Origin: Candidatus Sulfomarinibacteraceae bacterium
Lineage (GTDB): Bacteria > Acidobacteriota > Thermoanaerobaculia > Thermoanaerobaculales > Sulfomarinibacteraceae
Reading direction: 5' to 3'
Assembly: GCA_963733915.1 (NCBI GenBank)
Contig: CAVTEP010000011.1
Span: 106,388 to 170,387, forward strand
Length of the DNA: 64,000 nt
Positions 1 through 64,000 of the stretch are shown here, piece by piece (the stretch's first letter is position 1; the number at the start of each line of letters is the position of its first letter). The translations under genes were made by a program, and so were the position numbers. The notes under the pieces are model-generated. The model worked only from the letters and a program-made list of their open reading frames with translations, was not told the DNA's origin and did no database searches.

Positions 1-26
1 ATCATCGCGATCTCCGTCTTTGACAC
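1..26 (-). CDS. Possible 5' end of a gene running off the window (MSKTEIAM...)
   Basis: GTG at 26 preceded by GGAGG on the minus strand; only about 8 codons visible. Confidence 0.35.
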
Positions 27-124
27 CAAATCCTCCACGACCAAAATGATTCAACCGTGGACAACTTGTCCGCAACCCCCCGAAAGGTAACTATCGACTC
101 GCCGGTGGAACGCAACCGCCGGAC

Positions 125-262
125 AACGTTTGAACGTCAGGACGTTTAACGTCAAAACGTTCCGTCCGCCCTCCCCGGCTACGCTACACCGTCCAAGGTC
201 GCATGGTGAATCAACAAAACGTTCTAACGTTCTAACGTTTCAACGTTTCAACGTTTCAACGT
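125..262. repeat. AACGTT-core 8-mer tandem repeats, two clusters
   Basis: tgaacgtcaggacgtttaacgtcaaaacgtt (about 125-162) and aacgttctaacgttctaacgtttcaacgtttcaacgtttcaacg (about 218-262). Confidence 0.85.
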
Positions 263-265
263 GGC

Positions 266-1402
266 CTATGGTTCCTCGCCCCGCAAGAGTCGATCAACCA
301 TCGCCGGGAACCACATGCCGTCCGGGACCTGGACCAACCACCCGTTGACAAAGTAGGTCGGCGTCGCACGTACCCCCATCCCGTGGCCGAGGCTCATCTG
401 TTCGTGTACAGCCTCGATCGAGGGCTTCCGCAGATAACAGTCCAGAAAAGCGGTTTCATCGAGATCGTGTCCGTTGACGAAATCGATCGAGGTCGGGGTG
501 ACGAGCTCGACCTCCATGTCCCGTTGCAAGGCGTAAAACGACTCCTTGAAGGCAACCAAGGTCTGTGGATCCTGTTGTGCGACGCACCATGAGGCGCAGG
601 CGGCGCGAAACGCCCACGGGTGGATCATGGTCAAAGGAAAGCTCACCAGACCGTGGCGAATGGCGTCCGGGTTTTTGCTCAACACCGCATTGACGATCGG
701 CCATTTGCTCTTGCAGGCCGGACACTCGAGGTCCGAGAACTCTACGATCTCGACCTTGGCCTTCTCGCTGACCCCGTTGTCCCACAGCACGAAAGGGTTG
801 CTCGCCAGGTACTTGCGCCGGTAGGCCACCGGATCCTCGTTCAACGGCATGTCGTCGCCCATGACCACGAACTTGCCGTCGGTCGTCACCGCGGCCCGCC
901 GCCGATAGCTGCCGTAGCCGGTGTCGATGAGGAGCTCGAGCGGCATCATGGACCCCGGAGCTCGTGGCCCGAGATCCCACTCCACCTTGACCTTGAGGTT
1001 CATGCTCGACTGGAGGGCGTCCTGGAGAAAGGTCGAGAGGAAGGTTCGCAGGGCTTCCGGTCCGGCGCCGGCGTCCTGAAATGGGGGCAGCTGGCCGATT
1101 CCGCCGAGCCACACGGTATTGGCATTTTCGTCAACCAGTACCGGCGTCCTCCCGGTCAACATCTGGCTCGCGCATGTGCGCTCGACCTCCACAAGGCGGT
1201 ACGATCCGGACGGGGTCTGGTAGCGCTCGTTCTTGACCAGCCGAAAGGTGGAGTTCGGATACCAGGGGATGACCCGCTCGACGAATCGCATCACCTTTGG
1301 CGCGGGCTCCGGCTGACTCGCTTCGTCGGCGCCGACCGCCGGGCCGACCGCCAGCATCACAGTGACCACCGCCGCAATATTTCGACACAGTCTCAGCCTC
1401 AT
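266..1402 (-). CDS. Secreted DsbA/thioredoxin-fold protein with an N-terminal extension
   Basis: Signal peptide; EFSDLECPAC (CxxC), FPL..HPWA and GVRATPTYFVNG (cis-Pro loop). Confidence 0.85.
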   Translation of the reverse strand: MRLRLCRNIAAVVTVMLAVGPAVGADEASQPEPAPKVMRFVERVIPWYPNSTFRLVKNERYQTPSGSYRLVEVERTCASQMLTGRTPVLVDENANTVWLGGIGQLPPFQDAGAGPEALRTFLSTFLQDALQSSMNLKVKVEWDLGPRAPGSMMPLELLIDTGYGSYRRRAAVTTDGKFVVMGDDMPLNEDPVAYRRKYLASNPFVLWDNGVSEKAKVEIVEFSDLECPACKSKWPIVNAVLSKNPDAIRHGLVSFPLTMIHPWAFRAACASWCVAQQDPQTLVAFKESFYALQRDMEVELVTPTSIDFVNGHDLDETAFLDCYLRKPSIEAVHEQMSLGHGMGVRATPTYFVNGWLVQVPDGMWFPAMVDRLLRGEEP

Positions 1403-1444
1403 TCAAATCTCCCACTGAAATTGTAACAGCGAAGCCCGTACCGA

Positions 1445-2512
1445 CTACGCTTCTTCGACTGCCTCGACGGTCTCGGTATCGACCATCTCAGATTTCTTTT
1501 TGGCGCCGGCAGCGCCCGCCAGCAAACCGAGCATCTCGCGCAGCTTGACCTCGATCTCACCGGCCATTTCCGGGTTTTCAGCCAGGAAGGCCCGCGCCGC
1601 CTCACGACCCTGACCGATGCGGGTCTCGCCGTAGGAGTACCAGGATCCCGATTTTTGCACCAACCGTTGCTCGACTCCGAGATCGAGCAGTTCGCCGGTG
1701 AAGGAGATGCCTTCGCCATAGAGAATGTCGAACTCGGCAACCTTGAAGGGCGCCGCAACCTTGTTCTTGGCAACCTTGGCCTTGGTACGGTTGCCGACAA
1801 CCTTGTCGCCCTGCTTGATCGAGCTGGTGCGCCGAATGTCGATGCGCACCGACGAATAGAACTTGAGCGCTCGACCACCGGTCGTGGTCTCCGGGTTGCC
1901 GAACATGACCCCGATCTTCTCCCGCACCTGATTGATGAAGATGAGGCTGGTGTTCGACTTGGAGACGATACCGGCAAGCTTGCGGAGGGCCTGCGACATG
2001 AGGCGTGCCTGGAGGCCCATCTGAGCATCTCCCATGTCGCCTTCGAGCTCGGCACGGGGCACCAGTGCCGCCACCGAATCGACGACGATCGCGTCCACCG
2101 ATCCCGAGCGGATCAGGGTCTCGGCGATCTCCAGCGCCTGTTCGCCAAAGTCGGGTTGGGAAATCAAGAGCTCGTCGAGGTTGACCCCGAGGGCGCCGGC
2201 ATACTCCGGGTCGAGCGCGTGCTCGGCGTCGATGAACGCCACCAGCCCGCCCGCCTTCTGAGCGTTGGCGATGATGTGGAGGGCGAGGGTCGTTTTGCCC
2301 GACGATTCGGGCCCGTAAATCTCGATCACACGGCCGCGAGGTACGCCGCCGATGCCGAGCGCAATATCAAGGCTCAACGATCCCGTGGGAATCACGTTGA
2401 CCTTCATCTGCGGCCGGTCGCCGAGACGCATGACCGATCCCTTGCCGAACTGACGTTCGATCTGACCGATGGCGGTCTCCAATGCCTTCATTTTGTCGGC
2501 CTTCTGAGTCAT
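1445..2512 (-). CDS. recA: Recombinase RecA
   Basis: GPESSGKTT Walker [51 protein letters not shown]. Confidence 0.99.
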
Positions 2513-2579
2513 CAGAATCTCCTTACTGCGGATGCAGCGTGGTGGGACCCAAACATCCTAGGGTCCCCGGCACGGTGCG

Positions 2580-4820
2580 TCAAGGACCATCGCCTTGCGG
2601 CTCGAACGCAATTTCCGACAGCACCACGCCGAGAGCCCTCGAATCGTTGCCGCCGACCGCCGCCGGCACGAAGGGATCGCTGAGAATTTCGACCTCAACC
2701 CGATCGTTGACCGTCTCGCCCGGCAGCACCTCGATTTCGACGGTCTCCTCCCGGGTCCCGATGTCGAGCGGCCCGGCGGCCACCCGTCCGGCCACCTTGA
2801 GCACCGTCCGCGGCGAGCTCGGACGTGGCGCCCACACCCGGAACCGGAGCCGACCGGTCCCGCCCGGAGACCGCAAAACCGCCCGCGGTGCCAGCCAGGC
2901 GCCCTCGCCGTGGTCGGCAAAGCTCTCCACGCCGTACATCCCTTCGATTTCGATCTGCAGGGCCTCCCGCCGCAGCCTTCGGCCAACCGGCCAATCCCAG
3001 CCGGCGCCGGAATCTGTCGCCCGCATCTCATAGAGCTCATAGAGCTGCACCGCCAGCAGTCGTTCGTCCCCGATGCCGGGCCGGAAGGGCTCGGCGCGGG
3101 TCAACCGCAGCTCGGACACCCGGCCGACCACCGTCGCGGGTATTTTGAACCAACGTCGCTGCTCGTCGCCTTGGTCGGCGACGCGAGCGATCTCCACCCC
3201 GTCGATCTCGATCACCACCGGCGCTCGCCCCGGGGCCGGGCGAAGCGCGATTCCGAGCATCGAGTCCTCAGCCATCGGCGGCAACAGCATCACGGTTTCG
3301 ACTCCTCCCCACATAAAGACCCGGCCGCTCGAGTCGCGCTCGGCGGGCCACCAGCCGGAGAGCGGAAGCGGTGCGTCCTCGATGACCCAGGCCTCGAGAA
3401 AACGGTCCTGGGTCAGGGGTCTGAGCCCCTTGGACACGCCTCCCCAATACAGTTCTCGGCCGAGCAACGGGTCCGGGTAGAGATGGCGGTGGACCGTCGC
3501 CAGGACCCACGGGCCGTCAGCGCCGGACCATCCTCCCGGATCCCAAGGCGACAGCACCCACCGCGGGTTGGACCGCCCCCGCCGATCCTCGAGGTGCCAC
3601 AGGTACGAGGCGAAGGGATAAAGCTCGGGCTCGAGCACAACCGTCTGTCCGGAGGCCAGGCCCGTTTCCCGCGCCTCGCGGACCGCGCTCCAGGCCGGAA
3701 ACTCATTGTTGTGCTGCTCCATCAGCAGCGGCAGGCTGCCGTGCCCGAGCCAACCCGCCAAGGCAACGAGACCCGCCAACCCCACGCTCGCGGGCGCGGC
3801 GGTGGCGGCTGCCGCGACCAGCGGCGCCAGCGCCATCTGCACCCCCACGGCGTAGCGGGTGCCGGTGCGGCCCTGCAGCCACATCATCTGAGCCAGCGCG
3901 GCCGCGAGCACGAAGGCCCACACCCATGCGCCCGGCCGGCCGGCTCGGCGCGCCCATACCACGACTCCGACCACGGCCGCCAGCAACAGGAGCGTGGCCG
4001 GTACGACGCCGCCCAGACCCTTGACGAGGCCGAGCTCCGCAAACCCTCCGGCATTGCCGCCGAGGCGATCGGCGTGATGCTGCGTGTGAAGAATGAATGG
4101 TGCGACGAAGGCGTCCCACCCTCCTTCGGCACGCACCATTACGGCCACCGCCAACGCGACCGCAGCGGTGCCCGCCAGAACCCCGGGTACGAGCCGCTGA
4201 CGCGGTCGGACCCCGAGGGCGACCCCGAGCCACAAAGCCGCCAGGGTCGGCAGCAAATTGGGCCGGATGAGGAATGAGGCGGTCACCAGGAGGCTGAACG
4301 CGGTCGGTCGACGGCCCTCGAGCCCGCCAGCAGCGACCGCCGCCGCGGCCAGGGCGAAGACCGCCGCCGGGGTCGAGGAAAACCCCCGCACTGCGAATAG
4401 CCATGGGCCCGGGGCCATCAGCACTACCAGCGCCGCGGCCACCGCCACCGCCGGTGGCGCCGCCTGGCGACCAAGAGCGGCGAGCAGCCACAGCGCAACC
4501 ACCGACAGCGCCGCCGAGGCGAGCTGCAAGGCCAGCAGCGGGTCACCGGTCAGCAGGTTGACGACCTGACCGATGGCCAGCCAGCCCGGAAAGCCGGGCG
4601 GGTGCGGAAAGTGTGCCGCAAGCTCGAACTTGAGGATGCCGCGCGCAAAGATGGTTTCGTCCCACTCCCAGGGACCGTTGGCGAGGAGCCCGAACCGGGA
4701 CCATGCCACCACCAGGCCCACCACCGAGGTCAACAGGCAGTCGAGAAGCCGGTTCGGGAACCGAAAGAGCAGCAGGCATGCAAAGCTTCGGTCGGGCAGC
4801 GAGAGCGCTTCTGAGTTCAC
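2580..4820 (-). CDS. Multi-pass membrane protein (GT-C glycosyltransferase-like) with C-terminal extracytoplasmic beta domains
   Basis: WEWDE..F and HFPHPPGFP motifs after TM1, many TM helices; GTG at 4820 overlaps the upstream stop (GTGA). Confidence 0.6.
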   Translation of the reverse strand: MNSEALSLPDRSFACLLLFRFPNRLLDCLLTSVVGLVVAWSRFGLLANGPWEWDETIFARGILKFELAAHFPHPPGFPGWLAIGQVVNLLTGDPLLALQLASAALSVVALWLLAALGRQAAPPAVAVAAALVVLMAPGPWLFAVRGFSSTPAAVFALAAAAVAAGGLEGRRPTAFSLLVTASFLIRPNLLPTLAALWLGVALGVRPRQRLVPGVLAGTAAVALAVAVMVRAEGGWDAFVAPFILHTQHHADRLGGNAGGFAELGLVKGLGGVVPATLLLLAAVVGVVVWARRAGRPGAWVWAFVLAAALAQMMWLQGRTGTRYAVGVQMALAPLVAAAATAAPASVGLAGLVALAGWLGHGSLPLLMEQHNNEFPAWSAVREARETGLASGQTVVLEPELYPFASYLWHLEDRRGRSNPRWVLSPWDPGGWSGADGPWVLATVHRHLYPDPLLGRELYWGGVSKGLRPLTQDRFLEAWVIEDAPLPLSGWWPAERDSSGRVFMWGGVETVMLLPPMAEDSMLGIALRPAPGRAPVVIEIDGVEIARVADQGDEQRRWFKIPATVVGRVSELRLTRAEPFRPGIGDERLLAVQLYELYEMRATDSGAGWDWPVGRRLRREALQIEIEGMYGVESFADHGEGAWLAPRAVLRSPGGTGRLRFRVWAPRPSSPRTVLKVAGRVAAGPLDIGTREETVEIEVLPGETVNDRVEVEILSDPFVPAAVGGNDSRALGVVLSEIAFEPQGDGP

Positions 4821-7597
4821 CGGCCGTTCTCCAGTTTGTTGCCGAGCGCCTCGTGGATCCTCTGTTGGAGATCGTGCTCGAGCACCAGCGTCGACACCAC
4901 CTCGGTGCGCGCCGCAGCCGCAAACCCGGGCGCGCACTCACTCGGCGGCACCGCGGTCATCGAGGCGAGCTCGATGCACTCGCCGCCTTCGAGCGAGCCA
5001 TCCCCCTGAAGAAAGAGGTGGGTGCCGTCACGCCAGCAGTTGTACTCCCCCACCACCGGCCCGTCGCCCGGTGTCCCGAGAAGATTGCGGCCGATAAAGG
5101 CATAGGGCGCGGGATCGATGCCGAGCAGGGCGAGCAGTGTCGGTGCGACATCGGTGTGGCCCGCCTCAATCCGCCGTTCACCGGGCAGATCGCCGCGTCC
5201 GGGCACCCGGATGAACAACGGCACCTCCTGGCTCAGGTACCAGCCAACCTTGTCGTAGCGCGCGCCCATCGCCGCCGCAATCTCAGACCGCCACGGGAAT
5301 CCGGCATCATGGTCCCCCCACACCGCGATCACGGTGTTGGCGGCGAGGCCCCGTCGCTCGAGATCGGCGACAAAGCCGGCCAGCGATGAGTCAAAGAAAT
5401 GCATGGTGTGAAGAAACGAGCCAAACGGTGTGCCACGCCAGGGTCCCACGTCGATGGCCTCGAAGTGGGTCGGGAAACCATCGAAAGGGTGGTGCAACGA
5501 CAGGGTCAACAGGTAGGCCGCAAACGGCTGCGCGGTCGATGCCAGCCGCTCCGACGCCTGATACAGGAAATCGCGGTCCGAGAGACCCCAACCGACGTTT
5601 TCCCCGGCTTCAAAATCTCCGACGAAGAGACTTCCCGCAAATCCGTAGGACGGGTGCGTCCGGCGACGGTTCCAAAACGACCCGTTGTACGGGACCGCCG
5701 AGAAAGTGGTGTAGCCGTGCGCGGCCAGCACCTCCGCAAGTCCTGTGAAATCGTTGCCGGCGAAACGGAAGGCCGCGGCGCCGCCGGCCATCGGCAGTAA
5801 CGAAACCTGGGTCGTGAGCTCGCTGTCCGAGGATCTACCCTGTCCCGTCTGGTCGGTGAGGTTCGAGAACCACAACGCCTCTCTCGTCCATCGGTTGAGA
5901 AACGGGGTCACCTCCTGGCCCCCGACCTCGAGACCAATCACGAAGGTCTGTAGGCTCTCCACCTGCACCATGACCAGATTGGCGCCGGCCGCCGCCCCGA
6001 AATCGGGACCGACACCAGCGCGCAGCGGCGCCCGCTCTCGAAACCACCCCACCGTCCCGTCGAATCCCTCCCGGTCGAGTCCGGGGGAGAAGAACCGTTG
6101 GTCGAGTGAGCGGCCGAGGTCGAGGGCGTGGAGGTTGAGGACGCCGATTTCTTCGGCGACCGCGACGCGAAGAAAGACCTGCCGCACGAGGGCCGGCTGA
6201 GCAAGGGCCAGCCGGACCGCTGCCGCCGCACCGAGCACCACGATCGTGATCAGGACGACCGGCAACCAACGCCCGGAGCGGGGTTGAGCTCGTTTTCGCA
6301 GGCCGGTGGCCACCAGCGCGAGGACGATGCCGGGCACGAGGTCCGCCCACAACCAGACGTCGCCCGGTCCAAGGAGCTCGTGCACGCTCGCCGCCACCTC
6401 ATCCAGTTGGCCGGCTCCGGCGAGAGCTTCTGGAGAGGGGAGATCGCCAAAGAACCGCAGGTAGACTCCGTCCGCCCACAGCACCATGGTGAGAGCGGCC
6501 GAAAATCCCCAGCACGCTGGGCCGCGAAAGCGCTCCGGCACGACCCACGTGACGAGCACCACGGCCGCCGCCCCGGCCCAGATCATCAGCCAGCCGGAAA
6601 TGGTCGGGCCGCGGTCGACGGCGGCGAGCACGAAACCCTGTTTGACCGCGATCGCAGCCATGCACCACAGGCTGTCGCCGGCTGCGAAAAGAACCACCAA
6701 CGGTCGCGGCGCGTCGCGACGCGAGACGGAAACTGCGGCGGCGGCGGCGAGGAGCGCCAGCGCCGCCCACACCCTCGGATCGGCGCCCACATCGGGTGTC
6801 ACGAGCACGCTGTGCATCGATGGTGGGTCCGGCATGCGTTCCGAGAACCAGCACACTCCCTCCTCGACCAGGTCCAACCGAAAGCGATGGCGTCCCGCTG
6901 TGGGTGGGGCATGGACCACCACCGTAACGGTCGCCGTTTCGCCCGCTTCGACCTCGTGCGGCAACCGGCTCCGTCGACCCTCCCAACCGGTTTTTTCACT
7001 GTCGTGGTCGAGCCAGTGGTAGGAGACCGCAAAGCTCCCATCGGCGAGCCAGGTCGTGGCGCCTTCGTTTTTCACCACGACCGTGAGCGCGGAATCGGAC
7101 CCGGCCGCCATCACCAGCGGCGGGTCCGCTTCGACGACCGAAAAGGCATGACTCGCGCGAACCGTTACCAGAGCGTCGGAATCCGACGGCGGGCCGGTTT
7201 CGGAGAGCCACATAACCCCCTCTTGGACGACATCCCAACGCAGCAGATAGTCCCCGGGCCGGCGCGGCCCCTCGACGGTGGCAATGAGCTCGACTGCTTC
7301 GCCCGGTGGCACCGGGTCTGGAAAGGGCGTCCGACGACCGTCCCACAGAGCGACCTCGCCCGACGGGTTCAGCCAATGGTAGGAGAGCGCGAAACCATCG
7401 CCCGGAGCCCAGATCAGGGCCCCGTCGTTGGCCACCATCAAGGGCACGGCGACCTGTGTGCCCGCGTCGAGGACCGCCGGGAGGGCCTGGCGGTGGACGA
7501 TGAGCTGGGGTTTCGGGGGAACTCCGTCAGCCGCGGCCGCGGCAACGGCACCCGACGAAAGTGCAAGAAAACCGATGAGCCTCCGGCGCCATCCCAT
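4817..7597 (-). CDS. LTA synthase-family (sulfatase-like) membrane protein with two N-terminal Ig-like repeats
   Basis: NLVMVQVESLQ, GQGRSSDSE, TLSLHHPF, WGDHD; duplicated N.G...W.....LSYHWL...W.GRR modules at the N-terminus. Confidence 0.85.
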   Translation of the reverse strand: MGWRRRLIGFLALSSGAVAAAAADGVPPKPQLIVHRQALPAVLDAGTQVAVPLMVANDGALIWAPGDGFALSYHWLNPSGEVALWDGRRTPFPDPVPPGEAVELIATVEGPRRPGDYLLRWDVVQEGVMWLSETGPPSDSDALVTVRASHAFSVVEADPPLVMAAGSDSALTVVVKNEGATTWLADGSFAVSYHWLDHDSEKTGWEGRRSRLPHEVEAGETATVTVVVHAPPTAGRHRFRLDLVEEGVCWFSERMPDPPSMHSVLVTPDVGADPRVWAALALLAAAAAVSVSRRDAPRPLVVLFAAGDSLWCMAAIAVKQGFVLAAVDRGPTISGWLMIWAGAAAVVLVTWVVPERFRGPACWGFSAALTMVLWADGVYLRFFGDLPSPEALAGAGQLDEVAASVHELLGPGDVWLWADLVPGIVLALVATGLRKRAQPRSGRWLPVVLITIVVLGAAAAVRLALAQPALVRQVFLRVAVAEEIGVLNLHALDLGRSLDQRFFSPGLDREGFDGTVGWFRERAPLRAGVGPDFGAAAGANLVMVQVESLQTFVIGLEVGGQEVTPFLNRWTREALWFSNLTDQTGQGRSSDSELTTQVSLLPMAGGAAAFRFAGNDFTGLAEVLAAHGYTTFSAVPYNGSFWNRRRTHPSYGFAGSLFVGDFEAGENVGWGLSDRDFLYQASERLASTAQPFAAYLLTLSLHHPFDGFPTHFEAIDVGPWRGTPFGSFLHTMHFFDSSLAGFVADLERRGLAANTVIAVWGDHDAGFPWRSEIAAAMGARYDKVGWYLSQEVPLFIRVPGRGDLPGERRIEAGHTDVAPTLLALLGIDPAPYAFIGRNLLGTPGDGPVVGEYNCWRDGTHLFLQGDGSLEGGECIELASMTAVPPSECAPGFAAAARTEVVSTLVLEHDLQQRIHEALGNKLENGR

Positions 7598-7636
7598 TTC
7601 CGGAGAGTATAGCGAGCGAGTCCTGCGAAGAGCCCC

Positions 7637-8152
7637 TCAGTCGACCGGGTAGCGCTCGTCGTAGATCTTGATCACCCGGTCCGTGATGTCGGACGATTCG
7701 GCCAGGTAGACAAGCGGTTGGGCATTGAGCACGAAGACAGCATCAAAGCCGTTGGCGGCTGCAAACTCGCTGGCCACGGCTCCGACCTGGGTGGCGACCT
7801 TGCCGAGGAACTCGTCCTGTTTGGCCTCGACCTCCCGGTTGAAGGCGCGCCCCGCATCCTCAAACTCGCGTCGGGCCTGGAGGAATTGCTGTTCGAGCTC
7901 TTGGACCGCTTCCGCCGAGGCCACGTTGCGCTGCGCATTGAGCTGCTGGTCGAGCTCCGCGGTCCGCGCCCGCAGCTGCTCGACCTGATCGCGCCGTGGC
8001 TTCACCCAGGCCTCGTAGGCCTGCATCTGCTTCTGGCCCTCTTTGACCGTCGCGACCGCACGTTCCGCATCAAGAAAGCCGATATTGCCGGCCGCGGCCG
8101 GGACCGCCACCAGCATCACCACCGGGACACACCAACGAACGAAGGCCCGCAT
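7637..8152 (-). CDS. skp: OmpH/Skp periplasmic chaperone
   Basis: Signal peptide, IGFLDAERA, coiled coil, C-terminal DITDRVI; ATG 8152 has a GGGAGG RBS. Confidence 0.85.
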   Translation of the reverse strand: MRAFVRWCVPVVMLVAVPAAAGNIGFLDAERAVATVKEGQKQMQAYEAWVKPRRDQVEQLRARTAELDQQLNAQRNVASAEAVQELEQQFLQARREFEDAGRAFNREVEAKQDEFLGKVATQVGAVASEFAAANGFDAVFVLNAQPLVYLAESSDITDRVIKIYDERYPVD

Positions 8153-8294
8153 GACTACCTCCCAAGAGCAGCCGTGGATTGTAACATGGGCGCGGTATTC
8201 GTCGGGCTCGACTCCAGGTTTTTTGGGGGGCCGAGTTAAACGACTGAACATTCAAATGTTAGATCGTTGGAAACGGCGCGGTACAATAAGAGCA

Positions 8295-9029
8295 GTGAGC
8301 GCGTCTCAATCCACGACCGAGCCGATCCGACTGCTGGTGGTCGAGGATGACCAACCGCTGGCGGATGGTCTGTGCCGTAACCTCGAGCTCGAGGGCATGT
8401 CGGTTCGTCACGTCGGCACCGGTGAGGCGGCCCTTCTCGAGCTCGCCGGAAACGCCTCCGACTTCGACCTGCTGATCCTCGACATCATGCTGCCGGGTAT
8501 CGACGGACTCGAGGTCTGCCGACGGCTGCGCAGCGAAGGCCGCCAGATCCCGATCCTCTTTCTCACCGCCCGCGGCAGCGACGCCGACAGGATCCTGGGT
8601 CTCCAACTCGGCGCCGACGACTACCTGACCAAACCATTCCTGGTCGAGGAACTCGTGTTGCGGGTACGCGGCATTCTGCGAAGGGCCGAGTGGTCGCGGA
8701 CACCGGCGCGCACCGGCCCGGTCGTGGCGGTCGGATCCTGCAGCGTCAACATGAACACCATGCGCGCCACAACATCGGCTGGAGATGTCCCACTGACCGA
8801 GCGGGAGGTGATGTTGGTGCGGTTTTTCTCCGAGAACGAGGGCCGGGTCCTGACCCGAGGCGAGCTCCTCGAGAGGGTCTGGGGCTACACCTTCGACACC
8901 TCCACCCGGACCCTCGACACGTTTGTCCACCGGCTGCGCAAGCACTTCGAGGAGGACCCTCGCAACCCACGGCACTTCCACACGGTCCGCGGGGTGGGAT
9001 ACCGGTTCACGTCAGAACCAGAGGATTGA
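8295..9029 (+). CDS. OmpR/PhoB-family response regulator
   Basis: VVEDD, LDIMLPG, LTAR, GADDYLTKPF receiver motifs; wHTH ending TVRGVGYRF. Confidence 0.95.
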   Translation: MSASQSTTEPIRLLVVEDDQPLADGLCRNLELEGMSVRHVGTGEAALLELAGNASDFDLLILDIMLPGIDGLEVCRRLRSEGRQIPILFLTARGSDADRILGLQLGADDYLTKPFLVEELVLRVRGILRRAEWSRTPARTGPVVAVGSCSVNMNTMRATTSAGDVPLTEREVMLVRFFSENEGRVLTRGELLERVWGYTFDTSTRTLDTFVHRLRKHFEEDPRNPRHFHTVRGVGYRFTSEPED

Positions 9030-9142
9030 ATCACTCCTCTTCTTCAATTCTCGGCCGGGGAATTTCGACTCGAGAGCGTTCATACCTCATGGCCGATGAT
9101 CGAAATTCAACGGCCGAGAATTGAACACATCGACCGCCCGTA

Positions 9143-10261
9143 TCACGGCCGGTCGATGCCCAGGTCCTTCATCTTTCTCCACAGCGTGACCCTGGAGATC
9201 CCGACGCGCTCGGCTGCCTCCTGCATCCTCCACCCACATCGTTCGAGAACCTCGCGCAGGACGCATTCTTCGAGCGCAGCCAAGGGGTTCGGCGCCTGTA
9301 ACAGCTCGTCCATCAACACCGTTCGATAGCCGTCCACTGGCAGGTGGTCTTCCTCAATGTAGTTACCGGCCACGGCGAGAGCCGTTTTCAGGACTCCCTC
9401 CAGGTGCTCCAATCCTCGGTCGCGCGCCAGCCGGGCGAGCTTTTCGAGGGCGCCAGGCGCCACCTTGGAGCCGGGGGCCAGCTCCTCGAGCCAGGTCACG
9501 ATCACCCGATCAAGATCTTCAGCCAGGTCAACGGCGGATGGCAGTATCAGAACCTCGAGCTCACCGAAGTCGATGTCGGCATCGCGGCTGCCGAAAATCA
9601 GGCGCCAACCCTCGGGCCGATCGGACTGCACGAGGCTCTGGACGTCATCGCCCCAGGCGTACGCGGTTCCCGGCGGCCACGGAACAATCTCCTCCCAGCT
9701 TCCGCCCCAGGAGTTGAAGAGGCTTTCCGGCATCTCCGAGAAACGGTGCAGGGCCCTCGCCACATCGCGACAAACCGGGGGTTCCCCAACCAGCAGAACA
9801 TCGGACCCCGAACGGGCGACTGCAGTCGCCCGAGTCCGGAGCTCGTGAGCGGCAATTGAGGAACCCGACATGAAAAAACCGGGCCGGGGATCGGTCGGTT
9901 TCAGGATCTCGACCGCCCCGTGGAACCCACCATCCTCGTTCGCCAGCGGAATGACGGTGACCCTGAGCGGCAGCGACCGTCCGTCGACCGTCTGGTAGAC
10001 TGTCGCGAAGTCCTCCACCCGGTCGAGGCCCGTGGTGAGTGCAAAGGTCAGGGGACAGGCATTGGCGCAGTCAACTCCGCGGGTGGTGAGTCGGCATCGC
10101 CCGCCGATCTCGTGCCCCTGCTCGTAACCGAGCAGACGCCGCGCCGCTTCGTTGACGTGACGGATAACACGATCGGCGTCGAGGACGATCACCGCCTCAT
10201 CCAGGTGATCGAGCACGCCAAACCACGTAGTCCCGACGAGATCCCCCGTTTGCGCAGTCAC
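9143..10261 (-). CDS. PAS + degenerate sigma54-activator domain + Fis-type HTH protein
   Basis: N-terminal PAS (VNEAARRLLGY); C-terminal AAERVGISRVTLWRKMK; no intact Walker A or GAFTGA. Confidence 0.75.
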   Translation of the reverse strand: MTAQTGDLVGTTWFGVLDHLDEAVIVLDADRVIRHVNEAARRLLGYEQGHEIGGRCRLTTRGVDCANACPLTFALTTGLDRVEDFATVYQTVDGRSLPLRVTVIPLANEDGGFHGAVEILKPTDPRPGFFMSGSSIAAHELRTRATAVARSGSDVLLVGEPPVCRDVARALHRFSEMPESLFNSWGGSWEEIVPWPPGTAYAWGDDVQSLVQSDRPEGWRLIFGSRDADIDFGELEVLILPSAVDLAEDLDRVIVTWLEELAPGSKVAPGALEKLARLARDRGLEHLEGVLKTALAVAGNYIEEDHLPVDGYRTVLMDELLQAPNPLAALEECVLREVLERCGWRMQEAAERVGISRVTLWRKMKDLGIDRP

Positions 10262-10346
10262 GCTCCTATAACAACGCGCGCGCCGGGGATATTCGCTTGT
10301 CGGCCGGCAAAACCGCCCACCGCACCCGAAATATCACTGTGCTCGC

Positions 10347-10562
10347 TCAGCGCTCGATGACGAAGCCCTCGTCGACCTCGGGCTCGGGCTCAGAAAAATA
10401 GAGGGCGGTATGTGCGATCGGCAAAAACATCGCGTGTCGCCTGCCTTTGATGGAAACCTCCATCTGATAGTAACCATTGGCGCCGATCGAGACCAGTGTC
10501 GCGGCGGTCCCCTTGGCATCAATCAGAGGACAATAGAAGGTCACCTTGCCGGGGATTTCCAT
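10347..10562 (-). CDS. Small hypothetical protein (71 aa)
   Basis: Strong RBS AAAGGAGGAG before ATG; protein-like composition. Confidence 0.7.
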   Translation of the reverse strand: MEIPGKVTFYCPLIDAKGTAATLVSIGANGYYQMEVSIKGRRHAMFLPIAHTALYFSEPEPEVDEGFVIER

Positions 10563-10626
10563 CGCGAGCTCCTCCTTTCAGGCCCTTCAATCTTATCACT
10601 TGCGGCATCGCCCGCACCCGCGCTCG

Positions 10627-10740
10627 AAAAGGGGAAAAGGGGAAAAGGGGAACCGCGGAGAAATGGAGCGAGGGGAGCGAAGATGAAACGGGGAGGGTGG
10701 GTGGTCGCCTATTCTCCTTTTCACCTTTTCTCCTTTTCCA
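10627..10740. repeat. Inverted pair of 8-mer arrays (AAAAGGGG / CCTTTTCT-like)
   Basis: aaaaggggaaaaggggaaaagggg ... ttctccttttcaccttttctccttttcc. Confidence 0.7.
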
Positions 10741-12136
10741 GCCAACCCGTTTCGTCCACCTCTCCGTTTTCTTGAGGAGCGATTTCGCCGTACTCCTTGA
10801 GCTTGCGCTGGAGGGTGCGGAGACCGATCTCGAGGAGATCTGCGGCACGAGCACGATGCCCCCCCGTGTATTCCACGGTTCGCAGGATGTTTTCTTTTTC
10901 AATCTCGGCCATCGGTCGCGGCATCCACTCGGTCGACACTGCAGCCGACAGTGCGACACCCGGCGTTCGGTATTCGGGCGGAAGGTCCTCGAGACCGATC
11001 TCGTCGGCACTGGCAAAGAGCACCATCGACTCGATGAGGTTGCGAAGCTCGCGCACGTTGCCCGGCCAGGGCTGCCTCTTGAGGGCGGCAAGGACGGCCG
11101 AGTGAACACCCTTGACGTCACGCCCCAATTCGCGGTTGAAGAGCTCGAGAAAATGTTGCACGAAGAGCGGGACGTCCTCGCGACGCTCGCGGAGAGGCGG
11201 GATCTCGAGCGTCACCACCTTGAGCCGGTAATAGAGGTCCTGCCGGAAGCGGCCCTCCTCCACCCAGCGGCCGAGGTCGCGGTTGGTCGCCACGACGAGG
11301 CGGAAATCAACTGCAATCTGCGCCGCTCCACCGACCCGCATGACGTGGCGCTCTTCCAGTACCCGCAATAACTTCACCTGGAGGTCCGGCGAAAGCTCCG
11401 AGATTTCGTCGAGAAAGAGGGTGCCACCGGAGGCTCGCTCGATGAGCCCGATGCGGCGCTGGTGGGCCCCGGTAAACGCGCCTTTTTCGTGCCCGAAGAG
11501 CTCCGACTCGAGGATCTCGCCGGGAATGGCGCCACAGTTAATGGCCACGAACGGGCCCTCGGCGCGGGCCGAGTTCTGGTGGAGCGCGTTTGCAACCAAC
11601 TCTTTGCCGGTACCGGACTCACCGACTATCAACACCGTCGAGCGAGTTGGCGCCGCCACTCGCATCCGCTCGAGCAGCTTTTCCATGGCCGTGGAATGAC
11701 CGACGATACCCTCGAAACCGAAGCTTTTCTCGAGCCGCTGGCGGAGCCGCCGGTTTTCGTCCGACAACACCCGCCGTTCGAGCTGAAGTTGCACCCTCTG
11801 TCGCAGCTCCTGCATTTTCACGGGTTTGGTCAGGTAGTCGTCAGCCCCTTCCTGGAGGGCCGCAACCGCGTCCTCGACATCTGCGTAGGCGGTCACCAGG
11901 AGGAACGGCAGATTGGGGTGTTCGGACCGCACCGCGCGCAGGAACTGGTAGCCGTCCATGCCCGGCATGCGAACGTCGGAGACGATCGCGTCCACATGTT
12001 CTCCCTCGCGCAGCCGCGCGAGGGCCTCCTCGGCAGAGTCAAAGGAGCAGAGAGTATAGCCGACGCGCTCCAGGGTGCGAGTCATCGCATCCCGGGACCC
12101 GTCGTCATCGTCCACGAGAAAAATCACTGACGCCAT
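10721..12136 (-). CDS. NtrC-family sigma54-dependent response regulator
   Basis: Receiver (VDDD, SDVRMPG), GESGTGKE, ESELFGHEKGAFTGA, LFLDEI, WPGNVREL, Fis HTH. Confidence 0.95.
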   Translation of the reverse strand: MASVIFLVDDDDGSRDAMTRTLERVGYTLCSFDSAEEALARLREGEHVDAIVSDVRMPGMDGYQFLRAVRSEHPNLPFLLVTAYADVEDAVAALQEGADDYLTKPVKMQELRQRVQLQLERRVLSDENRRLRQRLEKSFGFEGIVGHSTAMEKLLERMRVAAPTRSTVLIVGESGTGKELVANALHQNSARAEGPFVAINCGAIPGEILESELFGHEKGAFTGAHQRRIGLIERASGGTLFLDEISELSPDLQVKLLRVLEERHVMRVGGAAQIAVDFRLVVATNRDLGRWVEEGRFRQDLYYRLKVVTLEIPPLRERREDVPLFVQHFLELFNRELGRDVKGVHSAVLAALKRQPWPGNVRELRNLIESMVLFASADEIGLEDLPPEYRTPGVALSAAVSTEWMPRPMAEIEKENILRTVEYTGGHRARAADLLEIGLRTLQRKLKEYGEIAPQENGEVDETGWLEKEKR

Positions 12137-12140
12137 CGAA

Positions 12141-14177
<2,037 letters not shown>

Positions 14178-15527
14178 TCACCGCCGTCTCCGTCGCGGAC
14201 GCCGCCGCGGTCTCGATGACGGGCGGTCCGCCGCCGCCGGACGAGGTCCGTCAGATCGCTGCTTCATGCCGGCTTTTTTCAACGCGCGTCCCCACCCCTG
14301 ATGGGCTTCGGGCGAGATATAGCCGAGAGCGGCCGCAATCCCGTACAGGTCCCACGCCACCTGGAAGTAGTCCTGACGGGCCAGCTTGAGGATCTGGCGG
14401 CCGCGATCCGGCGGGCGCCGCATCTTGGTCAGCGCGAAGAGGCCCTGATGCATGAGGTGCAGGGTCTGATTCGACAGGTGCATGCTCGCCGCGGCGGCCT
14501 CGAGGGACTCACGCAGGCGAGCCAGAAGCTGAGCGTTGTCGACCCGGCCCGTCTCCGACGAGGTTTCGTCCTCGGCGATGGTCAGGAATCGGGGAAGGAA
14601 ATAGCTCCCGAGCAGGCTCGGATCCGACAGCTCCCGACCGTCATTGACGGCCGCATCGACGAGCTCGAGCACCTGCATGCTCTCGTCCGTATCGATCGGG
14701 AGGTCCGGAAAAGCGCGCGTAAACACTCCCGCCCGCCGCCATGCTTCGTGGATTCTGGCGGCCTTGCCGGAGCGCAGGGACTCCAGCAGCTCGTAGGTCA
14801 AACGCGGCGATGAGGCCCCCGCGATGAGATCCTGCTGACGCGTAATCGCCTCGACAGTGCCGTCATCGATGTCGAATCCAAGGCGGGCTCCATACTCGAG
14901 CGCCCTCATCATTCGGACCGGGTCTTCGATGAAGCGCTGATTCGGATCTCCGATCGTCCGAATGAGCCCCCGCTCGAGGTCGTCGATGCCGCCGACGTGG
15001 TCGATGATGGAAAAGTCGGCGATGTTGTAGAAGAGGGCGTTGACGGTGAAATCACGACGGCGCGCATCCTCGGCGGGTGTACCAAAGACGACTTCCTCAG
15101 GCGGCGGATGGGGACGGTCGGTGGTTGCATCCTCCTCGGCCTGCTCGGCGGCACCCTCCTCCCAATCGTCGGGAGTTTCCGGCGGCTCCGGGCTGGCACG
15201 AAATGTCGCGACCTCGACGACGCTGCCGCGAAAAAAAACGTGCACCAGCCGGAACCGCCGCCCGATGATGCGCGAGTTGCGGAACAACCGGCGGACTTCC
15301 TGCGGGCGAGCGTTGGTCGCGACATCAAAGTCCTTGGGACGATTACCGAGGAGCAGGTCGCGGACGCTGCCGCCGACCAGATGCGCTGTGTATCCTGAAC
15401 GGTGCAAGCGATAAAGGACCTTGAGTGCCTCCGGGTTGATGTTCTGCCGAGACAGCCGGTGCTGTGAACGGGTCAGGACCCTCGGGGCAGGGATCTCTTG
15501 ATGTGGCGTACCCATGGCTTCGATCAT
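14178..15527 (-). CDS. pcnB: Poly(A) polymerase I (PcnB-like); start uncertain
   Basis: VGGSVRDLLLG..PKDFDVAT, IIGRRFRLVHV (PAP signature), RRDFTVNALFY, EDPVRMMRA, Arg-rich tail. Confidence 0.9.
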   Translation of the reverse strand: MIEAMGTPHQEIPAPRVLTRSQHRLSRQNINPEALKVLYRLHRSGYTAHLVGGSVRDLLLGNRPKDFDVATNARPQEVRRLFRNSRIIGRRFRLVHVFFRGSVVEVATFRASPEPPETPDDWEEGAAEQAEEDATTDRPHPPPEEVVFGTPAEDARRRDFTVNALFYNIADFSIIDHVGGIDDLERGLIRTIGDPNQRFIEDPVRMMRALEYGARLGFDIDDGTVEAITRQQDLIAGASSPRLTYELLESLRSGKAARIHEAWRRAGVFTRAFPDLPIDTDESMQVLELVDAAVNDGRELSDPSLLGSYFLPRFLTIAEDETSSETGRVDNAQLLARLRESLEAAAASMHLSNQTLHLMHQGLFALTKMRRPPDRGRQILKLARQDYFQVAWDLYGIAAALGYISPEAHQGWGRALKKAGMKQRSDGPRPAAADRPSSRPRRRPRRRRR

Positions 15528-15602
15528 TCGTTCTGACCCCGTGCCGTTTTCGATATGTCGAATCGGGGGATGCGGGCCGGTCGGCGGCAATTCGCGATCG
15601 AC

Positions 15603-16634
15603 TCAGCCATCGATGGACAGCACGATCTTACCAAATTGCTCCGCCCGCTCTATGAGTGCATAGGCCGACCGGCCCTCGGCCAGAGGATGCACCGAGTCGA
15701 CTACCGGTTGCAGCTCGTGCTCGGCGACGACCGCTGTCATCCGCCGCCAATCCTCGCGTGACCCCATGGTGGAACCGATGATCGTCAGTTGGTTCCAGAA
15801 GATCAGCCGGATTTCCTCGGCCGGGTTGGGCCCGGAGGTGGCGCCGCAGGTGACGATACGCCCACCCTTTGCGGCCGCCTTCAACGATTGCATCCAGGTC
15901 GCGGCGCCGACCGAGTCGACCACGACGTCGGCGCCACGTTTGGCGGTCAATCCGCGCACCCCGCGAGCAACCTGGTCGTCCGCCGGCAGGGCCTCGTCCG
16001 CACCGAGATCGATCGCGCGACGGAGCTTTTCTTCGGCCCGCGATGTGACGATGACGCGCGCGCCCGCGAGCTTGGCGAGCTGCAGACAGGCGAGCGACAC
16101 GCCGCCGCCGATGCCGTGAATGAGCACCGTCTCACCGGGCCGCAGGCCGCCCCGATTGATGAGCATGCGCCACGCGGTCAGATGCGCGAGGCCAAGGGCA
16201 GCCGACTCTTCAAACGAAAGGTGCTTCGGACGCGGCGCCAGCGAGCCTGACGACACCACGACGGCTTCGGCAAAGGCGCCGTCCGAGTGCTCACCAAGAA
16301 CTCCGAAACCAACGCAGAGGCTCTGTTCTCCCTTGAGGCAGAACTCACAGCGGCCGCACGACAACCCCGGGTCGAAAACGACCTCGGCTCCGGGCTCGAC
16401 CCCCTCGACGCCCGGGCCTACCGCATCGACGACTCCCGCGCCGTCGGCGCCGCCGATGTGGGGCAGCCCGATGGGGATGCCTGGCATCCCGGCGAGAACG
16501 AACAGATCGAGATGGTTGAGGGCTGCGGCCTTGAGCCGTACCCGGACCTCGCCGGCTCCCGGCTCGGGCATGGGGCGTTCACCGAAGATCAGATTGTCAA
16601 GTCCGCCGTGCTCCTCGAAGTACAGGGCCTTCAC
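15603..16634 (-). CDS. Zinc-binding alcohol dehydrogenase/quinone-reductase (MDR) family
   Basis: NHLD, CGRCEFC..G..SLC structural zinc site, HGIGGGVS, FGKIVL. Confidence 0.9.
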   Translation of the reverse strand: MKALYFEEHGGLDNLIFGERPMPEPGAGEVRVRLKAAALNHLDLFVLAGMPGIPIGLPHIGGADGAGVVDAVGPGVEGVEPGAEVVFDPGLSCGRCEFCLKGEQSLCVGFGVLGEHSDGAFAEAVVVSSGSLAPRPKHLSFEESAALGLAHLTAWRMLINRGGLRPGETVLIHGIGGGVSLACLQLAKLAGARVIVTSRAEEKLRRAIDLGADEALPADDQVARGVRGLTAKRGADVVVDSVGAATWMQSLKAAAKGGRIVTCGATSGPNPAEEIRLIFWNQLTIIGSTMGSREDWRRMTAVVAEHELQPVVDSVHPLAEGRSAYALIERAEQFGKIVLSIDG

Positions 16635-16740
16635 CGACACCTCCCGTGTGGCGGTATTGTAGCCCCGCAATTCCTCCAGCCGCCATCAGGTCCGCATATC
16701 TCAGCAGTTTCCTGCTGCGGCTGGAGGAATTGCAGAGACA

Positions 16741-16766
16741 CGAAACCCCGCCGAGGCGGGGTTTCG
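16741..16766. terminator. Probable intrinsic terminator downstream of the Ig-repeat gene
   Basis: Perfect stem CGAAACCCCGCC-GA-GGCGGGGTTTCG. Confidence 0.7.
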
Positions 16767-16790
16767 CAGTTCCACGGGAAAAGTCCCCGA

Positions 16791-18455
16791 TCAGGGACCC
16801 ATAGGCGGATGCTGGTTGTCGAGAACGAAGCGCCGCTCACCGATGATGCTGCGCCCGTCGCGGTTGTCCTGGGTCCACACCACGAGGCTGTGCTCGCCGT
16901 CGGCGAGGTTTGCGGCGACCGTGTCGAGCTCGTACTCGAAGCCTGCGAAGTTCGTGGGGAACGGCGGCATCCAGGGATACATCGCGCCCAGACCCGGCGT
17001 TGCCAGGCCGTGGACGGCGTCACCGATGTATACGCCATCGACCCAGATCTCGACCTGATCGAAGGCCCGGGTGTCGATGGCGAAGCCGGTGACCTCGACC
17101 GTTCCCGCCACCACCTCCATGGCTGTCGGGGTCCAGATATCGCCCCAAGAGGGATCGTCTCCGTCGTCGTTGCAGTCAAAAATCACCGGCACCTGGGCGA
17201 TATCGGTAACGTTGTTCTCGCGGTCACCCGCCCGGACCTTGAGCAGGTGCAGACCCTCGCTGTAGCCGCGGGCCAGGATCAAATAGTTGATGTCCAGCAG
17301 GAACGAGAAACCGCTGTGCTTCGAGACCGGCACATCGACATACAGGTTGTGGATGTCCATCCGGGCGTGACCCAGATAGTTGAAATCGTAATCCGCCGGC
17401 GACCAATAGAAGCTGCCCTCGTTGGTGTCCGAAATGATGTTGCCATCGAGCAGGAGCTGGACATAGGAAACGCCGCCGAGATCGGTGCGCGAACCGACGT
17501 CGAGCGCCCACCCGATGACCATCTCCACGTTGTCCGGATCGTCGTAGACATCACCCGACCACGGAGGCAGGACGCCGTTGACCGGTTCACAGCCGTCGGC
17601 AAACATGACGTGGTTGTCCACCGGCCAATCGATCGCGCCGAAGGGCGGCAAATTGGAACCGGTGTTGAAAGTCTGGACGAAACGGCGGCCGATCACCCGC
17701 GATGCTCCCTCGTTGTCAACCACCCGCACGGCCAGAACATGGATGCCGTTGTTGAGTACGGTGGTGTTGAGCATGCGGACGAAACCGGCATACTCCGCAT
17801 CGGGATCACTCGGAAAACGATGCGCGATGTCAGGCCGATGAACCCCGGTGACCGCATTGCCCATCGCCAGTCCGTCGACCATGATCTCGACATAGGCGAC
17901 GTCCTCGTCGTCGAGAGCCCATCCCGTGACCGGGAAGACCCCGTTCATCGGCTGATTGGAACCCGGGAGCTCGAGCTCTCCAAACGGCGCCTGGTTGAGG
18001 TCGTTATTGATGTTCACGGAACGAAGCCCGTATTCGGCGGTCGACGAATCACTGAAGGTGACCAGCACGTAGAGGGTGTGAGACCCGTCGGAGTAGTCCC
18101 GCGAGTCAAAGGAGGTTGCAAACCCGGGACGCCCATACGGAGTGCCCGCATACCACGGATAGGCCTGGAGGACGTCGTACCGGGGCTGGTCCAAATCGGC
18201 CGTTGCGACGAACTCGTCGTCGACGTAAAGATCGATTTTGCTGACCAAAGCGTCGGCCCATTGACAGGACTGCCACGTCCACTGTGGGCCGCACTGCTCG
18301 CCGTTATCAACGACGAAACCGGTGACCTCCACAAGACCGAAAACCGTCGCACCATCGGCCGGCGTATCGAGCCAGAAAATGGTCTCGGCAACGGCGCTTA
18401 TCGGCAACAGTAGAGTCAGCAGTACAACCGCTCCGACGGTTCCTTTGTAACGCAT
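16791..18455 (-). CDS. Secreted protein with about four bacterial Ig-like repeats
   Basis: Signal peptide; repeated V.GW/FA.D...V..V.I.VDG...R.D...GF...D.....G.H.L.V modules; GGAGG RBS. Confidence 0.8.
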   Translation of the reverse strand: MRYKGTVGAVVLLTLLLPISAVAETIFWLDTPADGATVFGLVEVTGFVVDNGEQCGPQWTWQSCQWADALVSKIDLYVDDEFVATADLDQPRYDVLQAYPWYAGTPYGRPGFATSFDSRDYSDGSHTLYVLVTFSDSSTAEYGLRSVNINNDLNQAPFGELELPGSNQPMNGVFPVTGWALDDEDVAYVEIMVDGLAMGNAVTGVHRPDIAHRFPSDPDAEYAGFVRMLNTTVLNNGIHVLAVRVVDNEGASRVIGRRFVQTFNTGSNLPPFGAIDWPVDNHVMFADGCEPVNGVLPPWSGDVYDDPDNVEMVIGWALDVGSRTDLGGVSYVQLLLDGNIISDTNEGSFYWSPADYDFNYLGHARMDIHNLYVDVPVSKHSGFSFLLDINYLILARGYSEGLHLLKVRAGDRENNVTDIAQVPVIFDCNDDGDDPSWGDIWTPTAMEVVAGTVEVTGFAIDTRAFDQVEIWVDGVYIGDAVHGLATPGLGAMYPWMPPFPTNFAGFEYELDTVAANLADGEHSLVVWTQDNRDGRSIIGERRFVLDNQHPPMGP

Positions 18456-18648
18456 TGCGTGTCCTCCTCTGGACCGAAGTTCCGGGCAGGTAATCTACGA
18501 ACGTAATAATGATATACCAAGGCATATCGACGGTCAAATAAAAGATGGAAAATGAAGGAGTTTCGGCCCACAACTGCAATAAAATCGGGCTTTGATCGCG
18601 TCGTCTAGGTGACGTAGATCACCTCGAGCTTCGACAAATCCGCGTGGA

Positions 18649-19629
18649 TTATTCCTTCGACCTTTTGGCCAATTCCTCGACGTGAATACGAGCGGATTGT
18701 GCCAACGCTTCGAGATTGAATCCACCCTCGAGAAAGGACAACACGCGACCGCTGGACCACATCGAAGCGGCACCGACAACTGCGGCTGTGAGCCTCCCGA
18801 AACCCGATGTGGTCACCGACATTCCCCCCATCGGATCGTCACGGTGGGCGTCGAATCCCGCCGACACCAGAATCGCGGCCGGCTGCAGCCGACCGCAAAC
18901 CTCGTCCAAGGCATCAGCGAACGCGGTGCAAAAAACAGCGTCGTCCGCCCCACCCGCGAGCGGCAGGTTTCGGGTCGCTCCGCGACCCTCCCCGTCCCCG
19001 ACTTCGTCCGCACCACCGGTGCCGGGAAACGCCGGGTAGCGATGAACCGACACGAATCCGACGTCGCCGCGGGAGTAGAAATGCCGTTGGGTAGCATCGC
19101 CGTGAAAGGCGCCGAAGTCCGCAATAACGACCGGACGCCCCCAGCTGCGAACGACGACCTCCGCCGCCAGCGCCACCGAGTTGAAGAAGCAGTAGCCGGA
19201 GGCACGGTCGCGTCCAGCGTGGTGCGCCGGCGGACGGGCGACCACGAAAGCACGATCGAGACGACGGTTGACGAGGTCGAGGGACGCCTGCAGGGCGAGT
19301 CCGGCGGCGGCGACAGATGCTGCAAAGGTGCCGGAGGAGACACCGCAATCCTGTGAGTCGAGCCAACCGCTGCCTCGTTCCGACGCTTCGCGGACACGGG
19401 CGATATGGGCCGAGTCGTGAATCCATGCGAGGGCGCCGATGGTGTCCTCCTCGCGGGGGAGCGGACTCTCGGAATCGACAACCCATCGTCCTTCGGCGCG
19501 GGCCGACAGCGCGTCAAGCACCACCTTGACCCTCTCGGCAGTGTCCGGGTGTCCGAGCCCCGGCCGGTGGTCCAAGCACAGCGGATGCGACCTCACACTC
19601 ACGAGGTGATGACCAACTGAAGACTCCAC
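18649..19629 (-). CDS. Histone deacetylase-family protein with an altered active site
   Basis: HP..AER, RPPAHHA, GYCFFN, SAGFDAH.DDP, LEGGF. Confidence 0.9.
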   Translation of the reverse strand: MESSVGHHLVSVRSHPLCLDHRPGLGHPDTAERVKVVLDALSARAEGRWVVDSESPLPREEDTIGALAWIHDSAHIARVREASERGSGWLDSQDCGVSSGTFAASVAAAGLALQASLDLVNRRLDRAFVVARPPAHHAGRDRASGYCFFNSVALAAEVVVRSWGRPVVIADFGAFHGDATQRHFYSRGDVGFVSVHRYPAFPGTGGADEVGDGEGRGATRNLPLAGGADDAVFCTAFADALDEVCGRLQPAAILVSAGFDAHRDDPMGGMSVTTSGFGRLTAAVVGAASMWSSGRVLSFLEGGFNLEALAQSARIHVEELAKRSKE

Positions 19630-19656
19630 GAGAGGATCATAGCGAACTGGGCCGAC

Positions 19657-19693
19657 AACGTTTCAACGTTCTAACGTTCAAACGTTCAAACGT
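19657..19693. repeat. AACGTT-core 8-mer tandem array
   Basis: aacgtttcaacgttctaacgttcaaacgttcaaacgt. Confidence 0.85.
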
Positions 19694-19735
19694 AGACCGT
19701 TGTGAACGCCGTGACATGCAGCTACCCTAGGGCCC

Positions 19736-20764
19736 ATGGCGAATCGTGGCATCCGCATCGGTGTCTCTCTGCTGCTCATGGTCGTGCTGCTGGCGGTGTT
19801 CCTGTGGAACGTGAATTTTCAGGAAGTCGCACAGTCGCTCGCGGGAGCGGATTCCATCATGCTGCTGGCGGCCTGCATTGTGGCGCTGCTCGCCTATTTG
19901 ATGCGCGCTCTCCGCTGGCAGTTCATTCTCCGTCCGGTCGCCCGCGTCCGGTATTCGAGCGTGTTTCTCACCACCGCGGTCGGTTATGCCGCGCTTTCGC
20001 TCCTGCCCGCGCGCATGGGCGATCTCATCCGACCGGTCCTTCTCGCGCGGCGGGAGAAGTTCCCGGTCTCGGCGAGCCTCGCTTCGATCCTCACCGAACG
20101 GGTGTTCGATCTCTGGACCGTCGTGTTCTTTTTCCTCATATTCATCATCTGGCCGCCCTTTATGCCCGAGCTCGGCGAGCAGGCCCGGCGCAGCCTCGAG
20201 GTGCTCTCTCTCAGCGGCTACGTGGCCGGCGCTGGGCTCCTGGTGGGCACACTTATCCTGCTCGGGCTGTTCCGCTACCAGGAACGCTTCGTCGACCTCC
20301 TCGCACGACCGTTGACCTGGGTCAGATCATCCTGGCGTCAGCCGGCGATCAACTTCTTCAACCACTTCCTCGACGGCCTGCGCGTGCTCCAACGCCCGCG
20401 CGATCTCCTGGTCACGATGGTCGCTTCGATTGCGATGTGGTACGTCATTTGTTGGCAGGTGCGTTTCACCTTGCTCGCCTTCGACATCGACCTTCCGTTG
20501 CGGGCGGCGTATCTGATCGTTACCCTGGCTGTGATCGGCCTTGCGGTTCCCACACCCGGCGGTGTTGGCGGCTTTCACAAGGCGACTCAAGTCGGGATGA
20601 CGCTCTTCTTCGGCATCGGCCTCAATCAGGCGACTGGAATTGCGATCGCCTATCACGCGATCTGTTTCGTACCGATTACCATCATCGGCCTTCTGTGTCT
20701 GCCGTTCCTGGGCGTCAACCTGCACGATGTCGACGCGGTGTCGAGCGAGGCGATCGACAGTTGA
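19736..20764 (+). CDS. Lysylphosphatidylglycerol-synthase-TM/UPF0104 flippase-like membrane protein
   Basis: RALRW, LPARMGD..R, ERVFD and PTPGGVG motifs; multiple TM helices. Confidence 0.85.
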   Translation: MANRGIRIGVSLLLMVVLLAVFLWNVNFQEVAQSLAGADSIMLLAACIVALLAYLMRALRWQFILRPVARVRYSSVFLTTAVGYAALSLLPARMGDLIRPVLLARREKFPVSASLASILTERVFDLWTVVFFFLIFIIWPPFMPELGEQARRSLEVLSLSGYVAGAGLLVGTLILLGLFRYQERFVDLLARPLTWVRSSWRQPAINFFNHFLDGLRVLQRPRDLLVTMVASIAMWYVICWQVRFTLLAFDIDLPLRAAYLIVTLAVIGLAVPTPGGVGGFHKATQVGMTLFFGIGLNQATGIAIAYHAICFVPITIIGLLCLPFLGVNLHDVDAVSSEAIDS

Positions 20765-21231
20765 ACTGTCCTTTCTGCAGCCACGCCGACAATCGCGTCG
20801 TCGACTCGCGCGACGTCCGCTCGGGTTCCGAGGTCCGTCGTCGCCGCGAGTGCGGTGGATGCGGGCGCCGGTTCACCACCTACGAACGGGTCGACGAGTT
20901 GCCGGCGACGGTGGTCAAGCGGGATGGTCGACGGGAGAACTTCGACCGCGAAAAGCTCCTCAACGGCCTCCTCCGGGCGTGCGAAAAGCTGCCGGTTCCG
21001 CGGATCGAGCTGGTCGGCATTGTCGACGCCGTGGAATCGATGCTGGCGGCGCGCGAGGTGCGTGAGATGTCGACCGAGGAGATCGGCAACATGGTCATCG
21101 AGGAGCTGCGGCGTCTCGATCAGGTAGCGTACGTCCGATTCGCCAGCGTTTACCGCCGCTTCGAGGACATCAACCAATTCATGGATGAGCTCAAGGGTCT
21201 GCTGATGAAAAAGCCGCGCCAGAACGGCTGA
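20761..21231 (+). CDS. nrdR: Transcriptional repressor NrdR
   Basis: TTG start overlapping the upstream TGA; CPFC..VVDSR, RRRREC..CGRRFTTYE, ATP cone, AYVRFASVY. Confidence 0.97.
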   Translation: MNCPFCSHADNRVVDSRDVRSGSEVRRRRECGGCGRRFTTYERVDELPATVVKRDGRRENFDREKLLNGLLRACEKLPVPRIELVGIVDAVESMLAAREVREMSTEEIGNMVIEELRRLDQVAYVRFASVYRRFEDINQFMDELKGLLMKKPRQNG

Positions 21232-21339
21232 GAGCGAAGACACCGTCCCATCGCTCATCTTGGCTGTGAGCCATGGGCTACGAGCCGGGCCTCCTACAAG
21301 ACATCGGAGGTCGATGTCGACTCGCGGTTTTTTATGAAT

Positions 21340-21430
21340 CGCGACCACAAAGACACGAAGCCACGAAGGATTTCACCAAGATGATTTCCTTTGTGTTTTT
21401 CTTTGTGTCTTTGTGGCTTTGTGGTTGCGA
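21340..21430. repeat. Inverted pair of 8-mer arrays (CACAAAGA / TCTTTGTG)
   Basis: cgcgaccacaaagacacgaagccacgaagg ... ctttgtgtctttgtggctttgtggttgcg. Confidence 0.75.
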
Positions 21431-21449
21431 CGTCTCCGGCCCAACTCGA

Positions 21450-21635
21450 GCTAGCCCGCATTTCTCACCGGGTTTCGTCGCGAGGACGGCGAGGCGCCGT
21501 GCCCAGTGGGGTTTTCGACTCGAGGGGCGCGGAGACGTACTCAGCAGTACGTTGAGCACCCCGAGCGGAGAAAGCACCGCTGGGTGCGATGCATCGCCGG
21601 CCGCAGCAGAAAGCTGGTGAGATATGCGGGCTAGC
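21450..21635. mobile_element. MITE/REP-like element with about 20-bp terminal inverted repeats and CTAG ends
   Basis: Left GCTAGCCCGCATTTCTCACC versus right GGTGAGATATGCGGGCTAGC (19/20 complementary); non-coding, internally palindromic. Confidence 0.65.
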
Positions 21636-21750
21636 ATACGTCCGGCCGCCGACGCCGGCATGAGAGAGGACGGAAGATCCCGCAACTCGAACCCGCCCGG
21701 GGGAGGATGGGTGGCCCCACAGCCCACCTGGAGGGGCGGGCCTGCTCGGT

Positions 21751-22686
21751 TCAGCGGGCGAAGTAGGCGATCGTCTCTTTGAGACCGTCGGCGAGCAGCA
21801 CCTGAGGTTCCCAGTCCAGGACTTCGCGGGCAAGCGAGATATCGGGCTGCCGCACCTTCGGATCGTCCTCCGGCAATGGTTCAAAGACGATTTGGGAGGT
21901 GGAGCCGGTGATGCGGATGATTTCGCGCGCGAACTCGAGCACCGTCATTTCGGCCGGGTTGCCGATGTTCATGGGATCGGTGTAACCCGAGTTGAGCAGC
22001 CGCCAGATGCCTTCGATGAGATCGTTGACAAAGCAAAACGAACGCGTCTGCGAACCGTCGCCAAATGCGGTCAACGGCTCGCCCGCCAGTGCTTGGCAGA
22101 TGAAGGTCGGCACCACCCGGCCGTCGCCCGCCCGCATCCGCGGCCCGTATGTGTTGAATATGCGGACGATGCGGGTGTCGACACCGTGGTGTCGATGGTA
22201 GGCCATGGTGATCGCTTCGGCAAACCGTTTGGCCTCGTCGTAAACCCCGCGCGGACCAACCGGGTTGACGTTGCCCCAGTAGTTCTCCGGCTGCGGGTGG
22301 ACGAGCGGATCACCGTAGGTCTCCGACGTCGAGGCGAGCAGAAAACGTGCCCCTTTCGACTTGGCCAGACCGAGAGCCTTGTGGGTTCCCAGCGAACCGA
22401 CCTTGAGTGTCTGGATGGGGAGCTTGAGGTAATCGATGGGCGACGCCGGTGAGGCAAAGTGGAGAATGTAGTCGAGCTCACCGGCGACGTGGATGAAGTT
22501 GGTGACGTCGTGGTGGACGAAAAAGAAACCGTCACGGCCGAAAAAATTCTCGATATTGTCGAGCGAGCCGGTGATCAGATTGTCCATACACACAACCTCG
22601 AGGCCCTCGTCGAGCAGTCGCCCGCACAGATGGGACCCGAGAAAACCCGCGCCACCGGTCACCAGCGCCCGTTTCCGATCAGCCAT
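21751..22686 (-). CDS. UDP-glucuronate decarboxylase-like extended SDR
   Basis: [53 protein letters not shown]. Confidence 0.93.
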
Positions 22687-22751
22687 CTCACCTCCGTCCT
22701 GGGAATCCAGTATAGCCTCAGGTTGCAAAGGAGCAGAAAGGTCACAAGCAT

Positions 22752-22788
22752 CGTTAGAACGTTGAAACGTTTGAACGTTAGAACGTTT
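22752..22788. repeat. AACGTT-core 8-mer tandem array (reverse orientation)
   Basis: cgttagaacgttgaaacgtttgaacgttagaacgttt. Confidence 0.85.
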
Positions 22789-22882
22789 TACCTCATCGCC
22801 CATTCGGGGTGAGTCGCATGGCTTGGGTGGGCAGGTAACGTCTTAACGTTGTCGCGCAGCGCCGCCAACCGACAGGCGGCGG

Positions 22883-24190
22883 TCACAGTTCGTCGACAGT
22901 GCCGAGGATCAGGGCGGGTGGATCGACCGCCTCGGCTCCGATCGTGAAAGCGTTCCGCAACCGTTCCACGAGCTGAGACTGGTCAACCTCACGTTCACCG
23001 AGAAGAAGAGTCGCCAGCGGTTGACCCACCTCGACGCGGTCTCCGATACGGGCCCCGACGAGGACCCCGGCGCCGTGCGCGAGCTCGTCGTCGACGCGGA
23101 GTCGGCCGGCGCCGGCTTCCACCGCCACCCGACCGAGGTCCTCGCCGTCGCAGGCGACCACGAAACCCTCTTCCCGCGCTTTCGCTTCGAAGGTCGCACG
23201 CGGGACGGCAAGCCGCTCCGGGTCAGGATCGCCGCCGTGCGCCACCGCCATCCGTTCCCAGGCGGCAAGCGCCGATCCATCGGCCAATGCCCTCTCGAGA
23301 GCAGTCTCCGCCTCCGCCGGGCCCATTCCGCCAAAGACCATCGCCTCGCGGCACAAACGCAGCGTCACCTCACGCAGGTATCGATCACCGCCGCCAGCCA
23401 ACACGGACAACGCTTCCCGCACCTCGCAGGCGGTACCGAGGGCCGGTCCAAGCGGCTGGTTCATGTCGGTGATCAGGGCCTCGCAGCGAACCCCGGTGTC
23501 GAGGGCCACACCCCTGAGCGCGACGGCGAGATCGGTCGCCTCGGCGATCGTCTTGCGGAAGGCGCCCGAGCCCCATTTGACATCGAGGACCAGTGCGCCG
23601 GCGCCAAGGGCGAGCTTTTTCGACATGATAGAACCGACGATCAGCGGCAGCGACGGCACGGTGGCTGTCACATCGCGCAACGCGTACAGGGTTCGGTCGG
23701 CCGGAGCGATGTTGTCGCTCTGGGCGACGATCGCCGCCCCGCAATCATCGATGAGGGCGAGGGTCCCGTTCCGATCGCGGGTCGAGTTCCAACCCGAAAC
23801 CGCATCGAGCTTGTCGAGGGTCCCCTGTGAGTGACCGAGCCCGCGTCCTGCCATCATCGCCACCGGCACACCGACCGCCGCCAGCAGCGGCGCCAGAACC
23901 AACGATACGGTATCGCCAACGCCACCCGTTGAGTGCTTGTCGACAACGCCCGGGCAGTCCATGGCGAGGTCCCACACCTCGCCCGAGTGCAGCATGTCCT
24001 CGGTCAACCACCTGGTCTCGTCGGCGTTCATGTCACGCCAACAGATGGCCATCAGCATTGCCGCCAGTTGTTCTGGGGGTAACGAGCCGTCACTGGCGCC
24101 GCGCACGAAAGCGGTGACCTGGTCGCGGCTAAGGGCACCGCCGTTCCGCTTCTCCGCGATTGCCTCGACGAAGTTTACCGAAAGCGCCAC
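22883..24190 (-). CDS. deoA: Thymidine/pyrimidine-nucleoside phosphorylase
   Basis: DKHSTGGVGD, GRGLGH..GTLDKL, APAD..LYALRD.TATV.S.PLI..SIMSKK. Confidence 0.93.
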   Translation of the reverse strand: MALSVNFVEAIAEKRNGGALSRDQVTAFVRGASDGSLPPEQLAAMLMAICWRDMNADETRWLTEDMLHSGEVWDLAMDCPGVVDKHSTGGVGDTVSLVLAPLLAAVGVPVAMMAGRGLGHSQGTLDKLDAVSGWNSTRDRNGTLALIDDCGAAIVAQSDNIAPADRTLYALRDVTATVPSLPLIVGSIMSKKLALGAGALVLDVKWGSGAFRKTIAEATDLAVALRGVALDTGVRCEALITDMNQPLGPALGTACEVREALSVLAGGGDRYLREVTLRLCREAMVFGGMGPAEAETALERALADGSALAAWERMAVAHGGDPDPERLAVPRATFEAKAREEGFVVACDGEDLGRVAVEAGAGRLRVDDELAHGAGVLVGARIGDRVEVGQPLATLLLGEREVDQSQLVERLRNAFTIGAEAVDPPALILGTVDEL

Positions 24191-24202
24191 GTCGACCGGG
24201 GC

Positions 24203-24895
24203 CTATCCGATCTCGGCGAGCCGCTGCTGCGCACCGCCCAGGTACGGCGACTCTGGAAACTCCTCGAGGAGCATTTCGAAGTACCGCTTCGCCTCCGCCG
24301 TCTGACCTTCTTCCACGAGCAGCTCGCCCAAACGGTATAGGGCCACGTCACGCGGCAGACTGCGGTTTCGACCGGCGACAATGGCCTCGAGATCGACCAC
24401 CACCTCGGCGCTCTGACCGGAGGCGATGCGGAGGTTGATGATATCGAGGGTGGCCAGCCGGCCGATGACGTCGTCGCCGTGCTTCTGGGCGAGCTCGACG
24501 AGGACCGCGCGGGCGGCATCTGTCTTGCCCCGGCCGAGGTCGATCCGGGCCAGGTAGAGCCGCGCCATGTCGCCCTGGTCCGTCGAGCCATAGCTGTCCA
24601 CGACTTGACGGAACTCCGGCTCGGCGGCATCGATGCTGCCGGCGGGAACGATCGACCCGGGGGGCGCGCCACCTTCCAAGGTCATGGTGGCGGTGTTCAG
24701 GAGGAGCGACGCCTCGTCGGTGCGCGCGCCCATCCACTCGCTGACACCCCACCACAGGAGCCCCACGACGGCCACGACAGAGATGCCGGCGACGATCGGT
24801 CGCCAGTAGTCTGCGATCCAACGGAAGATCACTTCCGCCGCAGAGACGAACTCGTCGTCCTTCTTCAGTTGCTTGCGCGTAATCCGGCGTCCCAT
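24203..24895 (-). CDS. YfgM-like membrane-anchored TPR protein
   Basis: N-terminal RKQLKKDDEF, single TM, TPR helices ending FPESPY. Confidence 0.8.
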   Translation of the reverse strand: MGRRITRKQLKKDDEFVSAAEVIFRWIADYWRPIVAGISVVAVVGLLWWGVSEWMGARTDEASLLLNTATMTLEGGAPPGSIVPAGSIDAAEPEFRQVVDSYGSTDQGDMARLYLARIDLGRGKTDAARAVLVELAQKHGDDVIGRLATLDIINLRIASGQSAEVVVDLEAIVAGRNRSLPRDVALYRLGELLVEEGQTAEAKRYFEMLLEEFPESPYLGGAQQRLAEIG

Positions 24896-25051
24896 TCATC
24901 TCCTCCTGCAGCGCTGCGCGACGGGCCTCAGCGCGCACCACATCCCTTCGAAAAGGGGGCCCCAACTCTAGGGCGACGGGTCCGAAGTGTCAACGCCTAA
25001 AAGGAATTCTGTGGTTTCTCGACACCGCCCGGGCCTTCAGCAGCCTCCAGC

Positions 25052-25915
25052 TCAGGGCGGGGGCGCCTGGAGCTCGAATTGCTGCAGGAGCGGAAACGCA
25101 ATCTCCGCGGTCTGGTCGAGGCCGAGCGGTACAATCGTCACCCAGCCGCCGTGGAGGGCGTGTGTATCTCCTCCGGCCTCGGTCTCCAGCGGCGGTTTCC
25201 AGCGGCTGAGGTACCAACGGGTACCATCCGAGTCCGCTCGCGACAGCAGGTAGCCGGCTTCCTCCGAACGGTCGAGACCCATTCGCGCCACCTTGTAACC
25301 CCGGATCGCCGTCGGATCGAGGGGAACGTTGACGTTGAGGTAGATGCCGGGCGGCAGACCTTCTTCGCGCACCGCGTCGATGACCGGTTTTGCCCAGCGC
25401 GCAGCGGCCATGAAATCAGGTTGCGGATCGGCCCAATCGAGCTGCAACGACACCGCGATCGAAGGGATGCCAGCGTAGGCGCCCTCCCGCGCCACCGCAA
25501 TGGTGCCCGAGGTCCAGGCACCGAGTCCGTCATTTTCCCCATGGTTGATGCCCGACACGACCAGGGCCGGGGGATCTTCCTTCAAGAGGGCGGTGAGCGC
25601 GAGTCGGGCCACTGTGGCCGGCGTTCCGTCGACCGACCACGCCGTGCATCCGCCGACCTCTTCGTGCGCGACCACCTCCACATCGGACCGTGTCACCAGA
25701 CCGTGACCCGAGACGCTTTGCTGGTGTTTCGGCGCGACAACGGTGACCCGGTAGGCCGGGTCGGCGGCGAGAACCTTCGCGATGGCGGCGAGCCCCGGCG
25801 AGTCGATGCCGTCGTCGTTGGCAATCAGGACATGGACGGGTTCGCCGGCAAATGCGGGCAATGACGCCATGGCGAAGGCCAGGACCAGGGTGCTCAGAAA
25901 TGGTTGTCGTCTCAT
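25052..25915 (-). CDS. surE: SurE 5'/3'-nucleotidase with a signal peptide
   Basis: LIANDDGIDSPG, VAP..QQS..G, VDGTPA, VVSGIN.G.N, SGT. Confidence 0.9.
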   Translation of the reverse strand: MRRQPFLSTLVLAFAMASLPAFAGEPVHVLIANDDGIDSPGLAAIAKVLAADPAYRVTVVAPKHQQSVSGHGLVTRSDVEVVAHEEVGGCTAWSVDGTPATVARLALTALLKEDPPALVVSGINHGENDGLGAWTSGTIAVAREGAYAGIPSIAVSLQLDWADPQPDFMAAARWAKPVIDAVREEGLPPGIYLNVNVPLDPTAIRGYKVARMGLDRSEEAGYLLSRADSDGTRWYLSRWKPPLETEAGGDTHALHGGWVTIVPLGLDQTAEIAFPLLQQFELQAPPP

Positions 25916-25965
25916 CGCGCCTCCAGATGGTGCGGGGAGTGTAACATCCGCCCATACCACCACTC

Positions 25966-26000
25966 ACGTTTGAACGTTTTAACGTTCGAACGTTTGAACG
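25966..26000. repeat. AACGTT-core 8-mer tandem array
   Basis: acgtttgaacgttttaacgttcgaacgtttgaacg. Confidence 0.85.
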
Positions 26001-26047
26001 ATGCGGGGTGCGGCGGTCAGGGTAAACTCGGCGCAGATGGAGGAGGA

Positions 26048-26167
26048 ATGCAGGATCATAGCTTGACCCTCGGCGCCCATCTGCTCTTGTGGATCTTCCC
26101 GGTGGTGCTTGTGGTTCTGGTGATCGTCGAGAATCTCCTCGACGCCCGCAGACAGGAGCCCGAGTGA
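26048..26167 (+). CDS. 39-aa single-TM small protein coupled to the symporter
   Basis: GGAGGAGG RBS; MQDHSLTLGAHLLLWIFPVVLVVLVIVENLLDARRQEPE; TGATG overlap with the next gene. Confidence 0.7.
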   Translation: MQDHSLTLGAHLLLWIFPVVLVVLVIVENLLDARRQEPE

Positions 26168-27804
26168 TGTCCCCGATCGAGGGCTCCACGCTCGCCACCG
26201 TCGCCGCGGTCATGGTTGCCTACCTCTGCGTTCTGCTCTTGATCGGCTGGCGGGCGGCGCGGCGGACCCACGGCGGCGAGGACTTCCACCTTGCCGGACG
26301 CTCGCTGGGTGCGTGGTCGGCCGGCATCTCATCAACCGCCAGCTCCGAGTCCGGTTGGGTCACGCTCGGCGCGGTCGGGATGACCTTCACCTACGGCATC
26401 TCCGGTCTGTGGTACGCCCCTGGCTGTCTGCTCGGATACCTGGTCAACGTCTACCTGGTGGCGCCACGGCTGCGGCCTCTCTCCGCAAACCAGAGCTCGG
26501 TAACCCTCACCGACGTCATCACCCGCCGCTGGGGGGATCCCAACAACGTCCTCCGGCTGACCGCAACGACCATCATCCTGATCTGCATGATGGGCTACGT
26601 GGCGGCACAACTGACCGCCGCCGGTAAGGCGTTCTCATCGTCGCTCGGGCTCGAAGGGCGAAGCGGCTATGTTCTCGGGGTGGTGATCGGCGCCGCGGTC
26701 ATCATCCTCGTCACATCTCTCGGCGGCTTCCGCGCGGTCGCTTGGACCGACCTCTTTCAGGGGCTCCTAGTGGCGGGCGCGCTCATCGCCCTGCCGCTTT
26801 ATGCCATCGCAGGAATCGGCGGCTTTGGCGCTCTCGTCCAAGGCCTCGGATCCATCGATCCCCATTTGCTCACCGCCGGCGGCGACCGGCTCGGCCCCGC
26901 TCTCTGGGGTTTCGTCATCGGTCAACTCGGCATCGGCCTCGGTTACCCCGGGATGCCGCACGTCATCACCCGCTACATGGCGGCGCGTGACGATCGAGAA
27001 ATCCAACGACTGCAGGTCATCGCGATGATGTGGGGGGTGGCGGTCTTTTACGGCGCCGGTCTCGTCGGCCTGGTCGGGCGGGTCATGTTACCCGGCCTTG
27101 CCGACGGTGAGCAGGCGCTGATGGCCCTGGCCCTCACGCTCGTACACCCGGTGGTGGCGGGTCTGCTGCTGGCGGCGGTGATCTCCGCCATTCTCTCGAC
27201 TGTCTCCTCGCAGCTGTTGGTGGCCGCATCCGCGGTTTCGTACGATGTGGTCGAGGAAACCTTCGGCCGGGCCCGCGACGATCGTCGCAGCCTGGTCCTC
27301 GGCCGCTGGACGGTGGCGGTAGTCGGCCTGATCGGCATCCTGGTGGCGCTCACCGACGTGCGGCTCGTCTTCTGGTTCGTCCTCTTTGCCTGGTCCGGGC
27401 TCGGCGCCGCCTTCGCGCCGCTGGTTTTGCTCGCCCTGGCGGGGCGGGGAACCAACCGCTTTGGCGCCCTCGCCGCCATGCTGACCGGAACCGGAGTCAC
27501 CGTTGCCTGGAAGCTCGGCCGCGACGCGACCGCGAACTCCGAGAGCTTCGCCCGCGTCTGGTGGATCGCCCTCCTCGCGGGGGTGGCGATCCTCGTGCTC
27601 GGCCGGCTCACGCGCGCATTTGCCGACGGCGACAACGTTGCGGTGGTCATCGCCACATTGCTCACCGTCATCAGCTGGTGGCTGGTGCAACGATGGGGAC
27701 TCGAAAATCTCTACGAGCTGGTACCCGCCTTCGTCCTTGCCGGCCTCGCCGCGCTCGCTGTCAGTGCGGTCACACCGAATCCGGGTGAGCGCCGAAGCAC
27801 GTAA
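26167..27804 (+). CDS. putP: Sodium/proline symporter (SSS family, PutP-like)
   Basis: F.LAGRSLG, ASSESGW, GGF.AV.WTD..QG, LGYPGMPH..RYMA, SAILST.SSQLL. Confidence 0.85.
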   Translation: MSPIEGSTLATVAAVMVAYLCVLLLIGWRAARRTHGGEDFHLAGRSLGAWSAGISSTASSESGWVTLGAVGMTFTYGISGLWYAPGCLLGYLVNVYLVAPRLRPLSANQSSVTLTDVITRRWGDPNNVLRLTATTIILICMMGYVAAQLTAAGKAFSSSLGLEGRSGYVLGVVIGAAVIILVTSLGGFRAVAWTDLFQGLLVAGALIALPLYAIAGIGGFGALVQGLGSIDPHLLTAGGDRLGPALWGFVIGQLGIGLGYPGMPHVITRYMAARDDREIQRLQVIAMMWGVAVFYGAGLVGLVGRVMLPGLADGEQALMALALTLVHPVVAGLLLAAVISAILSTVSSQLLVAASAVSYDVVEETFGRARDDRRSLVLGRWTVAVVGLIGILVALTDVRLVFWFVLFAWSGLGAAFAPLVLLALAGRGTNRFGALAAMLTGTGVTVAWKLGRDATANSESFARVWWIALLAGVAILVLGRLTRAFADGDNVAVVIATLLTVISWWLVQRWGLENLYELVPAFVLAGLAALAVSAVTPNPGERRST

Positions 27805-27887
27805 AGAGTTAAGGGTTAAGAGTTAAGACGTTTCCACCATCGTCGTGCTGACGGTCAGGTCTTGACTCTTGACTCTTGACCCTTAAC
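27804..27887. repeat. Inverted pair of heptamer arrays (AAGAGTT / GACTCTT) between convergent genes
   Basis: aagagttaagggttaagagttaag ... tcttgactcttgactcttgacccttaac. Confidence 0.8.
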
Positions 27888-29319
27888 CGCCGCCGCGAGG
27901 CGGAGGAGTCATGCCAAACGACAATCGGACATACTTGCGGGCCTCGTTCTGAAACTCTGCCAAGCGGGGCGAGTCGGCGTTGACGACCAGCCCATGGCGT
28001 TCGAGATTCGGGTTGCGGCAGAAGCCTTCGAGGGGCACGCCGCCGATCCCGGTCTCGAGGTAGAAGGCGACCGTCGGCGAAACACCGGATTTGTCACCAA
28101 GCTCGAGGCAACGCGCCGACAGTTTCGGAACGGCGTACATAGACCCTTCCCAATCGAATCCTTCAGGGTCGGGCAGGAGCGGCTGTTCGGAGTCGAGCAA
28201 CTCCCGGTAACGGTTGAAGGCCTCGCCCAGCAGAAGGCGGCGCCGACGTTGCAGGTGGCGTCCAATGCGCATTTGCAGCCGGATGCGATGCTCGACCATT
28301 TCGTTGTCGCCACTGAGGAAGGGGGCGAGAAGCGCGGCGGTCGCCGCCTGGACGGCGTTCGAAGGTCCAGCCATGACGTTCTGGGCGTAGCGCACGATCC
28401 CGTCCCGCGGGGTTGACGAACGAGTCAGGATGGCACCCGAACGAAGTCCGGTGACTCCGTGAGTCTTCGACAGCGAGTCGATAAAAAGGATCGAATCCGC
28501 GTAACGCGGATCGTCTCGATACCAGGCCAACAGCTCACGGTACTGCGGGTGGAGGCGAACGTAGACAGAATCCAGGATCACCAACGCGCCGGGCCAGCGG
28601 TCGAGGAACGCATCGACGAACGCTCGCATCTGCTCCGGCGGAAGCGTGCGGCCAGTCGGGTTGTTGATCGGCATCAGGTAAACGGCGTCGATATCGACGT
28701 TGTCGGGTACCTGATGGAGGTCGTCAGGGCTCGGGTCCATGTCGGCACGGCCCGGCGGCAGGAACGCCACCCTCATCCCCAGCAAGGCCATTTGGTCCAT
28801 CGGGCAGGTGAAGGTCGGGATGGGCACCAGCACGGTGGCCGGGCTCCCCGTTCCGACACGGTTTCGGCGCGCCTCTGCCAAACCCTGGAAAGCGGCCTGC
28901 AACGCCTGATTGCCGCCGTGGAAGGCCATGATCTGCGGCGGTGAGTGGGCCTCATTCCTGAAATCGATGCCGAGCTGACGCGACCACATGGCGCCCCAGG
29001 AGCGGGTGACAATCGGATAACCGATCGAAGCGAGGTTGTAACCCATGGGGTGAGCGCTCAGCTGCCGCACCCAACCGCCGACGTACTCGAAGGCGGACAT
29101 GAGCACACTGTACCAGTCGTGCCGGAGGCAGGGGTCCTCAGAATCGTCGGGAGGAACCGTACGCCGATCAAGGTCACCGATGGCAGAAGCGAGATCGTTG
29201 TATCCCATGGAACGCATGGCGTTGACCGCATGGCTCATGAGCCGAATCGGTGCGCTTGCATAAAGGTCCTTGAAGGAGTTGAATACTTCCAACCGGATCT
29301 CGCGTTCGCTACGCGCCAT
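27883..29319 (-). CDS. PLP-dependent aminotransferase (fold I, class I/II)
   Basis: NNPTG, ILDSVY, DSLSKTHGVTGLRSG (PLP lysine), YVRLSF. Confidence 0.85.
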   Translation of the reverse strand: MARSEREIRLEVFNSFKDLYASAPIRLMSHAVNAMRSMGYNDLASAIGDLDRRTVPPDDSEDPCLRHDWYSVLMSAFEYVGGWVRQLSAHPMGYNLASIGYPIVTRSWGAMWSRQLGIDFRNEAHSPPQIMAFHGGNQALQAAFQGLAEARRNRVGTGSPATVLVPIPTFTCPMDQMALLGMRVAFLPPGRADMDPSPDDLHQVPDNVDIDAVYLMPINNPTGRTLPPEQMRAFVDAFLDRWPGALVILDSVYVRLHPQYRELLAWYRDDPRYADSILFIDSLSKTHGVTGLRSGAILTRSSTPRDGIVRYAQNVMAGPSNAVQAATAALLAPFLSGDNEMVEHRIRLQMRIGRHLQRRRRLLLGEAFNRYRELLDSEQPLLPDPEGFDWEGSMYAVPKLSARCLELGDKSGVSPTVAFYLETGIGGVPLEGFCRNPNLERHGLVVNADSPRLAEFQNEARKYVRLSFGMTPPPRGGG

Positions 29320-29407
29320 GGGTGCCCCCTCGGTCGGATCGATGATCGGTCAGTCGTGACATGGTACCCGGCACCATGCCAAGCGGCAAGCAACGCCCTC
29401 GCGGTCG

Positions 29408-30247
29408 TTACTGCGATATCTGCAGGACACGAGCCCGCAGACGGTTGAGAAAATCCTGTTCCTTCGGCGTCAGGGTGTGCGGGCCCGTGGTTTCGATCTT
29501 GATCCGGATGCGCTCGAACTCGCGCGCCTCGTCGGGGGTCAGCACCTGGGTCCTCGGCATCGGGCCGGGGGCGGGCACAGCCGGCGTCGGGAAGGTAGAA
29601 CGCAGGTAGAGGAAGTACATCAGCGCACCGGCAAGGGCGCCTCCGAGGTGGGCGCCGTGGCCGATCGGCAGACCGCCTCCCCGCCCCTGCATCATGAGTC
29701 CCCAGAGGTCGAGGCCGACGAAGGCGAGCACACCGGCCAGCGCCGGCACCGGGACGATGCCGAAGAGCAGGATCTTATGGCGAGGAAAGTGAAGGGCGTA
29801 GGCGAGGAGCAGCCCGCTCACCGCCCCGGAAGCGCCGAGGGCGAGGATGTCGTCCCTGCCCATGAGAAAGGACGACACCGCGCAGTGGCTGATGGAGGAG
29901 ATCACGGCCGCCGCGAGGTAGAAAAACACGAAGATCCGCGACCCCCACATTCGCTCGAGCACGGTGCCAAAGCTCCACAACACGAACATATTGATCGCCA
30001 GGTGCCAGATCTCGCTGTGGGAGAAGGCCGCGGTGACCAGGGTCCACACCCGCCCGTGCACGATATGAAGGGTGCTGACGAGGAAGTTGGCTTCCATGAA
30101 TCGCTGCAGGACGGGCAGGACCGACGCCGCCTGCCAGGCGAGAAAGACCAGGACGTTGAGACCGATGATGATCGATACCGCGGGCGTCCGCGGGCGTCGC
30201 CTCGGGGCAGGTGGGTCTGGGAACCGGGCGTGGATCCGGGCCTCCAT
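29408..30247 (-). CDS. Rhomboid-family intramembrane serine protease
   Basis: W.LVT..F.H...HL..NM, GASG, AHLGGA. Confidence 0.93.
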   Translation of the reverse strand: MEARIHARFPDPPAPRRRPRTPAVSIIIGLNVLVFLAWQAASVLPVLQRFMEANFLVSTLHIVHGRVWTLVTAAFSHSEIWHLAINMFVLWSFGTVLERMWGSRIFVFFYLAAAVISSISHCAVSSFLMGRDDILALGASGAVSGLLLAYALHFPRHKILLFGIVPVPALAGVLAFVGLDLWGLMMQGRGGGLPIGHGAHLGGALAGALMYFLYLRSTFPTPAVPAPGPMPRTQVLTPDEAREFERIRIKIETTGPHTLTPKEQDFLNRLRARVLQISQ

Positions 30248-30305
30248 GATTGGCGCATTATGGCAGAACCGCGTGATAGCCTCGAGAATGGCCATGGAGG
30301 TTGCG

Positions 30306-31178
30306 ATGCCCTACCGAATTCGTCTTCTGGTTCCGGTCGCCCTTGCGCTGTTGAGCGTTTCGGCAGCCGGCGCTTCCGAGCTCGGCGACCGCCTCGACTC
30401 TGAGCTCAAGGGTGGTTGGGGCGTGCTCGAGCTCGAGGTCTACTCGTCGTGCGCCGGCACCTACTCGGACAACGAGGTCAGAGCCGCGGGCGTCGCCAGC
30501 AAGGCGGTCCATCGATTCGACGCGGGCGAGCTTGTCAAGATCGACAATGTCAAGGTGAAACACCAACGGGTCGACCTCATGTTGTCCCTCGCCGCGCCTC
30601 TCCTCGTTGCCCATATGGACGGGCCCTTCGAACTCTACGACCAGCGTCGGTGTCAAGTCCAGCTGATGGTGTATGTGCCGCGAGAGCAGATCAAGAACGC
30701 CGACGTTGAAGCGCTGCTGACCTCGATTCGCGAACACCTCAGCCTGTTCGTATCCTACGACGAGGCGAAATCGTCTGATGCCTGGAACGGGCGCGAGACC
30801 GAAGCCTTGCCGGACGGCTACGACGACACCCTGTTGCTCCACGCGATCTGGCAGGCGGAACAGACCAACATTGCGGTGTATGACGGCATCGATCGCGCGC
30901 TCGCCGCGGCGGCCGATGCGGCAGACGACCTCGACGACGATGCCGACTATCTCGCGGGTTTTGCCACGGGGTCCGAGAAGATGAGCGACTTCGCGGTCAG
31001 CGACTGCGGTTCGCTGTTGCGCGCCTCCGTGTCCACCTATCGCAAGCAAGCGCCGGCGGACCAGCCAAAGCGATGGCAAAGCGGGTGGGATGACGGCCAG
31101 CGGTTGATCTTCAACGTTCTCCTCGCCGACCGGCTCCGCGGCTGCACGGTGCCGGTCCCGGCCGTTCCCCCACCATGA
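30306..31178 (+). CDS. Hypothetical secreted protein
   Basis: GGAGG RBS, signal peptide, ATGA overlap with the next gene. Confidence 0.7.
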   Translation: MPYRIRLLVPVALALLSVSAAGASELGDRLDSELKGGWGVLELEVYSSCAGTYSDNEVRAAGVASKAVHRFDAGELVKIDNVKVKHQRVDLMLSLAAPLLVAHMDGPFELYDQRRCQVQLMVYVPREQIKNADVEALLTSIREHLSLFVSYDEAKSSDAWNGRETEALPDGYDDTLLLHAIWQAEQTNIAVYDGIDRALAAAADAADDLDDDADYLAGFATGSEKMSDFAVSDCGSLLRASVSTYRKQAPADQPKRWQSGWDDGQRLIFNVLLADRLRGCTVPVPAVPPP

Positions 31179-31960
31179 GAGTCGCCGGTCTCCAGCTCGA
31201 CATCGCCTGGGAGGACCCGGCCGAGAACTTCCGCCGTGCCCAGCCCCTCGCCCGCGAGGCGGCGCGGGCGGGCGCCCGTTTGCTCGCCCTGCCGGAAATG
31301 TTTGCCACCGGATTTTCGATGCGCGCCGAGGAGATGGCGGCGCACGCTCCCGCGACCCGGGCCTTCCTCGCGGACACCGCCGAACGTCTCGGCGTGTGGG
31401 TGATCGGCGGCTTTGCGGAGCCCGGCGATAACCGCCCCGTAAACACCTGTTCGGTTTTCGCCCCCGACGGCAGCGAGGCCCTCAACTACCGCAAGATCCA
31501 CCCTTTTTCGGCCGCCGGCGAGCCCGAGCACTTCGAGGCCGGCGAGCACCTGCACACGATCGAGATCGAGGGCCTGAGGGTGACGCCTCTGGTCTGCTAC
31601 GACCTCCGCTTCCCCGAGCTTTTTCGCGCCGCCGCTTCTGCGACGGACCTTTTCGTGGTCATCGCCAATTGGCCGTCGCGCCGCGCCCACGCCTGGCGGA
31701 CCTTGCTCGCCGCCCGCGCAATCGACGACCAGGCCTGGGTGCTGGGCGTCAACCGGGTCGGCGACGCGGAGGGCTTCCCGCACGAGGGCGACACCAGCCT
31801 CCTCGACCCCTGGGGCGAGGTGGCGGCGACCCTGGCGGAGAGTCAGGGGGTTGTCATCGGCGAGGTGGATGCCGCGGTCGTCGCCGAGGCGCGGCGCAGG
31901 TTCGGTTTCCTCGAAGACCGCCGCCCCGGGCTCTACCGACGGCTCGAGGATGAGAGCTAA
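31175..31960 (+). CDS. Carbon-nitrogen hydrolase (nitrilase superfamily, omega-amidase-like)
   Basis: LPEMF.TGF, YRKIH and VCYDLRFPE (E-K-C triad). Confidence 0.93.
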   Translation: MRVAGLQLDIAWEDPAENFRRAQPLAREAARAGARLLALPEMFATGFSMRAEEMAAHAPATRAFLADTAERLGVWVIGGFAEPGDNRPVNTCSVFAPDGSEALNYRKIHPFSAAGEPEHFEAGEHLHTIEIEGLRVTPLVCYDLRFPELFRAAASATDLFVVIANWPSRRAHAWRTLLAARAIDDQAWVLGVNRVGDAEGFPHEGDTSLLDPWGEVAATLAESQGVVIGEVDAAVVAEARRRFGFLEDRRPGLYRRLEDES

Positions 31961-31980
31961 GGCTCCCACCCACCTACATC

Positions 31981-32129
31981 AGTTTCGGAGTTTTGAGTTT
32001 TGAGTTTTGAGTGCTGAGTTTTCAGTTTTGAGTTTTCAGTTTTGAGGTTTGAGTTATTCGCTGCCACGGATTTCAATTCCTGGGTGGTGGGTGGCAACTC
32101 AAAACTCAAAACTCATAACTCAAAACTCA
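31981..32129. repeat. Inverted pair of heptamer arrays (GAGTTTT / AAAACTC)
   Basis: About 10 GAGTTTT-like units at 31981-32056; about 5 AAAACTC-like units at 32096-32129. Confidence 0.9.
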
Positions 32130-32187
32130 GCTGGCGTCCGCAATGGAATATCTCGTTGTCTGCGTGCGCTACTCTGTTGGGAGAGCA

Positions 32188-32601
32188 ATGACGACTACGG
32201 TTACGGTCAAGGTTTACTTCGAGGCGGCGCACCGGCTGCACAACCCGGCGCAGCCGGACGAGTGGAACACGCGCGTCTTCGGTAAGTGCAACAACCCGCA
32301 CGGGCACGGCCACAACTACGTCATCGAGGCGTCGGTGCGGGGCGAGGTCGATCCCGCATCGGGCTACCTGATCGACATGAAGGACCTCAAGACGGTCCTC
32401 AACCGGACGGTTGTGAATGACGTCGACCACCGCCACCTCAACATCGAGGTGCCGTGGCTTGCGGGCGTCATTCCAACGGCCGAGAACCTGGCGCGGGTGT
32501 TTTTCGAGCGTGTCGCGGCGGAGCTGCCAAAGGGCATCGAGTTGACCGCGCTCACCGTGCACGAGACCGAACGCAACAGCGCCACGTACACGAATTCTTA
32601 A
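32188..32601 (+). CDS. queD: 6-carboxytetrahydropterin synthase / PTPS family
   Basis: FEAAHRL, KCNNPHGHGHNY, PTAENLA, HET. Confidence 0.9.
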   Translation: MTTTVTVKVYFEAAHRLHNPAQPDEWNTRVFGKCNNPHGHGHNYVIEASVRGEVDPASGYLIDMKDLKTVLNRTVVNDVDHRHLNIEVPWLAGVIPTAENLARVFFERVAAELPKGIELTALTVHETERNSATYTNS

Positions 32602-32696
32602 TTTTCAATTCTCAATTCTCAATTCTCTTCCGCCCTCCCCATATTCGAGGGAGTGGGTGGGGCAATTCAAAATTGAGAATTGAGAATTGAGAATTT
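32598..32696. repeat. Inverted pair of heptamer arrays (AATTCTC / GAGAATT) between convergent genes
   Basis: aattttcaattctcaattctcaattctc ... aaaattgagaattgagaattgagaatt. Confidence 0.9.
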
Positions 32697-33236
32697 TCAG
32701 ATCTTGCTGCCGTCCGCGCCGTACTCCTTGAGCACCGGTTCGAGCCCGGTCCAGAACTCGCCGTCGGCGACCGTCAACGTCGCCAGGTAGACCAGCGCTT
32801 GATGTCCCTCGGCGGCGGCGAGCTCTCGGGCCGCCTTCTCGACCTTGGCGGCATCCGGCCCCTCGAAATCGTCCGGCAGGTCGAGCGCACCGTCGTCATG
32901 GGGCAGGCCGACCGCATCCAGATAGCCACCCATCAGTGGCCGTCGCCCATCCATGTGGAGGTGGAAGAGGTACTGGAAGAGCACCGTCTCCGGGAGTTTT
33001 TCCGCCAGGCGAACGAGGCGGCCGGCAACTTTATCCGCCGACAGCTGGCGGACCGACTGCTGCCGGAACTTGAGGTCGGCGGCCAGGGCCATCTCGAGGG
33101 CGGACCGGCTCTCCTTGTCGGCGCCGTCCCAGAAGGCGACAGCAGCGGCCTTCTTTTCGTCATCGTCCATCAGGTCCCAGACCGCGTACGGCCCCCGCTC
33201 GTCGACCGCCTCAAAAAGCGTGAGTTGTTCGGCCAT
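32697..33236 (-). CDS. Hypothetical protein
   Basis: GGGAGG RBS before ATG 33236; high-GC3 codon usage; YLDAVGLPHDDG motif. Confidence 0.75.
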   Translation of the reverse strand: MAEQLTLFEAVDERGPYAVWDLMDDDEKKAAAVAFWDGADKESRSALEMALAADLKFRQQSVRQLSADKVAGRLVRLAEKLPETVLFQYLFHLHMDGRRPLMGGYLDAVGLPHDDGALDLPDDFEGPDAAKVEKAARELAAAEGHQALVYLATLTVADGEFWTGLEPVLKEYGADGSKI

Positions 33237-33277
33237 CAGCCACCTCCCACTCGCACGGACAGGATACCCCACTCCAC

Positions 33278-33323
33278 AACGTTCAAACGTTCCAACGTTC
33301 TAACGTCCAAACGTTCCAACGTC
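33278..33323. repeat. AACGTT-core 8-mer tandem array
   Basis: aacgttcaaacgttccaacgttctaacgtccaaacgttccaacgtc. Confidence 0.85.
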
Positions 33324-34401
33324 AAAACTTGAACTCGCCCCCATCGATCACGACGACCGATCGCCCGTCGGGATGGATGATCACGGCGCGTTCAACCTGC
33401 ACCGGGTTACCCTCGGCATACACGATGTCCTGATGGACCACCGTTTCCGGCCCCTCGAAGTCCTCCACCCCGACCACCCCGCCGAGGTGGTCGGAACGGC
33501 CGAATGCCCAGTGAAACCCGGCTTTCTCGTCCTCCAGCACCGAGCCGGTGACCTCGGCCCGGTCGTTGACCCCGAAGGCCACCTCGGCGATGTTGGCGCG
33601 CGCGGGATCGGTGTCGAAGAACGAAGAGTACCGCTCGGCCACCGGCCCCTCGCCCTCGACCACCGCCACGGTGTTGGCGACCACGTGAAACAGGACCAAC
33701 TCGTCGTCTTCGACCACCGGAATCGTACCGGCGGTATGGGTGGGAACGGCCTCGAACTCGCCTTCGTAGGGCACCATGAAGGTTTCACCCGAGGGCAGGT
33801 TGATGATCCGGTCGCCCTTCTTTCCTCGTGGAAGGTAGCCGTCGTCCATCTCCGGCTCGCGGTGTCTGAGGTCAAACCAGCAGCGGTGACCGGTTGAGAA
33901 CAGCACGTCGCACAGCGAGGCGCCCTCCATGGCATCGAAAATCGCCTTGCACCGCGCAGCCACCTTGGAGTAGTCCGCGGCCAGGGCGGTGCCCTCCATC
34001 CGCTCTTCGACACCCGGCATTGAGGCGGCGCGGAAATCCTCCTCGGAGGCAGCGATGTTGGCGAGCGGCGCGGTTGCCGAAAACTCGGTCATCGCGACCA
34101 CCAGGGTCGAAGCCCTGAGGGTTTCTTCGAGCTCGACCTCCTCGTCGCCGATTCTTGCCTTTGCCGGCAGGTCGGCGTTGTTGGCGCCGGTCGCCTGGAA
34201 TTCGAGCAGAGGTTGGACCGTGAAATCACGCTCGGCTGCGAGCTCGAGCATCGACCCGCGCCAGCGTTCCGCCATGGCGCGGCGGGCGCGCCAGCCCTCG
34301 TGGTCGGGAACCCCGGCGCTTGGCAAGTCGACAGCGAAGGTCACGACCTCGCCGGGCTGGGGATCGAAGACATCGGTCAGCAGTTTTTTCACGTCAAGCA
34401 T
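33322..34401 (-). CDS. M29-like (thermophilic metalloprotease) aminopeptidase
   Basis: NLPSGE, NIAEVAFGVN, LEDEK.GFHWAFG, HQD. Confidence 0.75.
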   Translation of the reverse strand: MLDVKKLLTDVFDPQPGEVVTFAVDLPSAGVPDHEGWRARRAMAERWRGSMLELAAERDFTVQPLLEFQATGANNADLPAKARIGDEEVELEETLRASTLVVAMTEFSATAPLANIAASEEDFRAASMPGVEERMEGTALAADYSKVAARCKAIFDAMEGASLCDVLFSTGHRCWFDLRHREPEMDDGYLPRGKKGDRIINLPSGETFMVPYEGEFEAVPTHTAGTIPVVEDDELVLFHVVANTVAVVEGEGPVAERYSSFFDTDPARANIAEVAFGVNDRAEVTGSVLEDEKAGFHWAFGRSDHLGGVVGVEDFEGPETVVHQDIVYAEGNPVQVERAVIIHPDGRSVVVIDGGEFKF

Positions 34402-34490
34402 GGATCGCCGCCTTTCGCCGTCGCACTCGTTCCGGAATTCTGGGAACCGCCGAATTGTACTCCCGCCCCGGCGGTATTATCCTGCGCCTC

Positions 34491-35423
34491 ATGACCAATA
34501 CCGAAATCACCGCCGCGGTTGTCGGAACCGGCCACCTCGGTCGCCATCACGTCCGTATCCTCGCCAATATGGATGGGGTGCGATGTATCGGCGCGTATGA
34601 CAACGACCACGAACGCCTGGCCCGAGTCACCGCCGAGCACGGGGTGCCTGCGCTGGGATCGATCTCGGAAGTAGGACGAGCCGATGCCGTCGTCGTCGCG
34701 ACTCCCACGGTGACTCACCGTGAGGTCGCGGGCGAACTGCTGGAAGCCGGGTGTCACGTGCTGGTTGAAAAGCCGATCGCGGCAACCGTCGTTGAGGCGG
34801 AGGAGCTTGTCGCCCTCGCCCGGACAAGGGGCAAGGTTCTCGCCGTCGGCCACGTCGAGTACCACAACCCGGCGGTTCAGGCGGCGCTCGATCTCGCCGG
34901 CGACGTCCGCTACCTCGAGTCGCAGCGACTCTCGCCCTTCACCGCGCGTTCGATCGACGTCGACGTGATCCTCGATCTGATGATCCACGACCTGCAGATC
35001 ACTTTCGCGGTCGCCGGTGAGTCACCGTCCGAAATCCGCGCCGTCGGCGTGCCGGTCCTGACCGACAAGGTCGATCTGTGTCACGCCTGGGTCGAGTTCC
35101 CGGGCGGTCTGGTCGCCAACCTCACCGCAAGCCGGGTGTCGGCCGAACGCATTCGCAAGCTCCGTCTCTTCGCCCGCGAGTCGTACTTTTCGATCGACTA
35201 CGCCGAGCAGAGCGTGTCTTCAGCCCAGCTCGTCCGCGGTCCCGAGGGCTTCGAGATCGCGCCCCGGATCGTCGACGTGGCGAAGAACGAGCCCCTCAAG
35301 GCGGAGCTGGAGGCCTTTGTCGGCGCCTGTCGAGGCGAGCCGGCGCCGATCGTCGACGGTCGAACCGGAGTCGCGGCGCTGGCCGCCGCGATCACGGTCC
35401 GCGAGTGCGTCGAGGCACGCTGA
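34491..35423 (+). CDS. Gfo/Idh/MocA oxidoreductase (GnnA-like)
   Basis: VVGTGHLG..H, VEKPI, VGHVE..NP, DVILDLMIHD. Confidence 0.88.
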   Translation: MTNTEITAAVVGTGHLGRHHVRILANMDGVRCIGAYDNDHERLARVTAEHGVPALGSISEVGRADAVVVATPTVTHREVAGELLEAGCHVLVEKPIAATVVEAEELVALARTRGKVLAVGHVEYHNPAVQAALDLAGDVRYLESQRLSPFTARSIDVDVILDLMIHDLQITFAVAGESPSEIRAVGVPVLTDKVDLCHAWVEFPGGLVANLTASRVSAERIRKLRLFARESYFSIDYAEQSVSSAQLVRGPEGFEIAPRIVDVAKNEPLKAELEAFVGACRGEPAPIVDGRTGVAALAAAITVRECVEAR

Positions 35424-36023
35424 GTTTTTTTCGTCGGAGTGATTGCCGGCAAGCTGGGCTCGTTCGACCGGCGGCAGATCGCGCCACGACGCCGCCAGCC
35501 AGCTGACCCCGTCGAGAAAGGCACGCGCCTTGTCGGTCTGGGGGCAGACTGACTTGACGAGCTTCCAAAACGCCGGCGAGTGGTCGTCATGCACCGCGTG
35601 GGCGAGCTCGTGGGCGACCACCGCCTCGAGAACCCACGGTGGCATCAGCCGGAGCGTGGCGTTGAGCCGGACGACGCCGCTCAGCGGGCTGAAGCTCCCC
35701 CAGCGGGCGCTCTGGGTCGTGACCCAGCGAACGTCGGTAACCCGCGGAGGATCTGGAAACCGCGCGGCAATCTTGCGGGCGATGACCTCGGCCCCGCCGT
35801 CGCCGTTGACCGCGTCCGCCCTGGTTCGACGCACCAGTCGTCGTGCGAGCTGCTCGATCGTTGCTTCGAGCTCGGCCTTCGAAACGCGGCGCGGCGCGCT
35901 GACCGAAAGCATCGAGCCGTTGAGGCGGGCATTGATGTTCTTGACCCGCTTGCGCACAATTTTCACCTGAAGCGCCACTCCGTCCACGATCAGGGTCTGC
36001 GAGTCGTCCGTCATGGCTTTCAT
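35220..36023 (-). CDS. YgjP/M48-like (DUF45) metallohydrolase
   Basis: RWGS, VVAHELAH, DHSPAFW; 3' end overlaps the convergent gene. Confidence 0.8.
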   Translation of the reverse strand: MKAMTDDSQTLIVDGVALQVKIVRKRVKNINARLNGSMLSVSAPRRVSKAELEATIEQLARRLVRRTRADAVNGDGGAEVIARKIAARFPDPPRVTDVRWVTTQSARWGSFSPLSGVVRLNATLRLMPPWVLEAVVAHELAHAVHDDHSPAFWKLVKSVCPQTDKARAFLDGVSWLAASWRDLPPVERAQLAGNHSDEKNSACLDALADRDRGGQRRDSGSTVDDRRRLASTGADKGLQLRLEGLVLRHVDDPGRDLEALGTADELG

Positions 36024-36103
36024 GCTACTCGAACCACGGCTTCCTTCGCTGTTACACTCGTCGCGGAGCAGCCTTGAGATCTCCAGAACCCCACGACCAT
36101 CGG

Positions 36104-38536
36104 ATGTGGGCACCGGGCGGGTATCGGCGTGTTCGCAGTGCGGCGACTCGGAGCCGCTTTGGAATCGGCGTTTTCGTGTTGGTATGGACCCTGGTCGCGG
36201 CCACACCGACTGTGTGGGCGGACTACTGGTACGAACACTACGCAAGGGCGGAGACGGCGCTCCAAAACGGCGACTGGGGCGCGGCGGTCGAGGAACTCCA
36301 ACAGGCGCTCGAGCGCAAGGGGGACTCCGGCGCGCGGGTGCGGTCCTACGGCATGAAGGTGATCGCCTACTTCCCCTACCTCAAGCTCGGTATCGCCTAC
36401 TACCACCTCGGACAACTCGACGCCGCCCTGCAGGCTTTTCAGACCGAAGAACAGCTGGGGGCCATCCAGGCATCGCGGTCCGATCTCGCCGAGCTCGAGC
36501 GCTATCGCCGCCTGGCCCTCGACGCCCGCGTCGAGGCGGCGGAAGCCGAGGGCGAACGCATCGCGCTGATCGTGCGCAAAAGCCTCCGCGACGCCGAGAT
36601 TCTCGAACGACAGGGCCGGCTGGCCGAGGCGATGGAGGCTCTCAGTGAGGGTCTCGCCGTCGATCCCGAGAATCCGGAAACCGTCGCCAAGATGACGGGG
36701 CTGCGGACCGAGGTCGTCCGGCGGGAACGCGAACGGCTCGACTCCACCCGGGCTGAGGAATTCATCAGACGCGGGAGGACCCGTCTTGATGAAGAGAACT
36801 ACGCCGAGGCGTCGAGCCTCTTCCGCCAGGCCATGGAGATCCGCCCGGGCCCCGAAGCCCAACGTCTCCTCGCGCTCGCGCAAGATGGACTCCTGGCAGA
36901 AATGCGGGCTGAAGAGGATGCCGAATCCAGGCAGGCGGCAATAGTCTCCGGCCTCAACCGGGCTCGCGATCTCGAATCGACCGGGCGGTTTGCCGACGCC
37001 CTCGATCGCCTGCAGCCGGTGCTCGCCGTTGATCCCCAGAATCGTGAGGCTTTGGCGCTCCAAAAACGGATCCTCGATTCTCAGCAGGATTCGGTGATTC
37101 GGGATTCGCTCGGAAAGGCTCTCGCGGAGGCCGAGGCCGAGTTCGCAGCGGGACGCTTCGAGCGCGCGATCTCGGCTGCGAACCGCGCGCTCGCCCTCGA
37201 CCCCGGCAACGCCAAAGCCCTCGAGCATGTTCGAGATTCTTACGGACAGATCAGCCGTCGTCTCCTCGGCTCGCGGACCGTTGAGAACATCCCACCGGCG
37301 ATTCGTTTTGCCGACTTCAGGATTGATCAGGACGACGGTACACGTGCGCAGATAGTGCGAAGCCCGGAGTTCAGGCTGAGCGGAGTCGTCATCGACACCT
37401 CGCCCGTTGAAGTGGAATTCCGGGGTCCGATCGATCGAAAGCTCGAGGGCACCAGTACGAGCCAGCCGGTGGGTGAGATTTACATCACGGAATTCAGTCT
37501 CGACGACAAGCTCGTCGATGGTCCGTCGACTTTTCAGCTGGTGGCGACCGACACGGCGGGACTGACGACGAGCTCCGAGTACATGGTGGTCTACGAGGCT
37601 CCCTTTTATCGGACACTTTGGTTCCAGCTGTCCGTCGCCCTATTTCCCATCGCCATTCTCGCCGGGGTTTGGGCCCGTCGTACACAGCGACGCCGTCAGC
37701 TCATGAGGCGTCGTTTCAACCCCTTTATCGCCGGCGCTCCGGTGCTCGACACCGAAATGTTCTTCGGCAGAGAACAGCTCGTTGAACGCATCCTCCAGAC
37801 AATTCACAACAACAGTCTCCTGCTCTACGGCGAGCGCCGGATTGGAAAGACGTCGCTTCAACATCATCTCAGAAGACGGCTCCTGCAGCTTGACGATCCC
37901 GTCTACCGGTTTTTCCCCGTCTACGTCGATCTCCAGGGGACCCCCGAGTCACAGTTTTTCGCGACTCTTGCGGAGGACGTCTTTCACGAGCTGGAGCTGC
38001 TTCTCGGCGGTATGCGGCCGGGAGAGGGGCTCGATCCGGAGTCGGCGTACGGCTACCGCGAACTGGTCCACGACCTTCGCCGGGTCATCAAGGCGCTCGA
38101 GGGGAGCAGCCCGAAGAAGGTCAAGCTGGTGTTGTTGATCGACGAGGTCGACGAGCTCAACGCCTATGACCCGAGGATCAACCAGCGGCTGCGGAGCCTG
38201 TTCATGAAGAGCTTTGCCGAACACCTCGTAGCGGTGGTGTCGGGGGTCGAGATCCGCAAGCAGTGGGACAAGGAAGGCAGCCCCTGGTACAACTTCTTCG
38301 AAGAGATCGAGGTCACCCCGATCGGGCATGACGATGCGGTCGAGCTTATCACCCGGCCAATCGGCAGCATATTCAAGCTCGACCAGGCGGTGGTCGACCG
38401 GATCATCGAGCTCTCTGAAAGCAAGCCATACCATTTACAGCGACTCTGCGTCGCGCTCGTCAACCGCATGTACGAGCAGGGAAGGCGGAAAATCACCTCC
38501 GCCGACGTGGACGCCGTCACCGGAAGCACCGCGTGA
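36104..38536 (+). CDS. TPR + beta domain + TM + C-terminal STAND-like P-loop ATPase (ATPase A); start uncertain
   Basis: N-terminal hydrophobic/signal segment, several TPRs, TM FQLSVALFPIAILAGVWA, then NPFIAG.PV..FFGRE, GERRIGKTS, LLIDEVD, KPYHLQ. Confidence 0.85.
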   Translation: MWAPGGYRRVRSAATRSRFGIGVFVLVWTLVAATPTVWADYWYEHYARAETALQNGDWGAAVEELQQALERKGDSGARVRSYGMKVIAYFPYLKLGIAYYHLGQLDAALQAFQTEEQLGAIQASRSDLAELERYRRLALDARVEAAEAEGERIALIVRKSLRDAEILERQGRLAEAMEALSEGLAVDPENPETVAKMTGLRTEVVRRERERLDSTRAEEFIRRGRTRLDEENYAEASSLFRQAMEIRPGPEAQRLLALAQDGLLAEMRAEEDAESRQAAIVSGLNRARDLESTGRFADALDRLQPVLAVDPQNREALALQKRILDSQQDSVIRDSLGKALAEAEAEFAAGRFERAISAANRALALDPGNAKALEHVRDSYGQISRRLLGSRTVENIPPAIRFADFRIDQDDGTRAQIVRSPEFRLSGVVIDTSPVEVEFRGPIDRKLEGTSTSQPVGEIYITEFSLDDKLVDGPSTFQLVATDTAGLTTSSEYMVVYEAPFYRTLWFQLSVALFPIAILAGVWARRTQRRRQLMRRRFNPFIAGAPVLDTEMFFGREQLVERILQTIHNNSLLLYGERRIGKTSLQHHLRRRLLQLDDPVYRFFPVYVDLQGTPESQFFATLAEDVFHELELLLGGMRPGEGLDPESAYGYRELVHDLRRVIKALEGSSPKKVKLVLLIDEVDELNAYDPRINQRLRSLFMKSFAEHLVAVVSGVEIRKQWDKEGSPWYNFFEEIEVTPIGHDDAVELITRPIGSIFKLDQAVVDRIIELSESKPYHLQRLCVALVNRMYEQGRRKITSADVDAVTGSTA

Positions 38537-40449
38537 CGGACGCCCGGGCCATCCCCTACGTCGTCGGTCAATGGGTCCGCGGCGAGCGGTTCTACGGACG
38601 CAACGCCCTGATCAGAGAGATCCTTGACGGTCCCCGCAACTCGCTCTGGGTGCTCGGCACACGCCGCATCGGCAAGACCTCGTTGCTCAAGCAGATCGAA
38701 CATCTCACGTCGTCGGAGGACCGTGGCTACGTCCCAGTTTTCTGGGACTTTCAAGGGGCCGAGGACTCCAAGGAGCTGGCCCTCACGTTCTCGGACGCAC
38801 TGCTCGACGCCGAGGAGCTTCTCGAATCCTCCGGTCTCGCGCTCGCCGAAATCGAATCTGACGATTTGTTCGCCAGCATGGCGAAGCTCCGCCGTACGCT
38901 TCGCAGTAGGGGCCATTCGCTGCTCTTGCTGTGCGACGAGGTCGAGGAGCTTCTCAACCTCCAACGCCGGGACCCGGCGCTGCTGCGCAAGCTTCGTCGC
39001 GCCATGCAGTCACAGGACGGTGTCCGCTCGGTGCTCACCTCGTCGATCCGCCTGTGTCAGCTCGCCGAGCAGCGGGATGACACCTCGCCCTTTCTCCATG
39101 GCTTCAGCCCACCGCTCTATATCAGTGGTCTCTCCTCACACGACGCATTCGCCCTCATTCGGCAGGAGCGGTTTCCATCAAAGTCGCGACCTGCAATCGA
39201 CGACGCGGTTGCATCCGAGATCTGTGGCCGTTGTGGCAACCACCCCTACCTGATTCAGCTGGTTTGCAAGCGTTTTCTCGAGCTCGACGACTTCGAGGAG
39301 GCCTGTCGGCAGGTCGCTACCGATCGCATGATTAACTACTTCTTTTCGGTCGATTTTGAAATGCTGTCCGCCACCGAGAAATCGATTCTCCGTCTGATTT
39401 CGGAACAGGGTACGGCGACCGACGAGTCGATTCATGCCGTGATTCAGGCCGACACCGCCGACCGTCACGATGCCCTGCATCGGCTCGAAAACCTCGGGAT
39501 CATCGGCCGTGACGACAATCAAAGCTTCGTGCTACCAAGCGTTTTTCTCCGTCGCTGGCTCGAAGATCTTGCTGTTACCCAACCACGACAACAAACGCCA
39601 CCCGAGTCGCTTCTCGAGGACCCAACGATCTCCGTTCGGACCATCGACAACCGCTACATCCTGCACGAGGAGATTGGCTCCGGCGCGACCGGCGTCGTCT
39701 ACAAAGCCCGCGATGCGCTCCTCGACACCTGGGTTGCCGTCAAGCTTCTCAAGCCCGAGTACACCGCCAACCGCAACACACTCGAGCGCGTCCGCCAGGA
39801 GATCGTCCTGTCCCGCGACATCGCCCACCCGAACATCCTCCGGGTCTATCACCTGGCTTCGTACGATGGCGGAACCTATATCACGATGCAGTGGATCAAG
39901 GGCGGGACGCTGGCGGATGTCATTGCGGAGCGCGGGGCGTTGCCGGCGCCAGAGGTCCTGAGACTTGCGACCAAGCTTTCGTCAGCACTGGCGGCGGCGC
40001 ACAGCCACGATATCCTCCATCGCGACATCAAACCCGGCAACATCCTGGTGGACGAAGAGGGCGAACCCTACCTCGCCGACTTCGGGCTCGCGCGCCTGAT
40101 TGGAGGGCGCGGCCTGACCCAGCACGGGGTCTTTGTCGGCACACCGCACTACTGCTCTCCGGAGCAGGTGGCCTTGAATGAGCTCGACGAACGTTCCGAC
40201 ATATACACTCTGGGACTGGTAATCTTCGAGATGGCCACCGGCCGACGGCCGTTCGAGGGCGAGACGGTGGCCGAAATCCTGGCCATGCAACGGAGCGCTC
40301 CGCCACCGGACCCGATGACGCTTACGCCCGAGATCCCCGGGGAGCTGGCAGCACTGACGCTGCGCTGCCTCGCCAAGGAACCTGAAGACCGGATTTCGCA
40401 CGCTGTGGACCTGGAAGCGGCACTGCACCGGATTGGCGAAGATCTGTGA
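38533..40449 (+). CDS. STAND-like ATPase (ATPase B) fused to a C-terminal Hanks-type Ser/Thr kinase
   Basis: PYVVGQWV..FYGR, GTRRIGKTS, LLCDEVE, GNHPYLIQ; kinase IGSGATGVVY, VAVK, HRDIKPGN, DFG, SPE. Confidence 0.9.
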   Translation: MTDARAIPYVVGQWVRGERFYGRNALIREILDGPRNSLWVLGTRRIGKTSLLKQIEHLTSSEDRGYVPVFWDFQGAEDSKELALTFSDALLDAEELLESSGLALAEIESDDLFASMAKLRRTLRSRGHSLLLLCDEVEELLNLQRRDPALLRKLRRAMQSQDGVRSVLTSSIRLCQLAEQRDDTSPFLHGFSPPLYISGLSSHDAFALIRQERFPSKSRPAIDDAVASEICGRCGNHPYLIQLVCKRFLELDDFEEACRQVATDRMINYFFSVDFEMLSATEKSILRLISEQGTATDESIHAVIQADTADRHDALHRLENLGIIGRDDNQSFVLPSVFLRRWLEDLAVTQPRQQTPPESLLEDPTISVRTIDNRYILHEEIGSGATGVVYKARDALLDTWVAVKLLKPEYTANRNTLERVRQEIVLSRDIAHPNILRVYHLASYDGGTYITMQWIKGGTLADVIAERGALPAPEVLRLATKLSSALAAAHSHDILHRDIKPGNILVDEEGEPYLADFGLARLIGGRGLTQHGVFVGTPHYCSPEQVALNELDERSDIYTLGLVIFEMATGRRPFEGETVAEILAMQRSAPPPDPMTLTPEIPGELAALTLRCLAKEPEDRISHAVDLEAALHRIGEDL

Positions 40450-40453
40450 TTCC

Positions 40454-41803
40454 TCAGAAGCTGTAGATCGCCGACAGGGCATATACGTCCGCGTTCTGCG
40501 AAAGGTCGGCGCCGAGATCGATCTGGAACGAACGGAAAGCGATTCCGACGCCCACGGTCCCGTGGAGGAGGTCTTTCCCCTGTTGATACAGCGCCCGGCT
40601 GAACGGATCGTCGCCGAGATAGCGGAATCTATGGTCAGGATCGTGCCAGACGCCGCCACGGATCGCAATCAGCGGTCTGGTTTTCAAGAAGACATACTCG
40701 GCACCGAGATGGACTTCATTTGCGTCGTCGATCGCCACCAACGACGTGTCCAGCAAAGGCGAGTTGAGTGTCTCACCGATGATCGAATATTCCACCCGAT
40801 CCCACTCGAAGCCGACGGTCAGGCCGCCGTCTGGCGATCGGTAGGCCAAACCCAGACCCCACACATCCGGAAACGCGATCGAGCGGTAGGTCACCGATTC
40901 GAGAATGGTGCCCTCCGGTGCCTCGTTCAATGGCCCGGCTCGGTTGTAGAGCTCGTAGCGGAAGCGCGGCCCCTGACGAAATACGCCACCGAAACGCCAA
41001 CTGTCGGCAAACTGCCACAGCACGCCAATATTGAAGCCCGCATCTGCATCGTCGACGACGAAACTGCTGGAGACCCAGTTGTGCTCGGGAAGGAACGAGT
41101 TTCGCTCCCAGGACGGGTCCGGATAGCTGTCGGCAGCATACGTCGCACCCTGGTTGTCGACCGTTCCGGAGAAGTAGGAAACTCCGAAGCCGAGGCTCAA
41201 TCGATCACTCATTCGATACGCTCCAGAAACGCCAGTTCCGACGATTTCAAGGTCGGTGAACGTCCATTGGTCTTCGTAACGCCTGGTCCCTCCCGTCGCG
41301 GTCAGACCGAAAAGGCCGTTGATTTCCGTCACGATGTAAAAATCGGCTAACTCGTGCCGGTACAGGGCGAGTGACCACCTCGCGCTCGGGTACACGAACG
41401 AGAGGAACGACACCCCAGATGTGGTTTGGTTCGAGGATGCGGTACGGATGCCGTCAACGGTGTCGACGCCGTTGCCAGTCGGCGCCCCCGATACCCGGCC
41501 CCCCAGCGTGAACGGAATCGAGTAGTCACGTCGGCGCAGCTCGACCGAAACCTCCGGCCGCAACAACTGAACCAGACCGGCCGGGTTGGCGAAGGCGGCG
41601 GTGGCGTCGTCGGCCAGAGCAACGAATGCGCCCCCCAAACCCATGCTCCGGGCGCCAGGATTGGAGAAGCTGAACTCAAGCGCCGGCGGCGCCTCCTGCG
41701 CCACCAAAGACCCAGGCAACAGCTGTGCCGCGGCGGCAGCAAAAATGAGCACGAAACATCGCGCCTCAGAACCACGGAGCAGATTCCGATCCGCGCGGCT
41801 CAT
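40454..41803 (-). CDS. FadL/OmpP1-like outer-membrane beta-barrel (copy 1)
   Basis: GARSMGLGGAFVALADDATAAFANPAGL hatch motif; C-terminal SAIYSF. Confidence 0.85.
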   Translation of the reverse strand: MSRADRNLLRGSEARCFVLIFAAAAAQLLPGSLVAQEAPPALEFSFSNPGARSMGLGGAFVALADDATAAFANPAGLVQLLRPEVSVELRRRDYSIPFTLGGRVSGAPTGNGVDTVDGIRTASSNQTTSGVSFLSFVYPSARWSLALYRHELADFYIVTEINGLFGLTATGGTRRYEDQWTFTDLEIVGTGVSGAYRMSDRLSLGFGVSYFSGTVDNQGATYAADSYPDPSWERNSFLPEHNWVSSSFVVDDADAGFNIGVLWQFADSWRFGGVFRQGPRFRYELYNRAGPLNEAPEGTILESVTYRSIAFPDVWGLGLAYRSPDGGLTVGFEWDRVEYSIIGETLNSPLLDTSLVAIDDANEVHLGAEYVFLKTRPLIAIRGGVWHDPDHRFRYLGDDPFSRALYQQGKDLLHGTVGVGIAFRSFQIDLGADLSQNADVYALSAIYSF

Positions 41804-41809
41804 AGATTG

Positions 41810-41870
41810 GATCGTAGCACGGGGAAAAGCCTCAACAGACCCTCATCACGACCTCAGGATTTCATCAAGC
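41810..41870. promoter_or_regulatory. Divergent promoter element: extended -10 on the minus strand plus three CCTCA repeats at 11-bp spacing
   Basis: GATCGTAGCACGGGG..; CCTCA at 41830, 41841, 41852; closely similar to 46075-46135. Confidence 0.7.
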
Positions 41871-41915
41871 GCCGTCCTCCCCAATGAGCCACATTCGAAG
41901 TCGGGGAGGATTGTC

Positions 41916-44501
41916 ATGCACCAGTTCTTGAAGACCGCAACCATTTCATTCGCAGCTCTCATGGTGGCCGCATCGGCTTCAGCCCAGCGCCAGTGGACCG
42001 TTACCGGCGAGGAAGTGCGTGGGTTCGCCGGCATCGACGAAGTGATCCGCGCCCAGATGGTGCGGCACGACATCAGTGCGTCCTCGGTGGCGATCACCAA
42101 GAACGGCCGCCTGGTCTACGCCCGCGGTTACACCTGGGACCAGGCCGATGTCGAGCCGGTGTTGCCGACCTCGCTCTTCCGCACCGGTTCGATCGCCAAG
42201 TCGATCACCTCGATTGCCATCCACCAGCTCATCGAGGATGGGCTCCTCAGCTATGACACCCGGGTGGCTGAGACCCTAGGACTGGAGCCTCCGCCCGGGG
42301 AACCCGCCGACCCGTGGCTCGATCTGGTGACGGTTGACCATCTTTTGACCCACACCGTCGGTTGGGACAAGTACAACGGCGGCATTGACCCGATGGTCTT
42401 CCGGGACCTGTGGGTGGCGATTGCGCTCGGCATCCTGCCACCCCCTACGCGCCACGAGATCGCCACCTTCATGACCGGCGAGCCGTTCCAGTTCTATCCC
42501 GGCACCCGCTGGGCCTACTGCAACTTCGGCTATCTCCTGCTGCAGATGCTGGCCGAACAGGTCACCGGCGTCGATTTCCCCGAGTACGTCCACGACAATA
42601 TCTTCCGCCGGGCGGGCGTCGGACGCGCACGGATGGCCCACTCCCCGCGCGGCGACCTCGCACCGACCGAGCGCGTCTATGTCGGTGACTACGAGGGCGA
42701 TCCATATGCGATGGGCTGGGAGAACGCGTATGCCGCCGGCGGCATGGTGATGTCGGCGCCCGATCTGGCGCGGATCTACACGGCGCTCTTCGACCATCCC
42801 CATGCCTCCGGGCTGCTGCGGAGCGACACCATCGACTCTATGCTTTCCCTCCCCTTCAGCGCATCTCGACAGCAGGGCTACGGACGCGGATGGATCTTCG
42901 AGAAGTTCTTTGTCGATTCGGGCCATACCATCGGCTGGCTGACCGATCCAAATGACGGCCTCGATGTGTACGCACACGGAGGCGGCGGTCCGGGTGTGCA
43001 CGCCATCGCGGCCTGGCGAACGGATGGTATCGGCTTCTTCTGGCTGAGCAACAAGGACCCGCTGGTCGACGACTTCGATGATCTTCCCGAAATCGACCGC
43101 TGGCCGGCGCACGACCTCTGGCAGTCGGTCGGTATCTCACGCGAGACGGTCGGTTCGGCGCCGGTCGAGTCCTGGATCCCCGCCGTGGCCCACAACGCCG
43201 GTGTCGGTAACAGTATCTGGCGGTCCGACGTCGGCCTGCTCAACCGATCGACGCAGACCGATGCCGTCCGCCTCAGGTATTACGACGGTTGGGATGTTGT
43301 CGAACGCGATCTCGAGCTGGCGCCCGGAGAATTGCGCGTGATCCCGGATGTGGTCGGCTGGTTCGGCCGCACCGGCTTCGGCCCCCTCCAGGTCTTTTCG
43401 TCTGAAGCCCTCACCGTGACATCGAGGACCTACAACCAGTCGACGGAAGGAACCTTCGGACAGTCCTTCGATGGCGTCACCGCAACCGGGGGCCTCGAGT
43501 CCGGCGAGTCGGTGGTGCTGATGCAGCTTCGGGAGGATGACGGAGCCCGCACCAACATCGGCGTCCTCAACCAGTGGCGGGGTTTTGCCAAGGTCGAGCT
43601 GGAGCTCTACGACGACACCGGAGCGCTCGTTCACGCTGACACATGGACTATCTCCCCTCTCCACACGTTGCAGGTCAACCGCCCCTATGCAACATTCTGC
43701 GGATGCGTCGACGTCGAGTCGGGCTACGCGGTCATCAAAGTCCGCTCGGGTCAGGACATCTACGTCTACGGGTCGGTGATCGACAACGCCACCGGCGACC
43801 CCACCGCCATCCCGATGAAGGGTGGAGACGGTACCCACAGCCAGTGGATTGCGGCCGCCGCCCACAGCATTGGAGCCCACGACAGCGTGTGGCGGACCGA
43901 CCTCTCTTTGCTCAACCTCTCCGGCGGCCCGGCGACGGCCGAGATCATCTTCCGTCGCGGTGACGGCGCGACAGCCGTGCTCCCCGTCAACGTCTTGGAT
44001 GGCCGGCAGATCCTCCTCAACGACGCCGTGGCACAGCTGGGCATGGCCGGTTCGGGATCGATCGAGATCCACTCCGACCGTCCTCTGCTGGCGAGCTCAC
44101 GCACCTACAACGCCGGCGCGGACGGCACCTTCGGTCTCTTCCTCGATGGGGTCCCGATGGATCAGATGGTCGAAGCCGGCAAAACAGTCTGGCTGCCGCA
44201 GCTGCGGCAGGACGAGGCCTTCCGCACCAATATCGGGCTCCTCAACACCGGTGCCACAACGGCCAGAGTGCGAATCGTCCTCCATGACGCCACTGGTGAC
44301 GAACTCGCCGTGAAACGGAAGCAACTCAGTCCGGGATCGTGGCTTCAGCTTCCCGAGCCCTTCCGCCGGCTCGCCGACCGCAACGACATCGTTGCCGGGT
44401 ACGCGACGGTCGCGGTCGAGTCGGGAGGCGGTGTCATCGCATACGCATCGGTGATCGACAACGCCACCAACGATGGCACGGCCATCTCGATGAAGAAGTA
44501 A
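41916..44501 (+). CDS. Secreted serine hydrolase (class C beta-lactamase fold) with duplicated C-terminal domains
   Basis: Signal peptide; GSIAK (SxxK), YCN, HGG; two repeats of WI..AH..G..S.WR.D..LLN ... RTNIG.LN ... SVIDNAT.D. Confidence 0.88.
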   Translation: MHQFLKTATISFAALMVAASASAQRQWTVTGEEVRGFAGIDEVIRAQMVRHDISASSVAITKNGRLVYARGYTWDQADVEPVLPTSLFRTGSIAKSITSIAIHQLIEDGLLSYDTRVAETLGLEPPPGEPADPWLDLVTVDHLLTHTVGWDKYNGGIDPMVFRDLWVAIALGILPPPTRHEIATFMTGEPFQFYPGTRWAYCNFGYLLLQMLAEQVTGVDFPEYVHDNIFRRAGVGRARMAHSPRGDLAPTERVYVGDYEGDPYAMGWENAYAAGGMVMSAPDLARIYTALFDHPHASGLLRSDTIDSMLSLPFSASRQQGYGRGWIFEKFFVDSGHTIGWLTDPNDGLDVYAHGGGGPGVHAIAAWRTDGIGFFWLSNKDPLVDDFDDLPEIDRWPAHDLWQSVGISRETVGSAPVESWIPAVAHNAGVGNSIWRSDVGLLNRSTQTDAVRLRYYDGWDVVERDLELAPGELRVIPDVVGWFGRTGFGPLQVFSSEALTVTSRTYNQSTEGTFGQSFDGVTATGGLESGESVVLMQLREDDGARTNIGVLNQWRGFAKVELELYDDTGALVHADTWTISPLHTLQVNRPYATFCGCVDVESGYAVIKVRSGQDIYVYGSVIDNATGDPTAIPMKGGDGTHSQWIAAAAHSIGAHDSVWRTDLSLLNLSGGPATAEIIFRRGDGATAVLPVNVLDGRQILLNDAVAQLGMAGSGSIEIHSDRPLLASSRTYNAGADGTFGLFLDGVPMDQMVEAGKTVWLPQLRQDEAFRTNIGLLNTGATTARVRIVLHDATGDELAVKRKQLSPGSWLQLPEPFRRLADRNDIVAGYATVAVESGGGVIAYASVIDNATNDGTAISMKK

Positions 44502-44542
44502 CTCGCATGGAAAAACGAAGGAAGGACAACAGGAGGCCAGCG

Positions 44543-44674
44543 ATGGATACCCCACACCAAGGAAATACGCCACTCTTCTCGAGCACCGGCGAGCCCCGGT
44601 CCGGCGACGTCGCGATCACGTTGCTGACCGCCCTGATCCTCCTCGTCCTCCTGATCGTCGTCGCCGTGCTGTGA
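44543..44674 (+). CDS. 43-aa small protein with a C-terminal TM helix
   Basis: AGGAGG RBS; MDTPHQGNTPLFSSTGEPRSGDVAITLLTALILLVLLIVVAVL. Confidence 0.5.
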   Translation: MDTPHQGNTPLFSSTGEPRSGDVAITLLTALILLVLLIVVAVL

Positions 44675-44682
44675 CGAAGAAT

Positions 44683-46035
44683 TCAAAAGCTGTAAATCGC
44701 CGACAGCGAGTAGGTGTCGACGAGATCCGAGAAATCGGCCGCGAGATCGATCTGAAAGGACTTGAACGCGAGACCGAGGCCCACCGCCGCGTGGATCTCG
44801 TCCTCCCCGGATTGAAACAGTGCCCGGTGGCTGGGGTCGTCCGGGTGGATACTGCGGAAGCGGTGGTCGGGGTCGAGCCACACGCCGGTACGGATGGCAA
44901 GGACCGGTTTGAAATCGAGAAAGGCGTACTCCGCCCCGAGGCGGAACTCGTTGCCGTCATCGGCAACGAGGTAGACCTGCAAATCAAGATCAGGGTCGAG
45001 AGTTTCAGTCACCACGGGATCAAAGCTCGAGAATATTGAAGAGTATTCGACGCGGTCCCACTCGAAACCGACCGCGAGTCTGCCGTCGCGCGATCTGAAG
45101 GCGACGCCGAGCCCGTAGACATCCGGGAATTTCATCGGTGATTCAACGATCAGAATCGTCTCACCGGGCGCGAACGCAGGATCCAGGAATTCCGGTGCGA
45201 GAGGTCCCGCCGTGACGTCGTACACCAACTTGAACTCGGGCCCCAGGCGATAGAAGGCACCGAGGCTCCAGTTCTCGACAAACCTCCACAGCAGGCCTGC
45301 ACTCAGGCCCCAATCCGAGTCGTCAATCGACATCTGCCCGTTGGCGAGCTGGCTCTCGGGCAGGTAGGAGGTCGGACCGAAGGCGTCCTGCAATGTGTCG
45401 ATATCGTCCGGCAGGGACCACTCGAAGGGAGCGTCGAGCCGGCCCTTGAAGTGGACGATGCCGAGACCGAGGCTGAAGCGATCACTGAATCGGTAGGCGC
45501 CGGCGGCGCCGTAACTGACGATGTCCAGCTCGGTCGACCACCTGCGGTCGAACGCGCGAGGGGCCTCCCATCCCGGGAAGAGCCCCTGGGTCGCCGTCTG
45601 AGCGCGGAAGTTCGCCAGCTGGTGCCGGTAGAAAGCGAACGACCACCGCCCCTTCGGGTAGACGAACGAGAGGAATGAAAGCCCGGTGAGTTGCTCCTCC
45701 GATACTGCAGTTCGGAGGCCGTCAACGGTGTCGAGCCCGATACCCGTGGGCTCGCCCTCGTACCTCCCTCCGATGATGTACGGCGTCGAGAAACTCCAGT
45801 GGCGGACTTCTGCCGAAACCTCGGGTGACACGAGCTGCACCAGGCCGGCGGGGTTCGCGAAGGCCGCGGTTGCGTCGTCGGTGAGAGCGGTGAAGGCTCC
45901 ACCAAGGCCGAGGCTGCGCGCACCCGGGTTCGAGAAGCTGAACTCGAAGGTGGAGGGGGTCTCCTGAGCGGACGCAATCGCAGGCGCGATGACCACCGCG
46001 ACGAGCACCCCGAAAAAAAGCCGGTGGGCCTTCAC
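44683..46035 (-). CDS. FadL/OmpP1-like outer-membrane beta-barrel (copy 2)
   Basis: Signal peptide; GARSLGLGGAFTALTDDATAAFANPAGL; C-terminal SAIYSF; paralogue of 40454-41803. Confidence 0.87.
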   Translation of the reverse strand: MKAHRLFFGVLVAVVIAPAIASAQETPSTFEFSFSNPGARSLGLGGAFTALTDDATAAFANPAGLVQLVSPEVSAEVRHWSFSTPYIIGGRYEGEPTGIGLDTVDGLRTAVSEEQLTGLSFLSFVYPKGRWSFAFYRHQLANFRAQTATQGLFPGWEAPRAFDRRWSTELDIVSYGAAGAYRFSDRFSLGLGIVHFKGRLDAPFEWSLPDDIDTLQDAFGPTSYLPESQLANGQMSIDDSDWGLSAGLLWRFVENWSLGAFYRLGPEFKLVYDVTAGPLAPEFLDPAFAPGETILIVESPMKFPDVYGLGVAFRSRDGRLAVGFEWDRVEYSSIFSSFDPVVTETLDPDLDLQVYLVADDGNEFRLGAEYAFLDFKPVLAIRTGVWLDPDHRFRSIHPDDPSHRALFQSGEDEIHAAVGLGLAFKSFQIDLAADFSDLVDTYSLSAIYSF

Positions 46036-46074
46036 ATCCTCTCTCCATGTCTGAGAACCACGGGTTCGACGGCC

Positions 46075-46135
46075 GATCGTAGCACGGGGGAAACCCTCAC
46101 CAGATCCTCATCCCATCCTCAAGTCACGTGGAAGC
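46075..46135. promoter_or_regulatory. Second copy of the divergent promoter element
   Basis: GATCGTAGCACGGGGG..; CCTCA at 46095, 46106, 46117; AAGC at the same offset as in copy 1. Confidence 0.7.
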
Positions 46136-46173
46136 TCGCACCCTAGCTTGGAGTATGAGAGGAGGAATCAGAA

Positions 46174-46839
46174 ATGAACATCAAAGCAATCGCCACCGTT
46201 GCCCTCGCAATAGGTGTCACCTGCGTCTTCTGCGCCCTGTGCCCGAGCACCGCTGACGCAGGCGACGGCCCCTGGTTGCTTCGCATCTCTGGTCTGTCGA
46301 TGAATCCAACGGGCGACACTGTTTACGTCCCGGATACCGGTGAACAGATCGCCTTCGACTCCGGCAAAGGCTATGGATTCGGGATCGATCTCGAGTACCG
46401 CATGTCGCGCCGTCTCGGGATCGACTTCGGGGCCCTCACCGCGACCCCGGTCATCGACGTGCTGATTGACGAGGCCGGCGTAATCTCCGCCAGCGCCCGA
46501 CCGAGGATCACCCCGATCTACGTGGGGCTCAACATCCACCTCACACCGCATGGCACATTTGACGCCTATATCGGACCCGTGCTCGCCTACGTTTTCTTCT
46601 CGAGCTTCGATCTCGTCACCGACCCCTGGTTCTACCGGGAGGGTTTCGTGACCGAGAACGACTTCGGAATCGGAGCCAACGCCGGATTGGACGTACGGCT
46701 CGGTGGTGACGGGTGGCTCTTGAGTGCCAATTTCAAGTACCTCGAAACAACGCTCGTGGCCTCGCCACCCGACGAAAGCATCGGCAGGACCGACATCGAT
46801 CCGATGATCTTCAGCATCGGTGTCGGTTATCGGTTTTGA
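46174..46839 (+). CDS. OmpW-like small outer-membrane beta-barrel
   Basis: Signal peptide, GDGPWLLRI, alternating beta-strand pattern, C-terminal DPMIFSIGVGYRF. Confidence 0.82.
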   Translation: MNIKAIATVALAIGVTCVFCALCPSTADAGDGPWLLRISGLSMNPTGDTVYVPDTGEQIAFDSGKGYGFGIDLEYRMSRRLGIDFGALTATPVIDVLIDEAGVISASARPRITPIYVGLNIHLTPHGTFDAYIGPVLAYVFFSSFDLVTDPWFYREGFVTENDFGIGANAGLDVRLGGDGWLLSANFKYLETTLVASPPDESIGRTDIDPMIFSIGVGYRF

Positions 46840-46906
46840 CCGCTGCGACCAGACTGCCGTTGCAGCGGGCGTCTCCCCACAGGGTGGGCCTCGAGGTGGT
46901 ACAGCC

Positions 46907-47596
46907 ATGAGCCTGATTCGTTTCTCCACTGGGGCTCTGGCCCGCTTCATGCGCAGCCTCGGGCGAAGAGTGCGCGGGGACAATCCCCCGCCGTCGCCCG
47001 CAGGCGATGGTCTCGAAACGGAGGAACGAGAGCAGCTGATCCGACGCGTCCTGAGCTCGATCCACAACAACAGCATTTTGTTGTGCGGCGCCTCGGGCAC
47101 GGGAAAGACTGCGCTGCTGTTTCAGCTCAAGGAACGCCTCGCGACCTGCGGGGACCCGAACACGGATTTCTTCCCCGTCTACATCGATCTGCACGGTATC
47201 CCAGAGAGACTGCTCTTCGCCACCGTGGCCCGAGCCGTTTTTGGACAGCTCGCCCAGCTACCTGCGAGCCGGGCGGCTAGCTTTGGCGCAGACTACGGTC
47301 ACCGAGACCTTGCCAACGATTTTCGCACCGTCATTCGCACGCTCAACACGCGCAGCCCTCGACGGGCCAGGCTGGCCCTGCTGGTCGACGGCATCGACGA
47401 ACTCAACCACTATGATCCGCGGACAACCCAGAAAGTGAGGAGCCTCTTCATGGCAAGCCTCGCCGAAAACATGGTTATGGTCGCGTCGGCAGTGAAGATC
47501 GACAAGCACTGGGAGCAGGAGGGGAGCCCCTGGTACAACTTCTTCGAGGAGATTGAGCTCTCTCCGGCTCGTAGCGAAAAGGGACGTACGGGATAG
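46907..47596 (+). CDS. Stand-alone truncated ATPase A' (paralogue of the 36104 C-terminal domain)
   Basis: REQL..IHNNS.LL, GASGTGKT, FFPVYIDL, LLVDGID, EGSPWYNFFEEIE. Confidence 0.8.
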   Translation: MSLIRFSTGALARFMRSLGRRVRGDNPPPSPAGDGLETEEREQLIRRVLSSIHNNSILLCGASGTGKTALLFQLKERLATCGDPNTDFFPVYIDLHGIPERLLFATVARAVFGQLAQLPASRAASFGADYGHRDLANDFRTVIRTLNTRSPRRARLALLVDGIDELNHYDPRTTQKVRSLFMASLAENMVMVASAVKIDKHWEQEGSPWYNFFEEIELSPARSEKGRTG

Positions 47597-47607
47597 AATG
47601 CCCCGAG

Positions 47608-49071
47608 ATGGACACCTCGAAAGTTCCGGAAAGGTCCGCGACTGACGAATTTCGGCTCGCCGAATGGCTCGTCCAGCCGAGTCTCAACCGGCTTTCTTGT
47701 GACAACCGAGTCATCCAGCTCGAACCAAAGCTCATGGATGTCCTGGTCTATCTGGCGAACAACGCCGGCCAGGTTGTTTCAAAAAACGAAATCAATGACG
47801 CTGTGTGGGCCGACGTTTTCATCACCGAGTCGGTCATCACCCGCTCGATTGCCGGGCTGCGCCGCGCATTTTGCGACGACGTCAAGAACCCGCAGTTCAT
47901 CGAGACCATCTCGAAGCGTGGTTATCGGCTGATCGCCGAGGTCGTCCAAGCGTCGCCCATAGATAAAAAGAAGTCCGGACCTCGATCATCACGACCGACC
48001 GTGCCTTCCGGCACCTCGAGGACGACGGTTCCCTTCGTCGTTGGGCAGTGGGTCCGTGGAGAGAACTTCTATGGCCGGGCGGCGGTTATCGACGAGGTAC
48101 TCGGAGGCAACCGCAACTGGCTGTGGTTGCTCGGCACCCGGAGGATCGGTAAGACCTCGGTGCTCAAACAGCTCGAAAGCCTGGCCATGAGCTCGCCCGA
48201 CATCGGGTTCCTGCCGGTCTTCTGGGACCTCCAGGGCGCCGATCGGCCAGAAGAGCTCCACCTCGATTTTGCTGACGCACTGTTGGATTCCGAAGAACGC
48301 CTCGAACAGGTCGGGATCCGCCTGACAGAGCTTCGGTCCGATGATTGTTTCGAATCGTTGGGACGTCTTCGGCGAAAGTTACTCTCGAAAGACTTGAGAC
48401 TGTTGCTGCTCTGCGACGAGGTCGAAGAACTGATCCAACTCAACCGACAGGATCCATCTATCCTCCGCAAACTTCGTCGCGCGCTGCATTCGAGGGACGG
48501 CATCCGATCGGTGCTGGCATCGAGCAGCCGGCTCTGGCAGCTGGCCGAAACGGACGAGGACACGTCGCCGTTTCTCGACGGGTTCACACCCCCTCTTTCC
48601 ATCGGCGCCCTCGACGACGAGGCGGCGCGGCAGCTGATCCGCCAGACCCAGCTTCCGGCGACGTCGCGTCCGAACTTCAGCGCTGACGAGGTCGAGCGGA
48701 TTTGCCGCCAGTGCGGCAACCATCCCTACCAGATCCAGATTCTCTGTCGTCGAATGCTCGACTGCGGAGATCTCGACGAGGCTATCGAGGAGGTGGCTCA
48801 CGACCGCGCGGTGAGCTTCTTTTTCTCCGTCGACTACGAGCTGCTTGGCGACACCGAGCGCTCGATTCTCTACGTGTTGGCGGAAAAGCCGGAGGCATCC
48901 CCGATCGCAGTGCAGCAGCAACTGGAGGACTCATCCAAGCCGGTGGCGACAGGACTCGCCGCCCTCGAGAGCCTCGGTTTTGTGGGCAGGAAATCAAATG
49001 GCGGGATCGTCATCAAGAGCCAGTTCTTGCGCCGCTGGCTCAGCGAACGGGCCAACCCCCAGGCAGAATAA
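47608..49071 (+). CDS. CadC/OmpR-type winged-helix DNA-binding domain + STAND-like ATPase B'
   Basis: LEPKLMDVLVYL..VW...LRRAF.DD..NPQFIETISKRGYRL; then PFVVGQWVRG, GTRRIGKTS, LLCDEVE, GNHPYQIQ. Confidence 0.9.
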   Translation: MDTSKVPERSATDEFRLAEWLVQPSLNRLSCDNRVIQLEPKLMDVLVYLANNAGQVVSKNEINDAVWADVFITESVITRSIAGLRRAFCDDVKNPQFIETISKRGYRLIAEVVQASPIDKKKSGPRSSRPTVPSGTSRTTVPFVVGQWVRGENFYGRAAVIDEVLGGNRNWLWLLGTRRIGKTSVLKQLESLAMSSPDIGFLPVFWDLQGADRPEELHLDFADALLDSEERLEQVGIRLTELRSDDCFESLGRLRRKLLSKDLRLLLLCDEVEELIQLNRQDPSILRKLRRALHSRDGIRSVLASSSRLWQLAETDEDTSPFLDGFTPPLSIGALDDEAARQLIRQTQLPATSRPNFSADEVERICRQCGNHPYQIQILCRRMLDCGDLDEAIEEVAHDRAVSFFFSVDYELLGDTERSILYVLAEKPEASPIAVQQQLEDSSKPVATGLAALESLGFVGRKSNGGIVIKSQFLRRWLSERANPQAE

Positions 49072-49119
49072 CAACAACTTCACGACGCGGAGGATGGTTG
49101 CAACGCGGGCTCATCCGCG

Positions 49120-50313
49120 TCAATCCTCGGTCGCCACCACCATTTTCAGCATTTCGCTGCCCGCCAACAGAAAGGCGCCGGTGCCGTAATCCATGCTGTC
49201 GTGAGCGGTGACTGAGCTCGGGTCATAACCGATGAGCTGCACCCAACCGAGCCTGCCGTCCGGCCGCAGCGCCCAGTTGAGCGCTTCCCATCCCCGGTGC
49301 ACCGCCGGGAGAGAGGCGTCGGGGTCCAAAAGACCGTTGTTCACACCCCAGGCCAGACCGAATACCAGAAAACCCGTGCCACTCGATTCGGGTTTTGGGA
49401 ACTCCTCGGGATCGAGGAGGCTCGAGGGCCAGAATCCCTCTTCGCCCTGAACCGCGATCAGGGCCGCCGCCATGTCGCGGAAAAGCTCCTCGTAGCGCGG
49501 ACGCTCCGGATAGTCCTCCGGCATGTGCGCGAGCACCAGCGCCAGCCCGGCGAAAACCCAGCCGTTGCCGCGAGACCAGAAAACCTTGTGGCCGTTGGTC
49601 GTGCGAGGCTGCGATCCGTCCTCCTGAATGAGATAGCTTCCGTCGCCATACCACAGGTGTTCCTCGCGGTCATAGAGGTGGTCGTAGGTGTCCCACCACA
49701 TGCCGTTCATGAGATCGAGGTAGCGGCGGTCGCCGGTCGCCTCGGCCACCAGCGCCATGGTCGGTGGGGCCATGAAGAGGGCGTCGCACCACGACCAGTT
49801 GTCGTCCTCGGCCCAGCCCACCACCGGCCCTGGGCGCGGTTCTGCGATCATTTGGTCGAGGCGTTCGATCGTGGACGCGATCATTCTCGGTTCAGCCGTC
49901 TCGAGAAAGATGCTTGCGTATGTCTGGGCGATGCAGAGATCGTCTGCGTGGCGCATCCGCGGACCGGGTTGCCACTCGTTGCGTTCCGAGATCTCGATCG
50001 CCGCATTCAGATACTTCGGGTGCCCGGTCGCCTCGGAGGCCGCCATTACTCCCGCAAAAAACGCGCCGCGCACCCACCCGGTGTCACTCAGCTCCTGAAA
50101 GCCGCCATCCGGCAACTGCGCCTCGTAGAAGAAATTGTTGATCTGCCAGTCAAACGCGCGGGACATGACGGTAGTGATGTGCGGTCGGGTGAGGATGTCT
50201 CGGGCGGGGATCTCGGTCCGCTCGACGTTTTTGGCGCTCTCGCCGCACCCCATCAGGAGAACGAATCCACACGCAGCCAGGGCGCGACGAAGCAACGGCG
50301 CACGAATTCTCAC
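49120..50313 (-). CDS. Glycoside hydrolase family 88/105, probable lipoprotein
   Basis: HADD, WCDALFMAPP, FWSRGNGWV, ESSGT; lipobox-like LMGC. Confidence 0.88.
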   Translation of the reverse strand: MRIRAPLLRRALAACGFVLLMGCGESAKNVERTEIPARDILTRPHITTVMSRAFDWQINNFFYEAQLPDGGFQELSDTGWVRGAFFAGVMAASEATGHPKYLNAAIEISERNEWQPGPRMRHADDLCIAQTYASIFLETAEPRMIASTIERLDQMIAEPRPGPVVGWAEDDNWSWCDALFMAPPTMALVAEATGDRRYLDLMNGMWWDTYDHLYDREEHLWYGDGSYLIQEDGSQPRTTNGHKVFWSRGNGWVFAGLALVLAHMPEDYPERPRYEELFRDMAAALIAVQGEEGFWPSSLLDPEEFPKPESSGTGFLVFGLAWGVNNGLLDPDASLPAVHRGWEALNWALRPDGRLGWVQLIGYDPSSVTAHDSMDYGTGAFLLAGSEMLKMVVATED

Positions 50314-50335
50314 TGGTTATTCCCCCTCTGCGTCC

Positions 50336-51193
50336 CTACCCGGGACGGCTCATCCTCACGATCCGGTCGGTGACGTCGTCCTTCATGTTGCGTAACAGGC
50401 CCAGGGTGTAATCTCCGACGTTGAGTGTCGGGTCCTGGACCAGCGGCGTCAGATCCATGGCAAAGCTCAGCCGCTGGTACTTGTCGACCTCGTGAGACTC
50501 GTTGAAAGTCGCGTTGGACAGGTAACGACCCTCGATCGCCAGGTCATACCGTTTGCCGCCTGTGATCTGTGAGTCATAGACCCCACACAACGCCTCGGCG
50601 ATGTTGGCGCGGTCGTACAGCCGCAACAGCTGCTTGTCCCCGTCTGACAGCCAGTCGAGGCCCCGCCACACCTCGCATCCGTAGACCTTGGTGGGGCGCT
50701 TGTCTGCCGGCAGTTTTCTCAGGGCGGCGATCGCCCGCAGGCAGCAGGCGACATGGGTGTCGTGCTTGTCCGCCGGATTGTGCAGGTAAACAACCTCGGG
50801 GGTCGCGCCCTCGAAAATCGCTTGCAGATAGATGGCGACGTCATCCCGCGATGCGTCCTTGACGACCGCGCTCGGGAAGCCAAGCTGGATCTGGCAGGCG
50901 TAATCGCCGACGAGCGCCGCCTTGCGCTGCTCCGAGACCCGCACCTTCCGCATCTGCTCGTCCGTGTACTTCTCGTAGGCGCCGCTGCGGGCGCTGCCGG
51001 CGCCGTCCGTGACGGTGACACCACTGAACCAACGGTCACCCTGATGGAAACACTGGAGAATGCCATGGAGGGCCATCAGCTCGATATCGTCCTGGTGCGC
51101 CCCCACCGCGAGGTGGGTCGTTTTTGCGAGCGCCTCCGCGACGGTAGAACCGTCCTGGACATAGACATCGGCGTCAGGGTTTTTCAGCTGCAT
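50336..51193 (-). CDS. PIG-L/LmbE-family deacetylase
   Basis: AHQDDIE, R..EQ..AA, HNPADKHDTH. Confidence 0.85.
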   Translation of the reverse strand: MQLKNPDADVYVQDGSTVAEALAKTTHLAVGAHQDDIELMALHGILQCFHQGDRWFSGVTVTDGAGSARSGAYEKYTDEQMRKVRVSEQRKAALVGDYACQIQLGFPSAVVKDASRDDVAIYLQAIFEGATPEVVYLHNPADKHDTHVACCLRAIAALRKLPADKRPTKVYGCEVWRGLDWLSDGDKQLLRLYDRANIAEALCGVYDSQITGGKRYDLAIEGRYLSNATFNESHEVDKYQRLSFAMDLTPLVQDPTLNVGDYTLGLLRNMKDDVTDRIVRMSRPG

Positions 51194-51284
51194 CGTCGGC
51201 TCCCCCCGCGGACCGGGCACTACTCTCGGCATCCGGCGGGCGTTTTCCAACCTCCATCATAACGTGGGCTTGGCCGACGGCAGG

Positions 51285-53054
51285 CTAGCCGCCGCTCTCC
51301 CGCCAGATCCCGGGAACCACCCGGGCCAACCCGAGCCCGGACGCGACGGCGACCGCGAGGCAAACAGCGCCCTGGGTGGGTTGGCCGTGGAGCAGGGCTC
51401 CGGTGCCGAACAGCGCGGAATACACGAATGTACAGCCGAAGACCCAGCCCAGAAAAGCCAGAGAAAGGCTGTCGCGCGGCCCTCCGGTCTCGTCGGGACC
51501 TACCACCCTCGCCCAGCCTCGCCCGGCGGGCCGGACCTTGCGATAGAAACGGAGCAGGGTCTCGGTGTCGGTCGGTCTGGTCGCGAAGGTGACCACAAGC
51601 CAGACGATGGTCGTCAAAACGACGGACCACACCAGGGCTGCGTGGGAGGAGAGCTCCAGACCGGATTTGCGGGCCGCAAATAATCCCAACGCGATGGTGA
51701 ATGAGGAGGCCATGGCCGCGATCTCGGACCACGCATTGATTCGCCACCAGAACCAGCGCAGGAGATAGAGGAGGCCGGTACCGGCGCCGATGGAGAGCAG
51801 CAACTGGAACGCCTCGCCGGCGGTCGAGAGCAGGAAGACCGTGGCCCCGGAAACGACCATCAGCACCGCGGTCATCGCCCGCGACAACCAAACCAGACGG
51901 CGTTCGGAAGCGTCCGGCGCGAGGAAGCGCCGATACAGATCGTGCACCAGGTAGGAACAGCCCCAGTTGAGGTGGGTGGACATGGTCGAGACGTAGGCCG
52001 ACAACAGCGATGCCACCAGCAGGCCGAGCAATCCGGCCGGCAGCAGGGTCAGCATCGCGGGGTAGGCGAGGTCGTTTCCGATGAGATCGTCGGACACGTG
52101 CGGCAACGCCGTCTTGATGTCGCCGAGAGTCGGAAAGACCAACAGCGAGCAGAGGGCGACGATGATCCACGGCCACGGCCGCAGGGCGTAGTGGGCGATG
52201 TTGAACCAAAGGGTGGCCGCCATGGCGTTCTTCTCGTCCTTGGCGGCCAGCATCCGCTGGGCGATGTAGCTGCCCCCGCCGGGTTCGGCGCCCGGATACC
52301 AGACGGACCACCACTGGATGGTGAGGGGGATGATCAGAACCGACAGCGTCAACCCCCAGTTCGAAAAATCGGGCAGCAGCCGCAGGGTCGCAGGATCGAT
52401 CTTTGCGACCAGACCCGAAAGACCGCCGACGGCGGGTTGCGACAGCGCCACGGAGGCGGCGACGACGACGCCGATCATGGCAATCACGAACTGCACCATG
52501 TCTGAGACAAGCACCCCCCACAGCCCGGATATAGCCGAGAAAACGATGCAAATCAGGCCGCAGACGATCACCGTCTGCAGCCGGCTCCAACCGAGCATCA
52601 CATTGGCTATCTTCGCCGCCGCCAGGGTCACCGAGGCCATGATCGCGCAGTTGAAGAAGAGTCCCAGGTAGACGGCGCGAAAACCGCGGACGAAGGCTGC
52701 CGAGCGTCCCGAGTAGCGCAGCTCATAGAACTCGAGATCTGTGAGCACCCCCGATCGCCGCCACATGCGGGCGTAGAAGAACACGGTCAGCATGCCGGTC
52801 AGAAGGAACGCCCACCACGCCCAGTTTTGGGAAACCCCACCGCTGCGGACGAAATCGGTGACCAGGTTCGGGGTGTCGGTCGAAAAGGTCGTAGCCACCA
52901 TCGAGGTGCCGATCAGCCACCACGGGGCAGCGCGTCCCGAGGCGAAGAACTCGTCGGTTCCGGTACCGGCCCGGCGGGCAAAGAAGACGGCCGGCGCAAA
53001 GGCCGCCGTGAGACAGATGGCGATCACGATCCAGTCGATCGAGGCAAGCTGCAT
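51285..53054 (-). CDS. Sodium:solute symporter (sugar-type)
   Basis: GTSMVATTFSTDTP, WYPGAEPGGGSY.AQRM, STMSTHLNWG.SY. Confidence 0.9.
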   Translation of the reverse strand: MQLASIDWIVIAICLTAAFAPAVFFARRAGTGTDEFFASGRAAPWWLIGTSMVATTFSTDTPNLVTDFVRSGGVSQNWAWWAFLLTGMLTVFFYARMWRRSGVLTDLEFYELRYSGRSAAFVRGFRAVYLGLFFNCAIMASVTLAAAKIANVMLGWSRLQTVIVCGLICIVFSAISGLWGVLVSDMVQFVIAMIGVVVAASVALSQPAVGGLSGLVAKIDPATLRLLPDFSNWGLTLSVLIIPLTIQWWSVWYPGAEPGGGSYIAQRMLAAKDEKNAMAATLWFNIAHYALRPWPWIIVALCSLLVFPTLGDIKTALPHVSDDLIGNDLAYPAMLTLLPAGLLGLLVASLLSAYVSTMSTHLNWGCSYLVHDLYRRFLAPDASERRLVWLSRAMTAVLMVVSGATVFLLSTAGEAFQLLLSIGAGTGLLYLLRWFWWRINAWSEIAAMASSFTIALGLFAARKSGLELSSHAALVWSVVLTTIVWLVVTFATRPTDTETLLRFYRKVRPAGRGWARVVGPDETGGPRDSLSLAFLGWVFGCTFVYSALFGTGALLHGQPTQGAVCLAVAVASGLGLARVVPGIWRESGG

Positions 53055-53192
53055 TCGGGTAATCCTTCCTGGTGCAGATTCTACGACGGGTAGCGCCGGT
53101 GCGCGGGGTGGGTGAGAATGGTCATGCAGAGAACGGGGCAAGGTGTGCATCGCAGCTGGAGTGGCAGTGAGCACAGGGGCGCGGGAGGACAC

Positions 53193-54275
53193 GTGAAAAC
53201 ACAGTTCATTCTGATTGTGTGTGTGAGTTCAGTCGTGATGATGTTCTGTCCCCAAGCGATTGCGGAGGAAGCCCGGGATGGCGGCGGGGACTGGTGGAAC
53301 ATTCCCTACCCCGAGCCGTTCGACTCGTCGCAACTCGAATCCGGTCTGGGTTTCATCCACGTCGACGGCAACCGCTTTGTCGACGAGGCCGGCAACATCC
53401 GGACTTTTCACGGCGTCAACGTCTCTGATCCCGACAAGCTGGAGAAGGACGGCCGCTGGAGCAAGGCATATTTTCAGGTGATCAAGGATTGGGGCGCGGA
53501 CATCGTTCGCGTGCCGGTTCACCCCATCGCGTGGAGGGGGCGCGGCAAGGCGGCCTACTTCGAGCTCCTCGACCAGGCGGTGACCTGGGCCTCCGAGCTC
53601 GACCTCTACCTCATCATCGAATGGCACTCCATCGGCAACCTCGCGACCGGAGTGTTCCAGCATCCGATGTACGACACCACGGAACAAGAAACCTACAACT
53701 TCTGGCGTGACGTCTCCTACCGCTACGCGGGCATCCCGGTCGTGGCGATTTACGAGATTTTCAACGAACCCACCATGTACCGCGGCCAGCTCGGCCACAT
53801 CACCTGGTCTGAGTGGAGGGAGATCAACGAGCAGATCATCGGCATCATCTTCGCCCACGACCCCAGGGTCATCCCCTTGGTGGCCGGCTTCGACTGGGCC
53901 TACGAGCTCCGGCAGATCCGCGAGTACCCGATCCGCCTGGCGGGGATCGGCTACGTCAGCCACCCCTATCCTATGAAGGCGCCACAAACGTGGGAGGAGA
54001 ATTGGGAGCGGGATTTCGGCTACGTGGCCGACACCTACCCGGTTTTCGCCACCGAGATCGGCTTCACCGCGGCGGACGACCCCGGCGCCCAGGCTCCATT
54101 CATCGGTGATGAGGAGTACGGCCGCCGAGTCCTGGCATATCTCGAAGCGAAAGGCATCTCCTGGGTGGCATGTTGTTTCGACCCCGACCAAGCGCCGCAA
54201 CTGATCTCCGACTGGGACTACACACCGACGACCCAGGGCTCGTTCTTCCGCGCATGCATGTTGGGGGAGGACTGA
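53193..54275 (+). CDS. GH5 glycoside hydrolase (cellulase-like), secreted
   Basis: VRVP, IEWH, FNEP (acid/base), HPY, TEIG (nucleophile). Confidence 0.88.
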   Translation: MKTQFILIVCVSSVVMMFCPQAIAEEARDGGGDWWNIPYPEPFDSSQLESGLGFIHVDGNRFVDEAGNIRTFHGVNVSDPDKLEKDGRWSKAYFQVIKDWGADIVRVPVHPIAWRGRGKAAYFELLDQAVTWASELDLYLIIEWHSIGNLATGVFQHPMYDTTEQETYNFWRDVSYRYAGIPVVAIYEIFNEPTMYRGQLGHITWSEWREINEQIIGIIFAHDPRVIPLVAGFDWAYELRQIREYPIRLAGIGYVSHPYPMKAPQTWEENWERDFGYVADTYPVFATEIGFTAADDPGAQAPFIGDEEYGRRVLAYLEAKGISWVACCFDPDQAPQLISDWDYTPTTQGSFFRACMLGED

Positions 54276-54291
54276 GGGATCCACGAATTGT

Positions 54292-54459
54292 CTAACGTTG
54301 ATTGGCCGCGACCTGAGCACTATCTCCATTTTCCTGGTGACGCTGCCGATCTACCTCGTGTTCATGTGTTGGGCGCGGGTCGCGGTATCTGCCACAATCG
54401 TGGCCGGGATGATGATCCTCCACAGGGAAAACTGCTGCGACACGCTGGTGACGGCGTGA
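54292..54459 (+). pseudogene. Probable remnant of the 3' end of an SSS symporter gene
   Basis: Frame without a convincing start reads LVTLPIYLVF..W...ILHRENCCDTL; its TGA overlaps the next GTG. Confidence 0.4.
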
Positions 54460-56324
54460 GACTCCGCGGTCTTCGCTTGGCGCCGCTGACCGCGGCCATG
54501 GCAACGGCGGCAACCGTTCTCCTGGCGTCGTGCGCACCGGCGCCCGCTCCGGTGGTTCAGCAGACGTCGGCGTTTGTCACCGTTCGCGGAGACCGTCTCT
54601 TTGAAGGCAAGGAGGAATTTCGTTTCCTTTCATTCAGCGTCCCCAACCTCCACTACATCGAGGACGATCTTCGTTTCGCACAGGCGATGCCGTTCCGATG
54701 GCCGATCGAGTACGAGGTTCGTGACGCCCTCGATTCGATCCGCCAGATGGGCGGCCGCGTGGTCAGGATCGGTGCGTTGTCGGTCCGCAAGGCGGACGAT
54801 CCCGCCGACCTGCCGCGTCACGTCCTCGGACCGGTGCAGTTCGACGACCATGCCTTCGAGACTCTCGACATGGTGCTCGAGGTGGCACGCGCCAAGGGCG
54901 TGCGCCTCATTATCCCGCTGGTTGACAACTGGTCGCGGTGGGGCGGCGTGACCGAGTACGCCGCATTCAGGGGCAAACCACCGAGCGCGTTCTGGTCGGA
55001 CCCGCAAGTGATGGACGATTACAAACAAACGGTGAGGTTCGTGCTCGAGCGCGTCAACACCCGCAACCAGGTGCCCTACAGGGACGACCCGACCATCCTC
55101 GCCTGGGAGACCGGCAATGAGCTCCACTGCCCGCAACGCTGGACTTCCGAGATCGCCGCCTATATGAAGGAGCTCGATCCCAACCACCTCGTGATCGACG
55201 GACGCCACGAGCAGGTGCTGCTGCAAAGTTCGCTCGACGACCCCAACGTCGATGTGCTCCAGACCCACCACTACGAGAGCGACCCGCGCGAAATGATCGC
55301 CAACATCCGCCAGAGCGCAGCCGTGGCGCGAGGTCACAGGCCGTACATTTTGGGCGAGTTCGGGTTCCTGACCACGGCCGGAATGACGGCGGTGATGGAC
55401 ACCATCATCGACGAGGGCCTGGCGGGTGGCTTTGTGAGGTCACTACGATTCCACGACCGCGACGGCGGCTTTTACTGGCACTCCGAAACACACGGCGGCG
55501 ATTCCTTCAAGGCCTACCACTGGCCGGGCTTCGCCAGTGGTGAGGCATACGACGAGACCCGCTTGCTGCGCGAGGTCCGCCGCCGCGCCTTCGCAGTCCG
55601 CGGAATTCGCGACCCGGAGCGCGGCGCCCCGGCTGCACCGGCCGTCATAGAGGTCGGTTCCGGGGGTCTCGTGAGCTGGCGCGGTTCGGCGGGCGCGGGC
55701 GCCTATGACATTCAACGGACGGAGTCGCTGGAAGAGGCGTGGCGGACTGTCGCCACCGGCGTGTCTGACGCCGCCGCGCAGTACCGGCCGCAATACTCCG
55801 ACCAGTCGGTGGTTCCCGGAAGACGCTACTGGTACCGGGTGATCGCGCGCAACGATGCCGGGCGATCAGCGCCGTCGGAAGCTTTTGGACCGGTGACGAT
55901 GACCCACCGCACCCTGGTCGACGAGCTCTGGAATGGCTCACGGGTTTTTTTCTCCGCCGGTTCGCTTCAGTTTCGGAGCGACCAGGCGCACCGCTTCAAG
56001 GAGGATGCACACGGCCTGACGGGTACGAGGGGGGCCGCCGCCGTGTACCGGACGGACGGGCCGATCATCGGCGGCCGGGTGTGGGCATTCGCGGAAACCA
56101 ACGGTGACCACCTGAGGTTCAGCGTCTCCGGCGACGGCGAGAATTTTGCTCGTTTTGATCCGCACGTGGAGAGCCTTGGCTCGGCGGACACCGACACCTT
56201 TGGTTACTGGCTGCCGATCCGCTACCGGTTGGACGATCCGCCATTTGGAGTGCGGTACCTGCGGTTGGAGTTCAAGGGTGCTCCGGTGCGCGTGGCGCGA
56301 ATCGAGCTCGATTACGGCGAGTAG
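54456..56324 (+). CDS. GH5 beta-mannanase-like lipoprotein with an FN3-like domain; start uncertain
   Basis: LLASC lipobox; PNLHYIED, ILAWETGNE, THHY, GEFG; YWYRVIARN. Confidence 0.85.
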   Translation: MRLRGLRLAPLTAAMATAATVLLASCAPAPAPVVQQTSAFVTVRGDRLFEGKEEFRFLSFSVPNLHYIEDDLRFAQAMPFRWPIEYEVRDALDSIRQMGGRVVRIGALSVRKADDPADLPRHVLGPVQFDDHAFETLDMVLEVARAKGVRLIIPLVDNWSRWGGVTEYAAFRGKPPSAFWSDPQVMDDYKQTVRFVLERVNTRNQVPYRDDPTILAWETGNELHCPQRWTSEIAAYMKELDPNHLVIDGRHEQVLLQSSLDDPNVDVLQTHHYESDPREMIANIRQSAAVARGHRPYILGEFGFLTTAGMTAVMDTIIDEGLAGGFVRSLRFHDRDGGFYWHSETHGGDSFKAYHWPGFASGEAYDETRLLREVRRRAFAVRGIRDPERGAPAAPAVIEVGSGGLVSWRGSAGAGAYDIQRTESLEEAWRTVATGVSDAAAQYRPQYSDQSVVPGRRYWYRVIARNDAGRSAPSEAFGPVTMTHRTLVDELWNGSRVFFSAGSLQFRSDQAHRFKEDAHGLTGTRGAAAVYRTDGPIIGGRVWAFAETNGDHLRFSVSGDGENFARFDPHVESLGSADTDTFGYWLPIRYRLDDPPFGVRYLRLEFKGAPVRVARIELDYGE

Positions 56325-56596
56325 GTGAAGACGGACGTCGCCACCCTTCGTGTCGAGATCCAGTCGGAGCGCAGAGACGCCCTCCAGCACGGCGAGCCCA
56401 GGTCCATCGTCAACGGGATTTCCATCCGCGTCACCCTTGCACCCGACGCCGGCACCGCTTCGGCTGTCAGAGTGGAGGGCAAGACGGAGGGTTCAGATAT
56501 TCAAGATCCCGACCTTCGAAGGCCGGGCCGGCACCATGTACAATCGCGCAACATCATGTTGTCGTCGCGATCTGAATTCGGCGGGGGGCTTGGGTA

Positions 56597-58213
56597 GTGA
56601 TCGAGCCTGCCGGGATTACCGTGGTTTTCACCCCTCTCGACTGGGTGTGGGTCATCGTGCTCATCACCGTCATGATCGTCTGCGGCGTCATCTTCTACCG
56701 CCTCGGCAAACGGTCGGAAGCCGACTTCTTTCTCGCCGGACGCGGGCTTCCGTGGTGGCTGCCGGCAACCTCGGTATACGCCACCCACACCGCCACCGAC
56801 ACCCCGATGTGGATCTGCGGCACGATCTACAAGTGGGGCATGCGCGGGATCTGGTTTCCCTTCTTCACCGCCTGGACCGCCATCTCCGCCTTCGTCTCGA
56901 CCCGTATCTTCCGCCGTAGCCTCGCCATGAGCCAGGCGGAGTGGCAAACCCTCCGCTACTCCGGTCTCGGCGCCGAGCTGCTGCGCGGCTGGCTGGCCGG
57001 GTGGCAGACCTTTATGAATATGTTTGTCCTCGCCTGGGTGTCTGCCGCCATGGGCAAAATTTGCACCTACCTCTTCGCGTGGCCAAACTGGATCGGCGTC
57101 GTCCTCTTCACCTCGATCTGCGCGGTCTACGTGCTGGCGGCCGGCTACTGGGGAGTGATCATGGCCGACTTCCAGCAGGGCGTCATCAGCTTCCTGGTAA
57201 TCACCCTGGTGTCGTTCTGGGGCATTTCGGTGGCCGGCGGGCCGTCGGCCATCGTCGCCCGCATCGGCGAGCTCGGCGAGAGCTGGCGGTTGAACCCGTT
57301 TCATTTCGACGGCTTCTGGGGCCTCGACCCCAACGGGTTCTACACCGCGGACTTCCTGACCCTGCTGGTGATGGCGACCCTCGGCGGTATCGGCATGGGC
57401 AACTTCATCGATTGGTATCCAGAAGCGCAACGGATCCAGTCGGCCCGCACCATCCGCGACGCCAGCTACTCGATCTGGGCGGGCGGTTTCGTGACCCTGA
57501 TCAGGAACAGCGTATGGGCGGTCGCCATCCTCGCCTTCTTCGTCATGTACCCCGCCATCGGCTCCGAGGCCCAGTATGAGATGGGCTGGTTTCGCCTCGG
57601 CTTCGAGCACCTGCCGGCGGGCATGGTCGGCATCTTTTTCGCCGGCATCATCGCCATCCACCTGTCAACGATCTCGACCCACCTCAACCTGGGCGCTCTT
57701 TACGCCACGCGCGACCTTTACCATCACTATGTCAACCCAGAGGCGTCCGAGGAGAAGCTGGTCAGGGTCGGGCGGTTCAACACCTTGCTCCTGCTCCTGG
57801 GCTCGTTTCTGCTCGGCCTGACGATGCAATCGATCACCTCGTGGTTGATCTTCGCCCTCTGGCTGCAGGCGGCGGGGATCTGGATCCCCTCCATCCTGCA
57901 GGTGATCTGGTGGCGCTTCAACTCATGGGCCTACCTCTCGAGCTGGATCGCGAACCTGGTGATGAGCTGGCTCGTGGTCTGGGTCCTGCCGGAGCTCGGG
58001 GTGCTCCCCGAGCTTCCGAACTGGCTCAACTTCTGGCTCCTGGCGGCGCTGGTGTCGCTGGTCTACCTGCCGGTCACCTTCATGACAGAGCCCGACGACC
58101 GCGAGCACCTGATCCGCTACTACGTGCAGGCGCGACCGCTCGGTTTCTGGGACCCGATCCGGAAGGAGGCCGAACGCCGCGGGCTCCTGGTCACGGAAGG
58201 AGGCGCTCGATGA
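56597..58213 (+). CDS. Sodium:solute symporter (sugar-type)
   Basis: FFLAGRGLPWW, ATDTP, AQRI, STISTHLN.GA, WWRFNSW. Confidence 0.9.
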   Translation: MIEPAGITVVFTPLDWVWVIVLITVMIVCGVIFYRLGKRSEADFFLAGRGLPWWLPATSVYATHTATDTPMWICGTIYKWGMRGIWFPFFTAWTAISAFVSTRIFRRSLAMSQAEWQTLRYSGLGAELLRGWLAGWQTFMNMFVLAWVSAAMGKICTYLFAWPNWIGVVLFTSICAVYVLAAGYWGVIMADFQQGVISFLVITLVSFWGISVAGGPSAIVARIGELGESWRLNPFHFDGFWGLDPNGFYTADFLTLLVMATLGGIGMGNFIDWYPEAQRIQSARTIRDASYSIWAGGFVTLIRNSVWAVAILAFFVMYPAIGSEAQYEMGWFRLGFEHLPAGMVGIFFAGIIAIHLSTISTHLNLGALYATRDLYHHYVNPEASEEKLVRVGRFNTLLLLLGSFLLGLTMQSITSWLIFALWLQAAGIWIPSILQVIWWRFNSWAYLSSWIANLVMSWLVVWVLPELGVLPELPNWLNFWLLAALVSLVYLPVTFMTEPDDREHLIRYYVQARPLGFWDPIRKEAERRGLLVTEGGAR

Positions 58214-58497
58214 GCTTTTTCAGGAGGGTCTGGACAGGTGACGAAGCGGACCACTGGACCTGGCACGACCTCGCGGCCTGCGTCTTCGGGGTGCTCGCCT
58301 TCATCTTCGTGACGGTCGGGGTCGCGGGCGCGCTGTTGCTGCGAACCTGGGGGTTCATCACCCTCGCGCTCGCAGCCATCTTCACCTGGCTCACCTTCCG
58401 GGTGATCGACCCCAAGCTGCGGGCCCTGTCGGATGCCTTCGAGGCCAAACAGGCGGGATACCTGGAGGCGGTCGAAAAACAGAACCGGTGGGAGTGA
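58210..58497 (+). CDS. Small two-TM membrane protein
   Basis: ATGA coupling to the symporter, GGAGG RBS, two hydrophobic helices. Confidence 0.75.
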   Translation: MSFFRRVWTGDEADHWTWHDLAACVFGVLAFIFVTVGVAGALLLRTWGFITLALAAIFTWLTFRVIDPKLRALSDAFEAKQAGYLEAVEKQNRWE

Positions 58498-58501
58498 CGA
58501 T

Positions 58502-58867
58502 ATGGAGATGAGCGCTGCCGCCGGCAAGATCCTCGGCATGATCATGGCGTACGCCGTCAGCTCGCTCGGGCTCCTCCTCGCCTATATCAACTACCGCAAA
58601 CGGATCCTCAAGGCCGAGAACCTTTTGAGCGCCAGGGCGAAGGCGGTGATCGTCGGCGTCATCACGGTGGCCGTGGTGGGCGCCGTGTTGACCGCCGCCG
58701 TGGCCAGCAGCGACGCGCCGGGTGGCCTGTGGGGAGCCGTCGCGGCCAATCCGCTCGGCTTGTTGCTGCCGATTCTGATCGTCTTGGTGTCCGTCGTTTT
58801 GACCTGGCTGCTGTATCGACACTTCGCGAAGCAGCTGTCAGCAACTTCTTCGGAGCACGAGGATTGA
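58502..58867 (+). CDS. Small three-TM membrane protein
   Basis: Starts 4 bp after the previous stop; hydrophobic helices. Confidence 0.7.
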   Translation: MEMSAAAGKILGMIMAYAVSSLGLLLAYINYRKRILKAENLLSARAKAVIVGVITVAVVGAVLTAAVASSDAPGGLWGAVAANPLGLLLPILIVLVSVVLTWLLYRHFAKQLSATSSEHED

Positions 58868-60054
58868 TATCTCATCGTTTCCGACGTTGAAGATTCCAAC
58901 GATTCCCCGCCCACCACTCTTCGTATCACTGCGGCCTTATCGGGATCGGCCTCGATGTGGTCCCACGATCTGAGGACCACACCCGCCGACGGTGGCTCGA
59001 GGGCGGCGCGCAGGCAGGCCTCGAACTCCGTGTTCGAAAAAATCTCACCCTCACGATAGGCCGCCCCCACCTGGATGCTCGGCAACACCGGGCAATCGGC
59101 CACCCAGCTCACGTCCTGCACCACCGACGCGATCCACTCGGGCGGCCGGTGGAGCGTGAAAGAGTAGGCCAACGGCGATAGGTAATCGGCCGTCGCGCTC
59201 AAGGCCGACCAGTCCTGGGCCGCGACGCGGAGGTTGGCGCCGGCGAAATCGTCGCGCCTCCAGGGCACGAGATTGATGACCACGAGGATGTCCCGATCGA
59301 CCGATCGCACTCCTTCGACGATCTCCCGTGCCATCGAGGTGATGGTCTCGTTTTTGAAGCGCACCCACTCTTGGGCGGCGTTGGCCCGTATCCAGGCGGC
59401 CGCCCGCGCGGTCTGCGGAGGAATCGAAAAGGCCGGTACTCCGAGATACACCGCAAACGCTTGCAGGCAGTGGACGCAATAGCAGGTGTCCGGCAGGGTC
59501 ATCGGGTCGCGGTCCGGCCCTACCATCTCCCAGAACACGAAGTCGCGGATGAAGTCGATGCTGATCCCCTCGGGACGCAAGCGCCTGACGATCCCCCTCG
59601 CCTCCTGGACCCGCCGCTTGCGGAAATCGATCCTGGACGGGCAGGCGAACTCCACCCAGTCCTCCTTCGCCCTCTCGCCGGCCGACGTGATCGCCCAGAG
59701 GTTGGGGTCTTCGGCCAGCTCCTGCGGCGCGAAGAAAACCGGAAAGTTGATGAACAGACCGGTGCCGTTGCGTTCGGCGAGGGCCCTGAAACCTCCGGAT
59801 GACGCCAGCTTTTCGTCGGCGAAGACGGTGTCGATCCCGAGATCCTGCAATTCGTCGAACAACGGCTGGAGTGGGCGGCCGGTCTCGTGGATCTTGACGC
59901 CGACGACCCGGCGTCCGCCCACCGCCTGCTTCCCGGCCGTTTCGGGTGTTTCGGGCGTTTTCGGCACGTCGGACGCTTTCGAGCAACCAAGCGGGACCGC
60001 CAGGCAGAGGAGAACGGCCGCGACCTCAAACCCACGCACCCTACACCACTTCAT
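58591..60054 (-). CDS. Putative glycoside hydrolase-like TIM-barrel lipoprotein
   Basis: PLGC lipobox; FACPS, GISIDFIR, DYLSPLAY resemble GHL10/GH27-clan-like proteins; C-terminus overlaps the convergent gene. Confidence 0.6.
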   Translation of the reverse strand: MKWCRVRGFEVAAVLLCLAVPLGCSKASDVPKTPETPETAGKQAVGGRRVVGVKIHETGRPLQPLFDELQDLGIDTVFADEKLASSGGFRALAERNGTGLFINFPVFFAPQELAEDPNLWAITSAGERAKEDWVEFACPSRIDFRKRRVQEARGIVRRLRPEGISIDFIRDFVFWEMVGPDRDPMTLPDTCYCVHCLQAFAVYLGVPAFSIPPQTARAAAWIRANAAQEWVRFKNETITSMAREIVEGVRSVDRDILVVINLVPWRRDDFAGANLRVAAQDWSALSATADYLSPLAYSFTLHRPPEWIASVVQDVSWVADCPVLPSIQVGAAYREGEIFSNTEFEACLRAALEPPSAGVVLRSWDHIEADPDKAAVIRRVVGGESLESSTSETMRYQSSCSEEVADSCFAKCRYSSQVKTTDTKTIRIGSNKPSGLAATAPHRPPGASLLATAAVNTAPTTATVMTPTITAFALALKRFSALRIRLR

Positions 60055-60078
60055 GACCTCATGTTATATCGGTGCCGG

Positions 60079-60779
60079 CTATTCCGGTCGATTCATGCTC
60101 TCCGAAATGTGCAGGGCGACCAATCCGGCCACCATCACCGCCAGGTAGAGCTGGCCGAGCAGCGCCTCGAACCAGGCCAGGGTGCGCGCGTGCTCGGTCA
60201 CCGGCGTGATGTCACCGTAGCCGAGGGTGGTCATCGTCACAAAGCTGAAATACGTAAAGACAGGGAGGAGCGTCGCCTCTTCCGCCACCTGTTCGACCAT
60301 CGGAGTGTTGCTGAGGGCAAACGAGCCCGGCTCGCGATACTCGAGGTGGGTGTAGAACAGCGCGAACAGGATACCGATCAACACATAGGCGCAGAGCGCG
60401 CCGAAGATGCGCTCGCTGGTGGAGCGATTGCCGATGTAGAGGTCGTGCAACATGTTCCAGATCAGGAAGGCGAAGAAAACCGCCGATAGGAACAGGGTCG
60501 CGGCGTTGATGCGCGGAGAGTCGGCAATGAAGATCGACCCGACACGCATCACGAGCGCCGGCAGACCCAGCAACGCGGCCCAGACCGCGTTGTGCCGCGA
60601 TCGGACTGTCTCGACGAGGGCAGCGACCATGACTCCAGCCACCATGAGGTCGCTGAATTTTCCTCGAGTCACTGAGTCCGACACCAGCGCATCCACCAGG
60701 ATGACCACCACCAGCGCGATGAAGATGTTGCGGTAGGGCCGCTACGATAGGCTTCGAGAAGTGATCGACTGTGATTCAT
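60079..60779 (-). pseudogene. Potassium-channel-family membrane protein with an apparent 1-nt frameshift near the 5' end
   Basis: YFSFVTMTTLGYGDI selectivity filter; main frame has TAG upstream of PYRNIF; ATG 60779 is 1 nt out of frame. Confidence 0.65.
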
Positions 60780-60877
60780 CGTATGGAGATCCTACCGCAA
60801 CTCGCTCACATCTCTCTCGACGGTGGATCTCACACCGGAACATATTCGTTTTCGCGCCACGTTACACTCCTTCAGTC

Positions 60878-61660
60878 ATGACTCTCGAGCTCAGATACGT
60901 CAGCAAGTCGTATGACGGTGGACGGACCTTTGCCGTCGACGACGTCAGCTTTACGGCGGCACCCGGAGAGCTCGTGGTCCTTGTCGGCGAATCCGGCTCG
61001 GGCAAGACGACGACGCTCAAGACCATCAATCGGCTGGTCGAGCCGACAGGTGGACAGGTCTTGATCGATGGAACGGATGTCAACAAACGAGCGGCGGTCG
61101 AGCTCAGACGGTCGATCGGCTATGTCTTCCAGGGCATCGGTCTCTTCCCTCACCTCTCGATCGCCCACAACGTGGGGATCATCCCGACCCTGCTCGGATG
61201 GGATGAAGAGCGAATCGATCGCCGGGTCTCAGAGCTTCTCGAGCTGGTTCACCTGGATCCCGACGAGTATGGCCCGAGGATGCCGGCCGAGCTTTCGGGA
61301 GGTCAAAGCCAGCGGGTCGGCTTTGCGCGGGCGCTGGCGGGGGGCGCGTCACTGATGTTGCTCGACGAGCCCTTCGGCGCGCTCGACCCCATCACCCGCG
61401 ACGTTTTGCGGACCGAGTTCCAGCAGATTCAACGCGAGCTCAATCTGACCGCGGTCCTCGTCACCCACGACATGACCGAGGCGCTGTTGCTGGGCGACCA
61501 CATCATCGTCATGCGCAACGGGCGGGTCGCAGGCCGGGGATCGCCGCGTGAGATCCTGCACGACCCCGGAGACCCCTATGTGGCGCGGCTCATGGAGTCG
61601 CCGACCCGCCAGGCCGAGCGGCTGGCGGCGATGATCGACGACGATCGGGTGCCGCCGTGA
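60878..61660 (+). CDS. Osmoprotectant ABC transporter ATP-binding protein (ProV/OpuA-like)
   Basis: GESGSGKTT, LSGGQ.QRVG, LLDEPFGALDPITR, VTHD. Confidence 0.93.
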   Translation: MTLELRYVSKSYDGGRTFAVDDVSFTAAPGELVVLVGESGSGKTTTLKTINRLVEPTGGQVLIDGTDVNKRAAVELRRSIGYVFQGIGLFPHLSIAHNVGIIPTLLGWDEERIDRRVSELLELVHLDPDEYGPRMPAELSGGQSQRVGFARALAGGASLMLLDEPFGALDPITRDVLRTEFQQIQRELNLTAVLVTHDMTEALLLGDHIIVMRNGRVAGRGSPREILHDPGDPYVARLMESPTRQAERLAAMIDDDRVPP

Positions 61661-63252
61661 CGGGTAATCTCTCCGACCGTCTGGCCGAGCTCCCCGAGTT
61701 GCTCGCCGGCCACCTGCTGCTCTCGGTGTCCGCGCTGGTGATCGGCGTCGTCATCAGCGTCCCGCTCGGCATCGCCGCCACCCGCCATCCGCGAATTCGC
61801 GGGCCGGTACTGACTCTGGCCGGCCTCATCCAGACGGTCCCCAGCATGGCCTTGCTGGCGCTGATGGTGCCGTTGCTCGGAGGGATGATCGGGTTCGTGC
61901 CGGCGTTTATCGCCCTGACGCTCTACAGCATGCTGCCGGTGCTCCGCAACACCGTCACCGGCATCCTCGAGATCGACCCCTCCATGACCGAAGCCGCACG
62001 CGGCGTCGGCATGACCGACCGCCAGTCGCTGCTCTGGGTCGAGCTCCCGCTTGCGGCACCGATCATCATCGCCGGTGTACGAACCGCTACGGTGTGGGTG
62101 GTCGGGATGGCGACCCTCTCGACACCGGTCGGTGCGCCCAGTCTCGGCAACTACATCTTTCTCGGCCTCCAGACCCGCAACTGGGTCGCCATCCTCTTCG
62201 GCTGCTTCTTCGCCGCCGCGTTGGCGATCGTGCTCGACCAGCTCATCCGGCTGATGGAGCACGCCGCCCGCCTCCGCAGCCCGCGTCTGGCCTGGGCTGC
62301 GGTGACCGGTCTGCTCGTCATCGTCATCGGTGGGCTGCTGCCGGCGGCTGCGCGCCTGGCACCCGGATCGGCGAAAACCGGCCTCCCGGAGATCGAGACC
62401 TCGACGGGCAGGGGGGAATCTCCGCCGTCACTGGCGGGACATGAGCTGACGGTCGGCTCGAAGGGCTTCACCGAGCAGTACATTTTGGCCGAGCTCCTCA
62501 GCCTGGAGCTCGAGGCCGCGGGTGCGACGGTCCGGCGACGGCCCAACATGGGCTCGACGATTCTCTTCGATGCGCTGCGGAGCAACACCGTCGATGTCTT
62601 TGTCGACTATTCGGGGACGATCTGGGCGACGATCATGAAGCGGTCGGAGCCCACCGACCGCGCCGCGATGCTGCTCGAGGTTTCTTCCTTCCTCGAGGTC
62701 GAGTACGGGGTCGTCACCCTCGGCCGGCTCGGTTTCGAAAACGCCTACGCCCTGGCCATGAGCCGCACCCGGTCGATCGAGCTCGGAGTCCGCGGTATCG
62801 ACGACCTCGGCCCGCTCGCCGATCGTCTGACCCTCGGCGGCGACCCCGAGTTCTTTGGTCGTCCCGAGTGGTCACGGGTGCGCGAGATCTACGGTCTCGA
62901 TCGAATCCGGACCCGCAGCATGGACTCGACATTCATGTACGACGCGGTGCGCGACTCCGAGGTCGACGCCATCACCGCCTACTCCACCGACGGCCGTATT
63001 CCGGCATTCGACCTCGTTGTACTCGAAGACCCACTCCAGGCCTTGCCGCCATACGACGCCATCCTCCTCCTGTCGCCGCGGGCGGCCGAGAATCGGCCAC
63101 TCGTGGAAACTCTGCTGCCACTTGTCGACGCGGTGTCCGGGGACGCGATGCGGTCGGCCAACAAGATGGTCGACATCGATGGCCTGTCGATCGAAGAGGC
63201 GGCGACGGGACTGCGGCGCCGGATCGGTGATCGAGGCCTCGAGGGCCGATAG
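61657..63252 (+). CDS. Fused permease/substrate-binding glycine betaine/choline ABC component
   Basis: QTVPSMAL, EAARGVGMT loop, GSKGFTEQYIL, FENAYALA, PPYDA. Confidence 0.92.
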   Translation: MTGNLSDRLAELPELLAGHLLLSVSALVIGVVISVPLGIAATRHPRIRGPVLTLAGLIQTVPSMALLALMVPLLGGMIGFVPAFIALTLYSMLPVLRNTVTGILEIDPSMTEAARGVGMTDRQSLLWVELPLAAPIIIAGVRTATVWVVGMATLSTPVGAPSLGNYIFLGLQTRNWVAILFGCFFAAALAIVLDQLIRLMEHAARLRSPRLAWAAVTGLLVIVIGGLLPAAARLAPGSAKTGLPEIETSTGRGESPPSLAGHELTVGSKGFTEQYILAELLSLELEAAGATVRRRPNMGSTILFDALRSNTVDVFVDYSGTIWATIMKRSEPTDRAAMLLEVSSFLEVEYGVVTLGRLGFENAYALAMSRTRSIELGVRGIDDLGPLADRLTLGGDPEFFGRPEWSRVREIYGLDRIRTRSMDSTFMYDAVRDSEVDAITAYSTDGRIPAFDLVVLEDPLQALPPYDAILLLSPRAAENRPLVETLLPLVDAVSGDAMRSANKMVDIDGLSIEEAATGLRRRIGDRGLEGR

Positions 63253-63301
63253 AATCGTCGCAACCGGGCTACAATCACGCCGTAACCCGCGGAGGAGCCA
63301 C

Positions 63302-64000
63302 ATGCGTCAGATCATCATCGCCACGATCATCTCTCTGGTCGCTACGGTCCCGTGCGGGGCACTGGAGTTTCTCAACGTCGAGCTGTGTGCGGAGCGGGTG
63401 GACACCGGCGTTGTTCTCCCGGTCGACTCACCGCTGTCGCTCGAGAGCGTCGAGATCGGCAAGTACGGTGGGCTGGTGATGCTGCTCCACTCGAAATCCG
63501 GCGACGTCCTCGCACTGGTCGACGATCTGATGACGCCCTACACCGGCGCCCGCGGCACCGGCGACGAACGCAAGCTCGAGTGGTCGGGCAACCAGATCAC
63601 GGCCTTTGCCCAGGTCATCAAGAAGGGCTACGTGGCCCTCGCCATCACGGCGGCCGATGATTGCGTGCCCGACCCCGAGCCCGTCGCGGCGGTCGATCGT
63701 GTCGAACCCGAGGCGCCGACGCCGGAGCCCACCCCCTCCGGCGACAGCCAGGCATTGAAGGCACCGGTCGCGGCCGCAGCCGCGCCTGCCGTAGCCGTGG
63801 TGGCAACCCAGAAACAGCCGCCGCAGTTCGAGCTCAAGGGCCGCCTCAAACACGCTGCCGCCGAGGGGGATTGGGTGGACGTGATGGGCGTGGTCGTCAA
63901 CGCGAGCGGCGCGTTTTACACCGTCGCCAGCTTCGACCTCAGTTTCTATGACGCCGCCGGTGAACTCATCTGCGTCGACACGATCTCGGTCAACCAGCTC
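63302..64000 (+). CDS. Secreted hypothetical protein with a Pro/Ala linker and an FxLYD-like domain, truncated by the window end
   Basis: GGAGGAG RBS; MRQIIIATIISLVATVPCGA signal peptide; open to 64000; ends GVVVN....FDLSFYDAAGE. Confidence 0.7.
   Translation, partial: MRQIIIATIISLVATVPCGALEFLNVELCAERVDTGVVLPVDSPLSLESVEIGKYGGLVMLLHSKSGDVLALVDDLMTPYTGARGTGDERKLEWSGNQITAFAQVIKKGYVALAITAADDCVPDPEPVAAVDRVEPEAPTPEPTPSGDSQALKAPVAAAAAPAVAVVATQKQPPQFELKGRLKHAAAEGDWVDVMGVVVNASGAFYTVASFDLSFYDAAGELICVDTISVNQL

Follow-up and report, generated by a model that had tools for sequence, protein, structure and literature searches.

The usual classification of bacterial transmembrane signalling recognises one-component, two-component, ECF and Ser/Thr kinase systems. 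The FecA-FecR-FecI system links an outer-membrane protein, an inner-membrane transducer and a cytoplasmic regulator, and its regulon consists of outer-membrane proteins. Among STAND ATPases, AfsR is a transcription activator of the MalT and IniR kind, and NAIP-NLRC4 is a sensor/helper pair of NLRs that is eukaryotic, cytoplasmic and immune. Passages of PMC5760070 describe MalT and IniR as STAND ATPases with a DNA-binding domain, which multimerise to activate envelope or transport genes. A close two-gene arrangement is nSTAND2, presented in PMC8195603 as a predicted STAND operon with a proposed hetero-multimer and a variable effector on one partner; the same source names the Npun2340/2341 family among the MNS-type STANDs.

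Organisation of the cassette

The window analysed here is a stretch of 64,000 nucleotides from a Sulfomarinibacteraceae genome (G000). An earlier note, made from the letters alone, had read part of it as two paired ATPase modules, A-B and A'-B', enclosing duplicated barrel cassettes. The cassette contains the following features:

36104..38536, plus strand: receptor A (assigned from Pfam, hydrophobicity, an AF2 model and alignments)
38533..40449, plus strand: B, a STAND ATPase with winged-helix domain and a fused Hanks-type Ser/Thr kinase
40454..41803, minus strand: FadL-family barrel 1, a lineage-limited second copy
41811..41895, no strand: divergent promoter region 1, box and -10-like elements
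41916..44501, plus strand: exported serine hydrolase of the beta-lactamase family, with SxxK, YxN and HGG motifs
44507..44674, plus strand: conserved peptide of 55 aa whose C-terminal part is a hydrophobic helix
44683..46035, minus strand: FadL-family barrel 2, the copy retained by relatives with a single barrel
46076..46149, no strand: divergent promoter region 2, box and -10-like elements
46174..46839, plus strand: small OmpW-like barrel whose gene is the first after box 2
46907..47596, plus strand: A', a soluble truncated copy of the ATPase core of A (alignments, tree)
47608..49071, plus strand: B', an OmpR/CadC-type winged helix-turn-helix (wHTH) domain fused to a B-type STAND ATPase

The order, positions and strands claimed for eight ORFs were all recovered in the sequence, as were the GTGA overlap of A and B (38533-38536), the 11-bp gap between A' and B' (47597-47607) and, in the alignment, the motifs common to A and A' and to B and B'. 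The two promoter boxes and the 55-aa ORF had been overlooked. The starts of the hydrolase and of A' were corrected to their likely positions in the list, each preceded by a ribosome-binding site. Pfam likewise bore out the expected domains, with TPR and a STAND-type ATPase in A, ATPase and kinase in B, and wHTH and ATPase in B'; the remaining matches were to the FadL family (twice), OmpW and the beta-lactamase-family hydrolase. Sequence identity is 52% between A and A', 54% between B and B' and about 29% between A and B, and tblastn found only four ATPase domains of the A/B type in the 4.65-Mb host genome, all of them in the cassette.

In receptor A, a signal peptide is followed by a periplasmic part, made of a TPR-like helical rod and a beta domain, by a single membrane helix (at about residues 504-525, by hydrophobicity) and by a cytoplasmic STAND ATPase, which stops after the helical domain and has no winged-helix domain. 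In B and B' a helical domain with a GxP motif is followed by a winged-helix domain. A and B both have a P-loop with Walker A and an hhhhDE Walker B motif, as STANDs do. Among homologues of A, GERRIGKTS and LLIDEVDEL each occur in 78/88, with GK and DE retained in every variant; in homologues of B, the G, T and S of Walker A and the DE pair are invariant and the K nearly so. The motif SPWYNFF is invariant in A and retained by A'. A single-sequence model of the A periplasmic part (pLDDT 66, pTM 0.42) gave generic TPR matches only, with query TM-scores of at most 0.15.

A' ends after the ATPase core, with neither the GxP helical domain nor a winged helix, and its Walker B DE pair is missing in 9/9 copies; from its sequence we predict that it is catalytically impaired. 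The proposed periplasmic TPR receptor is thus seen in A, with its signal peptide, rod and membrane helix, but not in A', which has no TPR or membrane helix and, being soluble, truncated and without the DE pair, is not a second receptor. Both A/B pairs exist, yet we dropped the notion of two equivalent modules because A' is a truncated, soluble and lineage-limited copy without the DE pair. The two FadL barrels are also present as described, but their duplication is lineage-limited.

Both barrels match PF03349 of the FadL/TodX family above its cut-off. The AF2 model of barrel 2 (pLDDT 95.6) begins with an N-terminal segment of 47 residues, from which 14 long strands follow, and so predicts the 14-stranded barrel with N-terminal hatch of that family. 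Among solved structures, the barrel profile best matched one chain (F) of the BAM complex structure 9HIV (E 2e-12), with CymD and FadL close to it. Identity with BamG or PorV was rejected on NCBIfam scores (BamG 24.8 against 250 bits, PorV_fam 38.8 against 90), and the cassette differs from both in having no BAM or type IX genes. The hydrolase's C-terminal region matches no Pfam family, and the 55-aa peptide was found in 17 locus rows, duplicates among them. Matches in the ESM Atlas were to unnamed clusters only. In RNA data, 7% of the words are shared with one estuary metatranscriptome; its short contigs, which cannot prove transcription, overlap parts of the hydrolase, of OmpW/A' and of the A'-B' junction.

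Comparison with described STAND systems

The cassette resembles nSTAND2 in its adjacent STAND genes, and the Pfam cut-off of nSTAND2 is exceeded in L334, a distant relative. The B protein of the window does not (PF20702 21.9 bits, cut-off 24), and A has no match; at E <= 0.001 the family was matched by 5/95 B rows and 0/88 A rows. Here A, B and B' all retain Walker A and B, so the inactive effector-bearing partner of nSTAND2 is found neither in B and B' nor in the degenerate A', which has no effector. The effectors differ as well, being kinase, wHTH or ECF instead of GT4 or HEPN, neither of which occurred among the 69 of 150 representatives scanned or in the loci, and the cassette further includes a receptor in the membrane, a barrel and an operator. 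For A, the PF20703 (nSTAND1) cut-off was passed weakly (32.9 against 27.1 bits, over 250/379 positions), with similar scores from several AAA models, and the nSTAND1 architecture, in which an FGS or WD40 sensor and an EAD or conflict effector share one chain, differs from that of A.

The best solved match of the B profile was the archaeal ATPase SSO1545 (PDB 2FNA, PF01637, E 7.5e-6). With MNS-type STANDs the proteins share a GxRRxGK[ST] Walker A, an hhhhDE Walker B, a GxP-like motif and, in B, the winged helix; in contrast, A lacks the winged-helix domain, and the arginine of the SSO1545 motif SPLFGR is absent from both A (SPWYNFF) and B (SPFLHGF). Unlike MalT, IniR and AfsR, which carry their own sensor in the same chain, B' is sensorless and linked to a separate membrane STAND.

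With FecA-FecR-FecI and hybrid two-component systems the cassette shares the envelope layout and a putative outer-membrane regulon, but it has two STANDs in place of a TonB-dependent receptor, anti-sigma factor, histidine kinase and receiver. Pfam searches of the cassette detected no TonB-dependent receptor, FecR-type anti-sigma or ECF sigma factor, the latter occurring in relatives only as a fusion to B. None of the eight proteins matched HisKA, HATPase_c or a receiver domain either, in agreement with the proposal of a relay without histidine kinase. The likeness to NAIP-NLRC4 is that one STAND, the sensor, is predicted to nucleate another that bears the effector, although the system here is bacterial, membrane-spanning and apparently regulatory. 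We found no equivalent in the literature searched, in line with the note, which did not recognise the arrangement as a described system.

The two-gene STAND conflict operon predicted in PMC8195603 suggests an anti-phage or other conflict role, in which detection of an invader by A at the envelope would lead B or B' to trigger growth arrest or defence genes. The patchy distribution of the system (7/301 genomes of the phylum, 19/251 of the class, 4/81 of the family of G369), the TIR, SIR2, CHAT or caspase domains of distant B-types and the A-like gene before the STAND of L334 would all agree with this. However, PADLOC did not match the ATPase of A, B or B' (its matches to B fall on the kinase domain, and A' has one weak match, E 8e-4), and it matched 9/103 flanking ORFs at 29 loci, mostly through generic domains; a PADLOC match in a defence-island context, as for Avs and other known anti-phage STANDs, was not found. 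Further, the sensor part of A is conserved and not hypervariable, the outputs of the clade are regulators, the boxed genes described below encode transporters and hydrolases, and the cassette occupies the same chromosomal site throughout the genus. No relatives were found in viral contigs, and a plasmid search gave one distant match (25%). We consider a defence role improbable.

Conservation and co-divergence

The locus set comprised 80 GTDB loci, 48 of them with 3 kb on both sides. Co-occurrence of A and B, on which the proposed system depends, was seen almost throughout, with B in 48/48 of the flanked loci, and the expected FadL-like barrel was present in 44/48. A directly precedes B at both pairs of the window and in 59/77 GTDB loci. 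A second phylum shows the order barrel-A-B, with the barrel before A in 12/16 and B after A in 12/16 loci. Some A genes have no barrel nearby (L217, L218, L322, L323), and L322 and L323 no B either. Sequence comparison gives as the conserved unit a barrel of the FadL type together with receptor A and a B-type STAND that carries a kinase, a wHTH or an ECF sigma factor as a fusion; the barrel is a core part, and the hydrolase and OmpW look like regulated targets.

In a quick tree, A and B form separate clades (SH-aLRT 99/99), with kinase, wHTH and other outputs intermixed within the B clade. The predicted pairing of a kinase output with a transcriptional one is realised in the kinase of B, whose catalytic motifs are intact in sequence, and in the wHTH of B', to which relatives add an ECF sigma factor; outputs fused to B in relatives are ECF sigma, kinase plus ECF, AraC, SpoIIE and wHTH-FHA. 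Two proteins (P0185, P0236) carry an A domain followed by a B domain in one chain, the former with a Reg_prop/Y_Y_Y sensor as in hybrid two-component systems. A long search gave no second tandem A-B fusion among 45 matches to P0185, and P0188, which resembles a frameshift fusion, was left uncounted. In local alignments to a natural A+B fusion, 30/30 A-domain rows fell on the B half.

Partial distance correlations over 51 loci relate B to the ATPase of A (0.59) and not to its periplasmic part (-0.08), and the barrel to the periplasmic part (0.64) more than to the ATPase (0.22); such correlations may also stem from recombination within A or compartment-specific rates, and kin pairs are not independent. 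The kinase domain likewise follows the ATPase of A and not the periplasmic part. Also in favour of the relay, the one propeller-sensor A whose surroundings were examined has a B partner and no barrel. After control for rod and beta domain, the conserved tip of A shows no additional signal with the barrel (0.07). A and B are predicted to form hetero-oligomers.

The relay from A to B could also be real with the barrel as a co-regulated importer or output, so that A would by itself sense a periplasmic molecule or the state of the envelope, and one membrane would be crossed instead of two. FadL homologues of solved structure are mostly channels for hydrophobic molecules, both barrels of the window face a boxed promoter as expected of targets, and barrels of this family occur in 12/43 family genomes without B'. 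In addition, the same A ATPase clade pairs with propeller or GAF-receiver sensors. Against this reading, the barrel diverges along with the periplasmic part of A and heads the operon in 18/64 GTDB and 12/16 second-phylum loci, mostly next to kinase-only B genes and without a box; moreover, PMC12578637 presents the FadL-fold proteins BamG and PorV as protein-binding partners. We regard the importer reading as unlikely and favour the barrel as part of the relay.

Promoter boxes and the proposed relay

In promoter region 1, an extended -10-like element that points left (41811-41819) is joined by four plus-strand repeats at intervals of 11 bp (41830-41867) and, after a 22-nt spacer, the -10-like CACATT (41890-41895). 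Region 2 likewise has a left-pointing extended -10-like element (46076-46084), then three repeats of CCTCA (46095-46121) and, again after 22 nt, TAGCTT (46144-46149). Repeats with a 22-nt spacer were seen in 34 hand-aligned sites. A standard sigma-70 scan returned 0 promoters, as expected if the -35 element is replaced. Activators of the PhoB/OmpR kind bind direct repeats that lie near -35 with a spacing of about 11 bp, and the Trans_reg_C domain of B' (PF00486, 60 bits) together with the repeats conforms in sequence to an OmpR/PhoB/CadC-type activator.

A box matrix trained on genomes other than G000 gave three independent sites in that genome with scores of 32-41 (permuted maxima 15-23); three borderline sites (17-20) were discarded as inside the null range. 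The box is present in 17/17 relatives with B' and 9/43 without. The strict threshold was passed at 11/22 loci with a wHTH gene, training sites among these 11, and the box is absent from four loci ordered wHTH-B, A, B, barrel. At other boxes, the genes that follow code for OmpW-like barrels, TonB-dependent receptors, a serine hydrolase and an S41 peptidase. B' is the likely activator of the boxed promoters, the hydrolase a candidate target and the 55-aa membrane peptide a candidate feedback regulator.

If A, B and B' were independent neighbours, B' would be a one-component regulator, or the box would be read by another CadC-like protein. The host genome does encode four further wHTH domains that are 51-55% identical to that of B', and in genomes without B' a similar box adjoins an unrelated CadC-like wHTH-TPR gene (L159, L161), which indicates that the box marks the wHTH clade and not the A/B system alone. 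Yet of the nine wHTH matches in the host genome, B' is the only one with a box at most 3 kb away, and within the genus the box tracks the presence of B' (5/5 genomes with it, 0/5 without). The box was found in 0/5 genomes that have B of the kinase type only. Against independence also speak the absence of a sensor domain from B and B' and of an output domain from A, the translational coupling, the A-B fusion proteins and the tracking of the A ATPase by B. This makes independence very improbable in our view.

We consider it fairly probable that the cassette encodes a trans-envelope relay, from the barrel through receptor A to the partner STANDs B, acting as a kinase, and B', acting on boxed promoters. 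The FadL-type barrel would bind a hydrophobic ligand or protein, or pass it to A at its conserved N-terminal tip, and A would cluster in the inner membrane. Its ATPase would then dock on B or B' through the invariant SPWYNFF face, leading to nucleotide exchange and assembly. Assembled B' would occupy the three or four tandem half-sites beside the -35 position and recruit sigma-70 RNA polymerase, and B would phosphorylate its targets, in relatives an ECF sigma factor. A' and the 55-aa peptide, both presumably transcribed from boxed promoters, may damp the response. As we read it, the relay would control exported proteins.

More tentatively, the system may represent a separate signalling class that follows a two-component logic but is made of STAND ATPases, in which a sensor-STAND with a TPR rod, beta-propeller or GAF nucleates a response-STAND, with hybrid fusions, a pseudo-ATPase brake, a FadL-fold outer-membrane receptor and kinase, wHTH, ECF sigma, AraC, phosphatase, TIR or caspase outputs; it could be what sensor/helper NLR pairs are in eukaryotes, in a bacterial form that serves gene regulation, a proposal to which we give slightly less than even odds. 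The operator makes the system testable, since its parts (box, B', A and the barrel) can be assembled with a reporter in a laboratory strain despite the uncultured hosts. If the relay is true, FadL-fold barrels may serve as signalling receptors, non-defence STAND clades would gain a concrete role, and a modular relay of receptor-ATPase and response-ATPase in several phyla would constitute an additional class of bacterial signalling.

Gene content and conservation of the cassette

The eight genes of the cassette, with the GTGA overlap and the 11-bp gap described in the earlier note, are all present in the window sequence, and the motifs proposed as common to the receptor A and its truncated copy A′, and to the ATPase-kinase B and the wHTH-ATPase B′, are seen in the alignment. 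In receptor A, a signal peptide is followed by one more hydrophobic helix, ahead of a basic stretch, which predicts a periplasmic TPR region and a cytoplasmic ATPase. An AF2 model of A from its single sequence shows long helix/short helix repeats at about residues 110–340 (pLDDT 80–98) and a β-domain of low confidence. The barrel is modelled by AF2 with 14 strands, and its nearest solved structures are a BAM-complex chain, CymD and FadL; the structure nearest to the ATPase is SSO1545. The catalytic motifs of the kinase and of the hydrolase are intact in sequence.

The C-terminal part of the hydrolase (window 43146–44498, + strand) is internally duplicated and without a Pfam family. It is found again in many of this genome's proteins, its Atlas neighbours are unnamed Acidobacteriota clusters, and it is possibly a sorting or surface domain. 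The genome has about 60 matches to Ser/Thr kinase domains, several in tandem clusters. A wHTH-ATPase gene other than B′, ending in a WD40-like tail, lies in pieces in several frames near another OmpW-like gene (L002 7078–9359, contig G000:C3). B′ is adjoined by a carbohydrate-use cluster (window 49120–56324) of GH88, PIG-L deacetylase, sodium:solute symporter and two GH5 genes.

Of 60 other genomes in the family, 17 carry a B′ homologue, and A is present in every one of these 17; kinase B lies within the locus in four of these, and in one more a contig end cuts it. From a genome scan for relatives we took the best 80 of 188, five of which duplicate loci already in the set; the closest are from Ca. 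Sulfomarinibacter, and the 80 come from Acidobacteriota, Woeseiaceae, Caldithrix and others. Among these best 80, B directly follows A in 59 of 77 loci, and the 48 loci with 3 kb on both sides bear out the proposed co-occurrence of A and B in the neighborhood of FadL-like barrels (B 48/48, barrel 44/48). Of 80 metagenome loci, 15 had enough flank, with B in 14 and a barrel in 13. In the phylum of genome G064, A was found in 34 of 167 genomes (including two unpublished ones that enter this count only); in 16 loci from there, selected for longer contigs, the barrel is upstream of A in 12 and B downstream in 12. Exceptions to the conserved barrel–A–B unit include the loci L217, L218, L322 and L323, and occurrence of the system is patchy (7 of 301 phylum genomes, 19 of 251 class genomes). 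The cassette genes are split into several ORFs in loci L055, L074, L087 and L116, probably due to long-read errors.

Modularity and relation to described systems

A quick tree of 104 rows separates A-type from B-type domains as two clades (SH-aLRT 99/99), and kinase, wHTH and other outputs are intermixed within the B clade. Relatives of B are fused to ECF sigma factors or to kinase plus ECF and, among 69 of 150 representatives scanned, to AraC, SpoIIE and wHTH-FHA, with SIR2, TIR and CHAT in more distant ones. A-type domains can also be preceded by Reg_prop/Y_Y_Y propellers plus a membrane helix, or by GAF and receiver domains. Two proteins, each a single sequence, carry A then B on one chain: P0185, with a propeller/Y_Y_Y sensor, resembles a hybrid two-component protein, and P0236 is possibly an artefact of assembly. 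At L327 (6699–13186), a propeller-sensor A and a B-CHAT are separate genes. The proteins P0317–P0334 comprise GAF-receiver-A proteins, some from Saprospiraceae, and B-TIR or B-caspase proteins; their contigs agree in length, which suggests that these form adjacent pairs.

The closest described gene grammar is that of the predicted nSTAND2 operon, whose defining features, in the parts of the source covered (PMC8195603), the cassette does not show; a distant relative passes the nSTAND2 cut-off. The system is not described in the covered parts of that paper, of PMC7159879, PMC5760070 and PMC12578637, or of PMC7826278, where the term 'ATPase' is absent, nor in the covered main text of 10.64898/2026.01.04.697583, whose supplements may classify A/B clades. 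No equivalent system was found in the literature searched, and the signs of a defence context are weak.

Co-divergence of receptor halves and the truncated copy

Across 51 loci, the divergence of B follows that of the A ATPase (partial r 0.59) and not the A periplasmic region (−0.08); that of the barrel correlates more with the periplasmic region (0.64) than with the ATPase (0.22). Thinning to 27 loci leaves this pattern in place (0.48, −0.12, 0.63 and 0.10, in the same order). Across 25 kinase-bearing loci, divergence of the kinase domain tracks the A ATPase (0.61), and the link between barrel and periplasmic region is 0.61 after controlling for both. This fits two putative contact pairs, B with the A ATPase and the barrel with the A periplasmic region; the same pattern could come from recombination within A or from rates that differ by compartment. 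The conserved tip of A gave no additional signal with the barrel in distance correlations.

The earlier note's two paired ATPase modules are not equivalent. By alignment, the ATPase ends after the helical domain in A and already after the core in A′, and B and B′ run on into a winged-helix domain. The Walker B DE pair is gone in all nine A′ copies (DG in six, DH in two, NE in one), as is Walker A's RR; none of these copies varies in SPW-N-FEEI or in the QRLRS arginine. The SPWYNFF motif, present in 87 of 88 A rows, aligns by way of B to SSO1545's SPLFGR segment. From these sequence patterns we infer that SPWYNFF may be a partner-binding face and A′ a decoy.

The CCTCA box and the proposed relay

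Three CCTCA repeats at 11-bp spacing occur at two sites in the genome, which are the two divergent spacers of the cassette. A third site, at one mismatch (L001 9524–11418, contig G000:C8), precedes an OmpW-like gene converging on a third, short barrel of FadL type; there, the prolyl oligopeptidase gene on the divergent side is broken across two frames. Scored with a matrix trained on other genomes, the three sites reach 32–41, against permuted maxima of 15–23. Alignment by hand of 34 sites from other genomes shows 22 nt between the last repeat and a hexamer whose second base is A and sixth base T in most cases. The last half-site is thereby put at the −35 position, as it is for class II activators.

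A pattern search matched all 17 relatives that have B′ and 9 of the 43 that lack it (reversed control 7 of 61); five kinase-only genomes have no box. Where the wHTH-B gene is divergent, a box variant lies upstream of the A-containing operon in 20 of 27 rows (four are duplicates). The strict threshold was passed by 11 of 22 wHTH loci versus 2 of 26 loci without wHTH, both of these cut by contig ends. In genomes without B′ (L159, L161), a CadC-like wHTH-TPR gene and a gene resembling a TonB-dependent receptor flank a similar box. In Woeseiaceae-type loci (L067 4755–6395 and related), the box is upstream of a lipoprotein-like gene (DUF5666/DUF2807) that runs in the same direction as A, and B′ carries an additional C-terminal region with no Pfam match.

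Genes downstream of the boxes encode exported proteins. Since OmpW, A′ and B′ all lie downstream of box 2, B′ would induce itself. One further, unannotated gene stands behind the hydrolase and is conserved in 17 loci rows:

44507–44674, + strand, 55-aa membrane peptide

In locus L036 it comes directly after the box. By analogy with MgrB, we would guess at a feedback role for this candidate.

The signal, the contacts of A with B or B′ and of the barrel with A, as well as B′ binding to box DNA, are all putative, and the role of the barrel is the least certain step. The cassette is a real, conserved and modular system, for which a trans-envelope relay from barrel through A to B and B′ is the best, and a reasonably probable, reading of the sequences.
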